The notes under the pieces: generated by a model | Told to the model about the DNA's origin: nothing | Database searches by the model: none | The model's input: only the letters and a program-made list of their open reading frames with translations | Part shown: in pieces, positions 1-64,000 of the stretch | Numbering within the stretch: position 1 is the stretch's first letter | Layout: the number at the start of each line of letters is the position of its first letter | Position numbers and translations under genes: made by a program | Assembly: GCA_000990325.1 (NCBI GenBank) | Contig: LBPS01000008.1 | Span: 97 to 64,096, forward strand | Direction: 5' to 3' | Source: Candidatus Nomurabacteria bacterium GW2011_GWE2_34_25 | Lineage (GTDB): Bacteria; Patescibacteriota; Minisyncoccia; Phycocordibacterales; UBA9973 | DNA: 64,000 bases

Positions 1-1
1 C

Positions 2-1891
2 TACGGGCGTGTCTGTCCTATCCACACTCCAGAAGGTCCAAACATTGGTCTCATCTTACACTTATCTACTTATGCAAAGATAAATGAATTTGGTATTATT
101 GAAACTCCATATGTCAAAGTCAAGAATGGCAAGATAACTTCTGAAGTTGTTTACCTAAATGCTCTCGAAGAAGAAAAGTACAACATTGCTCATGCAGGTA
201 TCGACTACGATGATAAAGGAAATATATTGGAAGACAAAGTAGAGGCTCGTCTTAAGACAAAGCCAGGTATGATTTCTAAAATGGAAATCGATTTTATCGA
301 CGTAGCTACGAATCAAGCTTTCTCCGTTGCTACGAGTATGATTCCATTCCTCGAACACGATGATGCTCACCGTACACTCATGGGAAGTAATATGCAGAAA
401 CAGGCTCTTCCTTGTATTATCCCTGAGGTTCCTCTAGTTGCCACTGGCATAGAAGAGTTGGCAAGTCGTGATTCTGGACGTTTAATAATTTCAGAAGTAA
501 CGGGTGTTATCTCTTATGTAGATGCCAAGAAGATAACAGTCAAAGATGATAAAGGTAAAGATCATACATACCCACTTATTACATTTTCTCGTACAAACAA
601 TTTCTCAATATTCCATCAGCGTCCTTCTGTCTCTATGGGGGACAAGATAAAGAAGGGAGACGTTCTTGCTGATACAAGCACCACCGATCATGGCCAGATT
701 GCTATTGGACAGAATGCTCTTATTGCCTTTATGTCATGGGGTGGAGCAAACTACGAAGATGCTATTATTCTCTCAGAAAGATTAGTCAAAGAAAGTAAAT
801 TTACAAGTATTTATGTTACAGAATTCGTTTGTAATGTTCGTGACACAAAGCTTGGACCTGAGATAACAACTCGTGATATCCCAAATGTTGGAGAAAATAA
901 ATTAAAAGACTTAGATGAAGATGGTATCATTGTTGTCGGAGCAGAAGTTGTTGAGAACGATATTCTTGTTGGTAAGATTACTCCAAAAGGGGAGACAGAA
1001 CTTACTCCAGAAGAGAGACTCCTACGTTCTATCTTTACTGAAAAAGCTCGCGACGTGAAGGACACATCACTACGTCTTGAACATGGCAAGAAAGGTAGAG
1101 TTACTGGTGTTAAGATATTCTCCCGTGATCAAGGACACAATCTTGAATCCGGAATTATAAAGAGAATCGTTGTTGAAATCGCACAAATCAGAAACATCTC
1201 AGTTGGAGATAAGCTTTCAGGACGTCACGGAAACAAAGGTGTTATTTCAGTTATCTTACCCGAAGAAGAAATGCCATTCATGGCCGATGGTACACCTGTC
1301 GATGTTATTTTGACCCCTCTTGGAGTTCCATCTCGTATGAACTTAGGACAGGTTTTGGAAATGCATCTTGGTTATGCAGCTCATACACTTGGATATCAAG
1401 CTATCGTTCCTCCGTTTTCTTCAGCAACTGTAGATGAAATCAAAGGAGAACTTGTAAAAGCAGGAATGCCAGAGTCTGGGAAAGTAACTTTATATGACGG
1501 ACGTACAGGTGATGCATTTGATCAAGATGTTGCTATTGGATACATGTATATGCTTAAGCTTCACCACATGGTGGAAGACAAGCTTCACATGCGTTCTATC
1601 GGACCTTACTCTCTCATTACTCAACAGCCTCTCGGTGGTAAAGCTCAAGGTGGAGGTCAGCGTTTCGGAGAAATGGAAGTCTGGGCTCTTGAAGGTCATG
1701 GTGCTGCTTACTCACTTCGTGAAATGTTGACAATTAAATCCGATGATATTATGGGTCGCTCACAGACATTTGACGCAATTATCAAAGGGTTACCAATCGG
1801 TGAACCAAATGTTCCAGCCTCATTCAATGTTCTACTTAATTATCTACGCGGACTATCTCTTGATGTCGAATTAAAAAAGTCGAATGAATAA
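2..1891 (+). CDS. rpoB: DNA-directed RNA polymerase beta subunit, C-terminal part (5' end lies outside the window)
   Basis: The frame stays open from base 2. The translation starts YGRVCPIHTPEGPNIGLI, a universally conserved rpoB motif. The 554-aa ORF called at 227 is the same frame. rpoC follows 25 bp downstream. Confidence 0.97.
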   Translation, partial: YGRVCPIHTPEGPNIGLILHLSTYAKINEFGIIETPYVKVKNGKITSEVVYLNALEEEKYNIAHAGIDYDDKGNILEDKVEARLKTKPGMISKMEIDFIDVATNQAFSVATSMIPFLEHDDAHRTLMGSNMQKQALPCIIPEVPLVATGIEELASRDSGRLIISEVTGVISYVDAKKITVKDDKGKDHTYPLITFSRTNNFSIFHQRPSVSMGDKIKKGDVLADTSTTDHGQIAIGQNALIAFMSWGGANYEDAIILSERLVKESKFTSIYVTEFVCNVRDTKLGPEITTRDIPNVGENKLKDLDEDGIIVVGAEVVENDILVGKITPKGETELTPEERLLRSIFTEKARDVKDTSLRLEHGKKGRVTGVKIFSRDQGHNLESGIIKRIVVEIAQIRNISVGDKLSGRHGNKGVISVILPEEEMPFMADGTPVDVILTPLGVPSRMNLGQVLEMHLGYAAHTLGYQAIVPPFSSATVDEIKGELVKAGMPESGKVTLYDGRTGDAFDQDVAIGYMYMLKLHHMVEDKLHMRSIGPYSLITQQPLGGKAQGGGQRFGEMEVWALEGHGAAYSLREMLTIKSDDIMGRSQTFDAIIKGLPIGEPNVPASFNVLLNYLRGLSLDVELKKSNE

Positions 1892-1916
1892 TTACTAATC
1901 ATAATATATAAAACAT

Positions 1917-4900
1917 ATGAAAATAATTGATACAACAAATTTCGACTCAATAACTCTCAAGCTTGCTTCTCCTGAACGTATAAAGGAGTGGTCTTATGGA
2001 GAAGTTACAAAACCAGAAACTATAAATTACAGAACAGGGCGTAGCGAACGCTCTGGACTATTCGACGAGAGAATATTCGGACCAGAAAAAGACTATGAAT
2101 GTTACTGTGGTAAATATCGAAGAATTCGTTATAAGGATATTATCTGTGAAAAATGTGGAGTGGAAGTTACTCGCTCTATAGTTCGTCGTGACCGTATGGG
2201 TCACATTGAGCTTGCAAGTCCTGTCTCACATATCTGGTTTCTACGTGGTGTGCCTTCACGTATGTCTACTTTGCTCAACATTACAGTCTCAGATCTTGAG
2301 AAAGTTATTTATTTTGCTGGATATATTGTTATCAAAGTTTCAGCAGAAGAGAAAGAAACTATCTCAAAGAATTTAGAGAGTGAATTCAAGTCCAAGATTA
2401 AAAGTGCCAACAATGAAGAAGAAAAGGAAAAGCTAAAGGAGCTTCTCTTAAGTACAAAGCGTGAGATAGCCGAGATAGTTCCAGGTAAAGTTTTGAATGA
2501 AATAGCTTATCATCACTTTGGACTCAAATACGGAAGTTGTTTTGAAGCAAGTATTGGAGCTGAAGCTATCTTTACTATTTTCAAGAATTTAGATTTAGAA
2601 AAATTAAAGACCGAGACCTTAGCGATGCTTCCAAAAGCTTCAAGTATAGACAAAGAAAAGCTTGAGAAAAGAATGTCCCTTATCCGTTCAATGCTTCACT
2701 CTGGTATCCGTCCCGAGTGGATGTTCCTGACAGTTATCCCAGTTATACCTCCAGCTTTACGCCCTATGGTGGCTCTAGATGGTGGACGTCATGCAACTTC
2801 AGACTTAAATGATCTTTATCGCCGTGTTATCAACAGAAATAATCGTCTAAAGAAATTAAAAGAAATTGGTGCTCCAGATGTAATCCTCCGAAATGAAAAA
2901 AGAATTCTACAAGAAGCAGTAGATGCCCTTATCGATAATTCTATTGCCAAGCAAAATGATTCTCAGGCTGTCTCTGCTTCACAGAAGCGTGCACTTAAAT
3001 CTTTGTCCGATAACTTGAAGTCCAAGCAAGGTCTCTTCCGTCAGAATTTGCTCGGTAAGCGCGTAGATTACTCTGGGCGTTCTGTTATCGTTGTGGGTCC
3101 TGGACTCAAGCTCAACCAGTGTGGACTTCCTAAGCACATGGCTCTTGAACTTTTCAAACCATTTGTAATTTCTAAAATTCTTGAGACAGAGCTTGCTTTC
3201 AACATTCGTGGAGCCAATCGCTTAATAGAAGAAAGTATTCCCGAAGTTTGGGCAATACTTGAAGAAGTAATTCGTGGTAAGTACGTACTTCTAAACCGTG
3301 CGCCTACGCTTCACAGACTAGGTATTCAAGCTTTCAATCCTATTCTTATCGAAGGTCACGCTATCCAAGTGCACCCTCTAGTCTGTGCCGGATTCAACGC
3401 CGACTTCGATGGAGACCAGATGGCTGTCTACGTACCTCTTTCCGATATGGCTCAAATGGAAGCACGTGAATATATGGCTTCTAACAAGAACTTGCTCAAG
3501 CCTCAAGATGGTTCTCCTATTATTTTACCGAAAATGGATATTGTTCTTGGTTGTTACTGGATGACGAAAACAGTTGATGGTGAAAAGGGTGAGGGAATGT
3601 ACTTTGCAAGTCCCAACCAAGCTATCACAGCTTTCGATCTTGGTATTATTACTTTCCGTGCCAAGATTAAAGTCTTAGGTACAGAAACAGCAAGATACGA
3701 TAAATATGAAAATAAAGTTTTCGAAACAACAGTTGGAAGATTGTTCTTCAACAGTATTTTCCCAAATGATTTCCCTTATTTAAATGAAGAAATAACTATT
3801 AAGAGAATGTCTCTACTTGTCGATGAACTCATTGTTCACTATGGTATAGATGCTACTCCAAAAGTCTTAGATAAAATTAAAGACTTTGGATATCACTATG
3901 CAACTTACTCAGGTGTTACTTGGGGTATTGATAGTGTGACAGTACCAGTTGGTAAAAAAGAAATTGTGAAGAAATTTAGAAAAGAAGAAGAAGTAGTTCG
4001 TGAACAATTCGCAGAAGGTCTCCTCTCAGAAGATGAACAATATCAAAAGGTTATTGAAATATGGGAGCATGCCAAGAAAGAAATAGAAAAGTTAATTCCA
4101 GCAACTCTCGATCCGAACGGTTCCACTTACGATCTTATTACTTCAGGAGCTCGCGGAAGTATGGGTTCCATGGTACAGATGTGTGGTATGAAGGGACTCA
4201 TTGTAAATACTTCAGGAGCCACTCTCGACTTCCCAATTATTCCATCATACATAGAAGGTCTATCACCACTTGAATACTTCATTACAACTCACGGTTCTCG
4301 TAAGGGTGCCGCCGACACAGCTCTAAATACTGCTAAGGCAGGGTACCTTACACGCCGTCTAGTAGATGTCGCTCAGGATGTGGTAGTGACAGAAGAAGAC
4401 TGTGGTACGAAGAATGGAAAGAAAATTGTAGCAATTGGTAATGATTTTGCTAAATACATACATGGACGTGTTTTGCTAGCCGACATAAAAGGGGCTGATG
4501 GTGTTGTCCTATTTAAGAAAGGCACACTCATAATGAAAGAAGATGCAAGACTTCTAGAAAAGGTTGGAGTCAAAGAAGCTTTAGTTCGTACCCCTCTTTC
4601 TTGTGAGACTACTCACGGCATCTGTCGCATTTGTTATGGTCTAGATCTAGGGCGTAACATCATGGTAGAACTTGGACAAGCAGTTGGTATTATCGCCGCT
4701 CAAGCTATCGGTGAGCCTGGAACACAGCTTACTCTTCGTACTTTCCATGCTGGAGGAGTTGCTACTGTCGATATTACGACAGGTCTTCCTCGTGTTGAAG
4801 AAATTTTTGAAAGACGTATTCCAAAGAATCCTGCAATAATTTCTCAGACAGACGGTGAAGTTCTTGAAATTACCGACAATGGGAAAGAGAAGACTATTAA

Positions 4901-5540
4901 AGTTCTCTCAGATACTAAAACTGATGGTAAGAAAAATGAGATGGAGTACACAGTTGCTTTCCGTCGTCAGCCATTAGTTAAAGCAGGCGCTCATATCAAA
5001 AAAGGTGATCTTCTTACTGATGGATCTGCCGATATCAATGAAATAGTGAAGTATGGAGGCAAGGAAGTTGCTGAAGAGTACATCGTAGATGAGATAAACA
5101 AAGTTTATGATTTACAGAGTGCTTCTATTTCCAGAAAGCATATTGAGATAATTATTCGTCAAATGTTCTCACGTAAAAAGATTAAAGATGCAGGCGATAC
5201 TACCTTCTCGCCAGGAGAAATAGTTGAAACTATTGAACTTATAGAAGAGAACAATCGTTTACAGGAAGAGGGTGGAGGTACTCCTGCTACTGCAGGAACT
5301 ATCGTTCTTGGTATTACTGAAGTTTCTCTTACTACCAAGAGTTGGCTCTCAGCTGCTTCATTCCAAAACACAAACAGAGTCCTCATCAACAATGCTATTC
5401 GTGGAGGAGTTGATAATCTACGTGGACTTAAAGAGAATGTTATCATTGGTAATCTTATCCCAGCTGGTACAGGCTTTGGTGTAAAACGTGTAAGTAAAAA
5501 TGAAAAAGAGGAAGTAAACGAAGAAGAAAGTGTTGCTTAG
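1917..5540 (+). CDS. rpoC: DNA-directed RNA polymerase beta' subunit
   Basis: 1207 aa with the Zn-binding CxxC cluster [23 protein letters not shown], the [11 protein letters not shown] catalytic motif, and the classic rpoB-rpoC synteny. Confidence 0.97.
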
Positions 5541-5548
5541 TAAATAAT

Positions 5549-5577
5549 GCCAGCCCTAAGCGTGGCTTAGGACTGGC
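5549..5577 (+). terminator. GC-rich stem-loop after rpoC (gccagccctaagc-gtg-gcttaggactggc)
   Basis: A 13-bp inverted repeat with one mismatch lies immediately 3' of the rpoC stop. No strong T-tract follows. Confidence 0.45.
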
Positions 5578-5598
5578 CGGGCGCAAGTCCTTAAAATT

Positions 5599-7269
5599 AT
5601 GCAAAGCGAAACAAAAAATTGCCAGAATTGCAAAAAAGACTTCACTATAGAGTCGGATGATTTTTTGTTTTACGAGAAAATAAAAGTCCCTCCTCCAACA
5701 TGGTGTCCTGATTGTAGACAGCAAAGACGGTATGCATGGAGAAATGAAAGAACTCTTTATAGAAGAGATTGTAATTTGTGTGGCAAGAGTACAGTTACAA
5801 TTTATTCACCAAATAAAGATTTAAAAGTTTATTGTTTGAAATGTTGGTGGGGAGATGGTTGGGATCCATCATCTTATGGTAAGGATTTTGATTTTTCTCG
5901 ACCCTTTTTTGAACAGTATAAGGAGTTACAAAAAATAGTTCCAAGAATGGCTGTTTTGAGTAAAAATACAATTAATTCAGAATATACCAATCATTGTCGA
6001 GACAACAAGAATGTTTATCTTACTTTTACTTGTACTGATAGTGAAGATATTTCATATTCAACATGGATAATGAAATCAAGAAATTGTATGGATTGTAGTT
6101 ATATTTATGAAGGAGGAGAAAGACTATATGAGTGTATAGATTCACGCAAGGTATATCATTGTCAATATGGAATTCTTTTAGAGAATTGTGTTGATTGCTA
6201 TTATTGTTACGATTGTCATAATTGTAATGATTGTTTCATGTCTTCAAATTTAAGGAATAAAAGTTTTGTTTTTAAAAATCAACAATATTCTCGTGAAGCA
6301 TATTTAGAAAAAATATCTGAATATAATTTAAATTCATATCTAAATCGTGAAAAATTATATAAAGAATTTCTTGATTTTATGGTCTTTAATTCTATCCATC
6401 GTTATGTTATAAGTGAACGTAATGTAAATTCCATTGGCAATATGTTGTTTAACAGTAAAAATGCAATTAATTGTTTTGATTCTGAAGTTATTGAAGATGT
6501 GAAAAATGCATATGCAGTTTTAGTCTTAAAAAATTCAATGGATTTATATCATATTGGATGGAATACAGAATTAGCTTATGAAGATCATGGGTGTACCAAG
6601 ATCTATAATTGTCAGTTTTGTCATCTTTGCTATGATGATTCTCACTTAATATATTGTGATTCTTGCCAAAATAGTCAAAATCTTTTTGGTTGTATTTCGA
6701 TCAAGAAAGGAGAATATATGATTTTAAATAAGAAATACTCAAAAGAAGAATATTTAGAGTTAAAAGAAAAGATAATAGAACATATGAAAAAAATAGGTGA
6801 ATATGGAGAATTTTTTCCACCATCCATTTCCCCAGTTTGTTATAATGAAACGCAAGGTAATTATTATATGCCAGAAACTAAGGAAGAGATTTTATCTCGT
6901 GGTTGGCTTTGGGAAGATAAGATACCAGGTATTTTTGGTAAAGAAACAATTCAACCAGAAGATATTCCAGATAGTATAAAAGATGTAGATAACTCTATTT
7001 CAAAAGAGATATTAAAATGTATTTCTTGTACAAAAAATTATAATATTGTACCAGATGAATTGACTTTTTATCGTCGAGAAGAGATTCCTATTCCAAGAAA
7101 TTGTCCAGAATGTAGATATAAAAAGAGATTTAATTTGCGATTACCTCGTAAGCTCTGGCGTCGTTCCTGTATGAAGGAAGGCTGTAATAACGAATTTGAA
7201 ACTTCATATGCACCAGAGAGGCTTGAGATAGTGTATTGTGAGCAGTGTTATCAACAGGAAGTGTATTAG
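5599..7269 (+). CDS. Cys-rich repeat protein with N- and C-terminal tandem zinc ribbons (paralog 1 of 4)
   Basis: 556 aa. The N-terminus reads CQNCKKDFTI...FYEKIKVPPPTWCPDCR...RDCNLCG...VYCLKCW. The C-terminus reads CISCTKNYNI...FYRREEIPIPRNCPECR...RSCMKEGCNNEFETSYAPERLEIVYCEQCYQQEVY. Internal repeats follow the pattern NCxDCxxCxNLxNKxYxIxNKxYSKEEY. The same architecture recurs at 21768, 38663 and 46757. Confidence 0.8.
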   Translation: MQSETKNCQNCKKDFTIESDDFLFYEKIKVPPPTWCPDCRQQRRYAWRNERTLYRRDCNLCGKSTVTIYSPNKDLKVYCLKCWWGDGWDPSSYGKDFDFSRPFFEQYKELQKIVPRMAVLSKNTINSEYTNHCRDNKNVYLTFTCTDSEDISYSTWIMKSRNCMDCSYIYEGGERLYECIDSRKVYHCQYGILLENCVDCYYCYDCHNCNDCFMSSNLRNKSFVFKNQQYSREAYLEKISEYNLNSYLNREKLYKEFLDFMVFNSIHRYVISERNVNSIGNMLFNSKNAINCFDSEVIEDVKNAYAVLVLKNSMDLYHIGWNTELAYEDHGCTKIYNCQFCHLCYDDSHLIYCDSCQNSQNLFGCISIKKGEYMILNKKYSKEEYLELKEKIIEHMKKIGEYGEFFPPSISPVCYNETQGNYYMPETKEEILSRGWLWEDKIPGIFGKETIQPEDIPDSIKDVDNSISKEILKCISCTKNYNIVPDELTFYRREEIPIPRNCPECRYKKRFNLRLPRKLWRRSCMKEGCNNEFETSYAPERLEIVYCEQCYQQEVY

Positions 7270-7270
7270 T

Positions 7271-7296
7271 TTTTTGACATAAGTCCGACTTATGTC
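7271..7296 (+). terminator. Rho-independent-type hairpin (T-run then gacataagt-ccg-acttatgtc)
   Basis: A 9-bp perfect stem with a ccg loop, preceded by TTTTTT. The AAGTCCGACTT core recurs at 46649. Confidence 0.5.
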
Positions 7297-7328
7297 TGGA
7301 AAGTAAAATTAGGTAATTAATCAAAACA

Positions 7329-9098
7329 ATGAGTACAAATAATAATGTTGAGAAAATCAAAGAAAGGCTTTCCATTGTTGATGTTATTTCTTCGTACATG
7401 CAAGTGGAGCAGTCGGGGAAGAATTTCAAAGCGAAGTGTCCATTTCACAACGAGAAGACGCCATCCTTTTTCATATCTCTAGATCGGGGGACTTACTACT
7501 GTTTTGGTTGTGGAGAGAAGGGGGACATATTCTCTTTCATTCAAAAATTCGAAGGAACAGATTTTATGGGAGCACTGAAATTACTTGCTGAAAAAGCAGG
7601 AGTAACTCTTGAGACAAGGTCTAAAGATTCTGACGGTAAAGATAAGGAAAAGAAAGAACTTTATTATGAAATAATGGATGAAGCCACCAAGTTTTTCGAA
7701 AGTAATTTTGATAAAGAGCCAAAGGCACGCGCATATCTTTTGAGTAGAGGTTTAACAGATGCAACTATTAAGAATTTTCGTGTTGGTTTTGCGAAAGATG
7801 AGTGGAGGTCGCTGTCTGACTATCTAACTACAAAAGGTTATAAAATACAAGATTTGGAAATTGTTGGCTTGGTAAAAAAATCTGAGAAGGGTACATATGA
7901 TCGTTTCCGCTCTAGAATAATTTTCCCTATAAGTGATTCAAGTGGTAGAGTCATAGCTTTCTCGGGGCGTATCTTTGGCAAGGATGATGCAACAGAAGCT
8001 AAATATTTAAATAGTCCCGACACCCCACTTTTCAATAAATCCAATGTACTATTTGGTATAGATAAAGCCAAATTAGCTATTAGGAAGAGAGGCTATAGTA
8101 TTGTAGTTGAAGGACAGATGGACTTGATTCTTTCTCATCAAGCAGATTTTCTAAATACAGTAGCTGTTTCAGGTACTGCCTTTACTGATGACGTTGTAGA
8201 TAATGAAGATAAGATAAATAACTTAGGTTTGATACGCAGACTTTCTTCGAACATTATATTTGCTTACGACGGGGACTCTGCCGGTATAAGGGCTGCTAGC
8301 CGTTCAGCTATCATAGCTTTATCACTTGATATGCAAGTAAAAATAGCTAAATTACCAGAGGGGAAAGATCCAGCAGATATTATAAAAGAGAATCCCGATG
8401 AATGGAAAGAAATTATTAAAAATTCCACAGATATTATAACTTTTCACGTAGATAGAATCTGTAAAAATACAAACGACATAAGGCAAAGAGGTAAGCTCGT
8501 GAGGGATATTATTTTTCCATTTTTAGTCGTAATTAAAAGTTCAATAGATAGATCTTCTTATGTTTCTATAATTAATTCTAAAACAGGTATACCCTCAAGC
8601 GCAATTATTGAGGACTTCATAGTTTATGAAAGGAACCATAAGGTAGAGAACAATACAAGTAAAGATAAAGATATTCTCATAAAAAAAGAAGAATTATCAA
8701 GAAGAGATAATTTAGAAAAAAGACTTTTTGGTATAATTTTCTGGCAAGCACAGAATGACTTAGGTATAGTAGTAGAGGATATATATAAATCACTAGAAGA
8801 AAAAATTGGTAAAGATTTATTCCTACAGATAAGAGATACCCATGAGCCATATAAAGATATTCTCGCATCTGAAGCAGAAATGTGGTATGGTAACAGGATA
8901 AAAGACATATCTCGCGATATTAGAGAGATAATGCTTAATTTAGAAGAGGAAATCCTAAATGAACGTAAAATATTTTTACAAAATCAAATAAATGAACAAA
9001 AGGATAAAGGTGAAGATTTTGACCCCGGTCCCATACTTATAGATTATCAACAAACAGTCGAACGTATAGCAAAAATAAAAAATCATAGATCACAATAA
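7329..9098 (+). CDS. dnaG: DNA primase
   Basis: Zinc-ribbon motif [11 protein letters not shown]...[17 protein letters not shown] motifs VVEGQMD and YDGDSAG, and rpoD lies 4 bp downstream (dnaG-rpoD operon). Confidence 0.93.
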
Positions 9099-9102
9099 TT
9101 TT

Positions 9103-10440
9103 ATGGTAAAAAAGACAAAACAAAAAACAAAAAAGGTAGTTACTAAGAAAAAGGTTATTAAAAAGCCAGTCAAAAAATTGGTTAAAAAAGTTGCACATAA
9201 AAAAATTTCTAATAAAAAGAAAGTTGTAAAAAAAACGAAACAAAAAAACAAAAAAACAGTTACAAAGAAAAAAGTTGTAAAAAAGCCAGTAAAGAAAGTG
9301 GTAAAGAAAACTGTCCCTAAAAAAATATCACCTAAAAGTTTTTCTAAAAAAGAGGCGCTAGAGAAGAGGCAGAAGGACGAAGAAACCAGGGCCGTTCTAA
9401 TGATAGAAAAGGGAAAGAAGAGAGGATTTGTGACTTATGATGAGATTATCAAAGAATTTCCAGATATAGAAACAAACATTTTATTTTTAGATGATTTATA
9501 TGATCGTTTTGCTGTTGCTGGGATTGATGTACTTGAGGGGGGTAATTTGCTTGATACAAGTGGCGACATGGAGAAACTTGCTTTGAAATATAGTAAAGAT
9601 GCTAAGACTTATGATTCGATCCAAATGTATTTAAAAGAGATAGGTCAGTATCCACTGATTGCTGCTGGTGAAGAAAGGGAGCTAGCGAAAAGAATTGAGA
9701 AAGGAGATATAGAAGCCAAGAATTTACTTGCTCGTGCAAATCTTCGCCTTGTTGTTTCCATTGCTAAAAAGTATGTAGGACGAAGTTCAGATCTTACTTT
9801 ACTTGATCTTATTCAAGAAGGGAATCTAGGTTTGTTCAAAGCTGTTGAGAAATTTGACTGGACAAAGGGTTATAAATTCTCAACTTATGCTACATGGTGG
9901 ATTCGTCAGTCTATTACTCGTGCCCTAGCCGACCAGTCTCGTACTATTCGTATTCCTGTTCACATGGTAGAGACAATTTCTAAATACAAGCAGGTAGTCA
10001 GACGTTTGTCTCAAGATTTAGGTCGTGAACCTCTCGTAGAGGAGATAGCCACAGAGATGAATTTGGAAGTTGAGAAGATTCATATAATAGAACAGATCAA
10101 CCAAGAGACTGTATCACTTGAGCAACCAATAGGGGACGATGATGAGAAGTCCACACGAGGTGAATTTATACCAGATGACAAGATTCTTCGACCAGACCAA
10201 GATTCTTCACGCAGAATTCTTTCTGACCAGATAAGAGAAGTACTTGAGACTTTGAGTCCAAAGGAGAGGAAGATTCTAGAGCTTCGCTATGGGCTTATGG
10301 ACGGTGTACAGCATACGCTTGAAGAGGTAGGACAAGAGTTCGGTGTTACTCGTGAACGTATTCGTCAGATCGAAGCTAAGGTTCATGAAAAGCTTCGTAA
10401 TAATGAAAAAATCGCAAGATTAAAGAATTACTTTGATTAA
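9103..10440 (+). CDS. rpoD: RNA polymerase sigma-70 (primary sigma factor) with a lysine-rich N-terminal extension
   Basis: Region 2 ([28 protein letters not shown]) and region 4 ([18 protein letters not shown]) motifs. The N-terminal ~85 aa are an H1-like K-rich tandem repeat. Confidence 0.93.
9106..9340 (+). repeat. Tandem direct repeat (~2 x 120 bp) encoding the K-rich N-terminal extension of RpoD
   Basis: The peptide [29 protein letters not shown] is repeated as [29 protein letters not shown]. The DNA repeats are near-identical. Confidence 0.7.
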
Positions 10441-10453
10441 TTAAAATACAAAT

Positions 10454-10484
10454 AGCACCGCCAACAAGTTGGCGGTGCTATTTG
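10454..10484. terminator. Bidirectional rho-independent terminator (agcaccgccaac-aagt-tggcggtgct + TTTG)
   Basis: A perfect 12-bp GC-rich stem between convergent rpoD (+) and the DsbA-like gene (-), flanked by A and T runs on both sides. Confidence 0.8.
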
Positions 10485-10503
10485 TATTAAATTTCTAATT
10501 GTC

Positions 10504-11268
10504 TTATAAATTATCTGTTGGTTCTACATCATCGGCTGTTTTCATAAGCCCAAAGACTAAATCAATATATTTCCAGAAAGCATTATTATCTTTTAGTTTA
10601 GCCACACATTCAGATGCGGCTGCTTTTTGAAGAGCATATTGACCCTTGCTTGTATTTACATGAACTGGCCAGTGACGATAAATCCAAGCAACCTTACCAT
10701 TTGATTCCGCTACTATCTTTTTTGCGGTCACACTAAATGCTTTACAATAAGGGCATTCAAGATCTGAATACTCTATAATAGTAACTAAGGCATCTAAATT
10801 ACCAATAATATGATCTTTTTCATTTGGTAATGGAATTTCCCCTTTATAATTTGAAATAGCTGTACCGGCTAACATGTTATCTATGGTTGTTTTAACTCCT
10901 TTTTGTTTTTCTGTAACGTCAGGAATATTATAATCATCATATGGAATATTGCCTAGCAGTTCCATTTTTGTTCCATCTTTGCCCACAAGTACAATATATG
11001 GAGTTCCTCTTTGTAGGGCAGGTATATCTTTCATTACAATATCTGCACTAGTTGCGGTTGAACTATATAAATCTTCCAGATTAGTATCTTTCATACAAGA
11101 ATCCATAGCTTCTTTTTTAACTCCAACTTGTTCTGATAAAGTTTTTTCTTTTTCTATCTTATTTCCTACTCCACTACTATTAGTTACTAAAATTGCTATC
11201 ATAATGAGCACTCCTGCAACTATAATAGCTGTAGGTGTATTAATACTTTGTTTTTTTTCGTTTTCCAT
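10504..11268 (-). CDS. DsbA-family thiol:disulfide oxidoreductase (thioredoxin fold) with N-terminal membrane anchor
   Basis: CPYC active-site motif (SDLECPYCKAF), an N-terminal hydrophobic segment, and a thioredoxin-like C-terminal region. Confidence 0.75.
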   Translation of the reverse strand: MENEKKQSINTPTAIIVAGVLIMIAILVTNSSGVGNKIEKEKTLSEQVGVKKEAMDSCMKDTNLEDLYSSTATSADIVMKDIPALQRGTPYIVLVGKDGTKMELLGNIPYDDYNIPDVTEKQKGVKTTIDNMLAGTAISNYKGEIPLPNEKDHIIGNLDALVTIIEYSDLECPYCKAFSVTAKKIVAESNGKVAWIYRHWPVHVNTSKGQYALQKAAASECVAKLKDNNAFWKYIDLVFGLMKTADDVEPTDNL

Positions 11269-11397
11269 TTGATTATTATATCACCCTATAGTTAATTTTG
11301 AAAGTTAAATATTTGATACCTAATTATAAAGATTAAGCATCCAATATCTGTTATAGGACATCATTTAATTAGATAAAGTTATTACCCAAAAATCTCT

Positions 11398-11424
11398 TGA
11401 AATTGTTAATAAATATGATATAAT
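11398..11424 (+). promoter_or_regulatory. Candidate sigma-70 promoter (TTGAAA ... extended -10 TGaTATAAT) for the glycosyltransferase operon
   Basis: Near-consensus hexamers lie roughly 10 bp upstream of the ATG at 11435, implying a very short leader. Confidence 0.4.
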
Positions 11425-11434
11425 ACTAAATATA

Positions 11435-12682
11435 ATGCTTATAACCGATATTCTTCTTTATACTACGATTTTCGCTTCTGTCTATGTACAGGTCCTCTTT
11501 TTGCTATCCTTTTTCGAGAAAAAAGAACTGTTACAAAAGTATAATTTAAATAATATTATTAACGAAAACGAGTTGCCCCCTGTAACTTTTTTGGTTCCAT
11601 GTTGGAATGAAGAAAAAACTATTTCAAAGACGATTAATTCAATTAAAAATTTGACATATCCTGCAAATAAAATTTTCATTCATATGATTGATGATGGATC
11701 TAAAGATAACACCTGGAAAGAATTATCTAAATTTTCAAATGATCCACAGATCTCTATTTTTAAAAAAGAAAATGGTGGAAAATTTTCTGCTCTCAATTAT
11801 TCTCTTCCAGAAGTCAAAACAGAATTTGTTGCTTCGTTTGATGCAGATACAACAATAAATGAAGATGCCTTATTAAAAATTATTTCTTATTTTACAAAAG
11901 ACAAAGACATTTCAGCTGTTGGTGGTTCTATCCTGATAAAATCTCCTAAGACAATGGCTCAAAAAGCTCAAAGTGTTGAATATCAAATGTTTTCCTTTTC
12001 AAAAAAAGTACTTGCGCTTTTAGGAGGCCCTCTGGTTGTACCAGGAGCCTTTTCTGTCTTTAAAATAGATACCTTACGTAAAGTAGGAGGATGGAAGGAT
12101 GGACACGGGCTTGAAGATTTAGAACTTACATACAGGATGCAAGTAAATGGGTATAAGGTTGAACATTCTCATGATTCTATAGCTTTCACTACAGGACCTA
12201 AAACAATTCGTAATTTATTTACACAACGATTACGTTGGGGGTATGGTTTTCTAAAAAATACAAAAGATTACAAATCGGCAATTTTTAATAAGAAATTTGG
12301 TAATTTTGGAATTTTCACCTTGCCTATGAGCTTGATGTCATATTTTATTATTGTAATTGTGTTTGGAATAAGTTGGTATAATATTTTTTTATTTTTATAT
12401 GATAAATTCCTGGTATTAAAGCTCCTTGGTGTTAGAGCTTTATTTGGTCATATTTCTTTTAATTTATTTTACTTTAATACTAAAGCTATTGTCTTTCTAT
12501 CGATTCTTACCATAATATTTTTTGCTATTACTATTATATTTGGTCGTAAAATTTCAAATGTTCGTGAGAAAAATTTTGGACATATATTTTATTTCTTTAT
12601 TTTATATAGTTTAATTGTGCCATTTTGGGTCATAAAAAATATTTGGAATGCTCTTATTTCTAATAGGCCTGCGTGGCGTTAA
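11435..12682 (+). CDS. Family 2 glycosyltransferase (membrane-bound, processive type)
   Basis: DxD region MIDDGSKDNT, the QRLRWGYG motif (QxxRW) and C-terminal transmembrane segments. Confidence 0.8.
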   Translation: MLITDILLYTTIFASVYVQVLFLLSFFEKKELLQKYNLNNIINENELPPVTFLVPCWNEEKTISKTINSIKNLTYPANKIFIHMIDDGSKDNTWKELSKFSNDPQISIFKKENGGKFSALNYSLPEVKTEFVASFDADTTINEDALLKIISYFTKDKDISAVGGSILIKSPKTMAQKAQSVEYQMFSFSKKVLALLGGPLVVPGAFSVFKIDTLRKVGGWKDGHGLEDLELTYRMQVNGYKVEHSHDSIAFTTGPKTIRNLFTQRLRWGYGFLKNTKDYKSAIFNKKFGNFGIFTLPMSLMSYFIIVIVFGISWYNIFLFLYDKFLVLKLLGVRALFGHISFNLFYFNTKAIVFLSILTIIFFAITIIFGRKISNVREKNFGHIFYFFILYSLIVPFWVIKNIWNALISNRPAWR

Positions 12683-12686
12683 TTTT

Positions 12687-13502
12687 ATGTTCTGGAAAAG
12701 ATACTTAATTTCTTTTGCGATAACCATCATCTTCTTTATTGGAGCTTTTTATTTGAGCAATCAGTTGGCTCAAAAAAAGATTGACCAAGTGAGGGTTATT
12801 CAGGACAAGATTTCTACTGATATTTTATCTACTGAAACACGTTTTATACTTCTAGGTTCATCTTCGTGCAAGCATGTTCAGTCCAGTGAAGAATTCGAAG
12901 CAAGTTTAACCGAAGAGCTTTCTGAAATGGCTAGACGTGTTAAATTTATGGAAAGTCAGCTGGGTTATGACGATGAGAGAGTCTTGTTAATAAAAAATCA
13001 ATATTCACTTTTTCAAATTAAAGATTATTTACTACATAGACAAATTGCAGAACGTTGCGGAGAAGAGATTACTACAATTTTATCATTTCACAATTTAACA
13101 TGTTCTGATTGTAAAGAACAGTCTATTGTGTTAGATGAAATACACAATAAATACCCAGCAGTTAGAATCTATTGGTTAGACACAGATAGCAATACTCCAG
13201 CAGTTAAAACATTAGTTTCAATGTTTGATGTTAAGTCAACTCCAACGATAGTCATAGGAGAAAAGAAATATGAAGGATTTCAATCGATAGAAGTATTGTC
13301 AGAAATTTTTGATAATATAGAAAAATTAAAACAAAAAGCGATAGATTTAAAGGCAAAACAAAAAAGTTCAAAACCTACTTCTACTAATATAGTTCCTACG
13401 GTTTCTCCGACATCTAAAAATATAACAACTCCAGTTGTTTCAGATACAGCTACCACCGTAGAATCTAAGACAACAACTAATGCACCAGAAGTCAAGAATT
13501 AA
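12687..13502 (+). CDS. Membrane-anchored thioredoxin-like protein with Ser/Thr-rich C-terminal tail
   Basis: An N-terminal TM helix, a CSDC (CxxC) motif, and a cis-Pro-like STPTIVI motif. The start is chosen at the internal Met and is uncertain. Confidence 0.5.
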   Translation: MFWKRYLISFAITIIFFIGAFYLSNQLAQKKIDQVRVIQDKISTDILSTETRFILLGSSSCKHVQSSEEFEASLTEELSEMARRVKFMESQLGYDDERVLLIKNQYSLFQIKDYLLHRQIAERCGEEITTILSFHNLTCSDCKEQSIVLDEIHNKYPAVRIYWLDTDSNTPAVKTLVSMFDVKSTPTIVIGEKKYEGFQSIEVLSEIFDNIEKLKQKAIDLKAKQKSSKPTSTNIVPTVSPTSKNITTPVVSDTATTVESKTTTNAPEVKN

Positions 13503-13577
13503 TTGAAGTCTTAAGGTGTAAATAATAAAAAACCAAAGATCATATTCTTTGATATTAGAAATATGATTTGTTTATAT

Positions 13578-14642
13578 ATGAAACTTAGCTTAATAATCCC
13601 AACATATAACGAAAAAGAAAACATTAGAATCCTCATTCTTAAATTAGAGGAGGAGTTTAATCTAAATAAAATTGATGGAGAAATAATAGTTGTTGATGAT
13701 AATTCCCCAGATGGTACGGGTATTATTTTAGATGATTTAAAAATGAAATATGTTTTTCTTAGGGTAATTCACAGAGAAGGAAAGTTGGGACTTTCTTCGG
13801 CTGTTGTAGCAGGGTTTAACCTTGCAAAAGGGGATATATTAGGGGTTATGGATGCCGATTTAAGCCATTCTCCCGAAAAGGTCAATGAAATGTATCAAGA
13901 GATAATAAAGGGTGCAGATTTTGTGGTTGGGAGTAGGTATATAAAAGGAGGTAAAATAGAGGGTTGGAATATTTATAGAAAATTATTATCACTAGGCGCA
14001 ACTTTATTTGCTCGAGTTTATACTAGTGTCAAAGATCCCATGTCTGGATTTTTTATGTTTAAAAAAGACCTTTTATTAAACAAAGAAATAAATCCAAAAG
14101 GTTTTAAAATTTTACTTGAATTATTGATTAAATTAGAATACAAACAAATAGTAGAAATACCGATTGTTTTTATAAATAGGACAGTAGGGAAGAGCAAGGC
14201 TGGAACCAGAGAGATAATTTATTATTTAGAAAATTTAATCAAATACCTTCCTTATAAAAAAGAGGTCATTGGAGAATTTTTAAAATTCATATTAGTAGGG
14301 TTAGTCGGAACTTTTGTAAATATAATCATCTTATACTCATTTACTGAATATTATAATGTTTATTATTTATATTCAGCCCTCCTTTCTTTTGTTGTTGCAG
14401 TTACTGTTAATTTCATTCTAAATAAAATATGGACCTTTAATGAGAAAATAGGCTATAAAATATTTCAAAAATACATAAAATTCTTTTCAGTAAGTCTTTT
14501 TGCTCTTTCTGTCAATATATTTTTTTTAATTTTACTAACGGAAGTATTTGGATTATATTATATATATTCTCAGATCCTAGCCATAGGTATGTCTTTAGTT
14601 ATAAATTTTATTGGTAATAAAATTTGGACATTTTGCAAATAA
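13578..14642 (+). CDS. Polyprenol-phosphate glycosyltransferase (DPM1-like GT2 domain) fused to a GtrA-like 4-TM domain
   Basis: MKLSLIIPTYNEKENI...VVDDNSPDGTG...DADLSH motifs, and a C-terminal GtrA-like hydrophobic domain. Confidence 0.8.
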   Translation: MKLSLIIPTYNEKENIRILILKLEEEFNLNKIDGEIIVVDDNSPDGTGIILDDLKMKYVFLRVIHREGKLGLSSAVVAGFNLAKGDILGVMDADLSHSPEKVNEMYQEIIKGADFVVGSRYIKGGKIEGWNIYRKLLSLGATLFARVYTSVKDPMSGFFMFKKDLLLNKEINPKGFKILLELLIKLEYKQIVEIPIVFINRTVGKSKAGTREIIYYLENLIKYLPYKKEVIGEFLKFILVGLVGTFVNIIILYSFTEYYNVYYLYSALLSFVVAVTVNFILNKIWTFNEKIGYKIFQKYIKFFSVSLFALSVNIFFLILLTEVFGLYYIYSQILAIGMSLVINFIGNKIWTFCK

Positions 14643-16108
14643 TAAAAAAAATAAAGGAATACTGGCTTAGTCTTGATAAAATAGATAAATACATTATCTT
14701 ATTGTTAGTTTTTTCTTTTTTAATTAGAATAACTTTTCTAACTTATTCTCCTCTTAGAGGGTGGGATGAAACTGTTTATATGAATTTAGGTAGTGATTTA
14801 AGTCATAATCCTTTCTTCTACTCACTTGAAAAAAGTGGCTGGAATGACTTTATATCAATTCCTGAACCTGTATATGAGTGGCCCAATATTGGATTTAGAG
14901 CTCCTTTGTTGCCATATCTATTATCTATTTTTTATTCTTTAAATCTAATTTTTTTGATTCCATTTTTGATTCCATTTTTTGCAACACTTAGTGTTTTCCT
15001 AGTTTACATTTTAGGCAAGAACATGTTTAATAAGAAAATTGGATTTTATGGTGCTACTCTTTTTTCTCTAGTACCGATAAATATATTGAGTAGTGAAAAA
15101 ATATGGACTGATTCATTGGTTGTCTTTTTTTTACTTCTGACTTTTATTAGTTTCTGGAAAGGTTACGAAAAAAATGATAATAAACATAAGGTATTTTTTG
15201 GTATATTTTTAGCATTATCTTTAATGACTAGATATACAACTCTATGGATTACTCCCGTGTTTCTTCTATACTTCTTGATAAGAGACAAATCTTTGAAATT
15301 TATGCTTGATAAATATCTTTGGAGAGCTATTTTATCATTTTTCGTTGTTCTAATTCCTTGGTTTATTTATGGTTGTGTCTTTTACCAAAATCCGATTGGG
15401 GGCTTTATACACGGTTTTAAGGCAGCTGCTTATTGGGGAGGAGTGCAATCCTGGAGCTTTTTCATTGATAATTCATGGTTAATATTTTCAATTATTGGAT
15501 GGTTATTTTTGTTTTCAATTATTTATATCTTTTACAAGAAAGAGTTTTTAAGAAGAGATATTTATTTGTTGCTACTGTGGAGTCTTTTTTTCTCTTCGAT
15601 AGTTATGGCTATGCCACACAAAGAAGAAAGATTTATAACACCAATAATTCCAGCCATCTGTCTAATTTCTGCATTCTTTGTTTATCAATTAAAAAAATAT
15701 AAGAATATATTTTTTATAATGATATGTTTAACTTTGCTGTATTCATCTTATCTTTTATATAAAGCTAATGTAAAAGAGTCATTAAATACAGTTAATATAT
15801 GTTTTTCGTCAGGAAATAATTTTCTTGCTACAGAAACTGGTGTTGATTCATTAATAATAACAAATCAGGATTCAATCGTTCATTACTATACACAGAGAGA
15901 CACGATTATTTATCCAAAAGTTTGGAGTTTAAAAAATCTTAAAACAACAATAGATGTAATGTACCCATATAGTAATGTTTATGTTTATTTTTCAAACTAT
16001 GACATGTATATACCAAGTAGAATTAAAAATGATCTTGATGAAAATTTTGAGAAGATATATGAATGTAATATAGAAATAGGACATTCTTATGTTTATAAGT
16101 ATAGATAA
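14624..16108 (+). CDS. GT-C family glycosyltransferase (ArnT/PMT-like, family 39/83) integral membrane protein
   Basis: About 12 predicted TM helices and an N-terminal loop typical of dolichyl/undecaprenyl-phosphate sugar transferases. The start is uncertain. Confidence 0.65.
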   Translation: MDILQIIKKIKEYWLSLDKIDKYIILLLVFSFLIRITFLTYSPLRGWDETVYMNLGSDLSHNPFFYSLEKSGWNDFISIPEPVYEWPNIGFRAPLLPYLLSIFYSLNLIFLIPFLIPFFATLSVFLVYILGKNMFNKKIGFYGATLFSLVPINILSSEKIWTDSLVVFFLLLTFISFWKGYEKNDNKHKVFFGIFLALSLMTRYTTLWITPVFLLYFLIRDKSLKFMLDKYLWRAILSFFVVLIPWFIYGCVFYQNPIGGFIHGFKAAAYWGGVQSWSFFIDNSWLIFSIIGWLFLFSIIYIFYKKEFLRRDIYLLLLWSLFFSSIVMAMPHKEERFITPIIPAICLISAFFVYQLKKYKNIFFIMICLTLLYSSYLLYKANVKESLNTVNICFSSGNNFLATETGVDSLIITNQDSIVHYYTQRDTIIYPKVWSLKNLKTTIDVMYPYSNVYVYFSNYDMYIPSRIKNDLDENFEKIYECNIEIGHSYVYKYR

Positions 16109-16123
16109 AAGAAGTTGGAGCCG

Positions 16124-16251
16124 GCAAACGAGTTTCGGTCACAAATCTTTTTCTACTGAAAAAGTTCGCGACCCCGGCTCGGCTCGTCAGCCTGCGCCTT
16201 TCGAATCCTCGTGCCGGCAAAAAAGATGTCATTTAGACATCTTTTTTATTG
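16124..16251 (-). repeat. tRNA-adjacent structured repeat element (copy D), ending in an inverted and a direct copy of the tRNA-Thr 3' end
   Basis: The core on the minus strand (ggctgacgagccgag...ctttttcagtagaaaaag...gtgaccgaaa) is homologous to the cores at 57085, 49320 and 58190. An inverted copy ttcgaatcctcgtgccggc sits at 16200-16218. A direct partial copy gagccggcaaacgag sits at 16126-16140. The hairpin aaaaagatgtc-atttag-gacatcttttt lies internally. Confidence 0.7.
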
Positions 16252-16324
16252 AGCCGGCACGAGGATTCGAACCCCGGACATCCACTTTACAAAAGTGGCG
16301 CTCTACCAACTGAGCTATGCCGGC
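16252..16324 (-). tRNA. tRNA-Thr (anticodon TGT)
   Basis: Cloverleaf GCCGGCA/TGCCGGC acceptor, GCTC/GAGC D-stem, anticodon loop TTTGTAA, and T-loop TTCGAAT. Read by eye. Confidence 0.85.
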
Positions 16325-16394
16325 ATATTTAAAATATGCAAAATTTAACATCCAACCTAACGAAACTACTTTCTTACTAAGCTATACTAGCATA

Positions 16395-16859
16395 TTATAG
16401 GATTTTATCAACTTCACTTATTTCCTTATTAGTTTCAACATCTGTTGATGATTCTAACTTGTCTTCATGTTCTTTTTGAATTTTTTCCTTTACTTTTTTA
16501 ATCTTTATTTTAGACTCAATTACAGCTCTTTGTATAAATGAAATTTTTCTAGAATCAAATATGCCTTCTTTTTTCTTGAATAATTTATTTATTTTTGGCA
16601 ATTTGTTTTGGAATAGAACTTTAGTTTTTGCAACAATGAGGAACCACACTTTCACACTAGAAAGGACTATCCATTGGATAATATGTTTTGTTAAAAATAA
16701 AAATATTTTTTCAAAATATCTAAAAGATAAATTTGGAGTAAATTTATCTTGTTCGTCAATTATGATAATTCTCTTTGTTCTTAATTTCCAATCACGAACT
16801 ATTAGCATTCCAAATGCCAAGATTATCGCTATGAAAAAAATGATAATAATTAAAGTCAT
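16395..16859 (-). CDS. Hypothetical membrane protein
   Basis: An ORF with an N-terminal TM helix immediately downstream of tsf. No recognisable motifs. Confidence 0.35.
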   Translation of the reverse strand: MTLIIIIFFIAIILAFGMLIVRDWKLRTKRIIIIDEQDKFTPNLSFRYFEKIFLFLTKHIIQWIVLSSVKVWFLIVAKTKVLFQNKLPKINKLFKKKEGIFDSRKISFIQRAVIESKIKIKKVKEKIQKEHEDKLESSTDVETNKEISEVDKIL

Positions 16860-16865
16860 AATTAT

Positions 16866-17648
16866 TTAACCAATAACTTCATGAATGAAACTTACGAAAG
16901 TAGCACCTTTCTCTTTGAGTAGATTACCAACAGTTAATTCAGGATTTTTTATAAATGCTTGCTCCATAAGAGTTTGTTCTTTGAAGTAAGTAGAAATCTT
17001 ACCATCTAGCATTTTCTTCTTTATATCTTCAGGTTTATCTGATTCTGCTACTTCTTTTTCAAATACTTCTATAACTTTAGCCTTATCTTCTTCTGTTATA
17101 TCATCTGTTTTTATAAATGCAGGCTTCATTGCTGCTATATGCATAGCTATATCTTTTGCCAATTCTGTTGTTCCTCCTGTTAGAGTCACTATGACAGCTC
17201 TCTTAGTTCCGTGAACATAGCTACCTATTGTAGTCCCTTCCACTAATTCCACTTTTCCAAGCTCAATCTTTTCTCCTACTTTTTGAACCACAGGATTAAT
17301 CATATCTAAAGATTTTATTTGCATAGTTTCTACTCCTTCACTCCACGCTAATTGTGCGAGTTCATTTGCAAGTGCAATAAAGTCTGCATTTCTAGCTACG
17401 AAGTCAGTTTCAGAATGAAGAGTAAGAAGTAAGGCTTTCCCTGTATCTTCAACTACCACAATGATTCCATCGTGGGCAGTACGGTCAGACTTTTTCATTG
17501 CGATACTACTTGATTTCTTTTTAAGAATTATAAGAGCTTTTTCCATATCTCCCTCTGCTTCTTCTAGGGCATTTTTACATTGCATGACAGAGACTCCTGT
17601 ACTATCTCTTAATTCTTTTACTAATTCTGCAGTTATTTTTATAGACAT
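16866..17648 (-). CDS. tsf: Elongation factor Ts
   Basis: The N-terminus reads ITAELVKELRDSTGVSVMQCKNAL, the UBA-like EF-Ts signature. rpsB lies upstream. Confidence 0.93.
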   Translation of the reverse strand: MSIKITAELVKELRDSTGVSVMQCKNALEEAEGDMEKALIILKKKSSSIAMKKSDRTAHDGIIVVVEDTGKALLLTLHSETDFVARNADFIALANELAQLAWSEGVETMQIKSLDMINPVVQKVGEKIELGKVELVEGTTIGSYVHGTKRAVIVTLTGGTTELAKDIAMHIAAMKPAFIKTDDITEEDKAKVIEVFEKEVAESDKPEDIKKKMLDGKISTYFKEQTLMEQAFIKNPELTVGNLLKEKGATFVSFIHEVIG

Positions 17649-17693
17649 AATTTATTATGGATTGGTCATATGACCTTAACAAATAATTTTTTA

Positions 17694-18395
17694 TTACTTC
17701 TTGTCTCCTCCTGCTACACCTTTATTGTAAGCATTTTTGATTTGAGTTAAGAAGAAGCTAATACTAGATACAGAGGCATCATTGGCAATAATAGGGAATT
17801 CGGAGTGCTTGATATTACAGTCTGTATTCATAAGAGAAATAACAGGAAGGTTCATCTTATGAGCTTCAGTCACAGCTATATGTTCTTTTTTAGGATCGAC
17901 AACAAACATTGCATCAGGAGTGCGAGTAATACCAGTAAGACCTTGGAAATTTTTTGTCATGTCATCCATTTCTCTGTCAATTAGGAGCCTTTCTTTTTTA
18001 GTATATTTATCCAAGCCCCCTTTTTCTTTTTGGTCACGGAGGTCAAGAAGCTTAGTGATACGTTTTTTAATTTCAGGGAAATTTGTAAGAGCTCCTCCAA
18101 CCCAACGTTCAGAAACATAAGGCATATTGAGAGAAAGGGCAGTCTCTATAATTTGCTGACGAGCTTCTGCTTTTGTTCCAACGAAAAGTATTGTTTTACC
18201 AGCTTGGGCGAGTGCGGTCACTTTTTCGATTGCTTTATCAAAAAGTTCGTTAGTTTTTTCAATATTTATAATATCTACTCCATTTTTTGTTGCGAAAATA
18301 TAAGGAGTTGTAGATGGATGGCGACGACTCTTTGAATATCCATAATGAGTACCATTTGCAAACATTTCTTCTATAACACTATTTTGTGTAGTCAT
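17694..18395 (-). CDS. rpsB: 30S ribosomal protein S2
   Basis: Motifs FANGTHYGYSKSRRHP, LFVGTK and VVDPKKEHIAVTEAHKMNLPVI. The start is chosen at the internal Met. Confidence 0.93.
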   Translation of the reverse strand: MTTQNSVIEEMFANGTHYGYSKSRRHPSTTPYIFATKNGVDIINIEKTNELFDKAIEKVTALAQAGKTILFVGTKAEARQQIIETALSLNMPYVSERWVGGALTNFPEIKKRITKLLDLRDQKEKGGLDKYTKKERLLIDREMDDMTKNFQGLTGITRTPDAMFVVDPKKEHIAVTEAHKMNLPVISLMNTDCNIKHSEFPIIANDASVSSISFFLTQIKNAYNKGVAGGDKK

Positions 18396-18551
18396 AATTT
18401 TGTTTTCTATGATTAATTTATAATACCTTCCGTTTTTAAGCATCCCAGCTTATTTACAAAGGTCTTTTAAACAAAAAAGTCCTTCACGGAAAGTATTCAA
18501 ATAGTACCAGAAAAAGCATTATTTTGCAAGTTGAAAATAACCTTTTGTTTT

Positions 18552-18580
18552 TTGACTGTAAGGGGTTTTTAGGGTAGTAT
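18552..18580 (+). promoter_or_regulatory. Candidate sigma-70 promoter TTGACT-17bp-TAGTAT driving proS, probably leaderless
   Basis: Near-consensus -35 and -10 hexamers with a 17-bp spacer. The -10 ends about 6 nt before the ATG at 18587. Confidence 0.45.
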
Positions 18581-19846
18581 GTGGGTATGAGACAATCACA
18601 ACTATTCACTAAAACAAAGAAGGAGAGTCCAGCTGACGAAGTATCATTAAATGCTGAACTTTTAATCAGAGCAGGCTTTATTAATAAAGAAATGGCAGGG
18701 GTTTATTCTTATCTACCTTTGGGTTTACGTGTTATAAAGAAGATTGAGAATATTATAAGAGAAGAAATGAATGCTATAGGAGGTATTGAGATGAAAACAA
18801 GTATTATTCAAAGTAAAGAGGTTTGGGAAAAGTCTGGAAGATGGAGTGATGATGTTGTTGATAATTGGTTTAAGACAAAATTAAAAAATGGAACAGAGGT
18901 TGGTTTGTCATTCACAAACGAAGAGGCTTATTCAAACATTTTAAAACAATACATAAGTTCATACAAAGATTTACCTATTTATCCTTATGACTTTAAAGAT
19001 ATATTTAGAAATGAAACAAGAAGTAAATCTGGAATTTTAAGAGGTAGGGAATTTTACTGGAAGGCACTTTATTCTTTTTCTAAGAATGCAGAAGAACATA
19101 ATGTTTTCTACGAGAAATCAAAAGAAGCATATAAAAATATCTTTAATAAAGTTGGCATTGGTCATTTAACTTACCTGACTTTTGCATCTGGTGGAACTTT
19201 CTCAAAATTTTCTCATGAATTTCAGACCATTACTTCTGCGGGAGAAGATACTATATATGTGGATCCCAATAATGGTATTGCTGTAAATAAAGAAGTTTAT
19301 AATGATGAAGTCCTCGAAAGTTTAGGGCTTAAGAAAGAAGATATGGTTGAAAATAAAGCCATAGAAGTTGGGAATATTTTCTCATTGGGGACAAAATTTT
19401 CAACACCTTTTGATTTAAAATATAAAGATGAAAAAGGGGAAGATAATTTAGTTGTTATGGGTTGTTATGGTATAGGATTAGGAAGACTCATGGGGACTAT
19501 TGTTGAGACTCTCTCTGATGATAAAGGTATTATATGGCCAGAGAGTATTGCTCCATTTAAGGTTCATTTATTGTCACTAGGGGATGATGAAAATGTAAAA
19601 AATAGAGCAGAAGAACTTTACAATAGTTTAACAGCGAAAGGAATAGAAGTTTTGTTTGATGACCGCACAGATATAAGTGCTGGAGAAAAATTTGCAGACT
19701 CTGATTTGATTGGTGTTCCTTACCGAGTTGTTGTTTCAAAACGTAGTTTGGCTGATGGAGGTTTTGAAATTAAAAAACGTGTTGAATCTAATGGAAAAAT
19801 AATCACGATCGATGAATTAGTTAATCTACTAGAAGCCAAAAGATAG
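18581..19846 (+). CDS. proS: Prolyl-tRNA synthetase (compact form lacking the bacterial editing insertion)
   Basis: The N-terminus reads MRQSQLFTKTKKESPADEVSLNAELLIRAGFI...YSYLPLGLRV, typical of ProRS. A class II core and a C-terminal anticodon-binding region are present. Confidence 0.85.
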   Translation: MGMRQSQLFTKTKKESPADEVSLNAELLIRAGFINKEMAGVYSYLPLGLRVIKKIENIIREEMNAIGGIEMKTSIIQSKEVWEKSGRWSDDVVDNWFKTKLKNGTEVGLSFTNEEAYSNILKQYISSYKDLPIYPYDFKDIFRNETRSKSGILRGREFYWKALYSFSKNAEEHNVFYEKSKEAYKNIFNKVGIGHLTYLTFASGGTFSKFSHEFQTITSAGEDTIYVDPNNGIAVNKEVYNDEVLESLGLKKEDMVENKAIEVGNIFSLGTKFSTPFDLKYKDEKGEDNLVVMGCYGIGLGRLMGTIVETLSDDKGIIWPESIAPFKVHLLSLGDDENVKNRAEELYNSLTAKGIEVLFDDRTDISAGEKFADSDLIGVPYRVVVSKRSLADGGFEIKKRVESNGKIITIDELVNLLEAKR

Positions 19847-19867
19847 TTACTAGAACCTAATTTATAT

Positions 19868-20914
19868 ATGTTCAAAAAAATATACCAAATGTTTTCTAAT
19901 GATATTGGAATCGATTTAGGAACAGCCAACACGCTGGTGTATTTGAAGGGGCACGGCATCGTTATCAACGAACCTTCTGTTGTTGTTGTAAACCAGAAAA
20001 CAGGTCAGATCGTCGCTGTTGGGGCTGAAGCCAAGCAAATGCTTGGGCGTACTCCAGGTCACGTGCGAGCTATTCGTCCTATTGTCGACGGAGTCATATC
20101 TGATTTTGAAGTCACAGAAGAAATGCTTTCATATCTTATAAATAAAGCTGAGAAAATTTCAAAGAAGTTCATTCGTCCACGTGTGGTTCTGGGAGTTCCG
20201 ACTGGTATAACCAACGTAGAGATAAGAGCAGTAGAAGATGCAGCACGTTCCGCTGGGGCACGTGAAGTTTACATTATCGAAGAGCCAATGTCAGCTGCGA
20301 TAGGGATACGCTTGCCAGTCAAAGAAGCTGTCGGGTCTGTTATTGTAGATATTGGAGGGGGTACTACCGATGTTGCTGTTATTTCACTCTCTGGGGTTGT
20401 TCGTTCAAAGAATTTGAAAATTGCAGGCGATCTTCTTAACCTCAATATTATAAATTACATGAAAGATGAATTTAAATTATTGATCGGAGAAAGAACCGCT
20501 GAAGGGGTGAAGATTGCTATAGGTTCTGCTATTGAAGGTGATTCTATGGAAGCTGAAGTTAGAGGCAGAGATTTGGTTACAGGGTTACCTCGTCAAGTAA
20601 TAGTTACAGATTCAGACATAAGAGAAGCTATTTTGCCTTCAATTATGAGCTTGGTTGATGGGGTTAAAGAAGTGCTTGAAACTACTCCACCAGAAATACT
20701 TTCAGATATTATGCACAGAGGATTAGTTCTTTCAGGAGGTGGAGCTCTTATACGAGGCTTAGATGTTTTACTACGAAAAACATTGAAAATTCCTATCTAT
20801 ATAGCAGAAGATCCACTTACGGCCGTTGCTCGTGGTACAGGTGTGGTGCTCGATGATTTTGATTCTTATCAAGAAGTTTTATTAAACACAGATGATTCAT
20901 CAGTTCCGAGATAA
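19868..20914 (+). CDS. mreB: Rod shape-determining protein MreB
   Basis: Actin-fold motifs IGIDLGTANTLVY, NEPSVV and DIGGGTTD. Confidence 0.93.
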   Translation: MFKKIYQMFSNDIGIDLGTANTLVYLKGHGIVINEPSVVVVNQKTGQIVAVGAEAKQMLGRTPGHVRAIRPIVDGVISDFEVTEEMLSYLINKAEKISKKFIRPRVVLGVPTGITNVEIRAVEDAARSAGAREVYIIEEPMSAAIGIRLPVKEAVGSVIVDIGGGTTDVAVISLSGVVRSKNLKIAGDLLNLNIINYMKDEFKLLIGERTAEGVKIAIGSAIEGDSMEAEVRGRDLVTGLPRQVIVTDSDIREAILPSIMSLVDGVKEVLETTPPEILSDIMHRGLVLSGGGALIRGLDVLLRKTLKIPIYIAEDPLTAVARGTGVVLDDFDSYQEVLLNTDDSSVPR

Positions 20915-21689
20915 AAAACAAATAGCCAAGAGAAAAAGATTAATTAAGAATATTATTTTCTTTGTGGGATTTTTATTGTTAGCTGTTAGTGGAATTCTTG
21001 CGTATACAAGTGGATTAATACACTCTATTGGTAGGCCTATATGGAAGACTAAGATTGCTGTAGAGAATGTAGTAGAGGATACAGGCTATGTTTTTCGCTC
21101 AAAGTCATCGGTTTACAAAGAGAATGAAAATTTATTAAGAGAAAATGCGGATCTTAAAAATTTAATGATTGACTACAATATTTTGAAGAATGAAAACATT
21201 GTTTTGAAAGAATTATTTAATCGCACCTTACCAGAGAACAATCTTGTTCTGTCAAATATTTTAACGAAACCAAATTATTCGCCTTACGATACTATCATTA
21301 TAGATATTGGCGCCAATGAGAAAATTGCAGTTGGAGATAAAGTTTATTCAAATATTGTTACCCCGATAGGAGAGGTAAGTGTTGTATACAATAATTCTTC
21401 ACTAGTCACCTTATATTCCAATCCAGGGCAAGTTACTGAGGCCATGATAGATGGTTCAAATACAAGTGTAGAGCTTGTTGGTCGTGGCGGAGGCAATTTT
21501 GAAATGACAATACCTATCGATTTACCTTTTACAACTGGAGCATTTGTTTATTTGCCAAATATAGAGACGGAGGTAGTAGCTACGATTGAAGATGTTATTT
21601 CTTCTCCCAATGACCCTGTAAAAAAGGTTCTTCTAAGTTCTCCTGTAAATGTACAAAGTCTAAAATGGGTTTTTGTAAAAAGAAATTAA
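20892..21689 (+). CDS. mreC: Rod shape-determining protein MreC
   Basis: Overlaps the 3' end of mreB. It has an N-terminal TM helix, a coiled-coil region and C-terminal beta domains. Confidence 0.7.
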   Translation: MIHQFRDKKQIAKRKRLIKNIIFFVGFLLLAVSGILAYTSGLIHSIGRPIWKTKIAVENVVEDTGYVFRSKSSVYKENENLLRENADLKNLMIDYNILKNENIVLKELFNRTLPENNLVLSNILTKPNYSPYDTIIIDIGANEKIAVGDKVYSNIVTPIGEVSVVYNNSSLVTLYSNPGQVTEAMIDGSNTSVELVGRGGGNFEMTIPIDLPFTTGAFVYLPNIETEVVATIEDVISSPNDPVKKVLLSSPVNVQSLKWVFVKRN

Positions 21690-21707
21690 ACATTGTATAA
21701 TTATAAG

Positions 21708-21735
21708 TATTCTACAATTCTATAGAATTGTAGAA
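21708..21735. promoter_or_regulatory. 28-bp perfect palindrome ATTCTACAATTCTATAGAATTGTAGAAT (candidate operator) upstream of paralog 2
   Basis: Exactly self-complementary, and 33 bp upstream of the start at 21768. Near-identical palindromes occur at 23493 and 48432, with a half-site at 23789. Confidence 0.7.
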
Positions 21736-21767
21736 TAGATTAATCTTAGATAATATTAATTAAATAT

Positions 21768-23465
21768 ATGCAAAGTGAAATTAAAATTTGTCAAAACTGT
21801 AAAAATGATTTCACTATAGATCCTGAGGATTTTTTATTTTATGAGAAAATAAAAGTTCCTCCACCAACCTTTTGTCCACATTGTCGGTTTGTACGACGAT
21901 TAATATGGAAAAACGAACGGTCTTTATATAAAAGAAAATGTGATATGTGCCAAGAAAGTATTATTTCAATGTATAATGAAAAAGTAGCTTTTTATGTATA
22001 TTGTTCTTCTTGTTACAAAAGTGATAAATGGGAAGCAGGAGAATATGCGCAAAACTATGATTTTAGTAAAGCATTTTTTACACAATGGAAAGAATTGTTT
22101 AATAAAGTTTCAAGGCAGTCACTATGGCAATTTGGTGATTGTATAGATTCAGAATATGCTAATTTTGTATATTTTTCTAAAAATGTATATTTAAGTAGTT
22201 CTATTATAGACGGGTCCGAAGATGTATATTTTTCAAATAACGTTGATGGATCAAAACAAGTAATAGATTCATTTAATGTATTAAAGAGCGAATTAATTTA
22301 TCAAAATATCAGTGGAAATAAAAATTATAATTGTCAATACTCATATTGGTCAACTGGATGTATAGATTGTAATTTCATACTTGATTGTAATAATTGCCAA
22401 GATTGTTTTGGTTGTGTAAATTTACAAAATAAAAGATATTGTATTTGGAATATTCAATATACAAAAGAACAGTATGAAGAGAAGATGAAAGAATTAAATA
22501 CAGGCAAGCACTCTTTTGTTGAAGAGTTTTCAAAAATATTTTGGGAATTTACATTAGAATTTCCAAGGAAACATGCAAGAATTATTAATTCTATTGATTC
22601 TACTGGTGATGAGCTTAGAAATAATAAAAATACCTCAAGTTCTTTTAATGTTTATGATTCTGAAAATCTTAAATATACATACAGATGTGTTCACGCAAAA
22701 GATTCCATGGATATTTGTCATTCATATGCAGAGCACGCGTATGAGCATGCTTTTGCTGGTGCTGAGAACAGTCAGAACATTAAATTTGTTATTACAGGAG
22801 AAGTTGCTTTAAGCATGGTTGAGTATTTAGATGCCTGTAAATCTTCCTCTAATCTCTTCGGTTGCATAGGTCTCAAAAACAAACAGTATTGTATTTTAAA
22901 TAAGCAATATACAAAAGAAGAATACGAAGAAATGATACCAAAAATTAAACAACATATGGATGAAATGCCGTATATAGATAGTAAGGGCAGGGTATATAAG
23001 TATGGAGAATTCTTTCCTTATGAACTATGTCCATTTGGATACAACGAAGCTGTTATAAATGATCATTTTCCATTAACCAAAGAAGAAACAATAGAAAGGG
23101 GATATCCATACAAAGAAAAGATAGATAACAAATATACAATTACTTTAAAAGCCAAAGATATACCAGATGATATAAAAGATGTAGACGATTCTATACTAAA
23201 TGAAGTTATAGAGTGTGAAGCATCAGGTAAAGCATTTAAAATAACTCCATTTGAACTTCAATTTTACAAACGTATGAATATTCCCATCCCTAGACTTCAT
23301 CCAGATGAAAGATACAAGAAACGCTTAGCTCTGAGGAATCCGATGACTCTATATACTCGCACTTGTATGAATGAAGGTTGCACAAATACATTTGAGACTA
23401 CCTATGCTCCAAATAGGCCAGAGATAGTATATTGTAAAGAATGTTACCAGAGGGAAGTGTATTAG
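21768..23465 (+). CDS. Cys-rich repeat protein with terminal tandem zinc ribbons (paralog 2 of 4)
   Basis: 565 aa. N-terminal CQNCKNDFTI...FYEKIKVPPPTFCPHCR, C-terminal RTCMNEGCTNTFETTYAPNRPEIVYCKECYQREVY, and internal NCNNCQDCFGCVNLQNKRYCIWNIQYTKEQYEE repeats. Confidence 0.8.
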   Translation: MQSEIKICQNCKNDFTIDPEDFLFYEKIKVPPPTFCPHCRFVRRLIWKNERSLYKRKCDMCQESIISMYNEKVAFYVYCSSCYKSDKWEAGEYAQNYDFSKAFFTQWKELFNKVSRQSLWQFGDCIDSEYANFVYFSKNVYLSSSIIDGSEDVYFSNNVDGSKQVIDSFNVLKSELIYQNISGNKNYNCQYSYWSTGCIDCNFILDCNNCQDCFGCVNLQNKRYCIWNIQYTKEQYEEKMKELNTGKHSFVEEFSKIFWEFTLEFPRKHARIINSIDSTGDELRNNKNTSSSFNVYDSENLKYTYRCVHAKDSMDICHSYAEHAYEHAFAGAENSQNIKFVITGEVALSMVEYLDACKSSSNLFGCIGLKNKQYCILNKQYTKEEYEEMIPKIKQHMDEMPYIDSKGRVYKYGEFFPYELCPFGYNEAVINDHFPLTKEETIERGYPYKEKIDNKYTITLKAKDIPDDIKDVDDSILNEVIECEASGKAFKITPFELQFYKRMNIPIPRLHPDERYKKRLALRNPMTLYTRTCMNEGCTNTFETTYAPNRPEIVYCKECYQREVY

Positions 23466-23492
23466 TAGTTTATTTTATATTATAAATAGTAT

Positions 23493-23520
23493 TCTATAAT
23501 TCTATAGAATTATAGAATAG
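23493..23520. promoter_or_regulatory. 28-bp perfect palindrome ATTCTATAATTCTATAGAATTATAGAAT, 12 bp upstream of the ArsR-like gene
   Basis: Perfectly self-complementary. It shares the TTCTATAGAA core with 21708 and 48432. Confidence 0.7.
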
Positions 23521-23531
23521 AAATAAATATT

Positions 23532-23804
23532 ATGAGAAAAACAAATAGAGAATTAGAAAGAATAGTTAAAGGGTTTGCAAATCACAGAAGAATTGAAATA
23601 TTATTCCTACTAGATAAGAATCCAGATTTGTCTGTTCTTGCGATTTCTGATAGATTGAAGTCTGATTTTAAAAATATTTCAGCTCATATAAGTAAAATGT
23701 ATATTGCGGGACTTTTAGTTAAAAGAAGTATGGGGAATACAGTTTGTCATAAACTTACGAAGCGTGGTAAATCTATTCTACAATTCGTTAGAATTATAGA
23801 ATAG
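23532..23804 (+). CDS. ArsR/SmtB-family winged-helix transcriptional regulator
   Basis: 90 aa containing ANHRRIEILFLL...LSVLAISDRL...NISAHISKMYIAGLL, the ArsR HTH signature. Confidence 0.7.
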   Translation: MRKTNRELERIVKGFANHRRIEILFLLDKNPDLSVLAISDRLKSDFKNISAHISKMYIAGLLVKRSMGNTVCHKLTKRGKSILQFVRIIE

Positions 23805-23806
23805 AT
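23789..23806. promoter_or_regulatory. Half-site copy (GAATTATAGAATAG) of the palindromic motif, upstream of tgt
   Basis: Matches the right arm of the 28-bp palindrome. It lies about 30 bp upstream of the tgt start. Confidence 0.4.
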
Positions 23807-23833
23807 TTATTTTAAATTTAAAAAATATATTAG

Positions 23834-25079
23834 ATGAAAGCGATTGATTTTAAAATAGAAAAAAAGTTGGAAGGATTTTTAGGTAGAGCAGGGACTCTGA
23901 CTACACCTCATGGAGTTATAGAGACTCCATCTTTTGTCGTTGTGGGGACGAAGGGGACAGTCAAAGCTATGACTCCCGAACAGCTCAAGGAGATAGGTGT
24001 GCAAGTTACACTTGCCAATACTTACCATCTTTATTTACAACCAGGAAGTGATTTAGTACGTGAGGCAGGAGGCTTACATAAGTTTATGAATTGGCAGGGG
24101 CCCATGATGACAGACTCTGGTGGATTCCAAGTATTTTCTCTTGGTGTGGCTTACGGCAAAGAGCTTTCCAAAGTTGTTTCTGTAAAGGCTTGCAACCATA
24201 GGGAACGACGGAGTTTCTTTCCGATCACACTTAGATGGATCGCTTCATTATATAACTCCAGAGAAGTCTATCGAGATTCAGCACAACTTAGGAGCCGATA
24301 TTATATTTGCTTTTGATGAATGTACCTCGCCGACAGAAAGTGAACGCTATCAAGATGAAGCATTGTCTCGCACTCACTCTTGGGCCAAGAGGAGTTTGGA
24401 GGAGCATAAGAAACGGGAGGAAGCAAAGCAAGAATATGCGAATTCTTCACGCTTTACCCTAGAGGGGCCCTACGCTGATAAGAATTTTCATATTCCTATT
24501 TCGCCTTGGCCCCAGGCTCTCTTTGGCATTGTCCAAGGAGGACGTAGTGAAGAGCTTAGGAAGAAGTCTGCTAAAGTTATAGGAGAAATGGACTTCGATG
24601 GTTTTGGGATTGGTGGATCTTTTGCCAAAGAGGATATGTCGACTGCTGTAAAGTGGGTCAATGAAGTGCTCCCAGAAGACAAACCTCGCCATTTACTAGG
24701 TATCGGTGAACCGGAAGATCTTTTCTCTGGAGTAGAAAACGGGGTTGATCTTTTTGATTGTGTGGCACCCACTCGTATTGCTCGCAACGGAACGATGTTT
24801 ACAAAGAACGGCAAGATAAATATTTTGAATGCTAAGTTTGTAAAAGATTTTAATCCGATAGACGAAGGGTGCAAGTGTAATACTTGTACAAATTATACTC
24901 GTGCATATCTTTCACACCTCTTTCGTGCTAAAGAAATGCTAGGAGCAACTTTGGCTTCTATTCACAATGTCTACTTTATAACCAATCTAGTAAAACAAAT
25001 GCGCGATGCTATACTAAATGATACGTTTCAAGATTTTAAAAATGAATTTTTAAAAAATTATGACAGACAAAGTATTTAA
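23834..25079 (+). pseudogene. tgt: Queuine tRNA-ribosyltransferase interrupted by a +1 frameshift near 24180 (pseudogene or sequence error)
   Basis: Frame 2 encodes the N-terminal TGT part up to [11 protein letters not shown]. After a TAA at 24183, frame 3 continues with [21 protein letters not shown]...DECTSP... and the C-terminal Zn site CKCNTCTNYTRAYLSHL. The two pieces align end to end with canonical Tgt. Confidence 0.85.
24440..24491 (+). repeat. In-frame palindromic insertion element inside tgt (encodes NSSRFTLEGPYADKNFH)
   Basis: gaattcttcacgctttaccctagaggggccctacgctgataagaattttcat is about 80% identical to a segment inside uvrA at 28637-28690. It is absent from canonical Tgt at this position. 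Confidence 0.65.
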
Positions 25080-27273
25080 ATTAAAGAGTGGGTACAAGCC
25101 CGATGGCGACCAGCCAAAGGCCATAAAAGAGCTTCTGGAAGGTCTTAAGAAGGGTTTTGATAAACAGACGCTCCTAGGTGCTACTGGTACAGGGAAGACT
25201 TTCACGATAGCCAATGTTATCGAAGAGTGGGGGAAGCCGACCTTGGTCATAGCCCACAACAAGACTCTCGCTGCTCAGCTGGCTCAAGAATTTAGGGAGT
25301 TTTTCCCTGATGCCGCTGTACACTATTTTGTGTCTTATTATGATTACTATCAGCCAGAAGCATACATGCCAGTGACCGATACTTATATAGAGAAAGATGC
25401 TCAGATAAACAAAGAGATAGATAGGCTTCGCCATGCCACTACGCAGTCACTTCTTACACGCAAGGACGTTATTATTGTGGCTTCTGTTTCTTGTATTTAT
25501 GGTCTTGGAAGTCCAGAAGAATACGAGAAGGTAAATTTGAAACTTGAAATTGGATCCAAGATTGGAAGGACAGAATTAATGCGAAAGTTACTCGGAGTTC
25601 ATTTTGAAAGAACGAACTCAGACCTTACTCCAGGAACTTTCCGTTCTATTGGAGATAGAGTAGAAGTCATGCCTATATCGGAGACTTTTGTATATCAAAT
25701 AGAATTTGTAGGAGGTGCTATTTCTAAAATTTTAAAAGTAGACCCTGTGTCTGCCCATGTTCTGAAAGAAGAGAGTGGTATTTTCCTTTTTCCAGCCAAG
25801 CACTTTATTACCGAGACAGAGAAAGTAAAAGTGGCATTAAAGAATATTAAACTTGAGCTTACACAACAATTAAAAAAGTTTGAGAAGGAAGGCAAGCTTC
25901 TGGAGGCAGAAAGGATAAAGAGAAGAACCAATTATGATTTAGCAATGATCAAGGAAGTTGGATATTGTAGTGGTATCGAGAATTATAGTAGACAGCTTTC
26001 TGGCAAGAAGGAAGGGGAAGCTCCAGATACACTTCTCTCGTATTTCAAGAGTGATTTCTTAACTATTATCGATGAATCTCATGTGACTCTTCCTCAGCTA
26101 GGTGGTATGTATGCAGGCGATGCTTCTCGCAAGAAGACTCTTGTAGACTTCGGCTTCCGTCTGCCTTCTGCCAAGGACAATAGGCCTCTTAAGTATAATG
26201 AATTTGAAGAAAGAATTGGAGATGTGATATATGTATCAGCAACCCCAAGCGAGACAGAGAGGACAACTAGTGCTCAAGTTGTTGAACAGATTATTCGCCC
26301 AACAGGATTGATAGATCCAGAAATATTGGTAAGACCGGTTTCTGCAACAGAGGCTTCAGAATTTTTGAAAAATAATCGCTTATCCCTACCGAATTCTGAC
26401 AGTAGTCAGAATTCGGCGCGCGTCCACACCTACGATTATTTTTCTAAAAATTCTTTCGCCTCTTATCCTGGCCAAATTGAAGACTTTGTAGAAGAAGCAA
26501 ACCGAGTTATTAAAAAGGGTTTCCGTGCTATTGCTACGACTTTGACCAAGAATATGGCGGAGGACCTAACTTTATTTTTGAAAGAAAAGGGATTCAAAGC
26601 AGAGTACTTACATAGTGATATTAAAACCATAGAGAGAATTCAAATACTTTCTTCTTTTAGAAGAGGGGACTTTGATATTCTTATAGGAGTCAATTTACTC
26701 CGCGAAGGATTAGACTTACCCGAGCTAGCCTTGATAGGAATCTTGGATGCAGACAAGGAAGGTTTCCTTCGTTCGGAAACTTCTCTGATTCAGATTATAG
26801 GAAGAGCTGCTCGAAACGTAGAGGGGAGAGTTGTACTTTATGCTGATCGTATGACCAAGGCCCTAGAGAGTGCCATAGGAGAGACAAATAGAAGAAGAGA
26901 TATCCAGATAGCTTACAACAAGAAGCATGGTATTACTCCCCAGACTATTATAAAAAAGATTAATGATATTACCGAAGAGCTCGAGAACAAGCACGAGAAG
27001 GCGGTGAATGCAGAGCTAGACTTAGATGTAGAATTGTTCAAGAAGACTTTTGTAACAAGTAAAAGTAATAAGGGTAAAGGGGAAAGAGAATCTATCAAGA
27101 ATTTACTTCTTTCAGATGAAGATAGGAACAAATCTATTTATGAAAAAATTATAAAGATAAAAGAGAAGGAAATGAATAAAGCGGTGAAGGAACTAGACTT
27201 CGAAACTGCTGCTATATTACGAGATGAGATTATTATTTTGAATGATAAGTTTTTAAATAAAAATACAAAATAA
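25060..27273 (+). CDS. uvrB: Excinuclease ABC subunit B
   Basis: Walker A GATGTGKTF, helicase motifs, and the C-terminal UvrB/UvrC interaction motif ELDFETAAILRDEI. It carries an extra ~40-aa insertion. Confidence 0.95.
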   Translation: MTDKVFKLKSGYKPDGDQPKAIKELLEGLKKGFDKQTLLGATGTGKTFTIANVIEEWGKPTLVIAHNKTLAAQLAQEFREFFPDAAVHYFVSYYDYYQPEAYMPVTDTYIEKDAQINKEIDRLRHATTQSLLTRKDVIIVASVSCIYGLGSPEEYEKVNLKLEIGSKIGRTELMRKLLGVHFERTNSDLTPGTFRSIGDRVEVMPISETFVYQIEFVGGAISKILKVDPVSAHVLKEESGIFLFPAKHFITETEKVKVALKNIKLELTQQLKKFEKEGKLLEAERIKRRTNYDLAMIKEVGYCSGIENYSRQLSGKKEGEAPDTLLSYFKSDFLTIIDESHVTLPQLGGMYAGDASRKKTLVDFGFRLPSAKDNRPLKYNEFEERIGDVIYVSATPSETERTTSAQVVEQIIRPTGLIDPEILVRPVSATEASEFLKNNRLSLPNSDSSQNSARVHTYDYFSKNSFASYPGQIEDFVEEANRVIKKGFRAIATTLTKNMAEDLTLFLKEKGFKAEYLHSDIKTIERIQILSSFRRGDFDILIGVNLLREGLDLPELALIGILDADKEGFLRSETSLIQIIGRAARNVEGRVVLYADRMTKALESAIGETNRRRDIQIAYNKKHGITPQTIIKKINDITEELENKHEKAVNAELDLDVELFKKTFVTSKSNKGKGERESIKNLLLSDEDRNKSIYEKIIKIKEKEMNKAVKELDFETAAILRDEIIILNDKFLNKNTK
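26355..26475 (+). repeat. In-frame ~120-bp insertion in uvrB containing a 28-bp perfect palindrome (ccgaattctgacagtagtcagaattcgg) plus a segment related to the tgt/uvrA elements
   Basis: The perfect palindrome lies at 26389-26416. The downstream tttctaaaaattctttcgcctcttatcctgg resembles aaaaattcttcgcgctttaccctaaaggg in uvrA. The encoded ASEFLKNNRLSLPNSDSSQNSARVHTYDYFSKNSFASYPG is extra relative to canonical UvrB. Confidence 0.55.
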
Positions 27274-27276
27274 AAA

Positions 27277-27310
27277 AGCCACTCCAGTTGTTGGAATGGC
27301 CTTCGTTTTG
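27277..27310 (+). terminator. Hairpin after uvrB (gccactccag-ttgt-tggaatggc) followed by T-rich tract
   Basis: A 9-10 bp stem with one mismatch, followed by ttcgtttt. Confidence 0.5.
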
Positions 27311-27364
27311 ATTAGACATGTAATGGCGTAACCTGTCTCTTTATTGAGTGAAAAGAATTTTTGT

Positions 27365-27438
27365 AGCCGAAAACGAGGACTCGAACCCGCGACCCCAACC
27401 TTGTCCATGTTGTGCTCTACCAACTGAGCTATTTCGGC
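27365..27438 (-). tRNA. tRNA gene with a non-canonical anticodon and T arm; isotype uncertain (best reading anticodon GAC, Val)
   Basis: Acceptor GCCGAAA/TTTCGGC. The D arm is identical to that of tRNA-Thr at 16252. Anticodon region CAACA-TGGACAA-GGTTG with G at position 33. The T arm pairs only with wobbles and an 8-nt loop. Confidence 0.6.
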
Positions 27439-27478
27439 ATATATTTATTTCAATTCCATATTACTTATTTTGAGATCT

Positions 27479-27507
27479 TTGTCAAGTCTAAGGTTTTGTG
27501 TTATCAT
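27479..27507 (+). promoter_or_regulatory. Candidate sigma-70 promoter TTGTCA-17bp-TATCAT upstream of uvrA
   Basis: Hexamers with a 17-bp spacer about 70 bp upstream of the uvrA start. A weak hairpin lies between promoter and start. Confidence 0.35.
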
Positions 27508-27577
27508 GTTAGTAACTAAATATCAGTATACACCCCCTAAGAACTTTGGGAGGTGTCGTTATGTGTTTAAGTAATTT

Positions 27578-30268
27578 ATGAAAAAAGATACAACAGACAA
27601 AATAATAATAAAAGGGGCTAGAACTCACAATTTGAAGAATATTAGTGTTGAGATGCCGAGGAATAAAATGATAGTTATTACTGGTATGTCTGGCTCTGGT
27701 AAGTCTTCTTTGGCATTCGATACTATATTTGCTGAAGGGCAAAGGCGCTATGTGGAGAGTCTCTCTGCTTATGCTCGCCAATTCTTGAACCAAATGCCGA
27801 AGCCAGATGTCGATGAGATTACTGGTCTTTCTCCAGCTATTTCTATCGACCAGAAGTCTAGGTCGAACAATCCTCGTTCAACAGTTGCAACCATCACAGA
27901 GATATATGACTATCTTCGTGTTCTTTATGCACGTATAGGGCATCCTCATTGCCCCGAGTGTGGCAATGAGATTAAGAAACTTTCCAATGATGAAATACTT
28001 CATTTTGCAATAGATAAGATAAAGAATTTTCAAAAGGATAATAAAAACCCCGTAAAAAAGCAAAGCTTTAACGGGGCGAGGAAAGTATTAGGTGTCGAGT
28101 GGAACGAAGCTCCTGTCTCAATTCTTTCTCCGGTAGTTAGAGGTAGGAAAGGTGAGTACTACCAACTTCTTTATGATTTACTCAACAAAGGTTTTGCCGA
28201 GGTTCGTCTAGATGGACAGATCAAGAAACTAAGAGAGAGGATTGATATTACGAAGACAAAAAAGCACGACATAGAAGTTATAGTAGACACATTCCAAATA
28301 CATGAATTCAAAGACAATGAAAAGGATTCATACTCACGTCTAGCAGAGAGTGTCGAGAGAGCCTTACTTGAATCCGATGGCCTTGTAATTATTAAAATAG
28401 ATGAAGACGAGTACCTTATGTCTTCCAAGTTTTCTTGTGCCAACGATGGTTTCGCTTTTCCTGAGATAGAGCCTAGGCTTTTCTCTTTCAATTCCCCATA
28501 TGGAGCTTGTCCTACTTGTAATGGACTTGGTACGAAGTATTTCGGTGGCACAGAACCTTGTGATGATTGTAAGGGTTTGCGATTACGACCTGAAGCACTT
28601 CATGTATATCTAGGTAAATCCGCTCCGCAGAAGCATAAAAATTCTTCGCGCTTTACCCTAAAGGGCTCCGACGCGGATAAGAATTTTCATGTTTCTGCTC
28701 CGCTAAATATTGTAGACGTTACTAAACTTTCCATTTCAGATGTTGCTGACTTTTTTATTGAACTACAGTTGAACGATCAAGAAAAAGAAATTTCAAAAGT
28801 AGTTATCAAAGAGATCGAGGCACGAATTCAGTTTTTACTAAACGTCGGGCTTGATTATTTATCTCTCGACCGAAAAGCCAATACTCTCTCTGGAGGAGAA
28901 GCGCAGAGAATACGTTTGGCTTCCCAGCTTGGTTCACGACTTGTCGGAGCTTTGTATGTGCTCGATGAACCGACGATAGGTTTACATCAGAGAGACAACG
29001 ACAAGCTTATTAAAACCCTTGAGAATCTTCGTGACTTAGGGAACACTATCATTGTCGTAGAGCACGATGAAGATACTATATATGCATCGGATTATATTGT
29101 AGATATAGGCCCGAAGGCTGGAGTACATGGAGGGCAAGTAATAGTGTCGGATTATTTACAAGATTTACTTGATGCACCAAAGAACGTTTCCAATTCTAGA
29201 ACTTTAGCATATCTTAGAAATGAAGCTAGAATAGAAGTTCCGGAGAAAAGAAGAAATAGCGATAAGGGTAGTATCAAAATAATTGGAGGTAAAATTTTCA
29301 ATATTGATAATCTCAATGCTGAGGTTCCTCTAGGTAAGCTTGTCACTATTACGGGAGTATCAGGAAGTGGGAAGAGTTCTTTCATGTATGAGATTATCCA
29401 CAAGAATCTTCAGGCAAGATATGAAAGGAAGTTTAGAACAGCAAAGATTTTCAACTGCGCATCTTTCACTGGGACGGAGTATGCTTCTCGCGTCGTTCTT
29501 ATCGATCAGTCTCCTATAGGCCGTACTCCTCGCTCCAACTTAGCTACTTACACAGGAGCATTTACTCATATCCGTGATATGTTCGCACTTAGTGAAGAAG
29601 CAAGACTGAAAGGTTGGAAAGCCAATAGATTCTCTTTCAATGTGAAGGGTGGACGCTGTGAGGCTTGTGAAGGGAATGGAGAGGTAGCGGTAGAGATGCA
29701 TTTCTTGCCGACTGTTTACGTCACTTGTGATGTTTGTAATGGTAAAAGATTTGACAAAGAGACTTTGACTGTGAAATATAAAAAGAAAAATATTTATGAA
29801 GTTCTTCAAATGACAGTTGAAGAAGCGATAACTTTCTGGGAAGATATTCCCGCTGTGTACGATCGCATGAAGACGCTTATGGAAGTCGGTCTTGGCTATG
29901 TGAAGCTTGGCCAGTCTGCTACAACTCTTTCGGGTGGAGAAGCACAACGCGTAAAAATTTCTTCAGAATTATTTAGACCGTATGAAGAGAAGACTATTTA
30001 TCTACTAGATGAGCCGACAGTTGGACTTCATTATGATGACGTAGCAAAGTTGCTTGAAGTTTTGAATAGACTTGTGAATAAGGGCAACAGCGTAGTAGTT
30101 ATAGAGCACAATATGGATATTATAAAATGTTCAGATCACATTATAGATATCGGCCCCGAAGGTGGTCTCGGTGGTGGCAAGATTGTAGCAAAGGGAACTC
30201 CTGAAGAAGTTGCTAATAATAAAAATTCACACACTGGTAAATATCTTAAGAAAGTTTTGAAAAAATAG
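27578..30268 (+). CDS. uvrA: Excinuclease ABC subunit A
   Basis: Two ABC ATPase modules (GMSGSGKSSL, GVSGSGKSS, LSGGEAQR x2) and Zn-finger CxxC pairs. Confidence 0.95.
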   Translation: MKKDTTDKIIIKGARTHNLKNISVEMPRNKMIVITGMSGSGKSSLAFDTIFAEGQRRYVESLSAYARQFLNQMPKPDVDEITGLSPAISIDQKSRSNNPRSTVATITEIYDYLRVLYARIGHPHCPECGNEIKKLSNDEILHFAIDKIKNFQKDNKNPVKKQSFNGARKVLGVEWNEAPVSILSPVVRGRKGEYYQLLYDLLNKGFAEVRLDGQIKKLRERIDITKTKKHDIEVIVDTFQIHEFKDNEKDSYSRLAESVERALLESDGLVIIKIDEDEYLMSSKFSCANDGFAFPEIEPRLFSFNSPYGACPTCNGLGTKYFGGTEPCDDCKGLRLRPEALHVYLGKSAPQKHKNSSRFTLKGSDADKNFHVSAPLNIVDVTKLSISDVADFFIELQLNDQEKEISKVVIKEIEARIQFLLNVGLDYLSLDRKANTLSGGEAQRIRLASQLGSRLVGALYVLDEPTIGLHQRDNDKLIKTLENLRDLGNTIIVVEHDEDTIYASDYIVDIGPKAGVHGGQVIVSDYLQDLLDAPKNVSNSRTLAYLRNEARIEVPEKRRNSDKGSIKIIGGKIFNIDNLNAEVPLGKLVTITGVSGSGKSSFMYEIIHKNLQARYERKFRTAKIFNCASFTGTEYASRVVLIDQSPIGRTPRSNLATYTGAFTHIRDMFALSEEARLKGWKANRFSFNVKGGRCEACEGNGEVAVEMHFLPTVYVTCDVCNGKRFDKETLTVKYKKKNIYEVLQMTVEEAITFWEDIPAVYDRMKTLMEVGLGYVKLGQSATTLSGGEAQRVKISSELFRPYEEKTIYLLDEPTVGLHYDDVAKLLEVLNRLVNKGNSVVVIEHNMDIIKCSDHIIDIGPEGGLGGGKIVAKGTPEEVANNKNSHTGKYLKKVLKK
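28622..28703 (+). repeat. In-frame ~80-bp near-perfect palindromic insertion inside uvrA (encodes APQKHKNSSRFTLKGSDADKNFHVS)
   Basis: ccgcagaagcataaaaattcttcgcg...cgcggataagaattttcatgtttctgctccgc has arms of ~25 bp that are reverse complements. Its core matches the tgt element at 24440. The region is extra relative to canonical UvrA. Confidence 0.7.
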
Positions 30269-30345
30269 CAGGGAAACCTGTCCCGTAGGAAGTAATCTTT
30301 CCTTCGGGATATTTGAAAAAGGTTTTGAGGAGGAAATAAAAAAAG

Positions 30346-30372
30346 AGCATCACTTTGTTGTGATGCTTCTTT
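30346..30372. terminator. Bidirectional terminator hairpin agcatcac-tttgt-tgtgatgct flanked by A-run and T-run
   Basis: A perfect 9-bp stem between convergent uvrA (+) and the ORF at 30384 (-). Confidence 0.75.
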
Positions 30373-30383
30373 TGATTTTTAAA

Positions 30384-30701
30384 TTAGTTTAGCCAAAGTC
30401 TGTAGGTTGATGTAATTGTTTCAATAAGGTACTCGTCCTCGTTAATTTTTAAGATCGATACAACTGGACTTGTTATTCCAATACCTCTTTTTTGTCTTAG
30501 TGGGTTGGGATTGTCAATTTCTCTGGTTTTTCTGATTGGCATCCCGGGTCTTATTGGAACGTATAAATCTAACTCAATGATTTTACCAACCTTTGTTTTT
30601 GATTTTTTACCTGGTTTAATGCCGAGCTTTTCAATTTTTGCCTTTGATCCAACCTCTCCTAGTTTTTCAAGGTAGCTACCTGAATTTTCATAACTCTCCA
30701 T
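30384..30701 (-). CDS. Hypothetical protein
   Basis: A 105-aa ORF with a K-rich segment. It sits between terminators and has a plausible promoter. No recognised motif. Confidence 0.4.
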   Translation of the reverse strand: MESYENSGSYLEKLGEVGSKAKIEKLGIKPGKKSKTKVGKIIELDLYVPIRPGMPIRKTREIDNPNPLRQKRGIGITSPVVSILKINEDEYLIETITSTYRLWLN

Positions 30702-30765
30702 AATTCCTCCGTTTTTAACAATTTAACATTTGTACAATATCTATTTTTAATCTAATATAATATAC

Positions 30766-31947
30766 GTGAATAGTCAACAGCTTAAGAAAATAGGGGTACC
30801 AGACAAGCCAGGGGTTTATTTTTTCCGTAAGGACAAAACTATACTTTATATAGGTAAGGCTACTTCGTTGCGGGATAGGGTAAAGAGCTATTTCTCAAAG
30901 GATATCATCGTTACCAGAGGGTCACATATATTAGATATGACGGTAAAAGCGGATAGGGTAGAATGGCAGGAGACGGATAGCGTTCTTGAATCTCTTATTT
31001 TAGAGGCAAATCTTATAAAGAAATTTAAGCCGAAATACAATACTAAAGAGAAGGATAACAAGAGCTTTAATTATGTTTGTATAACCAAAGAAAAGTTACC
31101 CAAAATTTTAATAGTTCGTGGTAGAGGAATGGATAAAAAGTTATATAGCAAAGTCTACGGTCCATTCCCAAATGGTCAGCAACTTAAAGAGGCAATGAAG
31201 ATTATTCGCAGAATTTTCCCATATTTTGACAATGATTCGTTAAAAAGGAATAATAGGGAATTTTACAAACAAATAGGACTAATTCCAGAAAAAGAATTTC
31301 AAGAAAATATAAAGAATATTAAGCTCTTATTTGAAGGAAAGAAGAAAAGTATTGTTATAAATCTTAAAGCTAAAATGGCAGCATTTTCAAAATCAAAAGA
31401 TTTTGAAAATGCTGCCAGAATTCGAGACCAAATATATGCCTTAAATCATATAAATGATATTTCCTTAATAAAAGAGGAAATATATGGAAGTCCGACTTCC
31501 ATATTTCGTATTGAAGCTTATGACGTGGCTCATATGGGAGGCAAGAATATGGTTGGAGTTATGACTGTTGTTGAGAATGGTGAAGTCAATAAAAGTGAAT
31601 ATAAGAAGTTTATTATCAGAACTCAAAGTGATGCCAATGACACAGGCGCACTCGAGGAAGTTCTTTCTCGTAGATTGCGTCATACAGAGTGGGGTTTGCC
31701 TAGTCTAATTGTTGTCGATGGTAGTACCGCCCAAGTAAATGTAGCTAAGAGAGTATTAAGTAGGTACCAGTTTGAGATACCAATAGTCGGAGTGGTGAAA
31801 GATGACAAACATAGACCAAAAGTGATAATAGGTAATGAAGAAATAATTAAAATATACAAAAAGCAGATCCTTCTTGCCAACAGTGAGTCACACAGATTTG
31901 CTATAACTTTCCATAAACAAAAGAGAAATAAAAGTTTTCTAAAATAG
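30766..31947 (+). CDS. uvrC: Excinuclease ABC subunit C, compact form (GIY-YIG nuclease + UVR domain + RNase H-like domain, lacking the C-terminal HhH)
   Basis: PGVYFFRKDKTILYIGKATSLRDRVKSYF (GIY-YIG), YGPFPNG, FENAARIRDQIYAL (UVR), and a C-terminal RNase H-like endonuclease region (EAYDVAHMGG). Confidence 0.85.
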   Translation: MNSQQLKKIGVPDKPGVYFFRKDKTILYIGKATSLRDRVKSYFSKDIIVTRGSHILDMTVKADRVEWQETDSVLESLILEANLIKKFKPKYNTKEKDNKSFNYVCITKEKLPKILIVRGRGMDKKLYSKVYGPFPNGQQLKEAMKIIRRIFPYFDNDSLKRNNREFYKQIGLIPEKEFQENIKNIKLLFEGKKKSIVINLKAKMAAFSKSKDFENAARIRDQIYALNHINDISLIKEEIYGSPTSIFRIEAYDVAHMGGKNMVGVMTVVENGEVNKSEYKKFIIRTQSDANDTGALEEVLSRRLRHTEWGLPSLIVVDGSTAQVNVAKRVLSRYQFEIPIVGVVKDDKHRPKVIIGNEEIIKIYKKQILLANSESHRFAITFHKQKRNKSFLK

Positions 31948-31970
31948 ATTATTGTTGATATAATATATTT

Positions 31971-32969
31971 ATGATAAAAGTTGGGGTTATACGTGGGGGG
32001 ACAAGTGGTGAGTACGAAGTATCTCTTAAGACAGGGAGCAATGTACTTTCTCATTTGAGGGGAGATAAGTTGAGTCAAACATATAAATCTATCGACATTC
32101 TTATCGATAAGGATGGAACTTGGCATATAAGTGGCAAGCCTGTATCGACAGCAGATGTATTCCATTCTGTGGATGTTATCTTCAATGCTTTGCATGGCGA
32201 CTTCGGAGAAGATGGCAAAGTTCAGCAAATGCTTGACCAGTGGAAGATTCCATATACTGGCTCAGGAGCTTTCGCTTCTGCCTTAGGATATAACAAAGTT
32301 TTAGCCAAAGAACAATTTAGTAGACTTGGAGTGAAGACACCCAATCATCTTGTCGTGTCTCAGTATCAAGAAGAGGATGGTGATTTTGAAACTTATGCTG
32401 TAAATGTTGCAAAGCAAATTCACGACAAGTTAGTACCTCCTTGGATAGTGAAGCCTCTTTCTGGTGGTTCTTCTGTTGGTATGAGAATGTGTAGGACTTA
32501 TCCAGAATTAATATCTGCTTTTATGGAAGGGGTAAACATGGAGACCGATGTTCTAGTAGAAGAACTTATAGAAGGGAAAGAAGCGACAGTAGGGGTTATA
32601 AATAATTTTCGTGATAAGGCTGTTTATGTGCTTCCTCCGATTGAGATAAGGATTCCTAAAAGCAAAGATTTTTTTGATTTTGAAGCAAAGTATACTGGAG
32701 TGTCAGAGGAAATTTGCCCTGGCAATTTCTCTCGTAGTGAAAAAGAGGAGCTCGAAAGACTAGCAGGAATTATTCATACAGGACTCAATCTCGATCATTA
32801 TTCTAGAAGTGATTTCATTGTACATCCGAAGAAGGGTATTTATGCGCTTGAAGTGAATACTTTACCAGGGCTAACCAACGAATCACTTGTTCCCAAAATG
32901 CTCAACGCTGTTGGGGCGACTGTCCCTGAATTTATTGATCACATTATTAAACTTGCATTAAAAAGGTAA
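31971..32969 (+). CDS. ddl: D-alanine--D-alanine ligase (copy 1)
   Basis: N-terminal VGVIRGGTSGEYEVSLKTG and ATP-grasp motifs (EELIEGKEATVGVI, LEVNTLPGLT). Confidence 0.85.
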   Translation: MIKVGVIRGGTSGEYEVSLKTGSNVLSHLRGDKLSQTYKSIDILIDKDGTWHISGKPVSTADVFHSVDVIFNALHGDFGEDGKVQQMLDQWKIPYTGSGAFASALGYNKVLAKEQFSRLGVKTPNHLVVSQYQEEDGDFETYAVNVAKQIHDKLVPPWIVKPLSGGSSVGMRMCRTYPELISAFMEGVNMETDVLVEELIEGKEATVGVINNFRDKAVYVLPPIEIRIPKSKDFFDFEAKYTGVSEEICPGNFSRSEKEELERLAGIIHTGLNLDHYSRSDFIVHPKKGIYALEVNTLPGLTNESLVPKMLNAVGATVPEFIDHIIKLALKR

Positions 32970-32970
32970 T

Positions 32971-33798
32971 ATGAAAATTTCTATTTTAGGTTATGGAACT
33001 TTTGGACAAGCTATTGCAACTCGTTTGATAATAAACGAACATGAAATTTTAATAAATGAAGTAAAAGGGAGCGACATGATACTTGTGGCAACTCCTTCGT
33101 ATAGAGTGAAAGAGGCTCTCTTAGAGCATAAAGATTTTATTATAAATCAGAAAATAATAATTTGTTCTAAAGGTTTTAATAAAGATGGGGATCTTATATC
33201 AACTGTCTTAGAAAAGGAATTCCCTCATAATTCAATTTATTTCTTATACGGTCCAACTTTAGCCGAAGGATTAATAAATGGAGATCTTTCAGCCATGGTC
33301 TTAGCTGGTGGAGCTGGTAAAGAAGAAATAAAGAAACAGATTGAATCACAGAATTTGAAAATTGAGTTAAGTAACGATGTAGTTGGAGTTCAAATAGGTG
33401 CTGCCATGAAAAATGTGGTAACTATTTTTGTGGGGATAGCTGAAGGAGCATCGTATGGCCAGAATACTCAAGCCTATATTTTTACTAAAGGATTACAAGA
33501 AATCCAGAAGTTGGGGGTTTCCTTGGGAGCAGAACCCAATACTTTTATGGGGTTAACATGTTCAGGGGACTTGTCTTTACGCTCTAGGAATCGTCTACTT
33601 GGGATTGAGATTGGCAAAGGGAGAAAGATAGAGGATATTTTAGCTAAGAAAAAATATATGCTGGAAGGATTGGCCACAATTAAAAATCACAAAAATATTA
33701 GTAGTAAACTCGGAGTAGAGTTACCGTTTGTTGATATTTTATTTTCGATAATTTTTGAAGGTGCCTCTATTGAGAAAGGGATAAGAAAGATTATATAG
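32971..33798 (+). CDS. gpsA: NAD(P)H-dependent glycerol-3-phosphate dehydrogenase (compact)
   Basis: Rossmann N-terminus ISILGYGTFGQAIA and the GpsA signature GAAMKNVVTIFVGIAEG...FMGLTCSGDLSLRSRNRLLGIEIGKG. Confidence 0.8.
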   Translation: MKISILGYGTFGQAIATRLIINEHEILINEVKGSDMILVATPSYRVKEALLEHKDFIINQKIIICSKGFNKDGDLISTVLEKEFPHNSIYFLYGPTLAEGLINGDLSAMVLAGGAGKEEIKKQIESQNLKIELSNDVVGVQIGAAMKNVVTIFVGIAEGASYGQNTQAYIFTKGLQEIQKLGVSLGAEPNTFMGLTCSGDLSLRSRNRLLGIEIGKGRKIEDILAKKKYMLEGLATIKNHKNISSKLGVELPFVDILFSIIFEGASIEKGIRKII

Positions 33799-34363
33799 TT
33801 TCTGTATTTTCTAATTTGTTTTCTTTTCGAAATAAATCTATCACAAAGAATGTGATCTTAATTCCGTTACCAGATAGATTAAAGAGTATTGCCACAGTGA
33901 AAAGTGACAAAGCCAGACTATTACTCAAAAAAGAAACAGCAATGGCGACAATAGCAGAACCAACAGGGAAGAGAATATGCATGTTAGCATGTTCATTTTC
34001 TTTTTTGGTGAAAGGCATATTTTCTATTGTCCCAGATTTTATCACATAGTTACGCATTTTAAACAGTGTAAGCCCAATGAAAATAATATTTAAAGCAAAG
34101 AAAATAATAGCAGTTTCAGAATTTACATATTGTCCCAAGAAACGAGAAGAGAAAGGTACAAGAGCAACAAAGAAAAGAAAAATTCCATTTAAATTTGAAA
34201 ACTTGGTATCAATATTTTTAGCAAGGACTGAAGCTATGAGGTGATGCGATCTCCAGTAAGTGAAAAGTAAAGAAAAACTAAGTAAATAGCTTAAGAAGAG
34301 GGGTGCCATTTCTACAAGTGTATTTAAGAGATGTTGTTCTGTGACTAATCCTGTATATGCCAT
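33791..34363 (-). CDS. Hypothetical integral membrane protein (about 5 TM helices)
   Basis: Hydrophobic segments throughout. No diagnostic motif recognised. Confidence 0.4.
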   Translation of the reverse strand: MAYTGLVTEQHLLNTLVEMAPLFLSYLLSFSLLFTYWRSHHLIASVLAKNIDTKFSNLNGIFLFFVALVPFSSRFLGQYVNSETAIIFFALNIIFIGLTLFKMRNYVIKSGTIENMPFTKKENEHANMHILFPVGSAIVAIAVSFLSNSLALSLFTVAILFNLSGNGIKITFFVIDLFRKENKLENTETI

Positions 34364-34421
34364 CGGAAAGTTGATCTAATCTTGATTGTTTCATATTTTT
34401 TATTATACCATATGAATTATT

Positions 34422-34956
34422 TTATTTAAATATCTCATCTACAAGAGTTAGAACCCCTTTTCTTGTTTTATTCGAGAAGGGGATTATAAGGTGGTCGCCA
34501 ACCACTTTTTTAATTTCTGCCATTTTTTTATGATAGTCGGATTGCTTTAGTTTATCTATCTTATTAGCCACGATTATGAAGTCTTTATGATGATTTCTAA
34601 GCTCGTTTAGCATGAGTATATCTTTGTCTGTCATGCCGACACCAGCATCGATAATCATCACAACTTTCTTTTGAGTATATATAGAGTTAAAAAGATATGA
34701 ATCTATAAGTTCTCCTATTTTCTCACGACCCAAGCCTGAAGCACGAGCGAAGCCGTATCCAGGCAAGTCTACCAAGTAGAAGGCATTATTTATCAGGAAT
34801 ATATTTATCTCTTGAGTTCTTCCTGGGAAGGAACTAGTACGGGCTTGATTTACCAACGTTCGAGCGCCCTATAAAGGCTATCTGGGGTATACCATCGGCT
34901 AGTATCTCATCATCTCCGACGATACCCTTCATGAATTTTGTAGTTGTTATTAACAT
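34422..34956 (-). pseudogene. engB: Ribosome-biogenesis GTPase EngB/YsxC with an internal deletion and frameshift between the G1 motif and switch region
   Basis: An upstream frame encodes MLITTTKFMKGIVGDDEILADGIPQIAFIGRSNVGKSS, then hits a stop. The main ORF resumes at ARTSSFPGRTQEINIFL...LVDLPGYGFA...NKIDKL. The ~10 residues between GKSS and ARTS are missing, and the frame changes. Confidence 0.75.
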
Positions 34957-35085
34957 ATTCACATATTAACAGATAAATGGTATTTGAGCTAAGTCGTGGT
35001 ATAATTTAATAGGTAGTTAATTGACATAAATATAAAAGGATAATTTAAAGCAGAAGTATTTTATTAATAATTTTTCATAAAATAT

Positions 35086-35517
35086 ATGACAATTTATTTT
35101 GAGTGGTCAGATGATCTTTCTGTTGGAGATGAAGTTATTGATTCTCAACACAAAAGATTATTGATCCAAATCAATAAAATTCTGGACGCCGTTGCTTTTG
35201 GTGTAGATTCCAAAGAAGTTCATGATAACATGATCCCGTTTTTAGATGAGTACATCAAAGAGCATTTTTGTTACGAAGAAGAATATATGAAGCAGATGAA
35301 TTATCCTAATATTAAGAGACACAAAAGAGAACATCATAATTTTATAAAAAATTACATTAAATTTAAAAAAGAATTTGAGAATGGAGCAGACAAGAAAGAA
35401 TTGATATCTAGAGTAGAAATATTTATGGGGACTTGGTGGATAAGACACATAGGAAAGGAAGACAAGGACTACCAGTTATTTTTAAAAAATCAAAAGAAAA
35501 ATAATAAAACACACTAA
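35086..35517 (+). CDS. Hemerythrin-like metal-binding protein (bacteriohemerythrin)
   Basis: His/Glu ligand pattern: HKRL, HF..EE..M, HKREHHNF, WWIRHI. Confidence 0.75.
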   Translation: MTIYFEWSDDLSVGDEVIDSQHKRLLIQINKILDAVAFGVDSKEVHDNMIPFLDEYIKEHFCYEEEYMKQMNYPNIKRHKREHHNFIKNYIKFKKEFENGADKKELISRVEIFMGTWWIRHIGKEDKDYQLFLKNQKKNNKTH

Positions 35518-35520
35518 AAT

Positions 35521-35545
35521 AACCTTATATTATAAGGTTATTTTA
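35521..35545 (+). terminator. Terminator hairpin aaccttata-t-tataaggtt followed by ATTTT
   Basis: A perfect 9-bp palindrome immediately after the hemerythrin stop. Confidence 0.55.
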
Positions 35546-35550
35546 CGCTG

Positions 35551-35624
35551 TGGACCCTACAGGACTCGAACCTGCCACCTCCTCATTGCAAATGAGGCGC
35601 TCTAGCCAGATGAGCTAAGGGCCC
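35551..35624 (-). tRNA. tRNA-Ala (anticodon TGC)
   Basis: Acceptor GGGCCCT/AGGGTCC with a G-U pair at position 3, anticodon stem CCTCA/TGAGG, loop TTTGCAA, and T-loop TTCGAGT. Confidence 0.85.
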
Positions 35625-35698
35625 AGCTAAATATCTCTCTATATTACCGTATTTTTAATTTTTTGCAAGACTGACTGATATTTTTATGTTGTTTTATT

Positions 35699-36994
35699 CT
35701 AGAACAGTGATATTGTCGCCGCTACAGCCGTGATACTCATAAGTATTGTAGCTATCCATCCTAGGGTTTTTGTGATAGGTTTATTTTTAAATTCACCCAT
35801 GATTTTTTGACTACTACTTATTTTTACTATAAAAACAAGAATTACAGGAGCTACTATTCCGTTGGCTATGGCAGAGTAGAGTAGTGCCTTTATGGGATCA
35901 ATACCAATAAAATTTAAAATTATTCCTATAATTATAGAAACAGCTATGACTCCATAGAAAGCATGAGCGGTTTTCCATTTACGATAAAGACCCTCTTTCC
36001 ACCCAAAGCTTTCAGTTATGGCATATGCAGTTGAACCGGCCAAGACTGGTATCGCTAGCAATCCAGTCCCGATGATTCCAATTGCAAAAAGAAGCGTTGC
36101 GAATGATCCCGCAAGAGGTTTCAATGCTAAGGCAGCATCAGCAGCTGTTTCTATGTTTGTGATTCCGTTTACAAAAAGAGTGTTTGCACATACTGCGATA
36201 ATGAAGAACATTACGAGATTTGAGAGGAACATTCCAACCCATATGTCCATTCGCATTTCTTTTATTTCACTATGAGTTGTTCCTTTACGTGAAGCTAAAG
36301 TTTTTTTACCATCCATTATTTCTTCCTCGATTTCCTCTGATGTTTGCCAGAAGAATAAATATGGAGAGATGGTTGTTCCCAGTATTCCAGTTATAAGTAA
36401 AATTTGAGTTTTTGAAAATGTTATATGAGGAATGATTCCGTCACGAAGAAGCAGAGACCAATCCATGTGGATTATAAGGCCAGTAACGATGTATGAGAAG
36501 ACCGCGATAACGAGCCATTTCAAATATTTTGTGTAAATACGATAAGGGACGATTATTTCTAAAAGTAGGCCTGCAATTCCAGTGAAAATAACAAGAAAAA
36601 CAAAAGAAGCCTTTGGAGCTAGTAGTTGCACTGCTTTGGCCATCGCCCCTAAGTCAGCTCCGATGTTTAATGTATTTGCAAAGAAGAGTAATATTGTACA
36701 AATATAAAGAATTTTCTTTGGGAAATTTCTTTTGATATTTGAAGCAAGTCCACGCCCTGTGACCATCGCTATACGAGCACACATTTCTTGGACTGTAGAT
36801 ACAAGTGGATAAATCCAGAGGGCCATCCAGAGTAATCCTGTTCCGTATTGAGCTCCTGTTTGTGAATAAGTAGTGATTCCAGAAGGATCATCATCTGCTG
36901 CTCCTGTTATGACTCCTGGTCCAATTTTTTTAAGATAATCTATTTTATCTTTCGATAAAGATTCTGTATTTTCTACTAATTCTTTTTCTTTCAT
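35699..36994 (-). CDS. mntH: Nramp-family divalent metal (Mn2+/Fe2+) transporter
   Basis: The signature GPGVITGAADDDPSGITTYSQTGAQYG and about 11 TM helices. The start is chosen at MKEKELVEN. Confidence 0.88.
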   Translation of the reverse strand: MKEKELVENTESLSKDKIDYLKKIGPGVITGAADDDPSGITTYSQTGAQYGTGLLWMALWIYPLVSTVQEMCARIAMVTGRGLASNIKRNFPKKILYICTILLFFANTLNIGADLGAMAKAVQLLAPKASFVFLVIFTGIAGLLLEIIVPYRIYTKYLKWLVIAVFSYIVTGLIIHMDWSLLLRDGIIPHITFSKTQILLITGILGTTISPYLFFWQTSEEIEEEIMDGKKTLASRKGTTHSEIKEMRMDIWVGMFLSNLVMFFIIAVCANTLFVNGITNIETAADAALALKPLAGSFATLLFAIGIIGTGLLAIPVLAGSTAYAITESFGWKEGLYRKWKTAHAFYGVIAVSIIIGIILNFIGIDPIKALLYSAIANGIVAPVILVFIVKISSSQKIMGEFKNKPITKTLGWIATILMSITAVAATISLF

Positions 36995-37129
36995 ATGAGA
37001 TGTATTATAACAACAAAAGAGGAGCACAACAAATGAATACTAATTCAATTTGTTGATGTCCGAGAGCCGTTGTTATATCGTACTCGATATACTTTTTATT
37101 ATAATTTGATACAATAAGGGTATCACTTT

Positions 37130-38623
37130 ATGGCACTAAATAAACCAAACAAAATCCAGATTATTAAGTATGCTCCACCACCACCAGATCTTCCAACTTT
37201 AGGTAGGGTAGATCCGAGTGATGTGACCTTTATCGGCCGTACGAATTATGTAGCTTCTTTAGAAGAAAAGAAGTTCGTTTTCGGATTCAAGCGTATTGAT
37301 CGTCGCCGTCATTTATACATTATTGGAAAGTCTGGCGTTGGTAAGTCAAAGCTTCAAGAATTGATGATTCGTCAAGATATAGCTTACGGACATGGTGTCT
37401 GTATTATTGATCCTCACGGAGAGCTTATAGAAGACATCTTGAATTTTATTCCAGAGGAGCGTATTGAAGATGTCTGTATTATTGATCCAGGAGATATAGA
37501 GTTCCCATCTTCATTTAATCCACTTGCAAATATTGATCCAACGTTCAAGCATCAACTAACCCAAGGATTGATCGAAGTTCTCCGTAAGCAATTCGGTGCC
37601 AACTGGACTCCACGTTTGGAGCACGTTTTCCGTTTTACAGTCCTAGCTCTTCTCGATTATCCGTTTGCAACAATGCGTGGGATGATTAGTATGCTTACTG
37701 ACAGAAATTATCGTCAGAAAGTAGTTGAATATATCGAAGACGACATGGTCAAACGCTTCTGGGCAATAGAATTCGCGGACTGGTCTGAGAAGTTCGATAC
37801 GGATGCCATCATCCCTTTGGTGAACAAGCTTGGGCAATTTCTTTCTGACCCAATGCTTCGAAATATTTTCGGACAAAAAGAAAACAAAATAGACCTCGAA
37901 GAAATAATGAACGGACAAAAGATTCTCTTAATCAATCTTTCCAAAGGTAAGATTGGGGAAGAGAATTCATCATTCTTCGGAGCCATGTTCCTAACGAAGA
38001 TTAAGCAAGCGGGTATGGCTCGTGCCAAGCTTGAGCCGAAAGATCGTGCGGACTTTTACTTATATGTCGATGAGTTCCAGAACATTGTTACAGATACTTT
38101 TGAAAACATTCTTTCCGAAGCTCGTAAGTACGGATTGAACCTTATTGTTGCCCACCAGTACGTCGCTCAGCTTTTACCTAAAGTTCAGCAAGCAGTTTTA
38201 GGAAATGTGGGATCTATTATTACCTTCCGTGTGGGAGGAGATGATGCGACGAAGCTCAAGCCAGAGTTTGCTCCAGTTTTCGACGTGAAAGATATGATCA
38301 ACTTAGGAGTGGGGGAATTCTATGTCAAAATGACGATAGATGGAGAGAGTTATGATCCATTTTCTGGAGAAACTTTACAAGTACTCCCCGCTACTCATCC
38401 GTCTTATAGACAAAGAATCATAGAAGCTTCTCGTCGTAAGTACTCCATACCAGCAGGTGATGCACAGAGGCTCATTGCCGAAGAAGAAGCTACTATCATC
38501 CGCAGCGCCCAAGAGAAAGCTGCTATTACAGGAAATAAAAAAGAAGAAAAAGACGAAGACGCCAATGACAATAAAAAAGAAGAAATAAAGAAAGAAGAAA
38601 AAGGAGGGGAACCATTAATATAA
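37130..38623 (+). CDS. Soluble TraD/TrwB/VirD4 (T4SS coupling protein)-like P-loop ATPase, paralog 1
   Basis: Walker A HLYIIGKSGVGKSKL, Walker B-like FYLYVDEFQNIVTD, the RKYGLNLIVAHQYVAQL motif, and no TM helices. It is paralogous to 42952-45225 and has a charged KE-rich C-terminus. Confidence 0.75.
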   Translation: MALNKPNKIQIIKYAPPPPDLPTLGRVDPSDVTFIGRTNYVASLEEKKFVFGFKRIDRRRHLYIIGKSGVGKSKLQELMIRQDIAYGHGVCIIDPHGELIEDILNFIPEERIEDVCIIDPGDIEFPSSFNPLANIDPTFKHQLTQGLIEVLRKQFGANWTPRLEHVFRFTVLALLDYPFATMRGMISMLTDRNYRQKVVEYIEDDMVKRFWAIEFADWSEKFDTDAIIPLVNKLGQFLSDPMLRNIFGQKENKIDLEEIMNGQKILLINLSKGKIGEENSSFFGAMFLTKIKQAGMARAKLEPKDRADFYLYVDEFQNIVTDTFENILSEARKYGLNLIVAHQYVAQLLPKVQQAVLGNVGSIITFRVGGDDATKLKPEFAPVFDVKDMINLGVGEFYVKMTIDGESYDPFSGETLQVLPATHPSYRQRIIEASRRKYSIPAGDAQRLIAEEEATIIRSAQEKAAITGNKKEEKDEDANDNKKEEIKKEEKGGEPLI

Positions 38624-38662
38624 TTACTGATTACAAATTACTAATTAATAATTTAAAAAATT

Positions 38663-40306
38663 ATGAAAAAGATTTGTGAACATTGCCAGAAAGAATTCAT
38701 TATTACTGATATAGAGAAATCTTTAAGTGAAAAGATTGGACTAGAATTATCTACCGTCTGTTCAAGGTGTCTTTTAAAACAGCAGTTGTCTTTTTGGTTA
38801 TTTGGTAAATTTCGTAAAAGTAAATCTGATTTATCAGGTGAGAGTTTTATAACTGTATTACCAGAAAGTCGTTATCCACTTTACTCACTAAAGGAATGGT
38901 ATAGTGATGCTTGGGATGCGATGGATTACGGAGCGAAATACAATCCAAGTGAATCATTTTTTAAACAACTACAATCTCTTCAAGAGAAAGTTCCTCACCC
39001 TCATCAAAATGGAATTAATAATACAGGATGTGATTATTGTGATGATGTTTGGAGTTGCAAGAATTGTTATTTAGCTCGATCTATGGTTGATTGTGAAGAT
39101 CTTTTATATTCTTACCGAAACATTAAGGTTAAAAATTCTATAGATGTAGCTATATGCTTTAGTTCCGAGAGATGTTTTTGTTCTCTTAATTGTATGAATT
39201 CATATAAACTTTTCTATTCTAGAGATTCAAAAGATTGCATAGATTCATATTTTCTTTTTGATTGTCGCAACTGCCAGAATTGCTTCATGTGCTGTAATTT
39301 AAGAGGGAAGAGTTATTGTATAGAGAATGTACAGTATACAAAAGAAGAATACAATGAAAAACTAAAAGATTTTAATTTAGGTTCATATTCTCAAATTAAA
39401 CTGTTTAAAGAACATTTTGAAGAAATGCTTAAAAATGTAGCAATCCATAGATTAAATTTTAATCTTAAAACTTATAATTCTACTGGTAACAATTTATTAA
39501 ATGTAAATAATTGTATAAATTGTAATACTATTTCTGATTCAGAAGATTGTGTTAATTGTACAAGAGGTACTAAAACCAAATCCTCTTTAAATTATGCTGG
39601 ATGTTTTGAAGGAGAGTTGCTAGGTAGTTGTAGTGGTTGTGTGAATGCATATAATTTGAAATATTCTTCTTGGTCTTCGTCAAGATATTCTGAATATTTG
39701 GATTTGTGTATTGACTGTGAATATTGTTTTGGCTGTGTGGGGCTTAAGAAGAAAAAGTATTGTATTTTAAACAAGCAATACACCAAAGAAGAGTATGAAA
39801 AATTAAAAGATGAAATTATAAATAAAATGAAAGAAGACGGAGAGTATGGCAAGTTCTTACCTTACTCTATGAGTCCAGGACCATTCAATTTCTCAACTAG
39901 TTATTTATATTTCCCCAATACGACCAAGGAAGAAATTTTGAAATTGGGTGGTTATTGGCAAGACATAGATGAAAGCAATATAGAGGGTATGTCCACAAGT
40001 GAATTGCCTGACTCTATAGATGATGTGGATGAAAGTATTTGTACCAAAGCATTGATTTGTCCTCTGACTGGTTGGCGTTTCAATATTTCCAACAATGAAT
40101 TAGGATTTTATAAACAGTACAATATTCCACTTCCTCGTAAGCATTTTGATGTAAGAATAAAAGATCTGTTGAAATATTCAACTGTACTAGAAACAACTCC
40201 ATATAATTGTTATTATTGCAAAAACAAAATAGAAGCTTTTTATCCGAGTGAATGGGGGTACAAGAATATTGCTTGCGAAAGTTGTTATCAACAGAATTTA
40301 AACTAA
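38663..40306 (+). CDS. Cys-rich repeat protein with terminal zinc ribbons (paralog 3 of 4, more divergent)
   Basis: 547 aa. N-terminal CEHCQKEFII...VCSRCL, internal CRNCQNCFMCCNLRGKSYCIENVQYTKEEYNEKL and CEYCFGCVGLKKKKYCILNKQYTKEEYEKL repeats, and a C-terminal ...NIACESCYQQNLN. It starts 40 bp after the ATPase at 37130. Confidence 0.75.
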   Translation: MKKICEHCQKEFIITDIEKSLSEKIGLELSTVCSRCLLKQQLSFWLFGKFRKSKSDLSGESFITVLPESRYPLYSLKEWYSDAWDAMDYGAKYNPSESFFKQLQSLQEKVPHPHQNGINNTGCDYCDDVWSCKNCYLARSMVDCEDLLYSYRNIKVKNSIDVAICFSSERCFCSLNCMNSYKLFYSRDSKDCIDSYFLFDCRNCQNCFMCCNLRGKSYCIENVQYTKEEYNEKLKDFNLGSYSQIKLFKEHFEEMLKNVAIHRLNFNLKTYNSTGNNLLNVNNCINCNTISDSEDCVNCTRGTKTKSSLNYAGCFEGELLGSCSGCVNAYNLKYSSWSSSRYSEYLDLCIDCEYCFGCVGLKKKKYCILNKQYTKEEYEKLKDEIINKMKEDGEYGKFLPYSMSPGPFNFSTSYLYFPNTTKEEILKLGGYWQDIDESNIEGMSTSELPDSIDDVDESICTKALICPLTGWRFNISNNELGFYKQYNIPLPRKHFDVRIKDLLKYSTVLETTPYNCYYCKNKIEAFYPSEWGYKNIACESCYQQNLN

Positions 40307-40311
40307 ACATA

Positions 40312-40345
40312 CACAGGTCTGACCTGTGACAGGTTGCATTTTTAT
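40312..40345 (+). terminator. Hairpin cacaggtc-tg-acctgtg followed by T-run
   Basis: It sits directly after the stop of 38663-40306, with gcattttta downstream. Confidence 0.55.
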
Positions 40346-40424
40346 TATATTGTGTTATAGTTTGAGCAAAATTTATCTTTGAAATATAACCAAAATCACC
40401 CACAAAGGAGGGGTTATTCACCAT

Positions 40425-41285
40425 ATGAGACAATTAAAGATTACAAAATCGATCACAATGCGCGAGAGCGCTTCCCTGGACAAGTATTTACAAGAGATTG
40501 AGAAAGAAGAACTTGTAACTCTTGAGGAAGAAGTGGAGTTAGCCCAGCGGATAAAAAAGGGTGATCGGGTAGCACTGGAGAAACTTACAAGAGCAAACTT
40601 GCGTTTCGTAGTTTCTGTAGCTAAACAGTACCAGAATCAGGGATTAAGTTTACCCGACCTTATCAATGAAGGTAATCTGGGATTGATTAAAGCCGCCGAG
40701 AAGTTTGATGAAACCAGAGGGTTCAAATTTATTTCCTATGCTGTATGGTGGATTCGTCAATCCATTTTGCAGGCATTGGCCGAGCAATCCAGAATTGTGC
40801 GGTTGCCTTTGAATCAACTTGGTTCGTTGAACAAAATCAACAAGGCATTTTCCAAACTGGAACAGGAGTATGAACGAAAGCCGACACCCGATGAGCTTGC
40901 CGAATCATTAGATCTCCCTGCCGACAAAGTGGCTGATACCCTTCGTATTTCAGGCCGTCATATTTCTTTTAATGCTCCTTTTGTTGAAGGAGAAGATAAC
41001 AGTTTGTTGGATGTTTTAATCAACAACGATTCGCCAAATGCTGACAGAGGTTTAATGATGGAGTCATTGGCCAGAGAAATTAAACGAGCTTTGGCAACTT
41101 TAACTGAACGGGAAAGCGATATTATTCGGTTCTTCTTCGGAATTGGCTGCCAGGCAATGACCCTTGAAGAAATTGGTGAACGTTTTGGACTAACCCGGGA
41201 ACGTGTACGTCAGATGAAGGAAAAAGCAATTCGCCGGTTAAGACACAGCTCAAGAAGTAAATTATTAAAAACATATCTCGGATAA
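40425..41285 (+). CDS. Compact 286-aa primary-type sigma-70 factor lacking region 1.1 (Bacteroidetes sigma-A-like)
   Basis: [11 protein letters not shown]... N-terminus, region 2 ([27 protein letters not shown]) and region 4 ([20 protein letters not shown]). The length and N-terminus match what I recall of the unusual Bacteroidetes primary sigma. The gene is visibly more G+C-rich than its neighbours. Confidence 0.8.
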
Positions 41286-41296
41286 CGAGATATTAG

Positions 41297-41330
41297 GAGG
41301 GATTCTCACTACATGGGAATCCCTCTTTTT
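41297..41330 (+). terminator. Rho-independent terminator gagggattc-tcactacatg-ggaatccctc + TTTTT
   Basis: A perfect 9-bp stem followed by a T5 run, right after the sigma gene. Confidence 0.75.
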
Positions 41331-41398
41331 GTTTACAAATTCAAGGAGAGTGTTACAATTATATTGTAAAGGTCGTAGTTAGCTTATCTATATATTTT

Positions 41399-41704
41399 AT
41401 GGTTTTTATATATACAACGTGTGAAAATATGGAAGAGGCAAAGAAACTAGGCGGACTTATAATAGATCAGAAGATCGCCGCTTGTGTAGATTTCTGGTCA
41501 ATATCATCTTGTTATAATTGGGAGGGGGAGTCAAAATGCGTAGAACAAGCCATGCTCCTTATTACAACCTTTGAAGCGAAGCTTGATGCTGTGAATCAGA
41601 TAATTTCTGAGAATCATACTTACAGTGTCCCTCTTATTGCTGGGGTCGATGTTCGTCGTATTAATCACCCTTACAAAGAATGGATGATGAAAGAAATAGT
41701 TTAA
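41399..41704 (+). CDS. cutA: Divalent-cation tolerance protein CutA
   Basis: About 100 aa with AACVDFWSISSCYNWEGE...HPYKEW, the CutA1 signature. Confidence 0.75.
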   Translation: MVFIYTTCENMEEAKKLGGLIIDQKIAACVDFWSISSCYNWEGESKCVEQAMLLITTFEAKLDAVNQIISENHTYSVPLIAGVDVRRINHPYKEWMMKEIV

Positions 41705-41705
41705 A

Positions 41706-42137
41706 ATGCCTGACCTTACTAATCAAAAGAAAATATTAATCTTCGGCGTTTTCGATGGTGTCCACGAAGGACATCTTTCTTTTATAAATGAAGCGAGGGA
41801 GCAAGGCAGTCAGCTTGTAGCTATTGTCACTCGCGATAGTATGGTAGAGAAGATGAAAGGTAAGCTTCCTAAATATAATGAAGTAGAAAGAATCAAAAAT
41901 CTTTTAGAAATTCCCGAAGTCGATAGGGTACTCTTGGGCGACTTAGATATGGGTACATATAATATTTTAAAAGAAGTTGCTCCTGATATTGTATTCCTAG
42001 GTTACGATCAGAATGAATTATTTGATGATTTGAATTTAAAAATAAAAGAAGGGTATTTAAATAATATAGAAATTTTACAAGGCAGTCCCCACAAAGCAGA
42101 TACTCACCATTCTTCAATTTTGAATAAAAAAAGTTAG
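41706..42137 (+). CDS. Cytidylyltransferase-fold nucleotidyltransferase (archaeal RibL-type FAD synthase-like)
   Basis: The HxGH motif GVFDGVHEGH, and IVTRDSMVEKMKGKLPKYNEVERIKNLLEIPEVDRVLLGD...PDIVFLGYDQ, which resembles the RibL/GCT family. Confidence 0.6.
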   Translation: MPDLTNQKKILIFGVFDGVHEGHLSFINEAREQGSQLVAIVTRDSMVEKMKGKLPKYNEVERIKNLLEIPEVDRVLLGDLDMGTYNILKEVAPDIVFLGYDQNELFDDLNLKIKEGYLNNIEILQGSPHKADTHHSSILNKKS

Positions 42138-42276
42138 TTTACATATTTCAGTTATGACTGAGATATGTATTTTAAATAAATAGATAAAAAGATAGCCCGG
42201 AACAGTATGTCGTCCGGGCTAAACTCAATTAAAAAACATTACGAACTTATCGAACGTTTCGGCATGCAGTAGTGAA

Positions 42277-42738
42277 TCAAGTAATACTGTTTCCGCCGGC
42301 CAAATTTTCCATGCAAGCGCTGGTCATCAATGCTTTGAGTACATGGCATCCAGATCCATCCCTCAGGTTAGTAGCAACGGCATCATCCACGAAAGTTGTA
42401 AAATTAACACAATTATTACTTGCCAAAAATTGAACAGGTGGTTTGGTTTGTAACACCATAGAAGAAATAACTACACCAGGAGATAGTTCTTGGTTAGCAG
42501 TTTTTAGGATCACTTCATTCGCAACAGTAGCATTTTCCACTCTGGCAGTCGTCTGTGGTAATACTACAACCGGTAAGCTTATTTCCGGAGAAGCAACGGT
42601 CATATCCACTACTACAAAGTGCTTAGCAGGTGGAGATGAATTTGAAGAGCTTGCAATCCCTTTGTTATTTGAAAGCAACACAATACTGGTCACAATCATA
42701 ATAACAAGCATAAGAAAACGACTGAACGATTTCTTCAT
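42277..42738 (-). CDS. Hypothetical secreted protein (signal peptide), G+C-richer than genome background
   Basis: An N-terminal hydrophobic signal segment (MKKSFSRFLMLVIMIVTSIVLL) and no recognisable domain. Confidence 0.45.
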   Translation of the reverse strand: MKKSFSRFLMLVIMIVTSIVLLSNNKGIASSSNSSPPAKHFVVVDMTVASPEISLPVVVLPQTTARVENATVANEVILKTANQELSPGVVISSMVLQTKPPVQFLASNNCVNFTTFVDDAVATNLRDGSGCHVLKALMTSACMENLAGGNSIT

Positions 42739-42878
42739 GTTAATGATTTTAAATGTTAGAAAACAGTACATAATCATCAGTAGATTTCCTAGGTCTACGT
42801 GTATTATGATTATTTATTTTTTCAAATTAAGGATATCATATCTATATAATTCTTGTCAAATATTTTTGGTGGATAAAT

Positions 42879-42909
42879 GTTTAGGGTTTTGCGAAGCAAA
42901 ACCCTAAAC
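42879..42909. promoter_or_regulatory. 31-bp perfect palindrome gtttagggttttgc-gaa-gcaaaaccctaaac upstream of the second ATPase gene
   Basis: A 14-bp perfect stem with a 3-nt loop, located about 45 bp upstream of the start at 42952, between divergent genes. Confidence 0.5.
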
Positions 42910-42951
42910 CCTTTTGTAAATTTATAATTAAAGGTATAATATATTCATATC

Positions 42952-45225
42952 ATGGAAAATGAAATTCCACACAATCGTGACATAACATACTTTGCTAAGA
43001 CGAATTTTCGTAATAGTGACAATATTTTCGGTATTAAGCGTAAGGATCGTCGTCAGCATATGTACATTCTCGGAAAGTCAGGTACTGGTAAGTCTGTTTT
43101 ACTCTCAAATCTAATTGTTCAAAATATCCAAAATGGTGAAGGTGTTTGTGTTGTCGATCCTCACGGAGAGCTTGTCGAAGAAGTCCTGCATCTTATCCCA
43201 GAACACAGAAAGAAAGATGTTATTTATTTCAATCCTGCCGATACTGAATTCCACATAGGGTTCAACGTCATCCAGCTCGATGATCCAAAGTACAAGCACT
43301 TGGTAGCTTCAGGACTCATGGGTATCTTCACGAAGATTTGGGCCAATGCTTGGAGTTCTCGTATGGAGTACATTTTGAACAATGCGATTCTAGCCCTGCT
43401 CGACACCCCAGGTACGACTCTTCTCGGTATTCCACGTCTCTTAGTCGACAAAGATTATCGTCAAATGATCATTGGTAATTTAAAAGATCCAGTTGTGAAA
43501 GCTTTCTGGGTTCACGAGTACGAGCAGTGGCGTGAGCAGTTCAGAAATGAAGCCATCGCGCCGATTCAGAACAAGGTTGGGCAATTCCTCTCCACTTCGA
43601 TTATTCGTAATGTTGTCGGTCAGCCGAAGTCAACGATAGATATTTTCAAAATAATGAACGAAGGCAAGATCTTCCTTGTCAATGTTTCCAAGGGGCGTAT
43701 CGGTGAGGACAATTCAGCTTTGCTTGGAGGTATGATTATTACCAAGATCCAGCTTGCCGCCATGGAGCGTGTGCGTATTCCCGAGGACGAACGTAAAGAT
43801 TTCTATTTATATGTCGACGAATTTCAAAACTTTGCGACTGATTCATTTGCGAACATTCTCTCAGAAGCTCGTAAGTATCGTTTGAATCTGACAGTTGCTC
43901 ACCAGTACACTGCTCAACTTGAGAACAAAGATGGATCGAAGGTTCGTGATGCTGTCTTCGGTAACGTCGGAACCATGATTATTTTCCGTGTTGGTGCGGA
44001 CGACGCAGATTTTCTTGAAAAAGAATTTGAGCCAGAATTCATGGCTCAAGACTTAGTAAACTTACCGAACTTTCACGTTTATCTAAAGCTTATGATAGAT
44101 GGTATTACTAGTCGTCCCTTTTCTGCTTCGACTCTTCCTCCCCTTAAAGTTGATCCGACTTCAGGTGTGAAAGATGCAATCATAGCTTCTTCTCGTAAGC
44201 TTTACACTCGCTCTCGTCAAGAAGTTGAAGATGAAATCTCCAGATGGAGTGGAATGCTTCAAGTGGGTGATGGAGAAGCAAAGTACAAGGCTGACTGTTC
44301 TAATTGTGGCAAGGTTACAATGGTTCCTTTTGAACCTCAGGAAGGCAGACCTGTTTATTGTAAAGAATGTATGTTCAAGATAAAGAGTGGCGAGCTCAAG
44401 CCCGATAGTGGTTTTATTGCTTCTCGTTCTTCTCGCCAAGAAGAGAAAGTTTCAACTGCACCTTTGGCTGCTTTAGGTATAGAATTTGCTGTGACTGATA
44501 CAAACTTTAGAGTTTCAAAGAATCAAGAGCAGACGAATCCGAAAATACCAGAAAGAATTGACAGAAATATTAATACAAATAATAATACCAATAACAATCA
44601 TTACAATAATCATCAGTCGGATACAAATAGGAATCATTTTGTGAAAAATGAAAGGAAGCATTCAGGACCCTCACCACTTTTGAAAGGGTTATTGCAAAAG
44701 ATTGGTATGGGTAATAATAAAGGAGAAGCATCTTCTGTCCCCGAAGCAACAGAAATTAAAAAAGAAGTTCCAGCTCCTATATCTCTCTCTTCACTTAAGA
44801 AAGACACGATAAAAGATGTGAGGAAAGAATTCGTAGCCCCTGTCAAAGAAGCGACAGAGGAAAAGAAAGCATCACTTAAAGACTTGCTTGCAAAGACCGT
44901 AAATCATCATCACGAAGAGCATATTGTCGAAGTCGCCTCGAGGGCGGCAGTCAGAGAAGGCGGGAAGGAAGAGGAAGTTCCTGAAGTTAAAGAAGTAATT
45001 CCTGAAAAGAAAATTGAAATAATAGAAACAAAACCTGAAGTTAAAGAAGAAATATTTATACCTAAAGTAGAGGAAGTCCCTGTAGCACCTCCTTCTGTAC
45101 CATTGCCTCCTAAAAAAGAAGAGATAAAATCGGGTGGAGATGATATTGCGGATTCTCTTGCTTGGCAGAAACGTCAAGTGAAGAAGGAAGTTCCAGAAGA
45201 TGTGCTCCGTAAAGTCTTAGAATAA
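42952..45225 (+). CDS. Soluble TraD/VirD4-like P-loop ATPase, paralog 2, with C-terminal zinc ribbon and long low-complexity tail
   Basis: Walker A HMYILGKSGTGKSVL, FYLYVDEFQNFATD, and RKYRLNLTVAHQYTAQL. A C-terminal CSNCGKVTMVPFEPQEGRPVYCKECMF zinc ribbon is followed by N-rich and KE/P-rich low-complexity sequence. Confidence 0.75.
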   Translation: MENEIPHNRDITYFAKTNFRNSDNIFGIKRKDRRQHMYILGKSGTGKSVLLSNLIVQNIQNGEGVCVVDPHGELVEEVLHLIPEHRKKDVIYFNPADTEFHIGFNVIQLDDPKYKHLVASGLMGIFTKIWANAWSSRMEYILNNAILALLDTPGTTLLGIPRLLVDKDYRQMIIGNLKDPVVKAFWVHEYEQWREQFRNEAIAPIQNKVGQFLSTSIIRNVVGQPKSTIDIFKIMNEGKIFLVNVSKGRIGEDNSALLGGMIITKIQLAAMERVRIPEDERKDFYLYVDEFQNFATDSFANILSEARKYRLNLTVAHQYTAQLENKDGSKVRDAVFGNVGTMIIFRVGADDADFLEKEFEPEFMAQDLVNLPNFHVYLKLMIDGITSRPFSASTLPPLKVDPTSGVKDAIIASSRKLYTRSRQEVEDEISRWSGMLQVGDGEAKYKADCSNCGKVTMVPFEPQEGRPVYCKECMFKIKSGELKPDSGFIASRSSRQEEKVSTAPLAALGIEFAVTDTNFRVSKNQEQTNPKIPERIDRNINTNNNTNNNHYNNHQSDTNRNHFVKNERKHSGPSPLLKGLLQKIGMGNNKGEASSVPEATEIKKEVPAPISLSSLKKDTIKDVRKEFVAPVKEATEEKKASLKDLLAKTVNHHHEEHIVEVASRAAVREGGKEEEVPEVKEVIPEKKIEIIETKPEVKEEIFIPKVEEVPVAPPSVPLPPKKEEIKSGGDDIADSLAWQKRQVKKEVPEDVLRKVLE

Positions 45226-45234
45226 TTTATTTTT

Positions 45235-46626
45235 ATGATTATAAAAAGAATCAAATATTCCGTAATTTTTATTGTAATGCTTTTTGCTTTTTCACACTTA
45301 GCACAAGCTAATCTTGAAATTACCGAAGTGAATTATAATCCAGCAGTTAAAGCTAATCATCTTTGGATAAAAATTTTCAATAATACAACCGATGAGGTTG
45401 ACCTTACTATGTGGTCTGTATCAGATTATGATGGTACTTCATGGCACCATCATGCTATTAATGCAGATGGTTCTTCATTTTTATCTCCCAACTCGTATGC
45501 GATAGTGGCGAAAGCATCTTCTACCACTATTGATGATTTTAAAAGTAAAAATCCTGAAATTTCAGATATGTTATTTTATGGTAATTTAACTATTGAAAAC
45601 GAGGGGGTGTTAGGACTTAGCAATGACAAAAAGACCATTATTAGCAATAAATCATATGGTGGAGCTATTGTACCCTCAGATACAAATTCGGACAGCAATG
45701 CCAGTGATACAAGTAGCACCAGCACAAGTGGAAGTGTTTCAAGTTCTAGTTCATCAAAAGAAGAAACCAAAGTTTATAACATAACAACGAAGATTATTTC
45801 TCCGAAAATTGTAACTGCAGGAGTACCTTTCACTCTTGATCACAATACAACAGGCATAAAGAAGGAAAAGATTATCCTAGGTAAATTCGTTTGGAATTTT
45901 GGAGATGGTATGAAAAAAGAGGGAATTACTTCCGATCCATTTTCTTATATTTATCAGTATCCAGGTGAGTATGTTTTAACTCTTTCATATTCTGGTTCTT
46001 CTTTTAGTGCAAAACCAGATGCGACCGATAGGCTTATAGTAAAAGTTATCTCCTCTGGTATTGTTATAAGTTCAGTTGGTACATTTGCCGACCCGTATAT
46101 AGAAATAGAGAATAATTCAAACTATGAAATGTCTATGAGTAATTTTATTATAAAAGGCAGTGTTCATTATTTTATAATTCCAAACGGTATGATGATACTT
46201 CCTAAGAGCAAATTAAAATTATCCCCTAGAATCACTGGTTTTGATATCAATGATTTGACTTCTATTTCTATTATTGACACTTCTGGGCAGATTTTCGCGA
46301 CTTATCCAAACAAAGTAGCATCAACAATAAAATATTCAACAAGTAAAAATATAAATAATGTCACGTCTGAAAATATTGTAAAGTCAGATATTGCCACCGA
46401 CAATCAGAATGGAAATCCTAACAACGTTATAGATTTGAATAACCTTGGTGTCAGTGCTGTAAATTCAAAAGAGTTTAATTTAAGCAAAGGGGCTTATGCT
46501 TGGTTTGGGCTTGCTGTAATTCTTATCATTGGTATTGCAAGTGTAATTCTTATTCGTCGTAAGGAAGAAATTCCTGACTATGTGGAAGAGACGATAAGTG
46601 CCAAAGACATAACGATAATAGAGTAG
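45235..46626 (+). CDS. Secreted, C-terminally membrane-anchored surface protein with two lamin-tail domains (LTD) flanking a PKD-like domain
   Basis: A signal peptide; LTD-like ITEVNYNPAV...VDLTMWSVSD...SYAIVAK; the PKD signature FVWNFGDG...YIYQYPGEYVLTLS; a second LTD-like segment (YIEIENNSNYEMSMSNFIIKG); and a C-terminal TM helix followed by RRKEE. It starts 10 bp after the ATPase stop. Confidence 0.7.
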   Translation: MIIKRIKYSVIFIVMLFAFSHLAQANLEITEVNYNPAVKANHLWIKIFNNTTDEVDLTMWSVSDYDGTSWHHHAINADGSSFLSPNSYAIVAKASSTTIDDFKSKNPEISDMLFYGNLTIENEGVLGLSNDKKTIISNKSYGGAIVPSDTNSDSNASDTSSTSTSGSVSSSSSSKEETKVYNITTKIISPKIVTAGVPFTLDHNTTGIKKEKIILGKFVWNFGDGMKKEGITSDPFSYIYQYPGEYVLTLSYSGSSFSAKPDATDRLIVKVISSGIVISSVGTFADPYIEIENNSNYEMSMSNFIIKGSVHYFIIPNGMMILPKSKLKLSPRITGFDINDLTSISIIDTSGQIFATYPNKVASTIKYSTSKNINNVTSENIVKSDIATDNQNGNPNNVIDLNNLGVSAVNSKEFNLSKGAYAWFGLAVILIIGIASVILIRRKEEIPDYVEETISAKDITIIE

Positions 46627-46648
46627 CTAGTCACATAGCCACAAGTTA

Positions 46649-46669
46649 GCCACAAGTCCGACTTGTGGC
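46649..46669 (+). terminator. Hairpin gccacaagt-ccg-acttgtggc (shares the AAGTCCGACTT core with the hairpin at 7276)
   Basis: A perfect 9-bp stem with a ccg loop, 23 bp after the LTD gene stop. Confidence 0.5.
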
Positions 46670-46756
46670 TAGAATATAGACAAAGTAACATTAAAACTGT
46701 AAGCTTAATTTATAATTATAATATAAAGACTCCAGCAAGGCTGGTAAAATAATAAA

Positions 46757-48421
46757 ATGGAAACAAAGACTTGTCAAAACTGTAAAAATGACTTCATAAT
46801 TGAGCCAGATGACTTTTCTTTCTATGAGAAAATGAAAGTTCCTGTACCTAAAATTTGTCCAGATTGTCGCTTTAAAATGAGGGCAATGTGGAGAAATGAG
46901 ATGAGTATGTATTCAGGACGAAAGTGCGGTTTATGTGGCAAAAGTGTATTATCTATTTACAATCTCAAATCCCCATTTACAACATATTGTTATGAATGTT
47001 TTTATTCTGAAAAATGGAGTCCCAAAGATTATGCAACTCTATACGATAAGTCACGACCATTCTTTGATCAAATGGGGGAGTTTTTAATTAAAGTTCCTAA
47101 GATAAATTTAGGTATTTCTACTGGAGATGGACCAAATATAAATAGTGAATATGTGAATATGGCTGGAGGATGCAAGAATTGTTATCTTGTTTTTAATACA
47201 AGTCCTGCTGAAGAATTACTTTATTCTAGGGGTGTAAAGAGTGGTATTTTTTCTTCTGACATTTATTTTGGAGTGAAGTTTGAGAACTGTTACGATTGCG
47301 TGAGTATTCAAGAATCAGCCAATGTTTTCTGGGGACAAAACATTATGGGCTGTGTAGATTCCTATTTTATTTTAAATGGTAGTGGTCTCACGAATTGTTT
47401 TGGCTGTGTTAATTTAAGGAATAAAAGTAATTGTTGGTTTAATGAGCAATTAACTTCCGAAGAATATAAAACAAGATTGGGTGAAGTTATGGGTAGCTAT
47501 TCAAAAATATTAGAAGCTCGCAAGAAATTTGAAGAATTTTGTTTACAGCATCCACATAAAGAGAACAATAATTTAAAAACGATAAATTCTGTGGGGGACT
47601 ACTTAACTGAATGCAAAAATGTTGTAAATTCTTTTGAAGTGGCAAAATCAGAAGATTGTCGTTATATTTTTTCATCTAAAATGATTAAGGATTCTTTGGG
47701 AACAACTGGATTTGGGACAAAATCTGAAAGATTACTTGAAGTTGTTGCGACTGGACATTCTAGTAATATTATAGGTTCTTATTGGGCGGAAAATTGTAGT
47801 AATGTAATGTATTCTTTTGATTTGAGAAATTGCCATGATTGTATAGGGTGTGACGCTCTAAAGAATGGTAAATATGCCATTTTTAACAAAGAATATTCAA
47901 AGGAAGAATACGAGGAATTAAAGGCTCATATTGTTAAAGAGCTTACAGAACAGGGGATACATGGGCTCATGATGCCAGTAATTATCGCTCCATTTGCATA
48001 CAATGAAACAATTGCTCAAGATAATTTCTCACTAACCAAAGAGGAAGCATTGGCCCAAGGCTATAGGTGGGAAGATGATATACAGATGACTAAGGGCAAG
48101 GATACAATACAGCTAGATGACATAGAAGATAATATCAAAGATATTAGAGATTCTATAACAAGTGAAATATTGAAATGCATCTCTTGCGAAAGGAATTATA
48201 AGATTACGGAGCAAGAGCTACTTTTTTACAGAAAAATGGTCCTACCTATTCCTCGTCAGTGTTTCTATTGTCGTCATCAGGATAGAATAAAAAGGCGAGG
48301 TCCATATAAATTCTGGGATAGGAAATGTGATCATTGTGATAAAGATATTAAAACCAATTATTCACCAGAACGTAAGGAAATAATATACTGCGAGAAGTGT
48401 TATCAGCAGGAAGTAATATAG
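46757..48421 (+). CDS. Cys-rich repeat protein with terminal tandem zinc ribbons (paralog 4 of 4)
   Basis: 554 aa. N-terminal CQNCKNDFIIEPDDFSFYEKMKVPVPKICPDCR...RKCGLCG, C-terminal CISCERNYKI...FYRKMVLPIPRQCFYCR...CDHCDKDIKTNYSPERKEIIYCEKCYQQEVI, and internal CHDCIGCDALKNGKYAIFNKEYSKEEYEEL repeats. Confidence 0.8.
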   Translation: METKTCQNCKNDFIIEPDDFSFYEKMKVPVPKICPDCRFKMRAMWRNEMSMYSGRKCGLCGKSVLSIYNLKSPFTTYCYECFYSEKWSPKDYATLYDKSRPFFDQMGEFLIKVPKINLGISTGDGPNINSEYVNMAGGCKNCYLVFNTSPAEELLYSRGVKSGIFSSDIYFGVKFENCYDCVSIQESANVFWGQNIMGCVDSYFILNGSGLTNCFGCVNLRNKSNCWFNEQLTSEEYKTRLGEVMGSYSKILEARKKFEEFCLQHPHKENNNLKTINSVGDYLTECKNVVNSFEVAKSEDCRYIFSSKMIKDSLGTTGFGTKSERLLEVVATGHSSNIIGSYWAENCSNVMYSFDLRNCHDCIGCDALKNGKYAIFNKEYSKEEYEELKAHIVKELTEQGIHGLMMPVIIAPFAYNETIAQDNFSLTKEEALAQGYRWEDDIQMTKGKDTIQLDDIEDNIKDIRDSITSEILKCISCERNYKITEQELLFYRKMVLPIPRQCFYCRHQDRIKRRGPYKFWDRKCDHCDKDIKTNYSPERKEIIYCEKCYQQEVI

Positions 48422-48431
48422 ATAATATCTG

Positions 48432-48459
48432 TTCTCTAATTCTATAGAATTGTAGAATA
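48432..48459. promoter_or_regulatory. Near-perfect palindrome TTCTCTAATTCTATAGAATTGTAGAATA, 10 bp upstream of the methyltransferase gene
   Basis: One mismatch from perfect symmetry. It belongs to the same motif family as 21708 and 23493. Confidence 0.65.
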
Positions 48460-48468
48460 AAAAATAAA

Positions 48469-49245
48469 ATGCAAAATAAAAAACAAAAAAACAAAAAGGA
48501 TACTTCATGGAATAGTGTATCGAGTTGGTACGATGAATTGTTGAAAGGGGATGATAGCTATCAAGCGAAGGTTATATTGCCGAATTTACTTCGATTTCTT
48601 GATTTGAAGAAAGGAGAAACAGTTTTTGATCTTGCTTGTGGTCAAGGGTATTTTGCCAATGTTTTTGCTCATAATGGGGCAGATGTTACGGCTTCAGATT
48701 TATCCAAGAATTTAATAGAAACTGCCAAGAAGAATTCTAAAGAAAAAGTTGTTTTCTATATATCACCTGCACATAAGGCGCAATTTTTAAAAGATAGTTC
48801 CGTTGATACTATCGTTATTGTACTTGCTACTCAAAATATTGAAAACATAAACGAAGTCTTTGTTGAATGTAAAAGGGTTCTTAAAAAGAGTGGGCGAATG
48901 GTTCTAGTTTTGAATCATCCAGCTTTTCGTATTCCACAAGGTAGTGATTGGGTTTTTGAAAGTGGAGTTCAATCTCGTATTATTAGCCAGTATCTATCGC
49001 CATCCAAAATATTTATCGATATGACTCCAGGAGAGAAAAATCCAAAGAAGAAAATTAAAACAATATCTTTCCATCGCTCACTTCAAGATTATATGAAGGT
49101 TTTTTCTAAAAGTGGCCTTGTCATCACACGTCTTGAAGAGTGGATCTCGCACAAGCAAAGCGGGTCAGGTCCTCGTCAAATAGCTGAAGATAAAGCTCGC
49201 AAAGAAATTCCTATGTTTATGTGTATAGAGATTAAAAAAATATAA
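48469..49245 (+). CDS. Class I SAM-dependent methyltransferase
   Basis: Motif I VFDLACGQGYF and a post-I acidic residue (TASDLS). Rossmann-fold MTase pattern. Confidence 0.75.
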   Translation: MQNKKQKNKKDTSWNSVSSWYDELLKGDDSYQAKVILPNLLRFLDLKKGETVFDLACGQGYFANVFAHNGADVTASDLSKNLIETAKKNSKEKVVFYISPAHKAQFLKDSSVDTIVIVLATQNIENINEVFVECKRVLKKSGRMVLVLNHPAFRIPQGSDWVFESGVQSRIISQYLSPSKIFIDMTPGEKNPKKKIKTISFHRSLQDYMKVFSKSGLVITRLEEWISHKQSGSGPRQIAEDKARKEIPMFMCIEIKKI

Positions 49246-49291
49246 TTAATAACAAAAAGCTACTTCTCAAATAGCTCTCTTTGATAGCGTA

Positions 49292-49397
49292 TTCTTGAAT
49301 AGTCTTATCAGAGGGGCCGGCGGAGAGTGACGACTCGAGCAATGAGCAAATTTTCAGCAGAAAATTATGCGGACCCTCTGAGAAGAGCTATTCAAGA
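49292..49397 (+). repeat. Structured repeat element copy A (~105 bp), with terminal inverted repeats tcttgaatagtcttatcagagggg / ccctctgagaagagctattcaaga
   Basis: The core ggcggagagtgacgactcgagcaatgagcaaattttcagcagaaaattatgcgg is homologous to the cores at 57085 and 58190 (reverse complement) and 16140 (reverse complement). It lies between convergent genes. Confidence 0.75.
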
Positions 49398-49406
49398 AGA
49401 AGCTTA

Positions 49407-49985
49407 CTAATTTATTTTCTCCAATGCCTTAGGAATTTTATTGAAATCTTTTATAAGAGTTTCTCTCATTCCTCCATTATATAATGCAGCGGCAGGGTGG
49501 TAGAGGGGGAGGAAGGCTTGCTTTTTGCCTAGCTCAGGGATGGATTTGATTAAGAGCTTACCATGCACGTCAGAGATTTTTTCCGTAGGAAAAAATCGAA
49601 GCATTGAATGCCTCCCTAGGAATACAATAAGTTTAGGTGAAATTATTTTTAATTCGGCTATGAGCCACTCATTACATTCTTCTTTTTCATTTGGCTCCGG
49701 ATCTCTATTGTCAGGTGGACGATATTTTACAATATTTGTTATGTAGATATCCTCTCTTTTCATTCCTATACCTTCAAGCATTTCACTAAGGAACTTTCCT
49801 GCTGCTCCTATAAATGGTTTACCACCCTCATCTTCCTTTTTTCCTGGAGCTTCCCCTATAAAGACTATCTCACTTTCCGCATTACCATCGCCAAAAACGG
49901 CTTGTTTAGCAGTCTTTTTAAGATCACAAGTACAATTCTCTTGCCAATATATGTTCAACTTGTCTAATTGTTCTCGTTTTGACAT
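49407..49985 (-). CDS. Family 4 uracil-DNA glycosylase (Fe-S type)
   Basis: GEAPGKKEDEGGKPFIGAAGKFL motif, N-terminal Cys residues (ENCTCDL), and C-terminal HPAAALY. Confidence 0.8.
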   Translation of the reverse strand: MSKREQLDKLNIYWQENCTCDLKKTAKQAVFGDGNAESEIVFIGEAPGKKEDEGGKPFIGAAGKFLSEMLEGIGMKREDIYITNIVKYRPPDNRDPEPNEKEECNEWLIAELKIISPKLIVFLGRHSMLRFFPTEKISDVHGKLLIKSIPELGKKQAFLPLYHPAAALYNGGMRETLIKDFNKIPKALEKIN

Positions 49986-50025
49986 TTCACTATTATAACA
50001 TTTTGTAATTTGATATAATAGAAGA

Positions 50026-50622
50026 ATGCCAGACAAAATCATACTTAATCAAAAATTTTGGAATATGAGAGAAGAAGATCTACCTTGTCTTATTACTTAT
50101 GGGAACAAATCTGGTGGTTCATATTTTTCTGTTGTAACACTTGCCAATTTATTATTAGCTGGATCAAAAGTTTTATTATTTACGGCTTATCCTATGGCTA
50201 AAGATAATTTCTTGGGGCAAATTAAAGGAGGTGGACAAGATGTATCTTATATTTCAAATGAAAGTGAACTAAATAGCAAAACGGGAGCTATTATAATAGA
50301 AAGTGGTAATGAAGAATTATTCTTAAAAGCTCTTGAAAAATTAGATGACATAGAAGATCGTGTAGTTCTAATAAAGAATATTGAAGTATTTGATTCTACC
50401 ACTATTGAAGCTTGTTTAAAACTCAAGAAAGTAATCATTTCAGGTGATATAGATCTTTGTTCTTCCAACAAGCTTATTATGGATAAGCAGTTCAATACAA
50501 TCGTTATTTTTTCTAATCCAAAGGTAACATTATCATTTGATGTTCCAGAATTAGAAAAATATAAAGGTTATTTGTGGAGTATTAATAGTAAGGGCATCGT
50601 CGCTGTCCAAAAAGAAAATTAA
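50026..50622 (+). CDS. Hypothetical protein
   Basis: A 198-aa ORF with no recognised motif. Confidence 0.35.
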   Translation: MPDKIILNQKFWNMREEDLPCLITYGNKSGGSYFSVVTLANLLLAGSKVLLFTAYPMAKDNFLGQIKGGGQDVSYISNESELNSKTGAIIIESGNEELFLKALEKLDDIEDRVVLIKNIEVFDSTTIEACLKLKKVIISGDIDLCSSNKLIMDKQFNTIVIFSNPKVTLSFDVPELEKYKGYLWSINSKGIVAVQKEN

Positions 50623-50638
50623 TTATTATAATAATAGT

Positions 50639-51202
50639 ATGAATACATTATATAAAAGTTCTGCATTTATGACTTATCTTCAATATGTTATAAGTCCAGT
50701 AATATTAGGGTTATGTTTATATGGTTTTTATTATTTTTTTACTACAGGTAATACTGTTGAAAGTATACCAGTGTATTATTTGCCAATAATGGTTTGGGTC
50801 TCAATTGTTGTTATTATAAATATTATAAAATTAAGATATATAGAAGTTATTGCAAATAATATTTTAATTAAAAGTATAAGTGGAGAAAGAGTTTTAGATT
50901 ATAAGGACATAGAATGGATCAATCAGAATATTTTTGGTTCAAATTGGTACATACTTTCAATCAAATATAAAGATATTAAAACAGGTCAATCAAAAAGCAT
51001 TTTTGTATTTCCTGAAATGTATTCTATTAGAGAGAGGATAACAATGTTTGGTGAATTAAACATTACGAAGTATATAAGAGAACAAATCATTAAAGCTAAT
51101 CCTTCATATAATATCGAAAACGAGCCTTCTCGTTGGTATCTAGTTAAGTGGGTTTTCTTGTCTGTCATTCCTTTCCTTTTGGCTTCATTTCTATTGGTTT
51201 AA
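50639..51202 (+). CDS. Hypothetical membrane protein
   Basis: Two N-terminal TM helices and one C-terminal TM helix. No recognised motif. Confidence 0.35.
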   Translation: MNTLYKSSAFMTYLQYVISPVILGLCLYGFYYFFTTGNTVESIPVYYLPIMVWVSIVVIINIIKLRYIEVIANNILIKSISGERVLDYKDIEWINQNIFGSNWYILSIKYKDIKTGQSKSIFVFPEMYSIRERITMFGELNITKYIREQIIKANPSYNIENEPSRWYLVKWVFLSVIPFLLASFLLV

Positions 51203-51206
51203 AAAT

Positions 51207-51449
51207 ATGGTAAAGAATCAATGGAAAAAGGAGAATAATTCACTAGTAAAAACCTTTACATTTAAAGGGTTTGTTGAAGCTGTAGACTTTGTAAACAAGA
51301 TTGTTCCTCTAGTTGAGAAAGTACAACATCATCCAGATATAGAAATTTTCTCTTACAAGAAAGTCAAAGTGAAGCTAACTACACACGAAAAAGATAAAGT
51401 GACAGCAAGAGACACATCTCTATCTAAAAAAATTGATAAAATAAAATAA
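51207..51449 (+). CDS. Pterin-4a-carbinolamine dehydratase (PCD/DCoH)
   Basis: 80 aa with FTFKGFVEAVDFVNKI...EKVQHHPDIE...VKLTTHE, which matches the PCD signature. Confidence 0.75.
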   Translation: MVKNQWKKENNSLVKTFTFKGFVEAVDFVNKIVPLVEKVQHHPDIEIFSYKKVKVKLTTHEKDKVTARDTSLSKKIDKIK

Positions 51450-51467
51450 CAAAATTCCCACCAGTCA

Positions 51468-51510
51468 AACTTAAAACTCCCCTAGGCCGTGCCTAGGGGA
51501 GTTTTAAGTT
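51468..51510. terminator. Bidirectional terminator aacttaaaactcccctaggc-cgt-gcctaggggagttttaagtt
   Basis: A perfect 20-bp stem between convergent genes. Confidence 0.8.
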
Positions 51511-51515
51511 GATTA

Positions 51516-53027
51516 TTATTTCAAGATTTTTATATCAGCACCGATGGCATTTAATCGGTCAGCGATTTCTTCATAACCACGACTTATCATATATATGTTA
51601 CGGAGAATAGAGGTACCAGATGCGCTCAACATTCCGATAAGGATTATCATGGCGGGGCGAAGAGCAGGAGGGCAGACAACTTGAGCTGCCTTGAGAGGTG
51701 TGCCTCCTTGGATATATACTCTGTGTGGATCTGCTAGTGTAATACTGGCCCCAAGGCGGTTTAATTCTGTAAAGTATATAGCACGGTTCTCGTATAGCCA
51801 ATCATGGATCATCGTCTGACCCTTGGCCTTAATGGCAATCGGTACAAAGAATGGAAGGTTGTCCATGTTTATCCCTGGGTAAGGGTTAGCGTGTATTTTG
51901 TCATCTAATGCTTTAAGCTTAGAAGGGAAGACATGCAAATCTATCAAATTTGTTCTGTCATTATAGGATTTATATTTCTTAAGAATTTTGTATTTCAATC
52001 CCATTCTTTTTAATTTTTCAAGTTCAAGAGAAAGGAAGTCAATAGGGCAACGATTGATTATAAGTTCTGAATCAGTTGCAATAGCCGCTGATATGAACAT
52101 CATCGATTCAATAGGGTCTTCACTATTTGTATATTCTATGTCCATATCGATATCTTTTACTCCGTGAACAACAAGAGTTGAAGTCCCAATGCCATCTATT
52201 TGCACCCCTAAATTTTCAAGGAAGAAGCAAATTTCTTGGACCATGTAGTTGGCGCTAGCGAATCTAATAGTCGTTGTGCCGTCTATTTTAGCGACAGCTG
52301 TTAGAATGTTCTCACAAGCTGTATCTCCAGCTTCATACATTATAATGTTTGCTGGTTTAAGCTTCTTAGTCTCTATTTTATATTCTGAATTAGTTGTCTT
52401 TATTTTAGCCCCTAAATCTTCTAGGGCATAAGTGTGAGCTGATATGGTACGCTTGCCAAGTTTGCACCCAGAAGCATGAGGAATAGAGAATGATGGAAGG
52501 AGGTGTATAAGTGGACCGATAAGCATGATGACCGAGCGGGTTATAATAGCGGATTCCACATTTATTTTATCGAGATTAAATTTGACCGGCGGAGTAATCA
52601 ATACAGAGTTGTTGTCTATCCATTTTACAGAAACACCAATACTTTCCAGTATTTCTATGACTCTGTAAACTTCTTCTATACGAGCTATACCATGAAGTGT
52701 TGTTTTACCTTTATTTAGAAGGGAAGCACAGAGAAGACCGACTGCTCCATTCTTGGAAAAGTTGGTATTGATACTACCGCTTAATTTTCGTCCGCCCGTA
52801 ATTTTAAAGTCAATAGATTCATTTATAGAAACAATCTGGTGATTTAGGACCTCACTTATTTTCCCCAATGTTTCAGTACTAAAATTTTGCTCACCCTTTT
52901 CCATTCGGGCCACTGCACTTTGAGAAGTCTCCAATTCTTTGGCAAAAACTTCTTGGGTCATATTCTTCCTTTCTCGTAATTCCTTAATAAAAAGCCCTAT
53001 TTTTTGTTGTTCTGTCTGTTTTTTCAT
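51516..53027 (-). CDS. murA: UDP-N-acetylglucosamine 1-carboxyvinyltransferase fused to an N-terminal XRE-family HTH domain
   Basis: The N-terminal ~60 aa IGLFIKELRERKNMTQEVFAKELETSQSAVARMEKGEQNFSTETLGKISEVL form a Cro/C1-type HTH. The MurA part starts at FKITGGRKLSGSINT...GAVGLLCASLL. There is no Met at the domain junction. Confidence 0.85.
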   Translation of the reverse strand: MKKQTEQQKIGLFIKELRERKNMTQEVFAKELETSQSAVARMEKGEQNFSTETLGKISEVLNHQIVSINESIDFKITGGRKLSGSINTNFSKNGAVGLLCASLLNKGKTTLHGIARIEEVYRVIEILESIGVSVKWIDNNSVLITPPVKFNLDKINVESAIITRSVIMLIGPLIHLLPSFSIPHASGCKLGKRTISAHTYALEDLGAKIKTTNSEYKIETKKLKPANIIMYEAGDTACENILTAVAKIDGTTTIRFASANYMVQEICFFLENLGVQIDGIGTSTLVVHGVKDIDMDIEYTNSEDPIESMMFISAAIATDSELIINRCPIDFLSLELEKLKRMGLKYKILKKYKSYNDRTNLIDLHVFPSKLKALDDKIHANPYPGINMDNLPFFVPIAIKAKGQTMIHDWLYENRAIYFTELNRLGASITLADPHRVYIQGGTPLKAAQVVCPPALRPAMIILIGMLSASGTSILRNIYMISRGYEEIADRLNAIGADIKILK

Positions 53028-53091
53028 AATTTTCTAATAATTATTAATATGTCTATTTACAATTATATCTCATATATGATATAATTGCAAT

Positions 53092-54126
53092 ATGGTGGAG
53101 ATACAAGAATATGTGGATATCAAAAATTACTCGACTCTACATGCAGGAGGGCAATTTCGCTACTTCGCTACTATATCTTCTGTTCAAGAACTTACATCGG
53201 CATGTGCGATCGTTCATGGTGATGTAAAATACAAAAATATTTCTATCTTTATTTTAGGCGGAGGCTCCAATATGATTTTCTCTGATGGAGTTCTTCCGGT
53301 ACTGGCTTTAAAGATTGAGATTAATGGTTTTGAAATAATTAATGAGACAAATGAGTACACCGATATAAAAGTTGGGGCTGGGGAAAATTGGGACCAGATA
53401 GTAAAGATGACTGTCGACATGAATTTGTCGGGAATTGAAGCTCTTTCTGCCATACCAGGAATAGTTGGAGCGAGTCCTGTCCAAAATATTGGAGCTTATG
53501 GATCTGAAGTCAAAGACACAATTTTAGAAGTAGAAGTATTTGATATAAAAAAAGGATTAATCACCATGCTTTCAAACGAAGAATGTAAATTTAGTTATAG
53601 AGATAGTATTTTTAAAAGAGAAGCTAGGGGGAAATATGTTATTACGCAGGTTACATATAGATTGTCAAAATCAATGCCCGTGTTGCCAGATTATCCAGGA
53701 GTCAAGAAATATTTTATCGAAAATAATTTTAATAGTCCAACTCCCAAAAATATTCGTCAAGCGGTTATAAGTATTAGGCAAGGTAAATTACCTAATCCAA
53801 AAGAAATACCAAATGTTGGTTCTTTTTTCAAGAATCCAATAGTAGAGAAAACTATTGCTGATAAAATAAAAATGAAATTTCCTAACGTAAAACTTTTCCC
53901 GATTGACAGGAACTTTACAAAAATTCCGGCTGGTTTTCTTATAGAAAATGCAGGACTCAAAGGAAGGTCTTTTGGAAAAGTTTCTATTTACGAAAAGAAT
54001 GCCCTTGTTTTAATAAATACGCTCGATGCTACATCCCAAGATATAATTTCCGCCCGTGATGAAATTATTAGAATAGTTAAAGATAAATTTGGAATTGAGC
54101 TTGTTCAAGAACCAGAGATTTTATAA
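53092..54126 (+). CDS. murB: UDP-N-acetylenolpyruvoylglucosamine reductase
   Basis: FAD-binding N-terminus (TLHAGGQFRYF...ILGGGSNM) and MurB C-terminal motifs (GSFFKNP, IPAGFLIENAGLKG). Confidence 0.88.
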   Translation: MVEIQEYVDIKNYSTLHAGGQFRYFATISSVQELTSACAIVHGDVKYKNISIFILGGGSNMIFSDGVLPVLALKIEINGFEIINETNEYTDIKVGAGENWDQIVKMTVDMNLSGIEALSAIPGIVGASPVQNIGAYGSEVKDTILEVEVFDIKKGLITMLSNEECKFSYRDSIFKREARGKYVITQVTYRLSKSMPVLPDYPGVKKYFIENNFNSPTPKNIRQAVISIRQGKLPNPKEIPNVGSFFKNPIVEKTIADKIKMKFPNVKLFPIDRNFTKIPAGFLIENAGLKGRSFGKVSIYEKNALVLINTLDATSQDIISARDEIIRIVKDKFGIELVQEPEIL

Positions 54127-54135
54127 TTAAAAATT

Positions 54136-54166
54136 ACAATTAAGAAACGGCCGTTTCTTAATTGTA
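54136..54166 (+). terminator. Perfect palindrome acaattaagaaacgg-ccgtttcttaattgt after murB
   Basis: A 13-15 bp perfect stem 10 bp after the murB stop. Confidence 0.6.
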
Positions 54167-54202
54167 AAACAGCTAAACTTTAAAATTCAGCTGTTTTGTT
54201 TG

Positions 54203-54284
54203 TGCCGGAGGAGGGACTCGAACCCTCAAGTCTTGCGACACGCGATTTTGAGTCGCGCATGGTTACCAATTTCATCACTCCGGC
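54203..54284 (-). tRNA. tRNA-Leu (anticodon CAA), type II with long variable arm
   Basis: Acceptor GCCGGAG/CTCCGGC, anticodon stem CGCGA/TCGCG, loop CTCAAAA, a long variable arm, and T arm GAGGG-TTCGAGT-CCCTC. Confidence 0.85.
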
Positions 54285-54358
54285 AATATTAGTATTCTAA
54301 CAGAAAAGCCAGAAAAATCAATTTTGAAAAATTCTCTTATTTGGCGTATAGTAGTTGT

Positions 54359-55462
54359 ATGGTTCAAAAAGCTAAAAAACTTAAAATAGCCTTAGTGTTT
54401 GGGGGTAAGTCTGTTGAACACGAAGTGTCTTTACAATCAGTTAGAAATATTATAGATGCTCTAGACAAAACAAAATATGAAATTGTTTTAGTTGGAATAA
54501 ACAAAGATGGTTCTTGGAGTTTAAAAGACCGAAACAATTTCTTATTAAATTCAACTAATCCAAAACTTATAGCACTTAATAAAAACAGTACAAAATCAAA
54601 AGACATAGAAAATAGTTTAGCTATAATATCTCAAGAAGAAAAAAGGGGGAAGATTGATGTTGTATTTCCTGTTTTGCATGGACCATATGGTGAAGATGGT
54701 ACAATGCAGGGATTTTTAAAATTGGCTGGGATTCCTTTTGTTGGACCTTCTGTCTTGGGTTCATCTATAGGTTTTGATAAAGATATAACTAAAAGATTAT
54801 TGAGTGAAGCTGGAATTCCAAATACTAAATTTATTTCATTTAGAAATGGGGATGGTATTTCTTTTTTAAAAGTTAAAAAAATATTAGGATTACCAATGAT
54901 AGTCAAACCAGCAAATGCTGGGTCTTCTGTAGGTATTAATAAAATTTCAAATGAGAAAGAATTTAAGAAGGCAATCAAAGAAGCTTTTCTATTTGATTCG
55001 AAAATTATAATAGAAAAATTTATTGAGGGTAAAAGGGAAATAGAATGTGCTGTTTTGGGGAATGAAAATCCAAAAGCTTCTGTGTGTGGAGAAGTTATTA
55101 CTGATTCTAAGCATAAGTTTTATTCTTATGAAGCAAAATATATTGACGAGATAGGAGCTAAACTAGAAATACCTGCCAATATATCAAAAAGTCTTCAAAG
55201 GAAAATTCAAGACCTAGCAATTAAAACATTTAAGGTATTAGAGCTTGAAGGAATGGCTCGAGTGGATTTCTTTATTGATAAAAAAGGTAAAATATTTGTA
55301 AATGAAGTTAATACTATTCCAGGGTTTACAAATATAAGTATGTATCCTGCACTTTGGAAAGCGAGTGGATTGTCGTATACTAAACTAATTGATGAATTAG
55401 TTGATTTAGCGATAGAAAGATTTAATAGAGAGCAGAAACTGAAAACTTCTTATAATAAATAA
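54359..55462 (+). CDS. ddl: D-alanine--D-alanine ligase (copy 2)
   Basis: KIALVFGGKSVEHEVSL, HGPYGEDGTMQGFLKLAGIPFVG, and ATP-grasp motifs. It lies adjacent to alanine racemase. Confidence 0.88.
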   Translation: MVQKAKKLKIALVFGGKSVEHEVSLQSVRNIIDALDKTKYEIVLVGINKDGSWSLKDRNNFLLNSTNPKLIALNKNSTKSKDIENSLAIISQEEKRGKIDVVFPVLHGPYGEDGTMQGFLKLAGIPFVGPSVLGSSIGFDKDITKRLLSEAGIPNTKFISFRNGDGISFLKVKKILGLPMIVKPANAGSSVGINKISNEKEFKKAIKEAFLFDSKIIIEKFIEGKREIECAVLGNENPKASVCGEVITDSKHKFYSYEAKYIDEIGAKLEIPANISKSLQRKIQDLAIKTFKVLELEGMARVDFFIDKKGKIFVNEVNTIPGFTNISMYPALWKASGLSYTKLIDELVDLAIERFNREQKLKTSYNK

Positions 55463-55466
55463 TAAA

Positions 55467-56600
55467 ATGCAAAACAAATCACTTTCATACATAGAAATCT
55501 CAAAAGATAATTTGATACACAATATCAGGCAGTTTAGAGTTCTTTTGAAGAATAAGACGAAAATTGCTGTAGTGGTGAAGGCCAATGCTTACGGTCATGG
55601 AGACATGGAGGTAGCCAAGATCGTAAATCCTTACGTGGATTATTTTCAGGTAGATAGTATAGAGGAGGCCGAGAGAGTAAGAAAGGTAAGCAAGAAACCT
55701 ATTCTAATATTTGGATATACAAATGAAGATGGGGTAAAAAGAGCTATAAAGATAGGGGCGATAATTTCTGCTTTTGATTTGATACATCTTTTGAAGATTA
55801 ATCGTGTTGCAGAAATTTCTAAAAAGAAAATAAAAGTTCATCTTGCGATAGATTCGTATTTAGGCAGAGAGGGTATCATGCCTTCTCAAGTAGAGAATAT
55901 AATAAAAGAAATAAAAAATTTAAATAATATAGTTTTAGATGGAGTATATTCACATTTTGCAAACATCGAGGATACAATGAATTCTACTCATGCCAACAGA
56001 CAGATAGATACATATCATAAGTGTGTAGAGATTTTTAGGGAAAATGGTTACAAAAATATCAATACACACATATCAGCGACTTCAGGGATTTTGGTTTATG
56101 AAAAAGGGGATAATTTACACAGTATTGTTCGTCTTGGTATTGGGCTTTATGGTATGTGGCCAAGTGAACACTTGGAATATTTGAATAAAAAGAAAATAAA
56201 TTTGAAGCCAGTTTTGAAATGGGTCACTCATGTTGCTCAAGTGAAAGTTATCCCTGCCAATCATCCCATAGGTTATGGTCTGACTTACATTACCAAGAAA
56301 GCGACCAAGATAGCCGTCATTCCTCAGGGCTATTACGATGGGCTCACGCGTTCAATGTCTAATAATGGGGAATTCTTGATAAGAGGCAAAAAAGCGAAGA
56401 TTATAGGCCGAGTTGCCATGAATATGATCGTAGTAGATGTATCACACATTAAAGATGTTCGAGCAGATGATGAGGTGGTTATAATAGGCATACAAGGTAA
56501 AGCTAAAATCACAGCTGAAGATATGGCGAAAAGGATGGATACTATAAATTATGAAGTAACTACGAAAATAAGTGCCTTATTGCCAAGAGTGATTATATAA
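55467..56600 (+). CDS. alr: Alanine racemase
   Basis: PLP-lysine motif AVVKANAYGHG and a C-terminal beta domain. It starts 5 bp after ddl. Confidence 0.88.
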   Translation: MQNKSLSYIEISKDNLIHNIRQFRVLLKNKTKIAVVVKANAYGHGDMEVAKIVNPYVDYFQVDSIEEAERVRKVSKKPILIFGYTNEDGVKRAIKIGAIISAFDLIHLLKINRVAEISKKKIKVHLAIDSYLGREGIMPSQVENIIKEIKNLNNIVLDGVYSHFANIEDTMNSTHANRQIDTYHKCVEIFRENGYKNINTHISATSGILVYEKGDNLHSIVRLGIGLYGMWPSEHLEYLNKKKINLKPVLKWVTHVAQVKVIPANHPIGYGLTYITKKATKIAVIPQGYYDGLTRSMSNNGEFLIRGKKAKIIGRVAMNMIVVDVSHIKDVRADDEVVIIGIQGKAKITAEDMAKRMDTINYEVTTKISALLPRVII

Positions 56601-56710
56601 AAGGTGAAAATGTTTAAAATTTACGAGTAGGTGTGGGCGCGCCGTAGCGTAACGAAGTGAAGCGGAGAGGGATAAGCGAGTAAATTTGAAACATTTTCAC
56701 CTTTTATATA
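56593..56710. repeat. 118-bp palindromic element: ~33-bp near-perfect inverted repeats (ttatataaaaggtgaaaatgtttaaaatttacgag) flanking a 48-bp G+C-rich centre containing GGCGCGCC
   Basis: The arms are reverse complements with one mismatch. The centre (gtgggcgcgccgtagcgtaacgaagtgaagcggagagggataagcgag) shares the gcggagag...cgag motif with the repeat cores at 49320 and 57090. Confidence 0.7.
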
Positions 56711-56750
56711 CTAGTTGCATTTTTATGAGTTTTATAGTATTGTATGCAAT

Positions 56751-56909
56751 ATGTCACAAGATAGACTTTTCAAATTAGGCTGTACTAAATGCAAGCGCAT
56801 TAACTACTGGTCAAGCAAAAACAAGAAACTCGTTACTAAAAAGATCGAGCTCAAGAAGTATTGCAAATGGTGTAAAGTAAACACTAAACACAAAGAGGTT
56901 AAAAAGTAA
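56751..56909 (+). CDS. rpmG: 50S ribosomal protein L33
   Basis: 52 aa with Cys pairs (LGCTKCKRINYWSSKNKK...KKYCKWCKVNTKHKEVK). The classic rpmG with tRNA-Trp arrangement. Confidence 0.85.
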   Translation: MSQDRLFKLGCTKCKRINYWSSKNKKLVTKKIELKKYCKWCKVNTKHKEVKK

Positions 56910-56936
56910 AAAATCCCCATCTGGGGATTTTTTACT
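56908..56936 (+). terminator. Rho-independent terminator aaaaatcccca-tctg-gggattttt
   Basis: A perfect stem with flanking A and T runs immediately after the rpmG stop. Confidence 0.8.
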
Positions 56937-56962
56937 TTTTATGCTATATTATGTACGTTATT

Positions 56963-57033
56963 GGGCGATTAGTTTAGTGGTAGAACGATGGTCTCCAAAA
57001 CCATTGGTGGGGGTCCGATTCCTCCATCGCCCG
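56963..57033 (+). tRNA. tRNA-Trp (anticodon CCA)
   Basis: Acceptor GGGCGAT/ATCGCCC, anticodon stem ATGGT/ACCAT, loop CTCCAAA, and T arm GGGGG-TCCGATT-CCTCC. Confidence 0.85.
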
Positions 57034-57035
57034 CA

Positions 57036-57182
57036 AGAAAATAAACAAGATGTTATCTTGTCTATTTTAGATGGAAGAATCGGAAGACGGAGGCTGACGA
57101 GCCGAGTTGGGGTCGAGAGATTTTTCAGCAGAAAAATAATCGTGACCGAAAGTGTAATCACGATTCCTCCATCGTTCGCAGT
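57036..57182 (+). repeat. tRNA-adjacent structured repeat element (copy C), with an inverted and a direct copy of the tRNA-Trp 3' end
   Basis: Hairpin aacaagat-gtt-atcttgt, inverted copy gatggaagaatcg, core ggaggctgacgagccgagttggggtcgagagatttttcagcagaaaaataatcgtgaccgaaag, then direct copy cgattcctccatcgttcg (compare tRNA cgattcctccatcgcccg). Same layout as copy D at tRNA-Thr. Confidence 0.75.
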
Positions 57183-58136
57183 TTATTTCAAAAACTTTTT
57201 TATTTCTTTCAAAGCTTTTGCTTCTTCAGATTTTTTAGTTGGATTTATCCAAATAGTATTTAAATCACGCTTAAACCATGTTTTTTGGCGTTTGGCATAG
57301 TGCCATGTTTCAGTATTTATTTTTTCTATCATATCATCTCTTGAAATTTTCTTTTGTAAATACTGTGCCCCATATCTATATTCAAGTCCTAGAGCCTCCA
57401 TTCTCTTCCATGACAATCCAGCCTTATGAAGATTCTCAATCTCTTTCAGCATTCCTTTCTTAATACGGGCAAGTAGGCGAGCCTGGATTCTCTCTTTTAG
57501 TATTTCATCTGGTACAGTAAGTCCAATTTTTAAAACCTCAAATTTCGGGAGTTTAGAAACCTCTACAAACTCTGCCATGGCAGAGTTTGTAGAGGTTTTA
57601 TTATTTATTATTTTAGGGATTTTACCCAAGGCTTTAGCTATTTCTATAGCACGAATTAGGCGGACAGGATTGTTTATATCAATATTTTTTGCTCTCTCTT
57701 TATCTAACTTTTTTAATATTTTAAAAAGTTCCCCCGTAGATTTTTTAGAAAGTTCTTCGCGAAGTTCCTTATTGGGAGGGACTTCAGGGAAGGTTACTCC
57801 ATTTACAACTGCATCTATGTAGAAGCCTGTACCACCACAAATTATTGGAATCTTTTTATTTTTTATTATTTTTTTGATTTTCTTATCGACGAGTTTTTTA
57901 AAATCAGAGACAGTAAAAACTTTTTTTGGTGAAGCTACATCAAGCAAATGGTGAAGCACACCCTTCCTCTCTTTCTTTGTTATTTTCCCTGTACCCAAGT
58001 CCATACCTTTATACACTTGCCTAGAATCAGCAGAGATTATTTCTCCTCCTATTTCTTTAGCAACTTCCACAGCAAAATCACTCTTACCAGTGGAAGTTTG
58101 ACCTAGAATTACAATAATTTTGGGCTTTATTTTCAT
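57183..58136 (-). CDS. miaA: tRNA dimethylallyltransferase
   Basis: P-loop IIVILGQTSTGKS and motif DSRQVYKGMDLGTGK. The start is chosen at MKIKPK. The longer ORF upstream merely translates repeat copy B. Confidence 0.88.
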   Translation of the reverse strand: MKIKPKIIVILGQTSTGKSDFAVEVAKEIGGEIISADSRQVYKGMDLGTGKITKKERKGVLHHLLDVASPKKVFTVSDFKKLVDKKIKKIIKNKKIPIICGGTGFYIDAVVNGVTFPEVPPNKELREELSKKSTGELFKILKKLDKERAKNIDINNPVRLIRAIEIAKALGKIPKIINNKTSTNSAMAEFVEVSKLPKFEVLKIGLTVPDEILKERIQARLLARIKKGMLKEIENLHKAGLSWKRMEALGLEYRYGAQYLQKKISRDDMIEKINTETWHYAKRQKTWFKRDLNTIWINPTKKSEEAKALKEIKKFLK

Positions 58137-58164
58137 TTTGTGTGTGAATATATAAATTAGCTTC

Positions 58165-58262
58165 TTTCGAAATGCACACATAATTTTCTGCTGAAAATTT
58201 GCTCTTCTCGACCCGTCGGTCTCCGAAAGGCATTTCTTAAGAACTAATTTATATATTCGCAT
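58165..58262 (-). repeat. Structured repeat element copy B (minus-strand orientation) in the miaA upstream region
   Basis: The reverse complement reads ggagaccgacgggtcgagaagagcaaattttcagcagaaaattatgtgtgc. A 26-bp stretch is identical to copy A. It is flanked by imperfect inverted repeats (ctttcgaaatgc / gcatttcttaag). Confidence 0.7.
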
Positions 58263-58294
58263 AAATATCACTTTTTTGCTATAATCAATCTATT

Positions 58295-58597
58295 ATGGGA
58301 TTTAAATCATTTATAACAAAAAAGGCTCTTCAAATGAAGGGAATGTCTGCCGATCAAGCAGAAGCAATAGCAAAGCAACTAGACGAAAATCCGGAAATTG
58401 CCGAGAGTTTAAAGGCTTTAGAAAGCAATAAGGAAGTCAAAGAACTTTTTGAGAAAATTACAAAAGAAATAGAAGAGAAGAAGAAAGCTGGTACGGCTGA
58501 GCAATACGCAGCGATTTTAGTTATGAACAAATACAAAGCTGAAATCATGAAGCATCGCGAAGCCCTCGCTCCACTCCTAAGTTTGATGCAGAAATAA
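58295..58597 (+). CDS. Hypothetical protein (helical, charged)
   Basis: A 100-aa ORF with no recognised motif. Confidence 0.35.
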   Translation: MGFKSFITKKALQMKGMSADQAEAIAKQLDENPEIAESLKALESNKEVKELFEKITKEIEEKKKAGTAEQYAAILVMNKYKAEIMKHREALAPLLSLMQK

Positions 58598-58602
58598 TAT
58601 TC

Positions 58603-59436
58603 ATGATTGGCATTATTTTAGCAACATTGGGAACTTTTTTTGATGAAATCTCTCTTTCTTTTGGAAAGTGGGCTGTATCACACAACAAAGAAAATATTTA
58701 TACTTTTGGTTTTTTAAATTTCTTTTGGATGTTAATAATATTCATTATTTTTGCTATAGCCAAAAATAGTTTTATTTTTGACCCTGCTTCTATACCACTC
58801 TTTATCGTCTTAATAATTTTAGAAATTGCCCAAGTCTACTCGTCTTTAAATGCGATAGTCAAAGCCGACAGAAGTACTTCTGGATTTTTGTTGATTATCA
58901 CGATCCCTCTTTTGTTGATTGTTGATACTTTTTTGGGTTATAAAATAGGGATATATAGTCTATTGGGAGTTGTTGTTATCATAGTTGGTCTTATAATTTT
59001 ACTCACAAATCATGGTTTAAATAAAAAAGGTATATGGTATGTTATCTTCAGTGCTGTGAATGCTGTAGCCACTATCTCTATTTACAAATATTGTATTACT
59101 CATTACAACTCAGTCGAAGCTCAACAGATAATTATTTCTGTTTTCATGCTGATTTTCTTGTACATAATGTCAGTTTGGAAATCAAAAGAAAGTCCCTTAA
59201 AATATATTTTCAAAAAAGAATTTTTTATACGATCAGTTAGTATGGGTATTGGCAGTGTGATTATAAGTTTCGCTTATCTCTTTGCTCCATCTTCAATTAT
59301 AACTTCAGCCAAGAGGGCATCTTCTATTTTGTGGTCTATAATTTCTGGTAATCATTACTTTCACGAAAAGCATATTTTAGTTAAAATTACAGCCTTTCTT
59401 CTAATAATTGTTGGGCTAGCTTTAATGCTTTTTTAA
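58603..59436 (+). CDS. DMT/EamA-like integral membrane transporter (about 10 TM)
   Basis: A uniformly hydrophobic 277-aa protein with an internal duplication pattern typical of the drug/metabolite transporter superfamily. Confidence 0.5.
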   Translation: MIGIILATLGTFFDEISLSFGKWAVSHNKENIYTFGFLNFFWMLIIFIIFAIAKNSFIFDPASIPLFIVLIILEIAQVYSSLNAIVKADRSTSGFLLIITIPLLLIVDTFLGYKIGIYSLLGVVVIIVGLIILLTNHGLNKKGIWYVIFSAVNAVATISIYKYCITHYNSVEAQQIIISVFMLIFLYIMSVWKSKESPLKYIFKKEFFIRSVSMGIGSVIISFAYLFAPSSIITSAKRASSILWSIISGNHYFHEKHILVKITAFLLIIVGLALMLF

Positions 59437-59480
59437 GCTTAATAAAAAATCAGGAGGTAACTTTCGTTACCTCCCTCGAT

Positions 59481-59759
59481 TTATGTTATCTTGGATATTT
59501 CTTCCAATAGATCGGCGCTAGCGTCCGGTTCTACAGGTAATAAAACTTGTTCGGCGGGGAAAGGCCCACAGCAACTTCTTTTATAAAAATCTGATAGTTT
59601 TTTAGCTATCTCTGGGTATTTTGTTTTAAACTCTAAAGAGAAATTTTTTATACCCATCTCTTCAATATCAATAGCTCTATCGCTATCTTTTAGAGTATAA
59701 TAAATCTTGTTACCATCTATACCCTTACTACGAATAATAATCTTTTCAGTTTTTTCCAT
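59481..59759 (-). CDS. Hypothetical protein
   Basis: A 92-aa ORF with no recognised motif. Confidence 0.3.
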   Translation of the reverse strand: MEKTEKIIIRSKGIDGNKIYYTLKDSDRAIDIEEMGIKNFSLEFKTKYPEIAKKLSDFYKRSCCGPFPAEQVLLPVEPDASADLLEEISKIT

Positions 59760-59907
59760 TACGATGGTTTTAAATGGTGAATATTTAATTTAATTATAAT
59801 CCTTTGTACCATACCTGGCAAGAACGTTTTTATAGATTATTTATTTAATTAAAGTTTTTAATAAAATAAAATTATCGAATTTTCAGAAAATCTGCTATAT
59901 TTTAACC

Positions 59908-61020
59908 ATGTCACTATCAATCGGAATTGTAGGTTTGCCAAACGTCGGGAAGTCGACACTTTTTAATGCCCTTACAAAGAAGAGTGTTCCTTGTGAGAAC
60001 TATCCATTTTGCACCATAGATCCATCTGTGGGTGTTGTGGCTGTTCCCGATGAAAGACTTTGGAAGCTGTCCGTTTTTTCAAAATCAACAAAAACAATTC
60101 CAGCAGTTATTGAGTTTGTCGATATTGCCGGCCTTGTAAAAGGTGCTTCAGAAGGCGAAGGACTTGGTAATAAATTTTTAGCAAATATTCGTGAGGTAGA
60201 TGCTATCCTTGAGATGGTCCGCATCTTTCCACTAAAGGGTGACAAGGGCGATGAGATACTTCACGTCATGGGAGACATAGATCCACTTCGTGATATTGAA
60301 ATAATAAATTTAGAGCTTATCTTGGCTGATTTAGAAACGGTAGCGAAAAGGAAGAATAATATTACCAAAGAAGTAAGAAGAGGAGATAAGGAATTTATAC
60401 TAGAGGATGAAGCCCTTGCAAAACTTATACCAACCCTTGAGGCCGGTAAATTAGCGAACACAATAAATTTCACAGAAAAAGAAATAGAAAAAGTTAAACA
60501 ACTAGGACTCTTAACCATGAAGCCATTTATTTATGGACTCAATAAGAGGGCTGGCTCAGAGAATTTAGATGAATCAAATGCTGAAATTTTTAAAGAACTG
60601 ACTGACTATATAGAAAGCATGGGTTCTAGATATGTGGTGATAGATGCAAAGATTGAGCATGAGCTTATGGATTTTGAGGGGGAAGAAAAGGAGATGTTTC
60701 GTAAAGAGCTTGGAGGAGAGGATGATGGGATAAATAGTTTGATTACAGAAGGTTATAAACTTCTAGGTCTTGATACATATTTTACTACAGGAGAAGATGA
60801 AACTCGGGCTTGGACTATCAAGAAGGGTAGTACTGCCCCTGTCGCAGGCATGGCTATACACACAGACTTCAAAGACAAATTTATTCGTGCAGAAGTTGTA
60901 TTCTGGAGTGATTTACTTGAATCAGGAAGCTATGGTGAAGCTCGCTCAAAAGGAAAAGTAAGAACAGAAGGTAAAGAATATATAGTTAAGAATGGTGATG
61001 TCGTAGAGTTCAAAATTTAA
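59908..61020 (+). CDS. ychF: Ribosome-binding ATPase YchF (Obg-family GTPase)
   Basis: IGIVGLPNVGKSTLFNALTK, the NYPFCTIDP G motifs, and a C-terminal TGS domain. Confidence 0.9.
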   Translation: MSLSIGIVGLPNVGKSTLFNALTKKSVPCENYPFCTIDPSVGVVAVPDERLWKLSVFSKSTKTIPAVIEFVDIAGLVKGASEGEGLGNKFLANIREVDAILEMVRIFPLKGDKGDEILHVMGDIDPLRDIEIINLELILADLETVAKRKNNITKEVRRGDKEFILEDEALAKLIPTLEAGKLANTINFTEKEIEKVKQLGLLTMKPFIYGLNKRAGSENLDESNAEIFKELTDYIESMGSRYVVIDAKIEHELMDFEGEEKEMFRKELGGEDDGINSLITEGYKLLGLDTYFTTGEDETRAWTIKKGSTAPVAGMAIHTDFKDKFIRAEVVFWSDLLESGSYGEARSKGKVRTEGKEYIVKNGDVVEFKI

Positions 61021-61595
61021 TGCAAAAAGATTGGCTCAAAGTTGAAAAGGTTTTAAAAAGTGGGGGGATTGCTGTAATTCCTACGGATACTTTGTATGGG
61101 CTAGTTGCGAGTGCATTTGACAAAAAGGCAATAGAGAAAATTTATAAAATAAAAGAAAGGGACAAAAGTAAGGCTTTGATAGTTCTGATTTCTTCCTTCA
61201 AAGATTTGGAGAAATTTGGAATAAAAGTAATTAAGGAGCAGGCCAAAATTTTGGAAAAATTTTGGCCTGGGCAAGTTAGTGTTTTGCTGTCATGCAAGAG
61301 CAATAAATTTAAATATATACATAGTGGGACAGGTGAAATAGCTTTCAGAATGATAGGACCTAGAAACAAAAATTTATATAATCTGTTACGGAAGGTTGGC
61401 CCCATTGTGGCTCCAAGTGCCAATAGAGAAAATGGAAAGCCTGCCGAGACTATAAAAGAAGCTAAAGAGTATTTTGATGATAAAGTAGACTATTATATAA
61501 ATAGTGGTAAAAAAGTCGGGGAACCGTCTACTCTAGTTCGGGTAAAAGAGGGTAAGATTGAGGTACTAAGACAAGGTAGAGTTTTTTTGATATAA
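61020..61595 (+). CDS. tsaC: L-threonylcarbamoyladenylate synthase (YrdC/TsaC domain)
   Basis: VIPTDTLYGL, the hallmark YrdC motif. Confidence 0.8.
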   Translation: MQKDWLKVEKVLKSGGIAVIPTDTLYGLVASAFDKKAIEKIYKIKERDKSKALIVLISSFKDLEKFGIKVIKEQAKILEKFWPGQVSVLLSCKSNKFKYIHSGTGEIAFRMIGPRNKNLYNLLRKVGPIVAPSANRENGKPAETIKEAKEYFDDKVDYYINSGKKVGEPSTLVRVKEGKIEVLRQGRVFLI

Positions 61596-61604
61596 TGGGT
61601 CATT

Positions 61605-62645
61605 ATGGAAACAACAATAAAAAATTCAAAATTAACACCAAGATTCTTCTTTATCTCTCTTGGGGTTATTGTCACTCTTATTACTAGCGTATCTTCGTTT
61701 CTAGTTTTGTTATTTGAGTCTTTAAATAAAAAGTTCCCTGATGCTTTGAATTCTGTCTATCAATATGGGTACAATAGTTACAATTTTGAGACGATTCGTG
61801 CCTCACTTGCTACTCTTATCATATTCTTTCCAGTATTTATATTTATTTCATATCTTTGGCTAAGAGAATCAAAGGAAGATATTGGTTATAACAACCTGAC
61901 TTTACGTAAATGGATGATTTACCTGATTTTATTCTTGGCAAGTCTTTTGATTGTTATAGACTTAGTCACCCTAGTTCGATATTTTGTTTCAGGAGAGATA
62001 ACTACACGATTTATATATAAAGTTTCAGGGACTCTCTTAGTAGCTTTCCTTGTGGATTCATATTATTCACTAAAGATGAGGAATGTAAACTTCAATAGCG
62101 ATAAGTCAAAAAAGTGGGGACTTGTAATTGGAATTATATCAATAATTTTGTTTTCAGGACTAATAGTTTGGAGCTTTGCTGTTATGGGTAGTCCTGCCAA
62201 GCAACGTGCATGGAGACTAGACGAGAGAAGAGTAAATGACTTACAGAGTATTCAATATCAGGTTATAAATTACTGGCAACAGAAAGAGAAGTTACCAGTC
62301 ACACTCTCCGAATTAGCTGATCCTATATCAAGCTTTTCTATCCCCGTTGACCCAGAATTTGAGAAAGGGAAAACTTATGAATATATTCTTGGTGCAGATA
62401 AAAGTAAGCTTTCTTTTGACCTATGTGCCACATTTATGGAAGATATGCCAAAGGGTTGGCAAGAAAATAACTACGGAGGACCAGTCATACCTATGATGGC
62501 AGTAGAGAAGAGAGATATCGCCACTTCTTCAAGTTTTTATCCTTATCCAGGCGGTGGAGTAAACAATTCCTGGGATCATAAGGTTGGACGCACTTGCTTT
62601 ACACGTACTATAGACAAGGATTTATATCCAGTATTTAAGAAATAA
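61605..62645 (+). CDS. Hypothetical membrane protein (4 N-terminal TM helices plus a C-terminal soluble domain)
   Basis: Hydrophobic N-terminal half. No recognised motif. Confidence 0.4.
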   Translation: METTIKNSKLTPRFFFISLGVIVTLITSVSSFLVLLFESLNKKFPDALNSVYQYGYNSYNFETIRASLATLIIFFPVFIFISYLWLRESKEDIGYNNLTLRKWMIYLILFLASLLIVIDLVTLVRYFVSGEITTRFIYKVSGTLLVAFLVDSYYSLKMRNVNFNSDKSKKWGLVIGIISIILFSGLIVWSFAVMGSPAKQRAWRLDERRVNDLQSIQYQVINYWQQKEKLPVTLSELADPISSFSIPVDPEFEKGKTYEYILGADKSKLSFDLCATFMEDMPKGWQENNYGGPVIPMMAVEKRDIATSSSFYPYPGGGVNNSWDHKVGRTCFTRTIDKDLYPVFKK

Positions 62646-62666
62646 AGAGCTTTACTTTAAAACAAA

Positions 62667-64000
62667 ATGAAAAATTACGATCATAGAAAAATAGAAAAAA
62701 AATGGCAAGGCGCATGGGAGAAGGGTAAAATTTACGAAGCCAAAACTGGTATAAAAGGAAAGACCTTTTATGGACTCATAGAATTCCCATATCCATCAGG
62801 AGCTGGTCTTCATGTGGGGCATATTCGTAGTAATACAGCTATGGATATTATCACTCGCAAGCGTATGCCATTAAGATGGGGATAGATCCTGCCAAGGTTA
62901 CCAAGACTAATACCGATATCTTTAGAAAGCAGTTGAAGTCTGTAGGTTTTGGATTTGATTGGTCTCGAGAGATAGACACTACAGATCCAGCATATGTAAA
63001 ATGGACTCAGTGGATATTCTTGCAAATGTACAAGAAAGGTCTTGCTTATAAAGCACGTACTACTATAAACTGGTGTACATCATGTAAGATAGGTCTTGCA
63101 AATGAAGAAGTAGTGGGGGGAGAGTGTGAACGTTGTGGAGGTAAGGTTGTCAAAAGAGAAAAAGAGCAATGGATGCTTGCTATCACTAAATATGCAGATA
63201 GGCTAGACAAAGATTTAGATAAAGTAAATTATTTAGAGAAAATAAAAATTCAGCAGAGAAATTGGATTGGCAAAAGTGAGGGAAGTGAAATTGAATTTAG
63301 CTTTTGTCCATGTGCCATAGAAAATATTCCAAACTTGAAAAAAATTAAAGTATTTACAACCCGTGCTGATACTATTTTTGGTGCTACTTATGTCGTACTT
63401 GCTCCAGAACATGAATTAATAAATGATATAAAATCAAGAATTACAAATTGGAAAGAAGTAGAAACTTATATTAAACAAGTGAAAGATAAGCCAGATATGG
63501 AGAGAACTGCTGAGGATAAAGTAAAGACAGGGGTAGAATTAAAGGGAGTTAAGGCTCTTAATCCTGCTACTAATGAAGAGATACCTATTTGGATTGCCGA
63601 CTATGTTCTATCGACTTATGGGACAGGGGCAATAATGGCGGTACCACAACATGATGAAAGAGACAGAGATTTTGCCACTAAATTTAACTTACCAATAATA
63701 GATAAACCACTAGTAGACGCAAAAGAAATTACAGATAAGGTTCATGGTAAAATTGTCACCAAATACAAACTTCGTGATTGGGTTTTCTCAAGACAAAGAT
63801 ACTGGGGAGAGCCAATTCCTATAATACATTGTGATAAATGTGGATATGTTCCAGTGCCAGAGAAAGACCTTCCTGTGGTATTACCGAAAGTTAAATCATA
63901 TACACCGACCGACAATGGTGAGTCACCTCTGGCTATTATTTCAAAATGGGTCAATACAACTTGTCCTAAATGTAAAGGTAAAGCAAAGCGTGAGACAGAT
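62667..64000 (+). pseudogene. leuS: Leucyl-tRNA synthetase 5' region with an internal deletion and frameshift near 62860 (gene continues beyond the window)
   Basis: Frame 1 reads ...FPYPSGAGLHVGHIRSNTAMDIITRKRM, then hits a stop. LeuS then continues in another frame (YAIKMGIDPAKVTKTNTDIFRKQLKSVGFGFDWSREIDTTDPAYVKWTQWIFLQMYKKGLAY...). The ~19 residues expected between (GYNVLFPMGWDAFGLP) are absent. Confidence 0.8.

Follow-up and report, generated by a model that had tools for sequence, protein, structure and literature searches.

Metagenome assemblers, IDBA-UD especially, are documented to make local errors that damage protein-coding genes, and genes of this origin enter public databases as incomplete or incorrect entries (Chen et al. 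2020, PMC7111523). The errors described in that study (Genome Res; IDBA-UD, CLC, and others) resemble the lesions reported here in several ways: the consensus is wrong or missing over a short stretch where the assembler is uncertain, the affected genomes are those of groundwater CPR bacteria, and the errors are detectable against reads or against other assemblies. They differ in that our diagnosis comes from comparison with independent assemblies rather than from read support, and in that a clean loss of 32-67 nt with a fixed left and a variable right breakpoint is not an explicitly listed type in Chen et al. (2020, PMC7111523). Genuine gene interruptions can also look similar. Pseudogenes of reductive evolution, for example those of obligate symbionts, are likewise conserved genes broken by frame-changing deletions, but they are reproducible across assemblies and come with substitutions, whereas the lesions described here are assembly-specific and their surroundings are identical to intact genomes. 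Frameshifting of the prfB +1 type and translational bypass of the T4 gene 60 type share with our locus an apparent frame change and a stop codon near the break. In contrast to these systems, the interruption seen here is unconserved in relatives, and the bases for conserved residues are missing.

We analyzed a stretch of DNA of 64,000 nucleotides (the window, in all that follows), in which four genes are split at four joins, designated J1 to J4 (Table 1). We consider it about 94% probable, on the basis of sequence comparison, that these four lesions are technical artefacts of short-read metagenome assembly, namely mis-joins at strain-variation boundaries. For the organism, a groundwater CPR bacterium resembling Candidatus Nomurabacteria, we predict that tgt, the TMEM175-like gene, engB, and leuS are all intact. 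By the same comparison, the lesions would be neither a biological feature nor novel, and would represent a standard local assembly error of a CPR MAG.

Table 1. Split genes and joins in the window (coordinates are window positions)
Feature	Position	Strand	State in the window	Ambiguity at the join	Method
tgt (queuine tRNA-ribosyltransferase)	23834..25079	+	two frames, 53-nt block lost		
TMEM175-family membrane protein gene	33791..34394	-	split, 50-nt block lost		
engB (YihA/YsxC GTPase)	34422..34962	-	split, 32-nt block lost		
leuS	62667..64000 (runs past window end)	+	split, 67-nt block lost		
J1	24184..24186		53 nt absent (CTGATCC...GGTACCA)	base 24185 (A) assignable to either side	blastn and sequence display
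J2	34354..34356		50 nt absent	base 34355 ambiguous	
J3	34841..34844		32 nt absent	bases 34842-34843 ambiguous	
J4	62863..62865		67 nt absent	base 62864 ambiguous	

The window was compared by blastn with loci of the same groundwater population, which were fetched via exact-sequence look-up of neighbouring proteins. The fetched contigs came from JGI metagenomes (3300025000, 3300025009, 3300025010, 3300025154, and 3300001242), ENA megahit assemblies, ANAN16-1 scaffolds, Logan per-run assemblies, and NCBI MAGs (DMBE01, DNEV01, DPKP01, LBPQ01, LBQT01, and LBPY01). All 64,000 bases were covered at 100% identity by a tiling path of independent contigs (JGI 3300025000 and 3300025154, GCA_003446925.1, GCA_003487725.1, ERZ909587, and Logan SRR6487543 and SRR6488015), with the exception of four blocks that are absent from the window. 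At each site, the missing block (53, 50, 32, and 67 nt for J1 to J4, respectively) is carried by at least five independent contigs whose flanks are 100% identical to the window. Outside the four joins, comparison of the 64 kb with the tiling path gave zero mismatches, zero small indels, and no further discontinuity, and the affected genes themselves had zero mismatches to the intact copies. Restoration of the blocks rendered tgt, the TMEM175-family gene, engB, and leuS each uninterrupted. The intact proteins next to the lesions were each found on 11-24 contigs, and the Logan per-run assemblies hold the intact sequence. The nearest named genome, LBRL01000001.1 (the GTDB representative, Candidatus Nomurabacteria bacterium GW2011_GWD2_36_14), is ≈89-92% identical in this region and has an uninterrupted tgt gene. 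Rfam and tRNA scans of the window returned five ordinary tRNAs and nothing else.

As stated in the original prediction, tgt occupies two frames in the window. Translation from the start at 23834 gives Tgt sequence up to the break at ≈24185, beyond which this frame no longer matches and closes with a stop at 24314-24316; the remainder of the gene, with its end at 25079, uses the next frame and follows a TAA at 24183-24185. Pfam TGT profile positions 3-90 are matched in the first piece and positions 93-356 in the second. The gene had been thought to lack only about 1 nt, as after a single-base indel, and this part of the prediction was wrong: compared to 100%-identical copies, the loss is a block of 53 nt (17 codons plus 2 nt) that encodes TDPSLLIPERSTAEDGVP. 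The split Tgt seems complete because the lost TDPSLLIPERSTAEDGVP, a lineage-specific insert, falls outside the Pfam profile. The restored protein has 432 aa and matches profile positions 3-356, and the gene is intact in five of the fetched loci (L001, L002, L008, L009, and L026).

Two side observations concern this end of the window. Tgt of this lineage, at 432 aa compared to the 357-position Pfam model, has inserts at window positions 24170-24240 and 24390-24520; the first is the segment of 18 aa missing at J1, and the second is a longer charged segment, EEHKKREEAKQEYANSSRFTLEGPYADKNFHIPISPW, as judged by eye from the translation. Directly upstream of tgt, at window positions 21768-23465, is a gene for a cysteine-rich protein of 565 aa in which CxxC motifs recur and for which no precomputed Pfam family is on record.

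The other three genes are restored in the same way. The restored TMEM175-like protein has 217 aa and matches Pfam TMEM175 at positions 1-88, of which the window fragment matches positions 28-88 only. In engB, the break lies between GRSNVGKSS and ARTSSFPGRTQ, and the missing block (10 codons plus 2 nt) encodes LINVITNSKA, right after the G1 motif (P-loop) GRSNVGKSS. Restored EngB has 188 aa with GRSNVGKSSLINVITNSKAS and matches Pfam MMR_HSR1 at positions 1-113, compared to a C-terminal fragment in the window that begins at profile position 23. In leuS, the frame is lost after ...DIITRKR, and the protein continues from IKMGIDPAK in a different frame; the missing block (22 codons plus 1 nt) encodes a 22-aa LeuS segment. 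Restored LeuS, of 782 aa, regains a conserved 14-15-aa segment and is intact in L019, L020, L046, and L048. The disruption of engB and leuS had thus been correctly recognized, and the losses of 10-19 codons that had been assigned to them hold for engB, whereas the loss in leuS is slightly larger. Only three lesions had been counted in the 64 kb; there are four, and the one missed is the 50-nt loss at 34355 in the TMEM175-family gene.

The four joins all lie within ≈70 nt of contig ends of other assemblies (at least five). At J1, LBPQ01000010.1 ends at window position 24184, and contigs of JGI 3300001242, JGI 3300025009, and ERZ27254731 end between 6 nt before and 41 nt after the breakpoint. 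Contigs of ERZ27254733, JGI 3300025000, JGI 3300001242, GCA_003446925.1, and ERZ28564079 start at most ≈60 nt from J3, and LBPQ01000008.1 (38,726 nt) ends, by arithmetic, at window position 62864, which is J4. The piece that extends from J1 to J2/J3 is a stand-alone contig of 10.2-10.9 kb in five assemblies.

Sibling deposits of one accession series (LBPQ01 and LBQT01) have the same left breakpoints as the window and different deletion sizes. LBPQ01000008.1 loses 55 nt at J2 (50 nt in the window) and 86 nt at J3 (32 nt in the window); both losses are inside the deposited contig and carry no Ns, and the contig keeps the tgt block, so that its tgt gene is intact. LBQT01000006.1 (L022/L050) shows an in-frame loss of 27 nt at J4, compared to 67 nt in the window. 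If one pipeline is run several times on related samples, a fixed left end and right ends that vary are to be expected. The deletion alleles are confined to this one accession series and are absent from the megahit, JGI, Logan, ANAN16, and UBA assemblies of the population.

The joins also coincide with strain variation. By blastn, a second haplotype (ANAN16-1 scaffold_429; L003, L011) is 100% identical to the window before J1, 97.7% identical from J1 to J2, 92.6% identical from J2 to J3 (34355-34843), and 99.96% identical after J3, and every join is a boundary where a second strain haplotype begins or ceases to differ. Relative to the block start, the first SNP is at +46 for J1 and at +68 for J4, the latter 1 nt past the block, and the last upstream SNP is at -100 for J2 and -101 for J3. 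In a de Bruijn graph built with k of ≈100, a path specific to one variant extends ≈100 nt beyond that variant. No upstream SNP lies at k-mer distance from the left breakpoint of J1 or J4. Slippage at flanking direct repeats (microhomology) was rejected as a cause of the losses, as the ambiguity per join is only 1-2 nt.

How the artefacts may have arisen can be sketched as follows. The population holds at least two closely related strains, and where the strain sequences start or stop differing, the assembly graph branches and contigs end. The pieces flanking the four branch points were then most probably joined directly, with the 32-67 intervening bases dropped, presumably by a scaffolder, by a gap-closing, curation, or error-correction step, or through the abutting of contigs. 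Loss of 32-67 bases would change the frame and lead to falsely split genes. A simple de Bruijn model counts against this explanation, in that overlap or duplication is expected at bubble ends, not loss. From the k of ≈100 and the report of Chen et al. (2020, PMC7111523), we infer a link to a particular assembler. End-to-end concatenation of deposited contigs is possible at J1 and J4, both of which are end points of sibling contigs. By contrast, J2 and J3 are probably internal mis-joins and not contig concatenations, because they are only 488 nt apart and equivalent collapses occur inside LBPQ01000008.1.

We regard it as very unlikely that the 32-67 nt deletions are real, whether as a genotype, in a decaying lineage, or in a defective subpopulation, in which case the four genes would be pseudogenes. 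The given sequence does contain the frame disruptions, and the deletions that sibling deposits carry at the same left breakpoints could be read as a deletion hot spot. Yet four deletions that destroy the frame, two of which hit normally essential genes, would have to coexist with zero substitutions compared to intact genomes over ≈64 kb; moreover, the alleles occur in one accession series only, and other assemblies have contig ends at the same breakpoints. Neither the junction sequences nor the truncated products were found in the collections searched. The tgt junction, searched as 40-43-mers, had no match in GTDB representative genomes, and the tgt and leuS junctions, searched likewise, had none in 241 million JGI metagenome records. 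The leuS junction was absent from 45 of the fetched loci, and no fetched locus aligned across any of the four joins of the window. In a collection of 153 billion gene positions, the lesion-specific products were not on record (the 160-aa N-fragment and 297-aa C-part of Tgt, the 190-aa TMEM175 fragment, and the 72-aa N-fragment of LeuS). About as unlikely are real low-frequency deletion alleles in the groundwater population that one assembly pipeline happened to capture. Such alleles could have been left behind by aborted recombination where strain-variable blocks end, and would imply that tgt, engB, and leuS are broken in some Nomurabacteria cells or in extracellular DNA.

The artefact reading agrees with the original prediction in so far as an assembly or consensus error had been proposed; the low-coverage or long-read origin named for it does not stand, since the rest of the 64 kb is without mismatches or small indels. 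Single-base or homopolymer indels of such an assembly would account for the net frame change of +1 in tgt and for a Pfam profile that is nearly continuous over the break (90 to 93), but the alignments refute them by placing a clean 53-nt block there. Each lesion spans tens of bases at a strain-variation boundary, and a noisy consensus is incompatible with 64 kb that hold no other indel or mismatch, which leaves single-base errors scarcely credible. Programmed recoding, by which +1 frameshifting or translational bypass would yield full-length products from the split genes, has in its favour that several conserved genes are hit in one window and that the tgt and engB breaks coincide with a stop codon or are closely followed by one. 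However, the genes are uninterrupted in other assemblies of the population, in the second haplotype, and in LBRL01000001.1 (89-92% identical). Moreover, the DNA for the conserved LeuS segment and for LINVITNSKA of EngB is absent from the window, so a ribosome could not restore them, and the probability of recoding is practically negligible. A degenerating lineage and programmed recoding, both offered earlier as alternatives to an assembly error, are contradicted by intact copies with 100%-identical flanks in many independent assemblies.

Apparent frameshifts and pseudogenes in CPR MAGs should be compared with sibling assemblies before genome decay or recoding is inferred. Block losses also yield plausible but wrong database proteins, such as LeuS of LBQT01000006.1, in which the 27-nt loss removes RMEGYNVLY (leuS codons 67-75); frameshift checks, and most automatic checks, would miss this case. 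An example from another pipeline and another site is found in rpoC, which is intact at window positions 4718-4778. In DPKP01000039.1 (GCA_003542455.1; L032, positions 9068-9069), 61 nt of this stretch are replaced by 2 nt, which splits RpoC into pieces of 937 and 269 aa, and a Logan contig starts at window position 4745. We conclude that the rpoC lesion of DPKP01000039.1 is an artefact of the same kind.

A strain-variable block of ≈10.7 kb (24185-34843) is bounded by J1 and J3 and contains the 3' part of tgt, uvrB, uvrA, uvrC, ddl, gpsA, the TMEM175-like gene, and engB. Its divergence from the co-occurring second haplotype is 2.3%, and 7.4% over engB. The block has the appearance of an island in the population that is recombined or strain-variable, and, with its edges marked by the joins, it is a real and ordinary population feature.

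Elsewhere in the window (37130-38623 and 42952-46626) are two homologues of VirD4/TraG-like coupling proteins (TrwB_AAD_bind and TraG-D_C) and a protein with an LTD domain; these assignments are taken from precomputed Pfam matches on identical proteins of other contigs. Finally, a perfect 42-nt palindrome, AAACCTCTACAAACTCTGCCATGGCAGAGTTTGTAGAGGTTT, is located at window positions 57557-57598, inside the miaA ORF (57183-58271, - strand), and is identical in all independent assemblies.

Follow-up and report, generated by a model that had tools for sequence, protein, structure and literature searches.

Genomes of Patescibacteria carry about two orphan homologues of type IV coupling proteins (T4CPs) each, and just 148 of 5,713 lie near virB4 (PMC12102498). 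The 2025 survey that reported them left open why about two VirD4-type homologues unlinked to a type IV secretion system (T4SS) should be present per genome, and considered their exaptation possible (PMC12102498). A 64,000-nt stretch of the genome of a tiny symbiont, a Candidatus Nomurabacteria bacterium, referred to here as the window, encodes two such ATPases, each followed within a short distance by a gene for an unusually cysteine-rich protein. We asked whether this arrangement points to what the orphan motors work with. The features of the window on which the argument rests are as follows.

5599..7269, + strand: Cys1, Cys-rich paralogue between rpoC and dnaG-rpoD, without a nearby ATPase (blastp)
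21768..23465, + strand: Cys2, Cys-rich paralogue between mreB-mreC and a split tgt, without a nearby ATPase (blastp)
37130..38623, + strand: ATP1, T4CP-like P-loop ATPase without a transmembrane (TM) domain, 497 aa
38663..40306, + strand: Cys3, Cys-rich paralogue, 547 aa with 38 Cys (blastp, alignment)
42952..45225, + strand: ATP2, T4CP-like ATPase, 757 aa (Pfam, NCBIfam)
44284..44379, + strand: zf_Tbcl_2 / TIGR04272 ribbon of ATP2, CxxC-x17-CxxC, aa 445-476 (E 8e-14)
45235..46626, + strand: LTD-PKD-LTD surface protein (PKD part probable), 463 aa (Pfam, TM prediction)
46757..48421, + strand: Cys4, Cys-rich paralogue, 554 aa
50026..50622, + strand: 198-aa protein of unknown family, perhaps an accessory

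The five ORFs from ATP1 to Cys4 have the coordinates and domain content that a sequence-only reading of this DNA had given, all on the + strand. That reading had counted two Cys-rich copies; the window holds four, with Cys1 and Cys2 located away from the ATPases. Gaps within the locus measure 39 bp between ATP1 and Cys3, 9 bp between ATP2 and the LTD gene, and 130 bp between the LTD gene and Cys4; no terminator-like site was seen in the 39-bp gap. The 198-aa protein matched nothing in Pfam or PADLOC, and in three loci of relatives (L001, L002, L070) homologues of it are encoded between Cys genes and an ATPase. We also note that the gene at 40425-41285 encodes a genuine sigma-70 paralogue and that ATP1 is flanked in the window by hemerythrin, Nramp and CutA.

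Both ATPases exceed the Pfam gathering scores for TrwB_AAD_bind, T4SS-DNA_transf, TraG-D_C and DUF87, the two proteins reaching 30.8 and 58.6 bits for PF10412 (cut-off 20.5), 30.2 and 36.1 bits for PF02534 (cut-off 20.1), and 26.3 and 35.2 bits for PF12696 (cut-off 22); against the NCBIfam TraD and VirD4 models, their scores fell far under the cut-offs. ATP1 displays a Walker A motif (GKSGVGKS, aa 66-73), a Walker B motif (YVDEF, aa 312-316) and an all-alpha insertion (~aa 137-247), and lacks a zinc ribbon. ATP2 consists of a nucleotide-binding domain (~aa 1-440), the ribbon (aa 445-476) and a low-complexity tail of ~280 residues, such that the ribbon proposed to end this protein is real but not terminal. 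Of the features by which T4CPs are recognized, the all-alpha domain inserted in the nucleotide-binding domain is present and the N-terminal anchor is missing, no TM segment being predicted in ATP1 or ATP2. Describing the pair as soluble T4CPs thus holds for both window ORFs, which are nucleotide-binding domains standing alone, but not for distant relatives, which have a fused or upstream membrane half (see below).

Comparison with known motors sets the two proteins apart in several respects. Unlike the coupling proteins VirD4, TrwB and TraD, they have neither an N-terminal TM domain nor a T4SS or relaxase nearby; genes for a T4SS (VirB4 etc.) or a relaxase were absent among the scanned window ORFs and the recurrent neighbour families. 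ATP2 differs further by its zinc ribbon and long disordered tail. In structural comparison, the window ATPases match VirB4 and DptH with scores as high as those for TrwB. There was no match to the VirB4 N-terminal domain family and, in contrast to HerA, VirB4 and DptH (DndH), no NurA, Sir2 or Dnd partners were seen and the distribution is housekeeping-like. ATP1 and ATP2 are proteins with a VirD4/VirB4/HerA-type fold of the FtsK-HerA superfamily, and they are members of the already reported orphan T4CP homologues of Patescibacteria. ATP2 is 100% identical to a hypothetical protein (P0391) of Candidatus Nomurabacteria bacterium GW2011_GWF2_35_6....

The locus had been read as a duplicated module, which does not agree with the divergence of its parts. 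ATP1 and ATP2 share only 47.6% identity over 414 aa, and both types are widely distributed; they are ancient paralogues that belong to separate orthogroups and not the outcome of a recent duplication. Similarly, few Cys pairs of the window are less alike than Cys3 and Cys4 (~32-33% identity; Cys contents of 6.9% and 5.6%), with Cys4 being nearer to Cys1 and Cys2. Cys3 shares 33-35% identity with the other three paralogues by blastp.

What, then, are the Cys-rich proteins? They constitute a large, unnamed family of uniform length (~550 aa) that is almost restricted to Patescibacteria. Our search returned >5,000 matches, with 2,209 clusters at E<=1e-30 and a length of 523-602 aa among the best 150, and the family comprises >2,000 clusters at 50% identity. 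Orthologues are 64-85% identical. The shared architecture is that of four treble-clef zinc ribbons of two types, ordered A-B...A-B, which flank an internally duplicated beta-solenoid. In Cys4, ribbons N1 (aa 1-46) and N2 (aa 50-92) are followed by beta-solenoid 1 (~aa 130-232), beta-solenoid 2 (~aa 268-380), a conserved alpha/beta region (~aa 400-470), and ribbons C1 (468-516) and C2 (517-554); Cys3 has lost most cysteines of ribbons 2 and 3. The Cys proteins are predicted to be cytoplasmic, with neither a TM segment nor a signal peptide.

That the family is uncharacterised, as had been supposed, was borne out by profile and literature searches, neither of which gave a naming match: Cys3 matched nothing in Pfam or NCBIfam, and we found no description of the family in the Patescibacteria literature. 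The nearest beta-solenoid proteins are curli CsgA, ice-binding or antifreeze beta-helices, and left-handed beta-helix acyltransferases; however, there was no sequence-profile or strong structural match to the named beta-solenoid families (left-handed beta-helix, pentapeptide, bactofilin, curli), and the combination of folds is without a solved structural relative. In relatives, the genes also occur as tandem arrays of up to ~11 copies. Judged from the window, where they account for ~4 of ~55 genes, Cys genes may represent at least 1% of the gene content of some of the smallest bacterial genomes known.

The sequence-only reading had staked its proposal of a multi-gene system on the co-localisation of ATPase and Cys-rich genes in related genomes. 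A neighbourhood comparison of 160 related loci shows such co-localisation. Specifically, an ATPase was present in 34/80 loci anchored on a Cys gene, compared to ~4-6% expected, an enrichment of ~9-fold (binomial p<1e-19, uncorrected for shared ancestry). In the set anchored on ATPases, all 11 evaluable same-lineage proteins and 12 of the 27 distant ones had a Cys gene within 3 kb. Where the two genes are adjacent, they nearly always share a strand (43/45 pairs). Within the window itself, we estimate the chance of finding a Cys gene no more than two genes downstream of both ATPases at ~2%, given that there are ~4 Cys genes among roughly 55. In Paceibacteria-type lineages, the ATPases are genomically coupled to the Cys family. 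A regular-expression search for signature motifs found no ATPase-Cys fusion proteins.

Gene order is one link between the two families; a zinc ribbon is another. The ATP2 ribbon clearly belongs to the CxxC-x17-CxxC proteins, scoring 51.5 bits for PF23477 (cut-off 27) and 54.3 bits for TIGR04272 (cut-off 36), and was found in 54/101 ATP2-type versus 0/47 ATP1-type ATPases. The idea that it resembles the ribbons of the Cys proteins received support from profile-profile alignment, hhalign giving probabilities of 96.5% with Cys ribbon 2 and 96.0% with ribbon 4. ATP2-type ATPases carry one copy of the type B ribbon. Single Cys-family sequences reached 25.4 and 18.4 bits with the ribbon profiles, which is under the cut-off; at E<=0.1, 43 of 60 family members match zf_Tbcl_2 / TIGR04272, and in Cys1 the zf_Tbcl_2 match covers aa 51-83 (E 1.1e-5). 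Ribbons 1 and 3 match zf_Tbcl (PF13451) weakly. Unlike in the zf_Tbcl_2 and zf_Tbcl proteins, the ribbons of the Cys family are modules at the two ends of a 550-aa protein, whose core is a duplicated beta-solenoid. Small CxxC-x17-CxxC proteins of Methanosarcina mazei have been shown by ICP-MS to bind zinc (PMC12704099). Note that distant lineages without nearby Cys genes have the ATP2 ribbon as well, so the Cys family was not what it evolved for.

The gene between ATP2 and Cys4 had been counted as a further component. Its product has a signal-like N-terminal segment (1-20), a C-terminal TM anchor (416-444) and an LTD profile match of 59.9 bits (cut-off 34.3) in two stretches, while PKD_4, at 24.0 bits, stays below its cut-off of 27, which leaves the PKD assignment only probable. 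An LTD gene directly follows the ATPase in only 4/151 cases, all from one subclade (L020, L062, L105, L139), and in other relatives the Cys4 orthologue lies directly downstream of ATP2 with no LTD gene between them. The LTD-PKD protein is thus probably a subclade-specific neighbour rather than a core component. Nor do we take it as settled that LTD domains are DNA-binding surface modules, as the sequence-only reading had it.

A different kind of neighbour emerged in more distant relatives, where a membrane-anchored protein of ~400 aa, which we term X, is fused to the ATPase or encoded directly upstream of it. A fuller census found this arrangement in 64 of the 81 distant ATPases that could be evaluated, compared to 4/45 close ones, and 24 long proteins are X-ATPase fusions. 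X has no match in Pfam, NCBIfam or the PDB. The membrane half of these relatives, whether fused or separate, is unrelated to that of VirD4, TrwB and TraD. Often, the gene 5′ of X encodes a protein combining a sigma-region-4 domain (Sigma70_r4) with HARE-HTH. A true sigma factor was considered as the conserved upstream partner and rejected, the gene at the distant loci being this Sigma70_r4 plus HARE-HTH protein, whose blast alignments with the window sigma genes span only 48-101 residues. When searched for in the window, neither X nor the HARE-HTH protein was encoded.

Could the coupling simply be inherited? Genomes of Patescibacteria are compact and syntenic, so the linkage may partly reflect inherited gene order: an abundant Cys family is dispersed among housekeeping genes, and a single clade would have retained the gene order in which it adjoins ATPases. 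In the window (two of the four copies) and in many relatives, Cys genes indeed adjoin unrelated housekeeping genes (e.g., rpoC/dnaG, mreC/tgt and uvrC), intergenic gaps are short throughout these genomes, and close relatives have long blocks in common that include dnaK, dnaJ, CutA and Nramp. However, the adjacency recurs in both orders (ATPase before Cys gene and the reverse), in various orientations and with various Cys subtypes, extends to ATPases only 47-56% identical to those of the window (L094-L102, L126, L039), and exceeds expectation about ninefold, with the common ribbon type providing an independent link. We therefore regard gene order by itself as an unlikely explanation. A protein-handling role, in which the ATPases act with Hsp70 on proteins and the Cys proteins serve as zinc- or redox-sensitive cofactors or clients, draws on the many relatives that interleave these genes with grpE-dnaK-dnaJ (DnaJ directly 3′ of the ATPase in 16 loci, DnaK in 26) and on the recurrence of CutA and Nramp beside ATP1, joined in the window by hemerythrin. 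This, too, we consider quite unlikely, as the dnaK linkage is limited to one clade and missing from the window, proteins with this ATPase fold are known chiefly as translocases of DNA or of secretion substrates, and the most widely conserved neighbour is the HARE-HTH DNA-binding protein.

Since T4CPs are established substrate receptors (PMC12102498), the Cys proteins might instead be cargo that the ATPases recruit for export to a host, with the arrays as an effector repertoire. Arrays of several Cys paralogues do adjoin the ATPase, and the termini of the Cys proteins are conserved with a more variable middle; yet effectors in an arms race would not show such high identity among orthologues, tight folding as multi-zinc proteins also speaks against cargo, no T4SS channel gene was found among the scanned window ORFs, and almost all these T4CPs lie far from virB4 (PMC12102498), which makes export an improbable role. 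The reading from the sequence had suggested DNA uptake, the LTD-PKD protein capturing DNA that the ATPases pull in, or else an anti-phage conflict system. For this speak the 9-bp gap between ATP2 and the LTD gene, the LTD gene that follows ATP2 in the four subclade loci, and a generic similarity of the ATPases to the defence ATPases DndH, HerA and mad8. We judge it very unlikely: the LTD gene is missing after nearly all ATPases, and in other relatives the Cys4 orthologue takes its place after ATP2. The conflict version we reject: PADLOC returned no match for the Cys, LTD or 198-aa proteins and only the generic mad8, HerA and DndH hits for the ATPases, viral contigs yielded one fragment among 2.9 million, and the genes are very conserved, near-universal and set in a housekeeping context.

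We tentatively favour, at somewhat less than even confidence, an explanation in which orphan T4CP-like motors are coupled to Cys-rich zinc-ribbon partners. Our best guess is that the Cys proteins depend on zinc and would serve a hexameric ATPase motor as adaptors or partners, or be its clients. The ribbon type found in both families may bind a common ligand, be it nucleic acid or the same protein surface, and the Cys paralogues could provide different specificities or form hetero-oligomers. The motor itself would most likely act on nucleic acid at the membrane, outside a type IV secretion apparatus; the gene order of the one clade in which grpE-dnaK-dnaJ are interspersed would be equally compatible with a role in handling proteins.

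A more far-reaching version of this explanation, which we regard as possible but doubtful, is that the ATPases and the Cys family form an undescribed, Patescibacteria-specific cytoplasmic machine, whose arrays of paralogous adaptors use the shared treble-clef ribbon to dock onto a hexameric translocase and select different nucleic-acid or protein substrates. Where X and the HARE-HTH protein are present, the ATPases would work with this membrane half and this partner. Such a machine would explain why nearly every genome of the phylum has two coupling-protein homologues without a secretion system.

For the orphan motors, candidate partners can now be named: the Cys family in Paceibacteria-type lineages, X in other lineages, and the HARE-HTH/sigma-region-4 protein. 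The ATPase-Cys pairing is a first lead on what these motors work with, and the role of the Cys family, once worked out, would close a genuine gap in what is understood of Patescibacteria.

The sequence-only reading had placed five genes in one stretch of the window, and all five lie on the plus strand exactly where it put them:

37130-38623 (+), ATP1, an ATPase resembling type IV coupling proteins (T4CP)
38663-40306 (+), Cys3, a Cys-rich protein
42952-45225 (+), ATP2, the second T4CP-like ATPase
45235-46626 (+), the LTD protein
46757-48421 (+), Cys4, a Cys-rich protein

Its count of two Cys-rich paralogues was too low: the window holds four, the others being Cys1 (5599-7269), flanked by rpoC and dnaG-rpoD, and Cys2 (21768-23465), flanked by mreB-mreC and tgt. 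Measured in 2-kb steps along the window, GC content is ~27-41%; the remaining genes serve ordinary housekeeping functions (rpoBC, dnaG, rpoD, mreBC, uvrBAC, ddl, murB, alr, five tRNAs, and others). The tRNA-guanine transglycosylase gene tgt is split into ORFs 23834-24316 and 24363-25079 (+) in different reading frames, covering positions 3-90 and 150-356 of the TGT profile, respectively; a frameshift, a pseudogene and an assembly error are possible explanations, as is a gene that is genuinely split. Two sigma-70 paralogues of ~40% identity are present, a long one after Cys1-dnaG (9103-10440, +) and a short one (40425-41285, +; 286 aa, without region 1.1) directly 3' of Cys3. The ~800 bp 5' of ATP2 (42138-42951) contain no confident plus-strand gene and no Rfam match at gathering thresholds; a minus-strand ORF there (42277-42777) resembles a small secreted protein, and a hairpin with a 14-bp stem (42879-42909) immediately precedes the ATP2 start. 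The gene at 51516-53027 (-) encodes an unusual fusion protein, in which a Cro/C1-type HTH domain precedes an EPSP-synthase-fold (MurA-like) enzyme; it recurs with 83% identity in L020, one of the 160 related loci (L001-L160) compared here.

Both ATPases score above the Pfam gathering thresholds for TrwB_AAD_bind, T4SS-DNA_transf, TraG-D_C and DUF87, share 47.6% identity over 414 residues, and have no predicted transmembrane segment. ATP1 has >6,000 homologues (82-95% identity in the 120 clusters listed), with names such as [quoted passage not shown] "DUF87 domain-containing protein" and "HerA-like ATPase." ATP2 has a 100% identical counterpart, a hypothetical protein of Candidatus Nomurabacteria bacterium GW2011_GWF2_35_6…, and its orthologues go by "CxxC-x17-CxxC domain-containing protein." Fold comparison places the ATPase in the VirD4/VirB4/HerA branch of the FtsK-HerA superfamily.

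Fold comparison of the window ATPase with known structures
VirB4 C-terminal domain: 22.2
DptH/DndH C-domain: 21.5
TrwB (338 residues aligned): 20.0
Cagβ: 18.4
HerA: 18.3
DotL: 17.5
FtsK: 13.1

While sequence profiles favour T4CP, the window ATPases lack two features that define this group: they have no membrane anchor at the N-terminus and are not linked to a T4SS or relaxase. A survey of Patescibacteria agrees with this picture, having found 5,713 VirD4-type homologues in 2,918 genomes, of which just 148 lie near virB4; the Southlakia homologue was non-essential, and its exaptation to another function could not be excluded by the authors (PMC12102498).

A missing membrane half emerged from 80 ATPase-anchored metagenome loci. 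Distant ATPases (<65% identity to those of the window) are usually preceded by X, an ~400-540-aa protein with an N-terminal transmembrane segment, a C-terminal motif EELATxxHFP…KKGGPPxxLP and no relative in Pfam, NCBIfam or PDB. Blast comparison of the ATPase ORFs that reach 800 aa or more revealed 24 proteins (823-1,164 aa) in which X is fused N-terminally to the ATPase domain. A fuller census counted 81 evaluable distant ATPases, 64 of them with X fused or directly upstream; among 45 close relatives the figure was only 4. Often (37 loci), a Sigma70_r4 + HARE-HTH protein lies upstream of X; the window encodes neither. The gene order conserved widely among Patescibacteria in L081-L160 is Sigma70_r4+HARE-HTH, X, sometimes a small transmembrane protein, then the ATPase (e.g., L125:7558-11542, L141:7716-11635, L102:7808-12361). 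Since X is fused or adjacent in relatives, is absent from the window, and has a tail resembled by the "APPPPDLP" stretch kept at the ATP1 N-terminus, the window ATPases are split-off nucleotide-binding domains of a protein that is membrane-anchored ancestrally, or at least elsewhere. Several loci carry two X::ATPase fusions in tandem, which fits two ancient ATPase paralogues per genome.

The Cys-rich proteins form an undescribed family, for which we found no description in the literature searched. A profile built from the four window paralogues retrieved 5,119 representatives at the 50% identity level, of which 2,209 reach E<=1e-30; the 150 best matches are all 523-602 aa long. Cys4 alone has >5,000 homologues (64-85% identity in the 120 clusters listed); named matches are nearly all labelled Patescibacteria and all "hypothetical," except for one JGI label (formylmethanofuran dehydrogenase subunit E). 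A confident AF2 model (pLDDT 83, pTM 0.86) shows two N-terminal zinc ribbons, two helix-separated β-solenoid blocks, an α/β region and two C-terminal ribbons. Neither a signal peptide nor a transmembrane segment is predicted for the Cys proteins. The α/β region (~aa 400-470) is modelled very confidently and is the most conserved across paralogues. By hhalign, ribbons 1 and 3 (99.3%) and ribbons 2 and 4 (98.2%) are homologous, and the solenoids are an internal duplication (99.9%). Individual ribbons have lost cysteines in some paralogues, e.g., Cys3. Among 60 members, 43 match zf_Tbcl_2 and 40 zf_Tbcl (E<=0.1).

ATP2 has a clear ribbon of the zf_Tbcl_2/TIGR04272 type (CxxC-x17-CxxC, aa 445-476), although it does not end there, as had been proposed: ~280 low-complexity residues follow. 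The proposal that ATP2 and the Cys proteins share a ribbon withstood profile-profile comparison, with homology to Cys ribbons 2 (96.5% probability, E 7.5e-10) and 4 (96.0%, E 4e-9) and none to ribbons 1 and 3 or the solenoids. Small CxxC-x17-CxxC-domain proteins of Methanosarcina bind zinc (PMC12704099). Present in 54/101 ATP2-type versus 0/47 ATP1-type proteins, the ribbon characterises the ATP2 orthogroup as a whole. Some carriers belong to lineages without Cys genes nearby; the ribbon is therefore older than, or independent of, the Cys association, and points to a common ligand.

Co-localisation of the two families in relatives was borne out. An ATPase is present at 34 of 80 Cys-anchored loci, with ~4-6% expected (binomial p <1e-19, not corrected for shared ancestry); 34/80 carry at least three Cys copies, the maximum being ~11 in 21 kb. 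Within the ATPase-anchored set, a Cys gene lies within 3 kb of all 11 evaluable same-lineage ATPases and 12 of 27 distant ones. Adjacent pairs are on the same strand in 43/45 cases, with a median ATPase-to-Cys gap of 17 bp, and occur in both gene orders and with different Cys subtypes. Cys genes also adjoin X::ATPase fusions (L094, L095, L100, L102), and are nearby for 15/18 ATPases without X versus 6/18 with X (Fisher p=0.006; phylogeny-confounded). The Cys4 orthologue directly follows ATP2 in L001, L002, L003, L006, L008 and L090. No terminator-like site was seen between ATP1 and Cys3 or between ATP2 and the LTD gene. The idea of a duplicated module did not hold, because Cys3 and Cys4 (~32-33% identical) are among the least similar window pairs, Cys4 being nearer to Cys1 and Cys2, and the ATP1/ATP2 split is ancient.

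In the LTD protein, LTD matches fall in two stretches and the PKD match is close to threshold; the N-terminus is signal-like, and a transmembrane anchor lies at the C-terminus. Its gene separates ATP2 from the Cys4 orthologue only in the window and L062, and an LTD gene directly follows an ATPase in only 4/151 cases overall. ATP1 is often flanked by CutA and Nramp in relatives. In the window, genes for hemerythrin, Nramp and CutA (35086-37027 and 41399-41704) flank ATP1, Nramp being divergent and ~100 bp away; Nramp-ATP1 or CutA-ATP1 adjacency recurs in L015, L020, L028, L049, L060, L064, L081 and L147. A 198-aa protein without family match (50026-50622, +) has homologues in L001, L002 and L070, placed there between Cys genes and ATP1. 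In L046 and L069 (~3.4-11.7 kb), uvrB-uvrA-uvrC is directly followed by a Cys-family gene; in the window (25060-31947) a ddl paralogue is next.

What does the motor act on? From its fold family, its HARE-HTH neighbour and the type of ribbon, the ATPase would be expected to act on nucleic acid. A protein-handling role is a further possibility, given that an hsp70 operon is interleaved with ATPase/Cys genes in a Paceibacteria-type clade (L001, L002, L005, L006, L012, L054, L066, L070, L082-L086, L090). DnaK occurs at 26 loci (directly 5' of an ATPase in 6), DnaJ at 23 (directly 3' of an ATPase in 16) and GrpE at 7, upstream of Cys genes; the window has no DnaK. The Paceibacteria-type order reads grpE - Cys - dnaK - ATP2 - Cys… - ATP1 - dnaJ. 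A conflict or defence system, also suggested from sequence, we judge unlikely. The genomic association between these ATPases, a known class still without explanation, and the undescribed Cys-rich family is real and well supported; as to mechanism, we propose that the Cys proteins may cooperate with the ATPase motor, be it as zinc-ribbon adaptors, as partners or as clients.

Follow-up and report, generated by a model that had tools for sequence, protein, structure and literature searches.

Evidence for the acquisition of a Bacteroidota-type sigma-A gene, as a single gene, by a Nomurabacteria chromosome

An intact gene for a Bacteroidota-type sigma-A factor was found in otherwise native DNA of Candidatus Nomurabacteria bacterium GW2011_GWE2_34_25, and we consider it probable (roughly 0.8) that Nomurabacteria really obtained this one gene by transfer from Bacteroidota and has retained it as a sigma factor additional to its own RpoD. 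The window, that is, the whole stretch of 64,000 nt analysed, is chromosomal Nomurabacteria (Patescibacteria/CPR) DNA that carries rpoB, rpoC, dnaG and its own rpoD; the features discussed are collected in Table 1. An earlier note, made from the letters of this DNA alone, had located the sigma gene, cutA, a nucleotidyltransferase gene and a minus-strand ORF, and all these genes lie where it placed them.

Table 1. Positions, in the window, of the sigma gene, its expression signals and the native neighbours.
Feature	Position	Strand	Remarks
Native primary sigma RpoD	9103..10440	+	445 aa; region 1.1 present; downstream of dnaG
Native module 1	37130..40306	+	TraD/VirD4-like ATPase (ATPase1), 37130-38623; Cys-rich protein Cys1, 38663-40306
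Inserted segment	40307..41327	+	about 1,021 bp; right boundary accurate to +/-3 nt; from empty-site alignments
Small hairpin	40312..40328	+	stem of 7 bp, directly behind the Cys1 stop; dG -9.9, z -1.7
Predicted promoter of the sigma gene	40353..40361	+	host-style extended -10, TGtTATAGT; read from the sequence
TATCTTTG	40374..40381	+	agrees at every position with TAnnTTTG, the -7 consensus of Bacteroidota; 43 nt ahead of the start codon
Strong Shine-Dalgarno sequence AAGGAGGGG	40405..40413	+	11-13 nt before the ATG
Bacteroidota-rpoD-homologous DNA	40423..41287	+	81-85.7% nucleotide identity without gaps, over the ORF and 2 nt to either side
Bacteroidota-type sigma-A gene, intact	40425..41285	+	286 aa; Pfam regions 1.2, 2, 3 and 4; no region 1.1
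Intrinsic terminator	41295..41334	+	14-bp stem, 5-nt loop, T-run merging into native sequence
Native cutA promoter	41332..41359	+	TTTACA, 16-nt spacer, TGtTACAAT; 10/12 matches, TG present
cutA, native, outside the insert	41399..41704	+	Pfam CutA1, E 3.5e-24
Cytidylyltransferase-like nucleotidyltransferase, native, outside the insert	41706..42137	+	PF01467; FAD_syn match weak
Orphan ORF	42277..42777	-	hydrophobic signal-like N-terminus; no family match
Native module 2 (42952..48421), ATPase2	42952-45225	+	CxxC zinc finger
Native module 2, LTD/PKD protein	45235-46626	+
Native module 2, Cys-rich protein Cys2	46757-48421	+

The sigma protein is identical to the "RNA polymerase sigma factor rpoD" of Candidatus Nomurabacteria bacterium GW2011_GWF2_35_66, and its top non-self matches are 286-aa RpoD proteins of Bacteroidota, not Patescibacteria, with 91-93% identity. 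The earlier assignment of the gene to the Bacteroidetes primary type, a primary sigma of about 286 aa (about 33 kDa) that has regions 1.2-4 and no region 1.1 (PMC6847099), was thus borne out. Identity declines from 93% in Prolixibacteraceae-like proteins to 84% in Bacteroidales and 72% in Hymenobacter, phage and viral homologues reach 65% at most, and a search of 5.8 billion proteins found none in the interval of 93-100%. In a DNA neighbour-joining tree, the copy is nested on a long branch within the Prolixibacteraceae-like subclade (189/200 bootstraps); its closest relatives are Prolixibacteraceae-like Bacteroidia, part of them from groundwater datasets. The dS to the nearest sampled donor is at least 0.87, and the gene differs from every sampled Bacteroidota gene at 14% or more of its nucleotides. 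Six matches that scored above or near the protein itself (P0001-P0004, P0006 and P0020) were set aside as Bacteroidota sigmas with internal duplications, probably assembly artefacts. Among PDB entries, no Bacteroidota sigma-A structure was detectable by sequence, the best match being 8x6f_E, labelled SigA.

Orthologues in this family are also set apart by substitutions in regions 2.3-2.4 and 4.2. By clustering with 111 Bacteroidota-type 286-aa proteins, to which it is 91-93% identical, and by their majority residues, the protein belongs to this family. It is not the single essential housekeeping sigma of its genome, since a Patescibacteria-type RpoD is encoded on the same contig, so that it is a family member by descent and an extra sigma by role. 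The canonical rpoD that the earlier note had seen is indeed full-length, with region 1.1 and a dnaG-rpoD arrangement; its named best matches are all from Nomurabacteria, Paceibacterota or Patescibacteria (79-97% identity), and its product shares 40% identity with the acquired sigma.

To define the insert, the locus was aligned with those of six syntenic Patescibacteria (L013, L014, L015, L018, L020 and L049). All six share the gene order Nramp-ATPase1-Cys1-cutA-NT-ATPase2, with cutA about 75-105 bp after Cys1 and no sigma gene between them, and no sigma-70 gene was found within 10 kb in any of the 70 Patescibacteria loci that hold a Cys1 homologue. The empty site in the relatives, together with these 70 loci, points to gain rather than loss. 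The inserted segment is bounded on the left by the stop codon of native Cys1 (40304-40306) and on the right by the promoter region of native cutA, and this promoter is conserved in relatives without the sigma gene. A blastn comparison with 25 Bacteroidota loci limited the donor-homologous DNA to the ORF and 2 nt on either side. In Bacteroidota, rpoD is preceded by an HtrA-like protease gene and usually followed by a GH88 gene, and it is never flanked by cutA or the nucleotidyltransferase gene. At the insert, no target-site duplication, inverted repeats or junction repeats were found, the neighbouring genes include no integrase or transposase, no tRNA lies within 4.5 kb, and an Rfam scan of the site gave nothing. 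The sigma gene is present in one species-level lineage only. A scan of metagenome_contigs returned 0 matches to the empty-site allele; the occupied junction, used as a control, also returned 0 although JGI contigs contain it, so this collection lacks such contigs and the scan is uninformative.

The DNA around the ORF carries recipient-type rather than donor-type expression signals. The 100-nt leader of the donors' rpoD is nearly invariant, lacks a Shine-Dalgarno sequence and contains a TTTG/TAnnTTTG promoter, and it is missing from the Nomurabacteria copy; Shine-Dalgarno sequences are absent from Bacteroidetes mRNAs (PMC6847099). In its place stand a strong Shine-Dalgarno sequence and a predicted extended -10 element, the native cutA promoter being of the same style. 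Both kinds of signal are enriched in the window, with TGnTAnnnT occurring 20 times in upstream regions against 7.7 +/- 2.6, and Shine-Dalgarno motifs 10 times against 2.0 upstream of host genes. Downstream of the ORF, the intrinsic terminator has a dG of -24.8 kcal/mol (z -6.7), a stability reached in 0/200 shuffles. The TAnnTTTG match in the leader, without a properly spaced -33 TTTG, may serve autoregulation or have arisen by chance, and it is not significant because 3 matches were found against 2.8 expected in 3.8 kb of upstream regions. The small hairpin after Cys1, which is weak in view of its dG and z, is possibly the Cys1 terminator or the end of the insert, and no source sequence was found for it. 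Likewise, the 116-bp leader and the terminator gave only chance-level short matches to the window, the 70 Patescibacteria loci and the 25 Bacteroidota loci. These signals suggest that the sigma gene would be transcribed as its own unit by the native RpoD holoenzyme, with the terminator isolating it from the intact cutA promoter downstream.

The earlier note had read 40310-42780 as a G+C-rich foreign island, perhaps brought in when the two homologous ATPase/Cys-rich modules recombined, and had named horizontal acquisition from Bacteroidetes and a chimeric assembly or binning join as alternatives. Four genes do lie between two paralogous modules, and the G+C content of sigma and cutA is somewhat above that of Cys1, yet a multi-gene island is very improbable and is refuted by the empty-site comparison, in which cutA and the nucleotidyltransferase gene stand between the same modules without the sigma gene. 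CutA is a Patescibacteria protein with 95-96% amino-acid identity in L013 and L049, and the nucleotidyltransferase is 58-77% identical and syntenic in all six relatives (77% to the sister species, in which cutA is 95% identical and the order is the same). Horizontal acquisition therefore holds for the sigma gene, on its homologues, its nested tree position and its absence from the 70 loci, and not for these two native genes. The minus-strand ORF, without a homologue in the 70 loci, marks a native fast-evolving spot between the nucleotidyltransferase gene and ATPase2; the same gap holds unrelated minus-strand ORFs with signal-like N-termini in L013 and L049, and a different, membrane-like ORF in L015, L018 and L049. 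The modules diverged long ago as paralogues (amino-acid identity 47% and 30%), and their best DNA match is 132 nt at 75%, which does not fit direct repeats that served for insertion. The segment is no compositional outlier either: its GC content of 38.0%, compared with 34.9% in the window as a whole, is at the 81st percentile (sd among same-sized windows, 3.0%), and its tetranucleotide distance is at the 62nd. The impression of low 40s against about 30 percent is correct for sigma (41.9%) against Cys1 (30.4%) and fails elsewhere, as the flanking ATPase genes (40.9% and 40.8%) are nearly as G+C-rich as sigma. Thus, the segment showed neither atypical composition, nor mobility genes, tRNA or repeats, nor absence of all its genes from relatives. 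Since the donor lineage, with about 39-42% GC, is similar in composition to the recipient, the truly foreign DNA is invisible to GC and k-mer scans. An even smaller chance is left to a chimeric assembly or mis-binning, in which an assembler joined a Bacteroidota fragment into a Nomurabacteria contig. A Prolixibacteraceae-like Bacteroidota locus (L172, ANAN16-1_SAMN03202997) and one contig with the insert (L001, ANAN16-1_SAMN03203005) apparently come from the same sample series, and other entries of this sigma type filed under non-Bacteroidota names are indeed mis-binned contigs. However, the exact sigma protein is encoded by 21 contigs that share the gene context, and a contig comparison of loci from seven datasets (L001-L007) gave 99.98-100% identity across both junctions, the junctions themselves being 100% identical in at least seven independently assembled datasets. 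They recur in separate assemblies from ENA, NCBI (GCA_003487725.1), JGI (3300025000, 3300001242) and Logan (SRR6487834, SRR3309327). Elsewhere, L001 is divergent, with 96% identity across 30.5-34.4 kb, which places the insert in two or more strain backgrounds. The foreign part is ORF-precise within syntenic CPR DNA on both sides, without the donors' leader or any of their flanking DNA, it differs from all sampled Bacteroidota genes as described above and encodes 16 private residues, and no shared junction repeat could have misled an assembler.

A genuine gene might still be a mere passenger, recently acquired, unused and drifting neutrally, simply not yet disrupted. Its codon usage is unameliorated, being the least host-like of 53 ORFs in synonymous codons (z -2.5; codon score -1.256 against -1.003 +/- 0.072 for 31 host genes), with a GC3 of 0.394 that is the highest of the 33 larger ORFs tabulated (next 0.367), and is no more host-like than that of the donor orthologues. 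The limitation to one species-level lineage, an amino-acid substitution rate about 4-5 times that of Bacteroidota pairs at similar dS, and the failure to find target promoters also suit this reading. In the window and its upstream regions, TTTG-N17-21-TAnnTTTG and TAnnTTTG occur at chance level; Bacteroidota control loci are likewise unenriched, so that this count has little or no power. Yet the ORF is free of stop codons and indels over its 861 nt and equals the donor genes in length, and its dN/dS against donors is about 0.03. The copy has 16 private substitutions (mean 0.36 per Bacteroidota sequence), which are conservative (mean BLOSUM62 +0.56 against -0.34 +/- 0.40 for random non-synonymous changes, P ~0.015). 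None of them falls in region 2 (residues 50-131; 4.5 expected, P ~0.005), where every position holds the majority residue of 111 close orthologues, and region 4.2 has one change, I264M. Furthermore, streamlined CPR genomes presumably shed useless DNA quickly, and the exchange of an incompatible donor leader for a host-type promoter, a Shine-Dalgarno sequence and a clean terminator is unexpected for a useless gene, which together make a passenger unlikely. The missing amelioration means that the residence time is not estimable from codon usage and that some of the branch length may have accumulated in an unsampled donor or an intermediate, which weakens the case for selection in the recipient. 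A further route, possible though not favoured, is that an unsampled intermediate using Shine-Dalgarno sequences, such as a phage, another CPR lineage or a mobile element, domesticated the ORF first and that the whole 1.02-kb cassette of promoter, Shine-Dalgarno sequence, ORF and terminator then landed at the site, later events being as in the direct transfer. The leader and terminator that match neither the donors, the 70 Patescibacteria loci nor the rest of the window, the long branch with its high dS, and the existence of 285-286-aa Bacteroidota-type sigma homologues on viral contigs are in keeping with such a route; the low identity of the best viral or phage homologue, the lack of proteins at 93-100% identity and the absence of mobile-element genes nearby are not. 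A search for a vector in phages and viral contigs gave nothing above 65% identity, and 84% "plasmid" matches to sigma turned out to be Bacteroidales rpoD genes.

Under the preferred reading of a single-gene transfer, the sigma product would bind the Nomurabacteria core polymerase and function there as a further, alternative sigma. Core binding and -10/-7 recognition lie with region 2, and as this region is unchanged, the specificity should remain Bacteroidota-like. The 16 mostly conservative lineage-specific substitutions elsewhere may reflect relaxed constraint or adaptation to the foreign core enzyme. The sigma-A of B. fragilis reportedly binds E. coli core polymerase without initiating transcription with it, and activity with a foreign core enzyme is therefore not to be assumed. 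A more speculative proposal, which we regard as doubtful, is that Nomurabacteria captured the housekeeping sigma of its host phylum to read -33 TTTG / -7 TAnnTTTG promoters; the targets, on an equally doubtful footing, might be DNA taken up from Prolixibacteraceae-like hosts or a small host-responsive regulon. If true, the sigma would mark Bacteroidota as the host of this Paceibacteria group and would be a foreign sigma working with a CPR core polymerase. Because the neighbouring ATPases are TraD/VirD4-like, a bolder variant would have the sigma protein delivered into the host, and nothing tested supports delivery.

Sigma factors belong to the core informational genes; that of Bacteroidota, sigma-A, is unusually divergent and reads its own promoter type. 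A copy that is intact, apparently constrained and re-equipped with recipient-type signals would thus represent a clean, datable cross-phylum transfer of an informational gene in a streamlined CPR genome. It also provides a lead on how far core RNA polymerase tolerates foreign sigma factors and, since Prolixibacteraceae-like Bacteroidota apparently occur in the same aquifer sample series, on the partners of Nomurabacteria/Paceibacteria. For genome scans, the case is a caution, as a visually striking "island" was mostly native and the true foreign DNA was compositionally hidden.

Among known systems, the closest is the Bacteroidetes sigma-ABfr / RpoD-SigA (Vingadassalom et al., 2005, as summarised in PMC6847099 and PMC9723704), which has the same length of 286 aa, the same regions 1.2-4 without region 1.1, and orthologues 91-93% identical to the Nomurabacteria protein. 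The Nomurabacteria copy differs in standing beside a canonical RpoD, and so in being neither the sole nor the primary sigma, in its Shine-Dalgarno leader and extended -10 element where Bacteroidota have a TTTG/TAnnTTTG promoter and a leader without Shine-Dalgarno sequence, and in its private substitutions. As a second sigma with regions 1.2-4 and no region 1.1, it resembles the group 2 sigma-70 factors (RpoS, cyanobacterial SigB-E and actinobacterial SigB), and NCBIfam models of RpoS and SigB matched it in part, always below their cut-offs; unlike these factors, it came by inter-phylum transfer and not by paralogy within a lineage, and it shares only 40% identity with the resident RpoD. Phage-encoded sigma-70-like factors also place a sigma-70 gene outside its usual genome, and 285-286-aa homologues occur on viral contigs, but those are only 44-65% identical and no phage genes lie near the copy in the window. 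The insert shares with a classical genomic island its occurrence in one lineage and not in the relatives, but it consists of a single gene without an island-scale shift in composition, integrase, transposase, tRNA target or flanking repeats. Transfers from Bacteroidota to Paceibacteria have been described in aquifers, for example of gyrB into a Paceibacteria MAG (PMC12455944). Those cases agree with ours in donor and recipient phyla, groundwater setting and transfer of a lone informational gene; no sigma factor figures among the transfers of that study, in whose main text the word "sigma" occurs 0 times, and in the present case the expression signals were replaced as well.

Annotation of the segment between two TraD/VirD4-like ATPase genes (ATPase1 and ATPase2) recovered all the ORFs where the earlier note had placed them, and the ORF and its Pfam regions agreed with its description of a 286-aa sigma factor lacking region 1.1. 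The protein was identical to the entry "RNA polymerase sigma factor rpoD" of Candidatus Nomurabacteria bacterium GW2011_GWF2_35_66. The remaining full-length 286-aa top matches, the named ones being Prolixibacteraceae, Draconibacterium, Sunxiuqinia and Gaoshiqia, were all of Bacteroidota type (91–93% identity), so the suspected Bacteroidetes affinity held for the best non-self matches. Identity to the acquired sigma factor was 84% for Bacteroidales, 72% for Hymenobacter and at most 65% for phage or viral homologues. Two matches with non-Bacteroidota names proved to be mis-binned Bacteroidota contigs, the context of which (gyrB-LOG-HtrA-rpoD-GH88-hisG) is typical of Prolixibacteraceae. The 445-aa RpoD, which shares 40% identity with the 286-aa protein, had best-match names only from Nomurabacteria, Paceibacterota or Patescibacteria (79–97% identity). 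The organism has therefore retained its native housekeeping sigma factor alongside a second, Bacteroidota-type factor. The literature bears out the features attributed to the Bacteroidetes sigma-A: it lacks region 1.1 and has diverged DNA-recognition motifs, and in Bacteroidota the promoters are of the −33 TTTG / −7 TAnnTTTG type and the mRNAs have no Shine-Dalgarno sequences (PMC6847099, PMC9723704).

Features of the native and acquired sigma factor loci in the window
Feature	Position	Strand	Remarks
Full-length RpoD with region 1.1	9103-10440	+	Cluster rpoB-rpoC-(unknown)-dnaG-rpoD
Small hairpin	40312-40328		
Extended -10 element TGtTATAGT	40353-40361		
Strong Shine-Dalgarno site AAGGAGGGG	40405-40413		
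Sigma-70 family protein, 286 aa	40425-41285	+	Pfam regions 1.2, 2, 3, 4; no region 1.1
CutA1	41399-41704		
Cytidylyltransferase-like nucleotidyltransferase	41706-42137		
ORF without family match	42277-42777	-	

Near the native rpoD, the ORF at 5599-7269 (556 aa, 29.6% GC, no Pfam match at E <= 1e-5) is an unusual occupant, between rpoC and dnaG, of an otherwise conserved informational cluster. In the HMMER searches, metagenome-derived Bacteroidota sigma-A proteins with internal tandem duplications (P0001-P0004, P0006 and P0020; 312–446 aa) scored above true orthologues; they are most likely assembly artefacts of collapsed strain variants. Sigma factors of 285–286 aa are found on many IMG/VR viral contigs (L083-L162), some of them longer than 200 kb, and align over their full length with Bacteroidota sigma-A at 44–65% identity, which suggests that large Bacteroidota phages have a host-type primary sigma factor of their own.

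The extent of the foreign DNA was determined from 70 related Patescibacteria loci with 10-kb flanks, fetched with the upstream Cys-rich protein gene (Cys1) as the anchor. None of the 70 carried a sigma-70 family gene in tblastn searches with all local proteins. The order (Nramp)-ATPase1-Cys1-cutA-nucleotidyltransferase-...-ATPase2 was common to six of them (L013, L014, L015, L018, L020 and L049), and identity between the window proteins and those of L013, from Nomurabacteria GW2011_GWD2_36_14, was 97% (ATPase1), 84% (Cys1), 95% (CutA), 77% (nucleotidyltransferase) and 93% (ATPase2). Since cutA and the nucleotidyltransferase gene are syntenic in these relatives without the sigma gene, both are native, not members of an island as had been proposed. 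In the six relatives, 75–105 bp separate the Cys1 stop codon from the cutA start. Empty-site alignments delimited an insert of ~1,021 bp, from the Cys1 stop (40304-40306) to the native sequence TTTGTTTACAAAT..TGTTACAAT, which starts again at about 41328. The minus-strand ORF, likewise assigned to the island, is most plausibly an orphan or a native gene that evolves fast, the gap between the nucleotidyltransferase gene and ATPase2 being variable among relatives too, with unrelated small signal-like or membrane-like ORFs. These ORFs (spacers at window 42138-42951, L013 12451-13396 and L049 1831-3229) lie on the minus strand, differ from species to species and have no detectable similarity among species.

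The compositional contrast claimed for 40310-42780 was not upheld either: its GC content of 38.0% against a window mean of 34.9% lies at the 81st percentile (sd 3.0% for windows of equal size), and its tetranucleotide distance at the 62nd. The sigma gene (41.9% GC) is matched by the flanking ATPase genes (40.9% and 40.8%), and the only AT-rich one is Cys1 (30.4%), its immediate left neighbour. Base composition is silent on the insert because the donor loci have 39–42% GC and the donor rpoD genes 40–45%. The sigma ORF itself has the highest GC3 (0.394) of the 33 larger ORFs tabulated and the least host-like synonymous codon usage among 53 ORFs; this usage is no closer to the host than that of donor orthologues, and no amelioration is visible. 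A multi-gene island is refuted by the empty sites. Elsewhere in the window, an ORF at 56941-57300 with aberrant codon usage overlaps tRNA-Trp (56963-57034) and is probably not a gene. The pairing of TraD/VirD4/HerA-like ATPases with ~550-aa Cys-rich proteins (window 37130-40306 and 42952-48421; L013-L082) is widespread in Patescibacteria, with at least six tandem Cys-rich paralogues at some loci (e.g., L046 and L067); the Cys-rich proteins match no Pfam family except for a weak C-terminal CxxC-x17-CxxC treble-clef finger.

Of the insert, only 40423-41287, the ORF ± 2 nt, had ungapped homology (81–85.7% identity) in blastn comparisons with 25 Bacteroidota loci. In the Prolixibacteraceae-like donor clade (L008-L011, L169, L170, L172 and L178), the ~100 nt 5′ of rpoD are almost invariant and include a classic TTTG...TATATTTG promoter but lack a Shine-Dalgarno site, whereas the ORFs behind them differ by up to ~17% in nucleotides (dS ~1), so the non-coding leader is more constrained than synonymous sites. 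This donor leader is absent upstream of the window sigma gene, which has a 116-bp leader with a hairpin, an extended −10 element and a Shine-Dalgarno site. Both the extended −10 motif (20 vs 7.7 ± 2.6 expected) and Shine-Dalgarno motifs (10 vs 2.0 expected) are enriched upstream of window genes, indicating that the leader signals are of the recipient type. The ORF is followed by a terminator (14-bp stem, dG −24.8 kcal/mol, z −6.7), the T-run of which adjoins the intact native cutA promoter (TTTACA-16-TGtTACAAT). The insert is a self-contained promoter-Shine-Dalgarno-ORF-terminator unit with an intact Bacteroidota-type sigma gene; Cys1 and cutA are undisturbed and the native RpoD is kept. No source of the leader or terminator was found in the 25 Bacteroidota loci, the 70 Patescibacteria loci or the window, and the insert site showed no target-site duplication, inverted repeat, mobility gene or Rfam match; the nearest tRNA is 4.7 kb away. 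As to the entry route, our guess would be that environmental DNA was taken up and then integrated by illegitimate recombination.

The earlier note had also raised a chimeric assembly, in which the sigma gene would have been joined to its neighbours by error. A mis-join is expected to carry donor flanks and typical donor sequence, and the window copy has neither. Twenty-one contigs carried the exact protein with the same neighbouring genes, in datasets including an ENA re-assembly, NCBI GCA_003487725.1, two JGI metagenomes, and the Logan assemblies for SRR6487834 and SRR3309327; seven loci that were read, from separately assembled datasets, were 99.98–100% identical to the window over both junctions, up to 16.4 kb. 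These sequence comparisons make an artefact very unlikely. The Nomurabacteria contig L001 diverges elsewhere (96% identity over 30.5–34.4 kb), so the insert is present in at least two strain backgrounds. Besides its 99.98% identity over 16.4 kb, L001 matches the window at 96% and 92.7% within 30.5–34.8 kb, and L001-L003 show small alignment breaks at ~34355 and ~34843, which suggests recombination between strains or a stretch prone to indels at window 30501-34843, beside an otherwise clonal region.

Horizontal acquisition from Bacteroidota, one of the origins originally considered, was supported by the absence of the gene from relatives' loci and by the neighbour-joining tree, in which the Nomurabacteria copy was nested (189/200 bootstraps) in a subclade of its closest DNA relatives, L170 (85.7%, dS 0.87), L168, L178 (84.9%, labelled groundwater metagenome) and L172 (84.7%). 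L172 and L001 have the record prefix ANAN16-1 in common and close BioSample numbers; judging from these names, they would come from one sample series. Because flanking genes of the window and its sister species differ at dS 0.8–1.4, the gain is datable only to after that split.

The copy forms the longest terminal branch of the tree, with dN 0.042 and dN/dS ~0.03 against donors, compared with 0.009 and 0.007 for Bacteroidota pairs at similar dS. It departs from the Bacteroidota majority residue at 22 positions, 16 of them private (0/111 close homologues), whereas the close homologues have 0.36 private residues on average and 4 at most. The private changes are conservative (mean BLOSUM62 +0.56 vs −0.34 ± 0.40 for random non-synonymous mutations, P ~0.015), and none falls in region 2 (residues 50-131; 4.5 expected, P ~0.005), which argues for relaxed yet ongoing purifying selection, with the caveat that some of the branch length may have accrued in a donor or intermediate outside the sampling. 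A less likely course, compatible with the main account, is that the gene came by way of an unsampled intermediate with Shine-Dalgarno sites of its own. That the gene is an unused passenger is more doubtful still, given the conservative private substitutions, even though TAnnTTTG occurs at chance level in window upstream regions (3 vs 2.8 expected). The sigma gene's own upstream region has one of these three matches, TATCTTTG at 40374-40381 (43 nt from the start codon), which could hint at autoregulation or be due to chance. In the working we favour, the native holoenzyme would transcribe the sigma gene from the extended −10 promoter, and the acquired sigma factor would compete for the Nomurabacteria core polymerase and direct transcription at promoters similar to the −7 element of Bacteroidota; the private substitutions, which lie outside region 2, may fit it to the foreign core enzyme.

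The case is of moderate interest, as the gene is informational, promoter recognition is phylum-specific, and the expression signals of the transferred gene have been completely exchanged; it also suggests that this Nomurabacteria has Prolixibacteraceae-like Bacteroidota as close neighbours or hosts. The searchable literature yielded no account of a CPR genome with a Bacteroidota sigma factor, which does not by itself prove novelty. By descent, the window gene is a member of the Bacteroidota sigma-A family; in its role, it would be analogous to group-2-like alternative sigma factors. The event falls in the known class of Bacteroidota-to-Patescibacteria transfers in aquifers, of which gyrB is a described case (PMC12455944).

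What the first reader, a model, noticed from the sequence alone, without database searches (positions are those of the whole stretch)
49292..49397. Intergenic copy A of the repeat family: a MITE-like ~105-bp unit with 23-bp terminal inverted repeats
Between convergent genes (methyltransferase and UDG), tcttgaatagtcttatcagagggg...ccctctgagaagagctattcaaga forms a long closing helix around the conserved core. The core carries a 26-bp stretch identical to copy B in the miaA leader (58190-58215, reverse complement).

Identical 26-mers in two places in an otherwise diverged AT-rich genome point to recent mobility or gene conversion.
Basis: seen in the sequence. Interest (0 to 1): 0.55.

Follow-up and report, generated by a model that had tools for sequence, protein, structure and literature searches.

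The report
Mobile capped-hairpin repeat of Patescibacteria
The 105-base hairpin is real and belongs to an apparently undescribed family of small non-coding elements found in over a hundred Patescibacteria genomes: a long variable stem capped by a strongly conserved three-way junction. The elements come, go, flip and insert into tRNA genes, but they are not classical MITEs.

Summary
The hairpin at 49292-49397 is real (fold z = -7.3).

The window holds four copies (66-70 bits; next hit 11.8). A pattern scan found the same ~60-nt core in at least 120 loci, nearly all Patescibacteria. Rfam 15 and the literature searches found nothing.

The core is CGGAG, a 4-bp hairpin with a GNCG loop, GAG, a hairpin with an AGCA loop and a bulged A, then GUG. 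It covaries strongly: 97.8% of cells pair against 75.6% when shuffled. Only one strand shows the fold (G.U:A.C = 57:19 in stems, 26:1 at one pair).

The outer stems vary, the opposite of MITE inverted repeats, and no target-site duplication is seen. The exact 26-mer also occurs in nine other loci from other assemblies, so it reflects constraint, not recent movement.

Mobility is supported. Relatives have empty A, B and C sites, one relative carries a neighbouring element inverted in place, and one lineage sits in six gene contexts. tRNA-linked copies are insertions carrying a new tRNA 3' end, a terminator, an inverted copy of that end, and the core.

Best reading: a non-autonomous mobile element whose folded single-stranded cap is recognised in trans. 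Whether that strand is DNA or RNA is unresolved.

The parts
49292..49397 (+). Copy A (the finding): a complete type-1 element, long stem plus three-way-junction cap
   Evidence: Fold z = -7.25. Covariance model R1 scores 69.3 bits on 49317-49378. Its boundaries are defined by homology with L021, which ends at GAATAG...CTATT.
49292..49318 (+). A, 5' arm of stem P1 (F1-lineage arm AATAGTCTT...)
49325..49336 (+). A, hairpin P2: GAGT-GACG-ACTC (4-bp stem, GNCG loop)
   Evidence: All four pairs covary across 124 copies. In L021 the same element has AGGC/GCCT.
49346..49370 (+). A, hairpin P3: GCAAATTTTC-AGCA-GAAAATT-A-TGC, with AGCA loop and bulged A at 49367. It lies within the 26-mer 49344-49369.
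49371..49397 (+). A, 3' arm of stem P1 (...AAGAGCTATT with a bulged G)
49254..49284 (.). Short A-tract hairpin (AAAAAGCTA...TAGCT) just upstream of A. On the - strand it reads as a terminator-like hairpin followed by TTTTTG, downstream of UDG. Its sequence partly resembles A's 5' arm.
   Evidence: Read from the sequence; weak Rfam alignments to this hairpin only.
58146..58258 (-). Copy B: a type-1 element of the same F1 lineage, between the promoter region and the ATG (58136) of miaA
   Evidence: Fold z = -8.1. R1 scores 70.0 bits on 58170-58229. The site is empty in L141.
57036..57180 (+). Copy C: a type-2 (tRNA-linked) module. It comprises a terminator hairpin at 57045-57061, an inverted copy of the tRNA-Trp 3' end at 57070-57083, the cap at 57084-57149, a small hairpin at 57152-57161, and the displaced original tRNA 3' end X' at 57161-57180.
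   Evidence: X' abuts the miaA stop codon exactly as the tRNA itself does in the empty-site relative L142.
56963..57034 (+). tRNA-Trp(CCA). By inference its 3' part (about 57016-57035) was supplied by the inserted module.
16117..16250 (-). Copy D: a type-2 module after tRNA-Thr (16251-16324 -). It comprises a terminator hairpin at 16219-16247, a 19-nt exact inverted copy of the tRNA 3' end at 16200-16218, the cap at 16135-16200, and a degenerate direct copy X' at 16117-16137.

Best explanation
What it is (largely shown). Copy A is one member of an apparently undescribed, Patescibacteria-wide family of 100-190-nt non-coding 'capped hairpin' elements.
- Each has a long stem of variable sequence (up to about 55 bp).
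- Each is closed by a conserved cap of about 60 nt, a three-way junction: CGGAG / P2 (4 bp, GNCG loop) / GAG / P3 (AGCA loop, bulged A) / GUG.
- The cap is kept by selection for base pairing of one specific strand.
- Two layouts exist. In type 1 (A and B) the variable stem encloses the cap. Type 2 (C and D) is tied to tRNA genes.

Behaviour (shown by comparison). The elements act as non-autonomous mobile DNA. They are present or absent at orthologous sites, can be flipped in place, and occur about once per 15-25 kb. They carry no gene and have no associated transposase nearby.

Type-2 copies are precise insertions in tRNA genes, most often in the T loop between C56 and R57. The inserted piece brings four things:
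1. a replacement tRNA 3' end;
2. an intrinsic terminator;
3. an inverted copy of that tRNA end;
4. the cap, which always ends GUGAC(C) at the joint with the displaced original tRNA end.

How it works (inferred). The element propagates through a folded single strand.
- The cap is the recognition module for a trans-acting enzyme encoded elsewhere in these genomes, a recombinase or HUH-type strand transferase.
- The stem presents the joint, and strand transfer happens at the 3' edge of the cap.
- The order X - body - antiX - cap - X' at tRNAs matches what integration of a folded hairpin attachment site would give, as described for CTXphi.

I put about 0.45 on the folded strand being DNA and about 0.4 on it being RNA. 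As a by-product the elements supply hairpins and terminators between tightly packed genes.
For: Family and conservation.
- At least 120 genome loci, almost all Patescibacteria.
- Four copies in the window at 66-70 bits against 11.8 for the next hit.
- 128 hits in 688 kb of loci.

Structure.
- 97.8% of cells pair against 75.6% in shuffles and 36-55% when the partner is slid.
- 384 cells have changes on both sides, against 114 expected.

Strand specificity.
- G.U:A.C = 57:19 in type-1 stems, with mismatches scored symmetrically.
- GC55/GU26/AU24/AC1 at the basal P3 pair.
- The signal holds whether the upstream gene is co-oriented (24:5) or divergent (28:10).

Mobility.
- Empty A sites in L148 and L149; a different element in L150; the same element inverted as a whole in L144 and L146.
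- Empty B site in L141 and empty C site in L142.
- The F1 lineage (A, B, L015, L021, L051, L062) lies beside MTase/UDG, miaA, RNase H/ComEC, DprA, FtsQ/Dus and ThrRS.

tRNA insertion anatomy.
- About 23 type-2 copies lie 27-213 nt downstream of a co-oriented tRNA.
- Direct repeats of up to 22 nt start exactly after GTGAC(C).
- antiX is a true reverse complement of X. It has A opposite the U of the T-stem G.U pair, and it complements the non-palindromic T loop of tRNA-Trp.
- X' sits where the tRNA end sits in the empty relative.

Non-autonomy and cargo.
- Only housekeeping neighbours.
- A 6.9-kb defence island in L030 is bracketed by two motif-bearing 330-bp repeats at tRNA-Asn and has no integrase.
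Against: - No mobilising enzyme has been identified, and no free (circular or hairpin) form has been seen.
- Type-1 copies such as A show neither a target duplication nor the X-body-antiX-cap-X' order, so the CTXphi-like scheme explains only type 2.
- Conserved G.U positions in P3, a bulged A, tandem-GA internal loops and 'swapped-loop' variants look more like a tertiary-folded RNA than a DNA site.
- The tRNA-Trp-linked copy recurs next to alr and tRNA-Trp in several species, with arms that track each species' own tRNA. That could mean a host function rather than selfish spread.
- In type 2 a strong terminator sits immediately upstream of antiX-cap, which argues against efficient transcription of that strand. 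This cuts against RNA but does not prove DNA.
- The copies were ascertained with a pattern that fixed GACG, GAG and TTTTCAGYAGAAAA, so the invariance of those positions is overstated.
Confidence: 0.55

Rival explanations
1. The element is a functional, host-beneficial structured RNA. It could be a multi-copy small RNA or protein-binding cap, or a new self-cleaving/ligating ribozyme. Its three helices would be open at different places in different copies, as in circularly permuted ribozyme families. The apparent mobility would be a side effect of gene turnover.
For: - Strong covariation in P2 and P3, with conserved junction purines and loops.
- G.U tolerated but A.C not.
- A conserved bulged A, and tandem-GA internal loops in outer stems.
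- Variants in which the AGCA and GNCG loops swap helices.
- Type 1 and type 2 are circular permutations of one another, and the type-2 break lies exactly at the 3' edge of the cap, GUGAC(C)|. That is where a cleavage site would be expected.
- The tRNA-Trp-linked copies are syntenic in several species.
Against: - No promoter is evident.
- In type 2 a strong intrinsic terminator lies directly upstream.
- Type-1 orientation relative to neighbouring genes is mixed, and most often antisense to both neighbours.
- Copies are lost, replaced and inverted at the same site among close relatives.
- No known ribozyme core is present. The CUGACGAG...CGAAAC in C and D is an accident of P2 = GGCU/AGCC, and Rfam gives no hit.
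- P2 almost never passes through G.U (1-3 of 124 copies per pair).
Confidence: 0.27
2. The element is a classical MITE. That would be a deletion derivative of an insertion sequence, recognised through its terminal inverted repeats by a DDE transposase and inserted with a fixed target-site duplication.
For: - It is small, non-coding, multi-copy, bounded by inverted repeats, and polymorphic in presence.
- Within the F1 lineage the arms are shared.
Against: - Arms differ completely between lineages while the internal core is conserved phylum-wide.
- There are no direct target duplications at A or B against the empty sites. Instead the flanks are inverted complements of each other.
- No transposase was found among 171 neighbouring ORFs.
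- The tRNA copies carry 14-22-nt repeats of the target plus an inverted copy, which no DDE mechanism produces.
Confidence: 0.05
3. The element is a purely structural hairpin used by the host. It would act as a bidirectional terminator, transcription insulator or mRNA-stabilising hairpin (REP-like), with the cap as a protein-binding knob.
For: - Preferred positions are gene 3' ends. The downstream gene converges on the element in 33 of 47 cases, and only 6 of 47 elements sit between divergent genes.
- Some rods are flanked by A and T tracts, for example L150 and L144.
- Type-2 modules bring a canonical terminator to tRNAs that lack one in the empty-site relative.
- The empty A sites have overlapping or abutting convergent genes.
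Against: - A itself has no U tract, and no terminator is called at it.
- B sits in a 5' leader.
- A terminator does not need a 60-nt cap conserved with covariation across a phylum.
- This reading does not explain the inverted and direct copies of tRNA ends.
Confidence: 0.1

Closest known systems
MITEs and other enterobacterial/neisserial interspersed hairpin repeats (Correia/NEMIS, RUP, ERIC) (from my own knowledge)
   Same: Small, non-coding, multi-copy and intergenic. They fold as hairpins, show presence/absence polymorphism, and can supply terminators or processing sites.
   Different: In those elements the terminal inverted repeats are the conserved, transposase-recognised part and insertions carry fixed target duplications. 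Here the apex is conserved and the stems vary, no target duplication is seen, and the family spans a phylum-level group rather than a genus.
REPIN-RAYT systems (pairs of REP sequences mobilised by a single-copy HUH transposase) (from my own knowledge)
   Same: Long hairpins of about 100 nt, tens of copies per genome, extragenic. No gene lies inside the element, and mobilisation in trans by one chromosomal enzyme is the accepted model.
   Different: REPIN stems are the conserved REP sequences, tagged with GTAG or CGTC, and the apical spacer is variable. That is the reverse of this family. No RAYT was looked for or found here.
Folded single-stranded DNA recombination sites: CTXphi attP(+) forked hairpin and integron attC (from my own knowledge)
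   Same: Only one strand folds. Structure rather than stem sequence is conserved. The integrated order target - body - inverted copy - spacer - target matches type-2 copies. No target duplication of the transposase kind occurs.
   Different: No dif-like or R/L-box consensus (GTTRRRY) is present, and no Xer or IntI link has been shown. The conserved part here is the apical structure, which is the variable part of attC. Type-1 copies do not show the integrated topology.
tRNA-targeting genomic islands with tyrosine integrases (T-loop, anticodon-loop and 3'-end sublocations) (from my own knowledge)
   Same: Insertion in tRNA genes with restoration of the gene by an element-borne 3' part and a displaced direct repeat. 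The same three sublocations are seen. One 6.9-kb island is bracketed by the modules.
   Different: The inserts are 130-330 bp and have no integrase.
Parvovirus (AAV) T-shaped inverted terminal repeat (from my own knowledge)
   Same: A long stem capped by two small hairpins forming a three-way junction. It exists in two orientations (flip/flop). GAGC repeats occur in the stems of some copies.
   Different: This is a structural analogy only. These are chromosomal interstitial elements in bacteria. No Rep gene was looked for or found here, and no linear single-stranded replicon is known to me.
Circularly permuted self-cleaving ribozyme families (hammerhead types I-III, twister P1/P3/P5) (from my own knowledge)
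   Same: Multi-copy, with junction nucleotides conserved and stems covarying. There are permuted layouts and an association with mobile or repeated DNA.
   Different: No known catalytic core is present, Rfam gives no hit, and activity is untested.

Membership tests
Classical MITE | Terminal inverted repeats conserved among all copies and matching a parental IS | tested here: not met
   Arms are unrelated between lineages while the internal core is conserved. Arms are shared only within the F1 lineage. No parental IS was found beside 171 flanking ORFs.
Classical MITE | Fixed-length direct target-site duplication | tested here: not met
   Filled sites (window, L150) were compared with empty sites (L148, L149, L141). 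No direct repeat is present, and the flanks are inverted complements.
Classical MITE | Multi-copy, non-coding, presence/absence polymorphism | tested here: met
REP / REPIN-RAYT | Conserved 20-40-nt palindrome with a GTAG or CGTC tag forming the stem; variable apex | tested here: not met
   The stems are variable and carry no tag; the apex is the conserved part.
REP / REPIN-RAYT | Single-copy RAYT (HUH Y1) gene in the same genome | not tested
   Only 64 kb of this genome and 8-kb loci of other genomes were available.
Folded-ssDNA attachment site (CTXphi attP / integron attC) | Strand-specific folding of an imperfect inverted repeat | tested here: met
   G.U(T):A.C = 57:19 in stems and 26:1 at the basal P3 pair. 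The test cannot tell DNA from RNA.
Folded-ssDNA attachment site (CTXphi attP / integron attC) | Integrated order: target - body - inverted copy - spacer - target | tested here: inconclusive
   Met for type-2 copies C, D and about 20 others. Not met for type-1 copies, including A: no upstream direct copy of the 3' arm exists in the window.
Folded-ssDNA attachment site (CTXphi attP / integron attC) | dif-like or R/L box consensus, and a cognate Xer/IntI recombinase | tested here: not met
   On reading the aligned copies I saw no such consensus; no pattern search was run for it. No integrase was found among the neighbours.
tRNA-integrating genomic island | Direct repeat of the tRNA 3' part flanking the insert, with the tRNA kept intact | tested here: met
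   Repeats of 14-22 nt begin at C56/R57 or at the tRNA 3' end. The empty-site comparison is with L142.
tRNA-integrating genomic island | Element-encoded integrase | tested here: not met
   The inserts of 130-330 bp have no ORF. The L030 6.9-kb island carries defence genes only.
Any Rfam 15 RNA family (including hammerhead, twister, pistol, hatchet, SRP, 6S, Y RNA) | Match to the family covariance model | tested here: not met
   No hit overlaps the elements at gathering thresholds in the window. No meaningful hit appears at E<=10 on A and B or at E<=5 on C and on a type-2b copy.
Intrinsic terminator | GC-rich hairpin followed by a U tract | tested here: not met
   None is called at A or B. Type-2 modules contain a separate canonical terminator upstream of the cap.

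The most novel reading that the evidence does not exclude
The cap is a new catalytic or guide-bearing nucleic-acid module. It would be either a new class of self-cleaving/ligating ribozyme acting at GUGAC(C)|, or the recognition knob of a hairpin-shaped mobile element. In the second case the stem would be copied from its own target site, so that the element carries a folded double-strand mimic of the place it inserts into. That would amount to programmable homing without an element-encoded protein.
Probability: 0.2. Interest if true: 0.9.

Novelty: new variant of a known kind. Interest (0 to 1): 0.7.

Why it matters
Patescibacteria (CPR) are a large, mostly uncultured part of bacterial diversity, and from my own knowledge they have tiny genomes in which little non-coding DNA is tolerated.

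A 100-190-nt non-coding element that persists at about one copy per 15-25 kb must be doing one of two things. Its cap is conserved with abundant compensatory changes across more than a hundred genome assemblies, mostly species representatives. Either it is a very successful parasite using a conserved host enzyme, or it is an RNA or DNA device the cells need.

The precise tRNA insertions suggest a mechanism not covered by the textbook classes of transposons and integrases. They occur at T-loop C56|R57, they restore the gene, they add a terminator, and they carry an inverted copy of the target.

The family is also a practical matter:
- It breaks assemblies. One Logan contig (L153) stops 44 nt after the UDG gene, a few nt short of A's 3' arm.
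- It is missing from Rfam 15.
- It is a ready marker for genome dynamics in CPR populations.

Tried and rejected
1. Hammerhead ribozyme. C and D contain CUGACGAG...CGAAAC, but A and B have GUGACGAC and CCGACGGG at that place. The 'CUGA' is therefore just the covarying P2 stem. Stem II would not pair, and Rfam finds nothing.

2. Known RNA families in general. Five Rfam searches found nothing.

3. Phage origin. A scan of IMG/VR gave 20 hits. All come from one unrelated phage family and lack the P2 pairing, so they are chance matches.

4. A linked enzyme. Pfam scans of 98 + 73 flanking ORFs found only housekeeping genes.

5. Stems as guides against local targets. K-mer and local-alignment searches of the arms within the window and within the loci found only the tRNA ends for type 2, and nothing for A or B.

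6. tRNA primer-binding site of a retroelement. antiX stops at position 72 and does not cover the discriminator or CCA. It also copies the gene rather than the mature tRNA.

7. antiX as a copy of the tRNA 5' strands (a 'minihelix' pseudogene). Rejected because antiX has A opposite the U of the T-stem G.U pair, and it complements the non-palindromic T loop of tRNA-Trp.

8. Fold-back synthesis from a native tRNA terminator. Rejected because the empty-site relative L142 has no terminator between tRNA-Trp and miaA.

9. Inverted triplication by replication template switching. The expected extra copies of the junction repeats are absent.

10. Strain-level polymorphism of A. Contigs carrying the identical UDG protein showed the same arrangement or ended at the element's edge.

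11. Literature. Seven full-text searches found no description. One preprint on mining non-coding elements could not be opened.
Full report
**1. Observation**

It lies in the 161-nt spacer between a class I methyltransferase gene (48469-49245, +) and a UDG-family gene (49407-50042, -), which converge.

The + strand folds at -52.3 kcal/mol against -28.0 +/- 3.4 for dinucleotide shuffles (z = -7.25). The fold is a 27-nt-per-arm stem with two mismatches and one bulge, closing a three-way junction. That junction holds two small hairpins, P2 (49325-49336) and P3 (49346-49370).

The 26-mer GAGCAAATTTTCAGCAGAAAATTATG occurs exactly twice, at 49344-49369 (+) and 58179-58204 (-), with none expected by chance.

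**2. Four copies, two layouts**

A looser search found two further copies. A covariance model later confirmed exactly four in the window, at 66-70 bits, with the next hit at 11.8 bits.

| Copy | Coordinates | Strand | Layout |
|---|---|---|---|
| A | 49292-49397 | + | type 1 |
| B | 58146-58258 | - | type 1 |
| C | 57036-57180 | + | type 2 |
| D | 16117-16250 | - | type 2 |

All four share the same core: CGGAG, P2 (4-bp stem with a GACG loop), GAG, P3 (AUUUUUC-AGCA-GAAAAAU with a bulged A), then GUG.
- P2 covaries even among these four copies: GAGU/ACUC, GACC/GGUC, GGCU/AGCC.
- The outer stems of A and B differ in much of their sequence but fold alike.

C and D each lie about 60 nt downstream of a co-oriented tRNA, Trp and Thr respectively.

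**3. A phylum-wide family that is not in Rfam**

The window gives only five tRNA hits at Rfam's gathering thresholds. Permissive scans of A, B, C and a related copy gave nothing meaningful.

A scan of one genome per GTDB species used the pattern GACGNNNNGAGN{5,25}TTTTCAGYAGAAAA.
- Almost all are Patescibacteria: Nomurabacteria, Paceibacteria, Kaiserbacteria, Zambryskibacteria, Yonathbacteria, and MAGs labelled Saccharibacteria.

The same pattern in IMG/VR hit only one unrelated phage family that lacks the P2 pairing.

Model R1, built from 124 cores, found 128 copies in 688 kb of these loci. About 30 of them had been missed by the pattern, which gives a background density of roughly one per 15-25 kb.

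Seven literature searches found no description.

An identical UDG protein places the window on NCBI assembly GCA_003446925.1, contig DMBE01000009.1. The closest named homologues are from Candidatus Nomurabacteria/Paceibacterota.

**4. The cap is under selection to pair, on one strand**

On 124 distinct cores:
- 97.8% of cells form standard pairs, against 75.6% in column shuffles and 36-55% when the 3' partner is slid.
- 384 cells carry changes on both sides, against 114 expected.
- The covariation score is 0.579 against 0.159.

The upper P3 stem and both loops were fixed by the search pattern. Copies found by the model alone show that these positions vary in a compensatory way too:
- UUUUC/GAAAA becomes UUUUU/AAAAA, AAUUC/GAAUU or UUUCC/GGAAA.
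- The loops stay AGNA and GNCG.
- Some variants carry the AGCA hairpin in the P2 position and a GAG-CGACGG-GAG unit nested at the P3 apex.

Strand test. The 5' flank was aligned to the reverse complement of the 3' flank, with all mismatches scored alike.
- Type-1 stems show 1549 Watson-Crick pairs, 57 G.U, 19 A.C and 109 other.
- The basal P3 pair is GC 55, GU 26, AU 24, AC 1.
- The bias holds whether the upstream gene is co-oriented (24:5) or divergent (28:10).

So the strand written GACG...UUUUCAGCAGAAAA is the one that folds: the + strand for A and the - strand for B. This test cannot separate RNA from single-stranded DNA.

**5. The stems are not MITE-type terminal repeats**

Across the family the stems are long (up to about 55 bp, often perfect) and differ in sequence. 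Some share conserved internal loops, for example GUCGAAG/CGAGAAAG, or AAGCGAGCGAGG/CCGAGCGAGCC, which can form tandem sheared G.A pairs.

A and B belong to one lineage, here called F1. Its arms are AAUAGUCUU... and ...AAGAGCUAUU. Copies in five other genomes share them.

The L021 copy is 88 of 96 nt identical to A. Homology stops sharply at GAATAG...CTATT, and the flanking genes differ. Three of its four P2 pairs are changed compensatorily.

**6. Mobility**

F1 copies lie beside six different gene pairs:
- MTase/UDG
- miaA
- RNase H/ComEC
- DprA
- FtsQ/Dus
- ThrRS

The A site in relatives, found through UDG homologues:

| Locus | UDG identity | State of the MTase/UDG spacer |
|---|---|---|
| L148, L149 | 88% | Empty; the genes overlap or are 9 nt apart |
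| L150 | 87% | A different-lineage type-1 element, same orientation as A |
| L144, L146 | 95%, 90% | The L150 element inverted as a whole, including its asymmetric internal loop, between unchanged ATAAAAA / TTTTTAT flanks |
| L145, L147, L151 | 92%, 91%, 90% | UDG has a different downstream neighbour; no element |

The B site. In L141 (MiaA 70% identical) the conserved promoter region runs straight into the ATG. In the window B is inserted there.
- B's left outer arm, GAATATATAA, corresponds to ancestral flank.
- Its right outer arm, TTATATATTC, is an inverted copy of that flank.

The C site. In L142 (MiaA 60% identical) the tRNA-Trp 3' end abuts the end of miaA, with no element.

No direct target-site duplication is visible at A or B. 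Pfam scans of 171 ORFs flanking elements found only housekeeping genes.

**7. Anatomy of the tRNA-linked copies**

Type-2 copies have 15 nt between GAG and UUUUCAG and an extended P3 (GGUC...GACC). About 23 of roughly 55 lie 27-213 nt downstream of a co-oriented tRNA.

The order of parts is constant:
1. the tRNA;
2. an A-tract/hairpin/U-tract terminator;
3. an inverted complement of the tRNA 3' end (antiX; 19 of 19 nt in D);
4. AAGNCCGGAG and the cap, ending GUGAC(C);
5. a direct and often degenerate copy of the tRNA 3' end (X').

antiX is a true reverse complement. It has A opposite the U of the T-stem G.U pair, and it complements the non-palindromic T loop UCCGAUU of tRNA-Trp.

The direct repeat begins immediately after GUGAC(C):
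- in the T loop at C56|R57 (L007, L008, L012, L052, L053, L071, L094);
- at the very 3' end of the tRNA (L022, L070, L099);
- in copies upstream of a tRNA, inside a partial 5' copy of that tRNA at the anticodon arm (L055, L072).

In the window, X' (57161-57180) sits 2 nt from the miaA stop codon, exactly where the tRNA end sits in the empty-site relative. So X' is the original tRNA end.

The inserted piece is therefore about 147 bp and contains a new tRNA 3' part, a terminator, antiX, the cap and a small hairpin.

Folding tRNA-Thr together with D gives a 'tRNA with a giant T-loop insertion'.

antiX pairs better with the functional tRNA end (mean score 10.7) than with X' (7.7). Its complementarity is therefore being maintained.

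In L030 a 6.9-kb island is bracketed by two 330-bp direct repeats next to tRNA-Asn, each carrying the motif. The island encodes:
- a GmrSD/HNH protein;
- an EcoRI-like methylase;
- an SDH protease;
- AbiEii/AbiEi;
- no integrase.

**8. Interpretation**

Shown: A is a member of a conserved, strand-specifically folded, multi-copy, non-coding family that is gained, lost and inverted at orthologous sites. Members insert precisely into tRNA genes while restoring them.

Inferred: the elements are non-autonomous, and the cap is the module recognised by something encoded elsewhere in these genomes.

The order X - body - antiX - cap - X' is what integration of a folded hairpin attachment site gives. 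CTXphi attP(+) and, more loosely, integron attC are the precedents (from my knowledge). A type-2 element written as a circle is a type-1 rod.

I therefore favour movement through a folded single strand, with strand transfer at the 3' edge of the cap.

Features that favour DNA:
- the terminator directly upstream of antiX-cap;
- mixed orientation relative to genes;
- whole-element inversion in place;
- P2 almost never passing through G.U.

Features that favour RNA:
- conserved G.U pairs in P3;
- the bulged A;
- tandem-GA loops;
- loop-swap variants.

I cannot decide between them. The scheme also does not explain how type-1 copies such as A are inserted.

**9.

Right: the hairpin, the repeat family, and the suspicion of mobility.

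Wrong, or unsupported:
- The MITE label. There are no conserved terminal repeats, no target duplication and no transposase.
- The inference from the identical 26-mer. The same 26-mer is found in L014, L034, L041, L042, L064, L076, L086, L090 and L093, so it reflects constraint.

**10. Limits**

- The copies were gathered with a pattern that fixes part of the core.
- Only 8-kb loci, not whole genomes, were searched with the model.
- No expression data, no read-level data and no enzyme candidate were available.
- The resemblances to CTXphi, attC, REPIN, AAV inverted terminal repeats and permuted ribozymes are analogies recalled from knowledge, not tests.

Noticed in passing
window 56594-56710: A fifth long hairpin lies between the alanine racemase gene and a small Cys-rich ORF. 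It has 31-nt arms, 97% complementary, and folds with z = -6.4. Its 55-nt apex is different from the family cap. Parts of that apex are inverted copies of a coding segment at 26373-26433.
   Followed up: partly
window 21708-21740, 23490-23521, 23774-23803, 48427-48459: A 30-nt perfect-palindrome motif, TATTCTACAATTCTATAGAATTGTAGAATA, recurs just upstream of several genes, including the methyltransferase next to A. It looks like a shared operator or promoter element.
   Followed up: no
window 46757-48421, 5594-7275, 21763-23471, 39314-39835: A paralogous family of ~550-aa CxxC-rich proteins. The copy tested (46757-48421) has no Pfam match. The family accounts for most of the long direct repeats in the window.
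   Followed up: no
L030 1-8000: A 6.9-kb defence-type island (GmrSD/HNH, EcoRI-like methylase, SDH protease, AbiEii/AbiEi) lies next to tRNA-Asn. It is bracketed by two ~330-bp direct repeats that each contain the capped-hairpin module, and it has no integrase.
   Followed up: partly
L141 2690-2951 and L102 about 2340-2700: After tRNA-Trp these genomes carry two tandem modules. The first has antiX and X' but a different, apparently unrelated apex. In L141 the second module has lost antiX and P2 by deletion.
   Followed up: partly
L031 7693-7782, L066 7544-7634, L091 138-228, L052 5209-5291, L070 5037-5096: 'Swapped' variants of the cap. The AGCA-loop hairpin sits in the P2 position, and a GAG-CGACGG-GAG unit is nested at the P3 apex.
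   Followed up: no
L118, L120, L027, L033 (upstream of type-2b copies): A recurrent GTCATCCTCGCGA...GGATGAC / TGTCATTCCCGTGAAGACGGGAATCC type of repeat accompanies some stand-alone type-2 copies. This suggests further families of small structured repeats in these genomes.
   Followed up: no
window 56963-57034 and 16251-16324; L142 3439-3445: Neither the tRNA-Trp nor the tRNA-Thr gene in the window encodes the 3' CCA. In the empty-site relative L142, tRNA-Trp abuts the end of miaA with no spacer or terminator.
   Followed up: no
L153 (Logan contig SRR6487543_22): A contig carrying the identical UDG gene ends 44 nt after it, a few nt short of A's 3' arm. The long hairpin may break short-read assemblies.
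   Followed up: no
window 24441-24504 and 28640-28703: A 64-nt direct repeat, 83% identical, lies inside two long ORFs (24363-25079 and 27578-30268). It folds only modestly better than shuffles (z = -2.2 and -3.7) and is probably a shared protein motif.
   Followed up: partly
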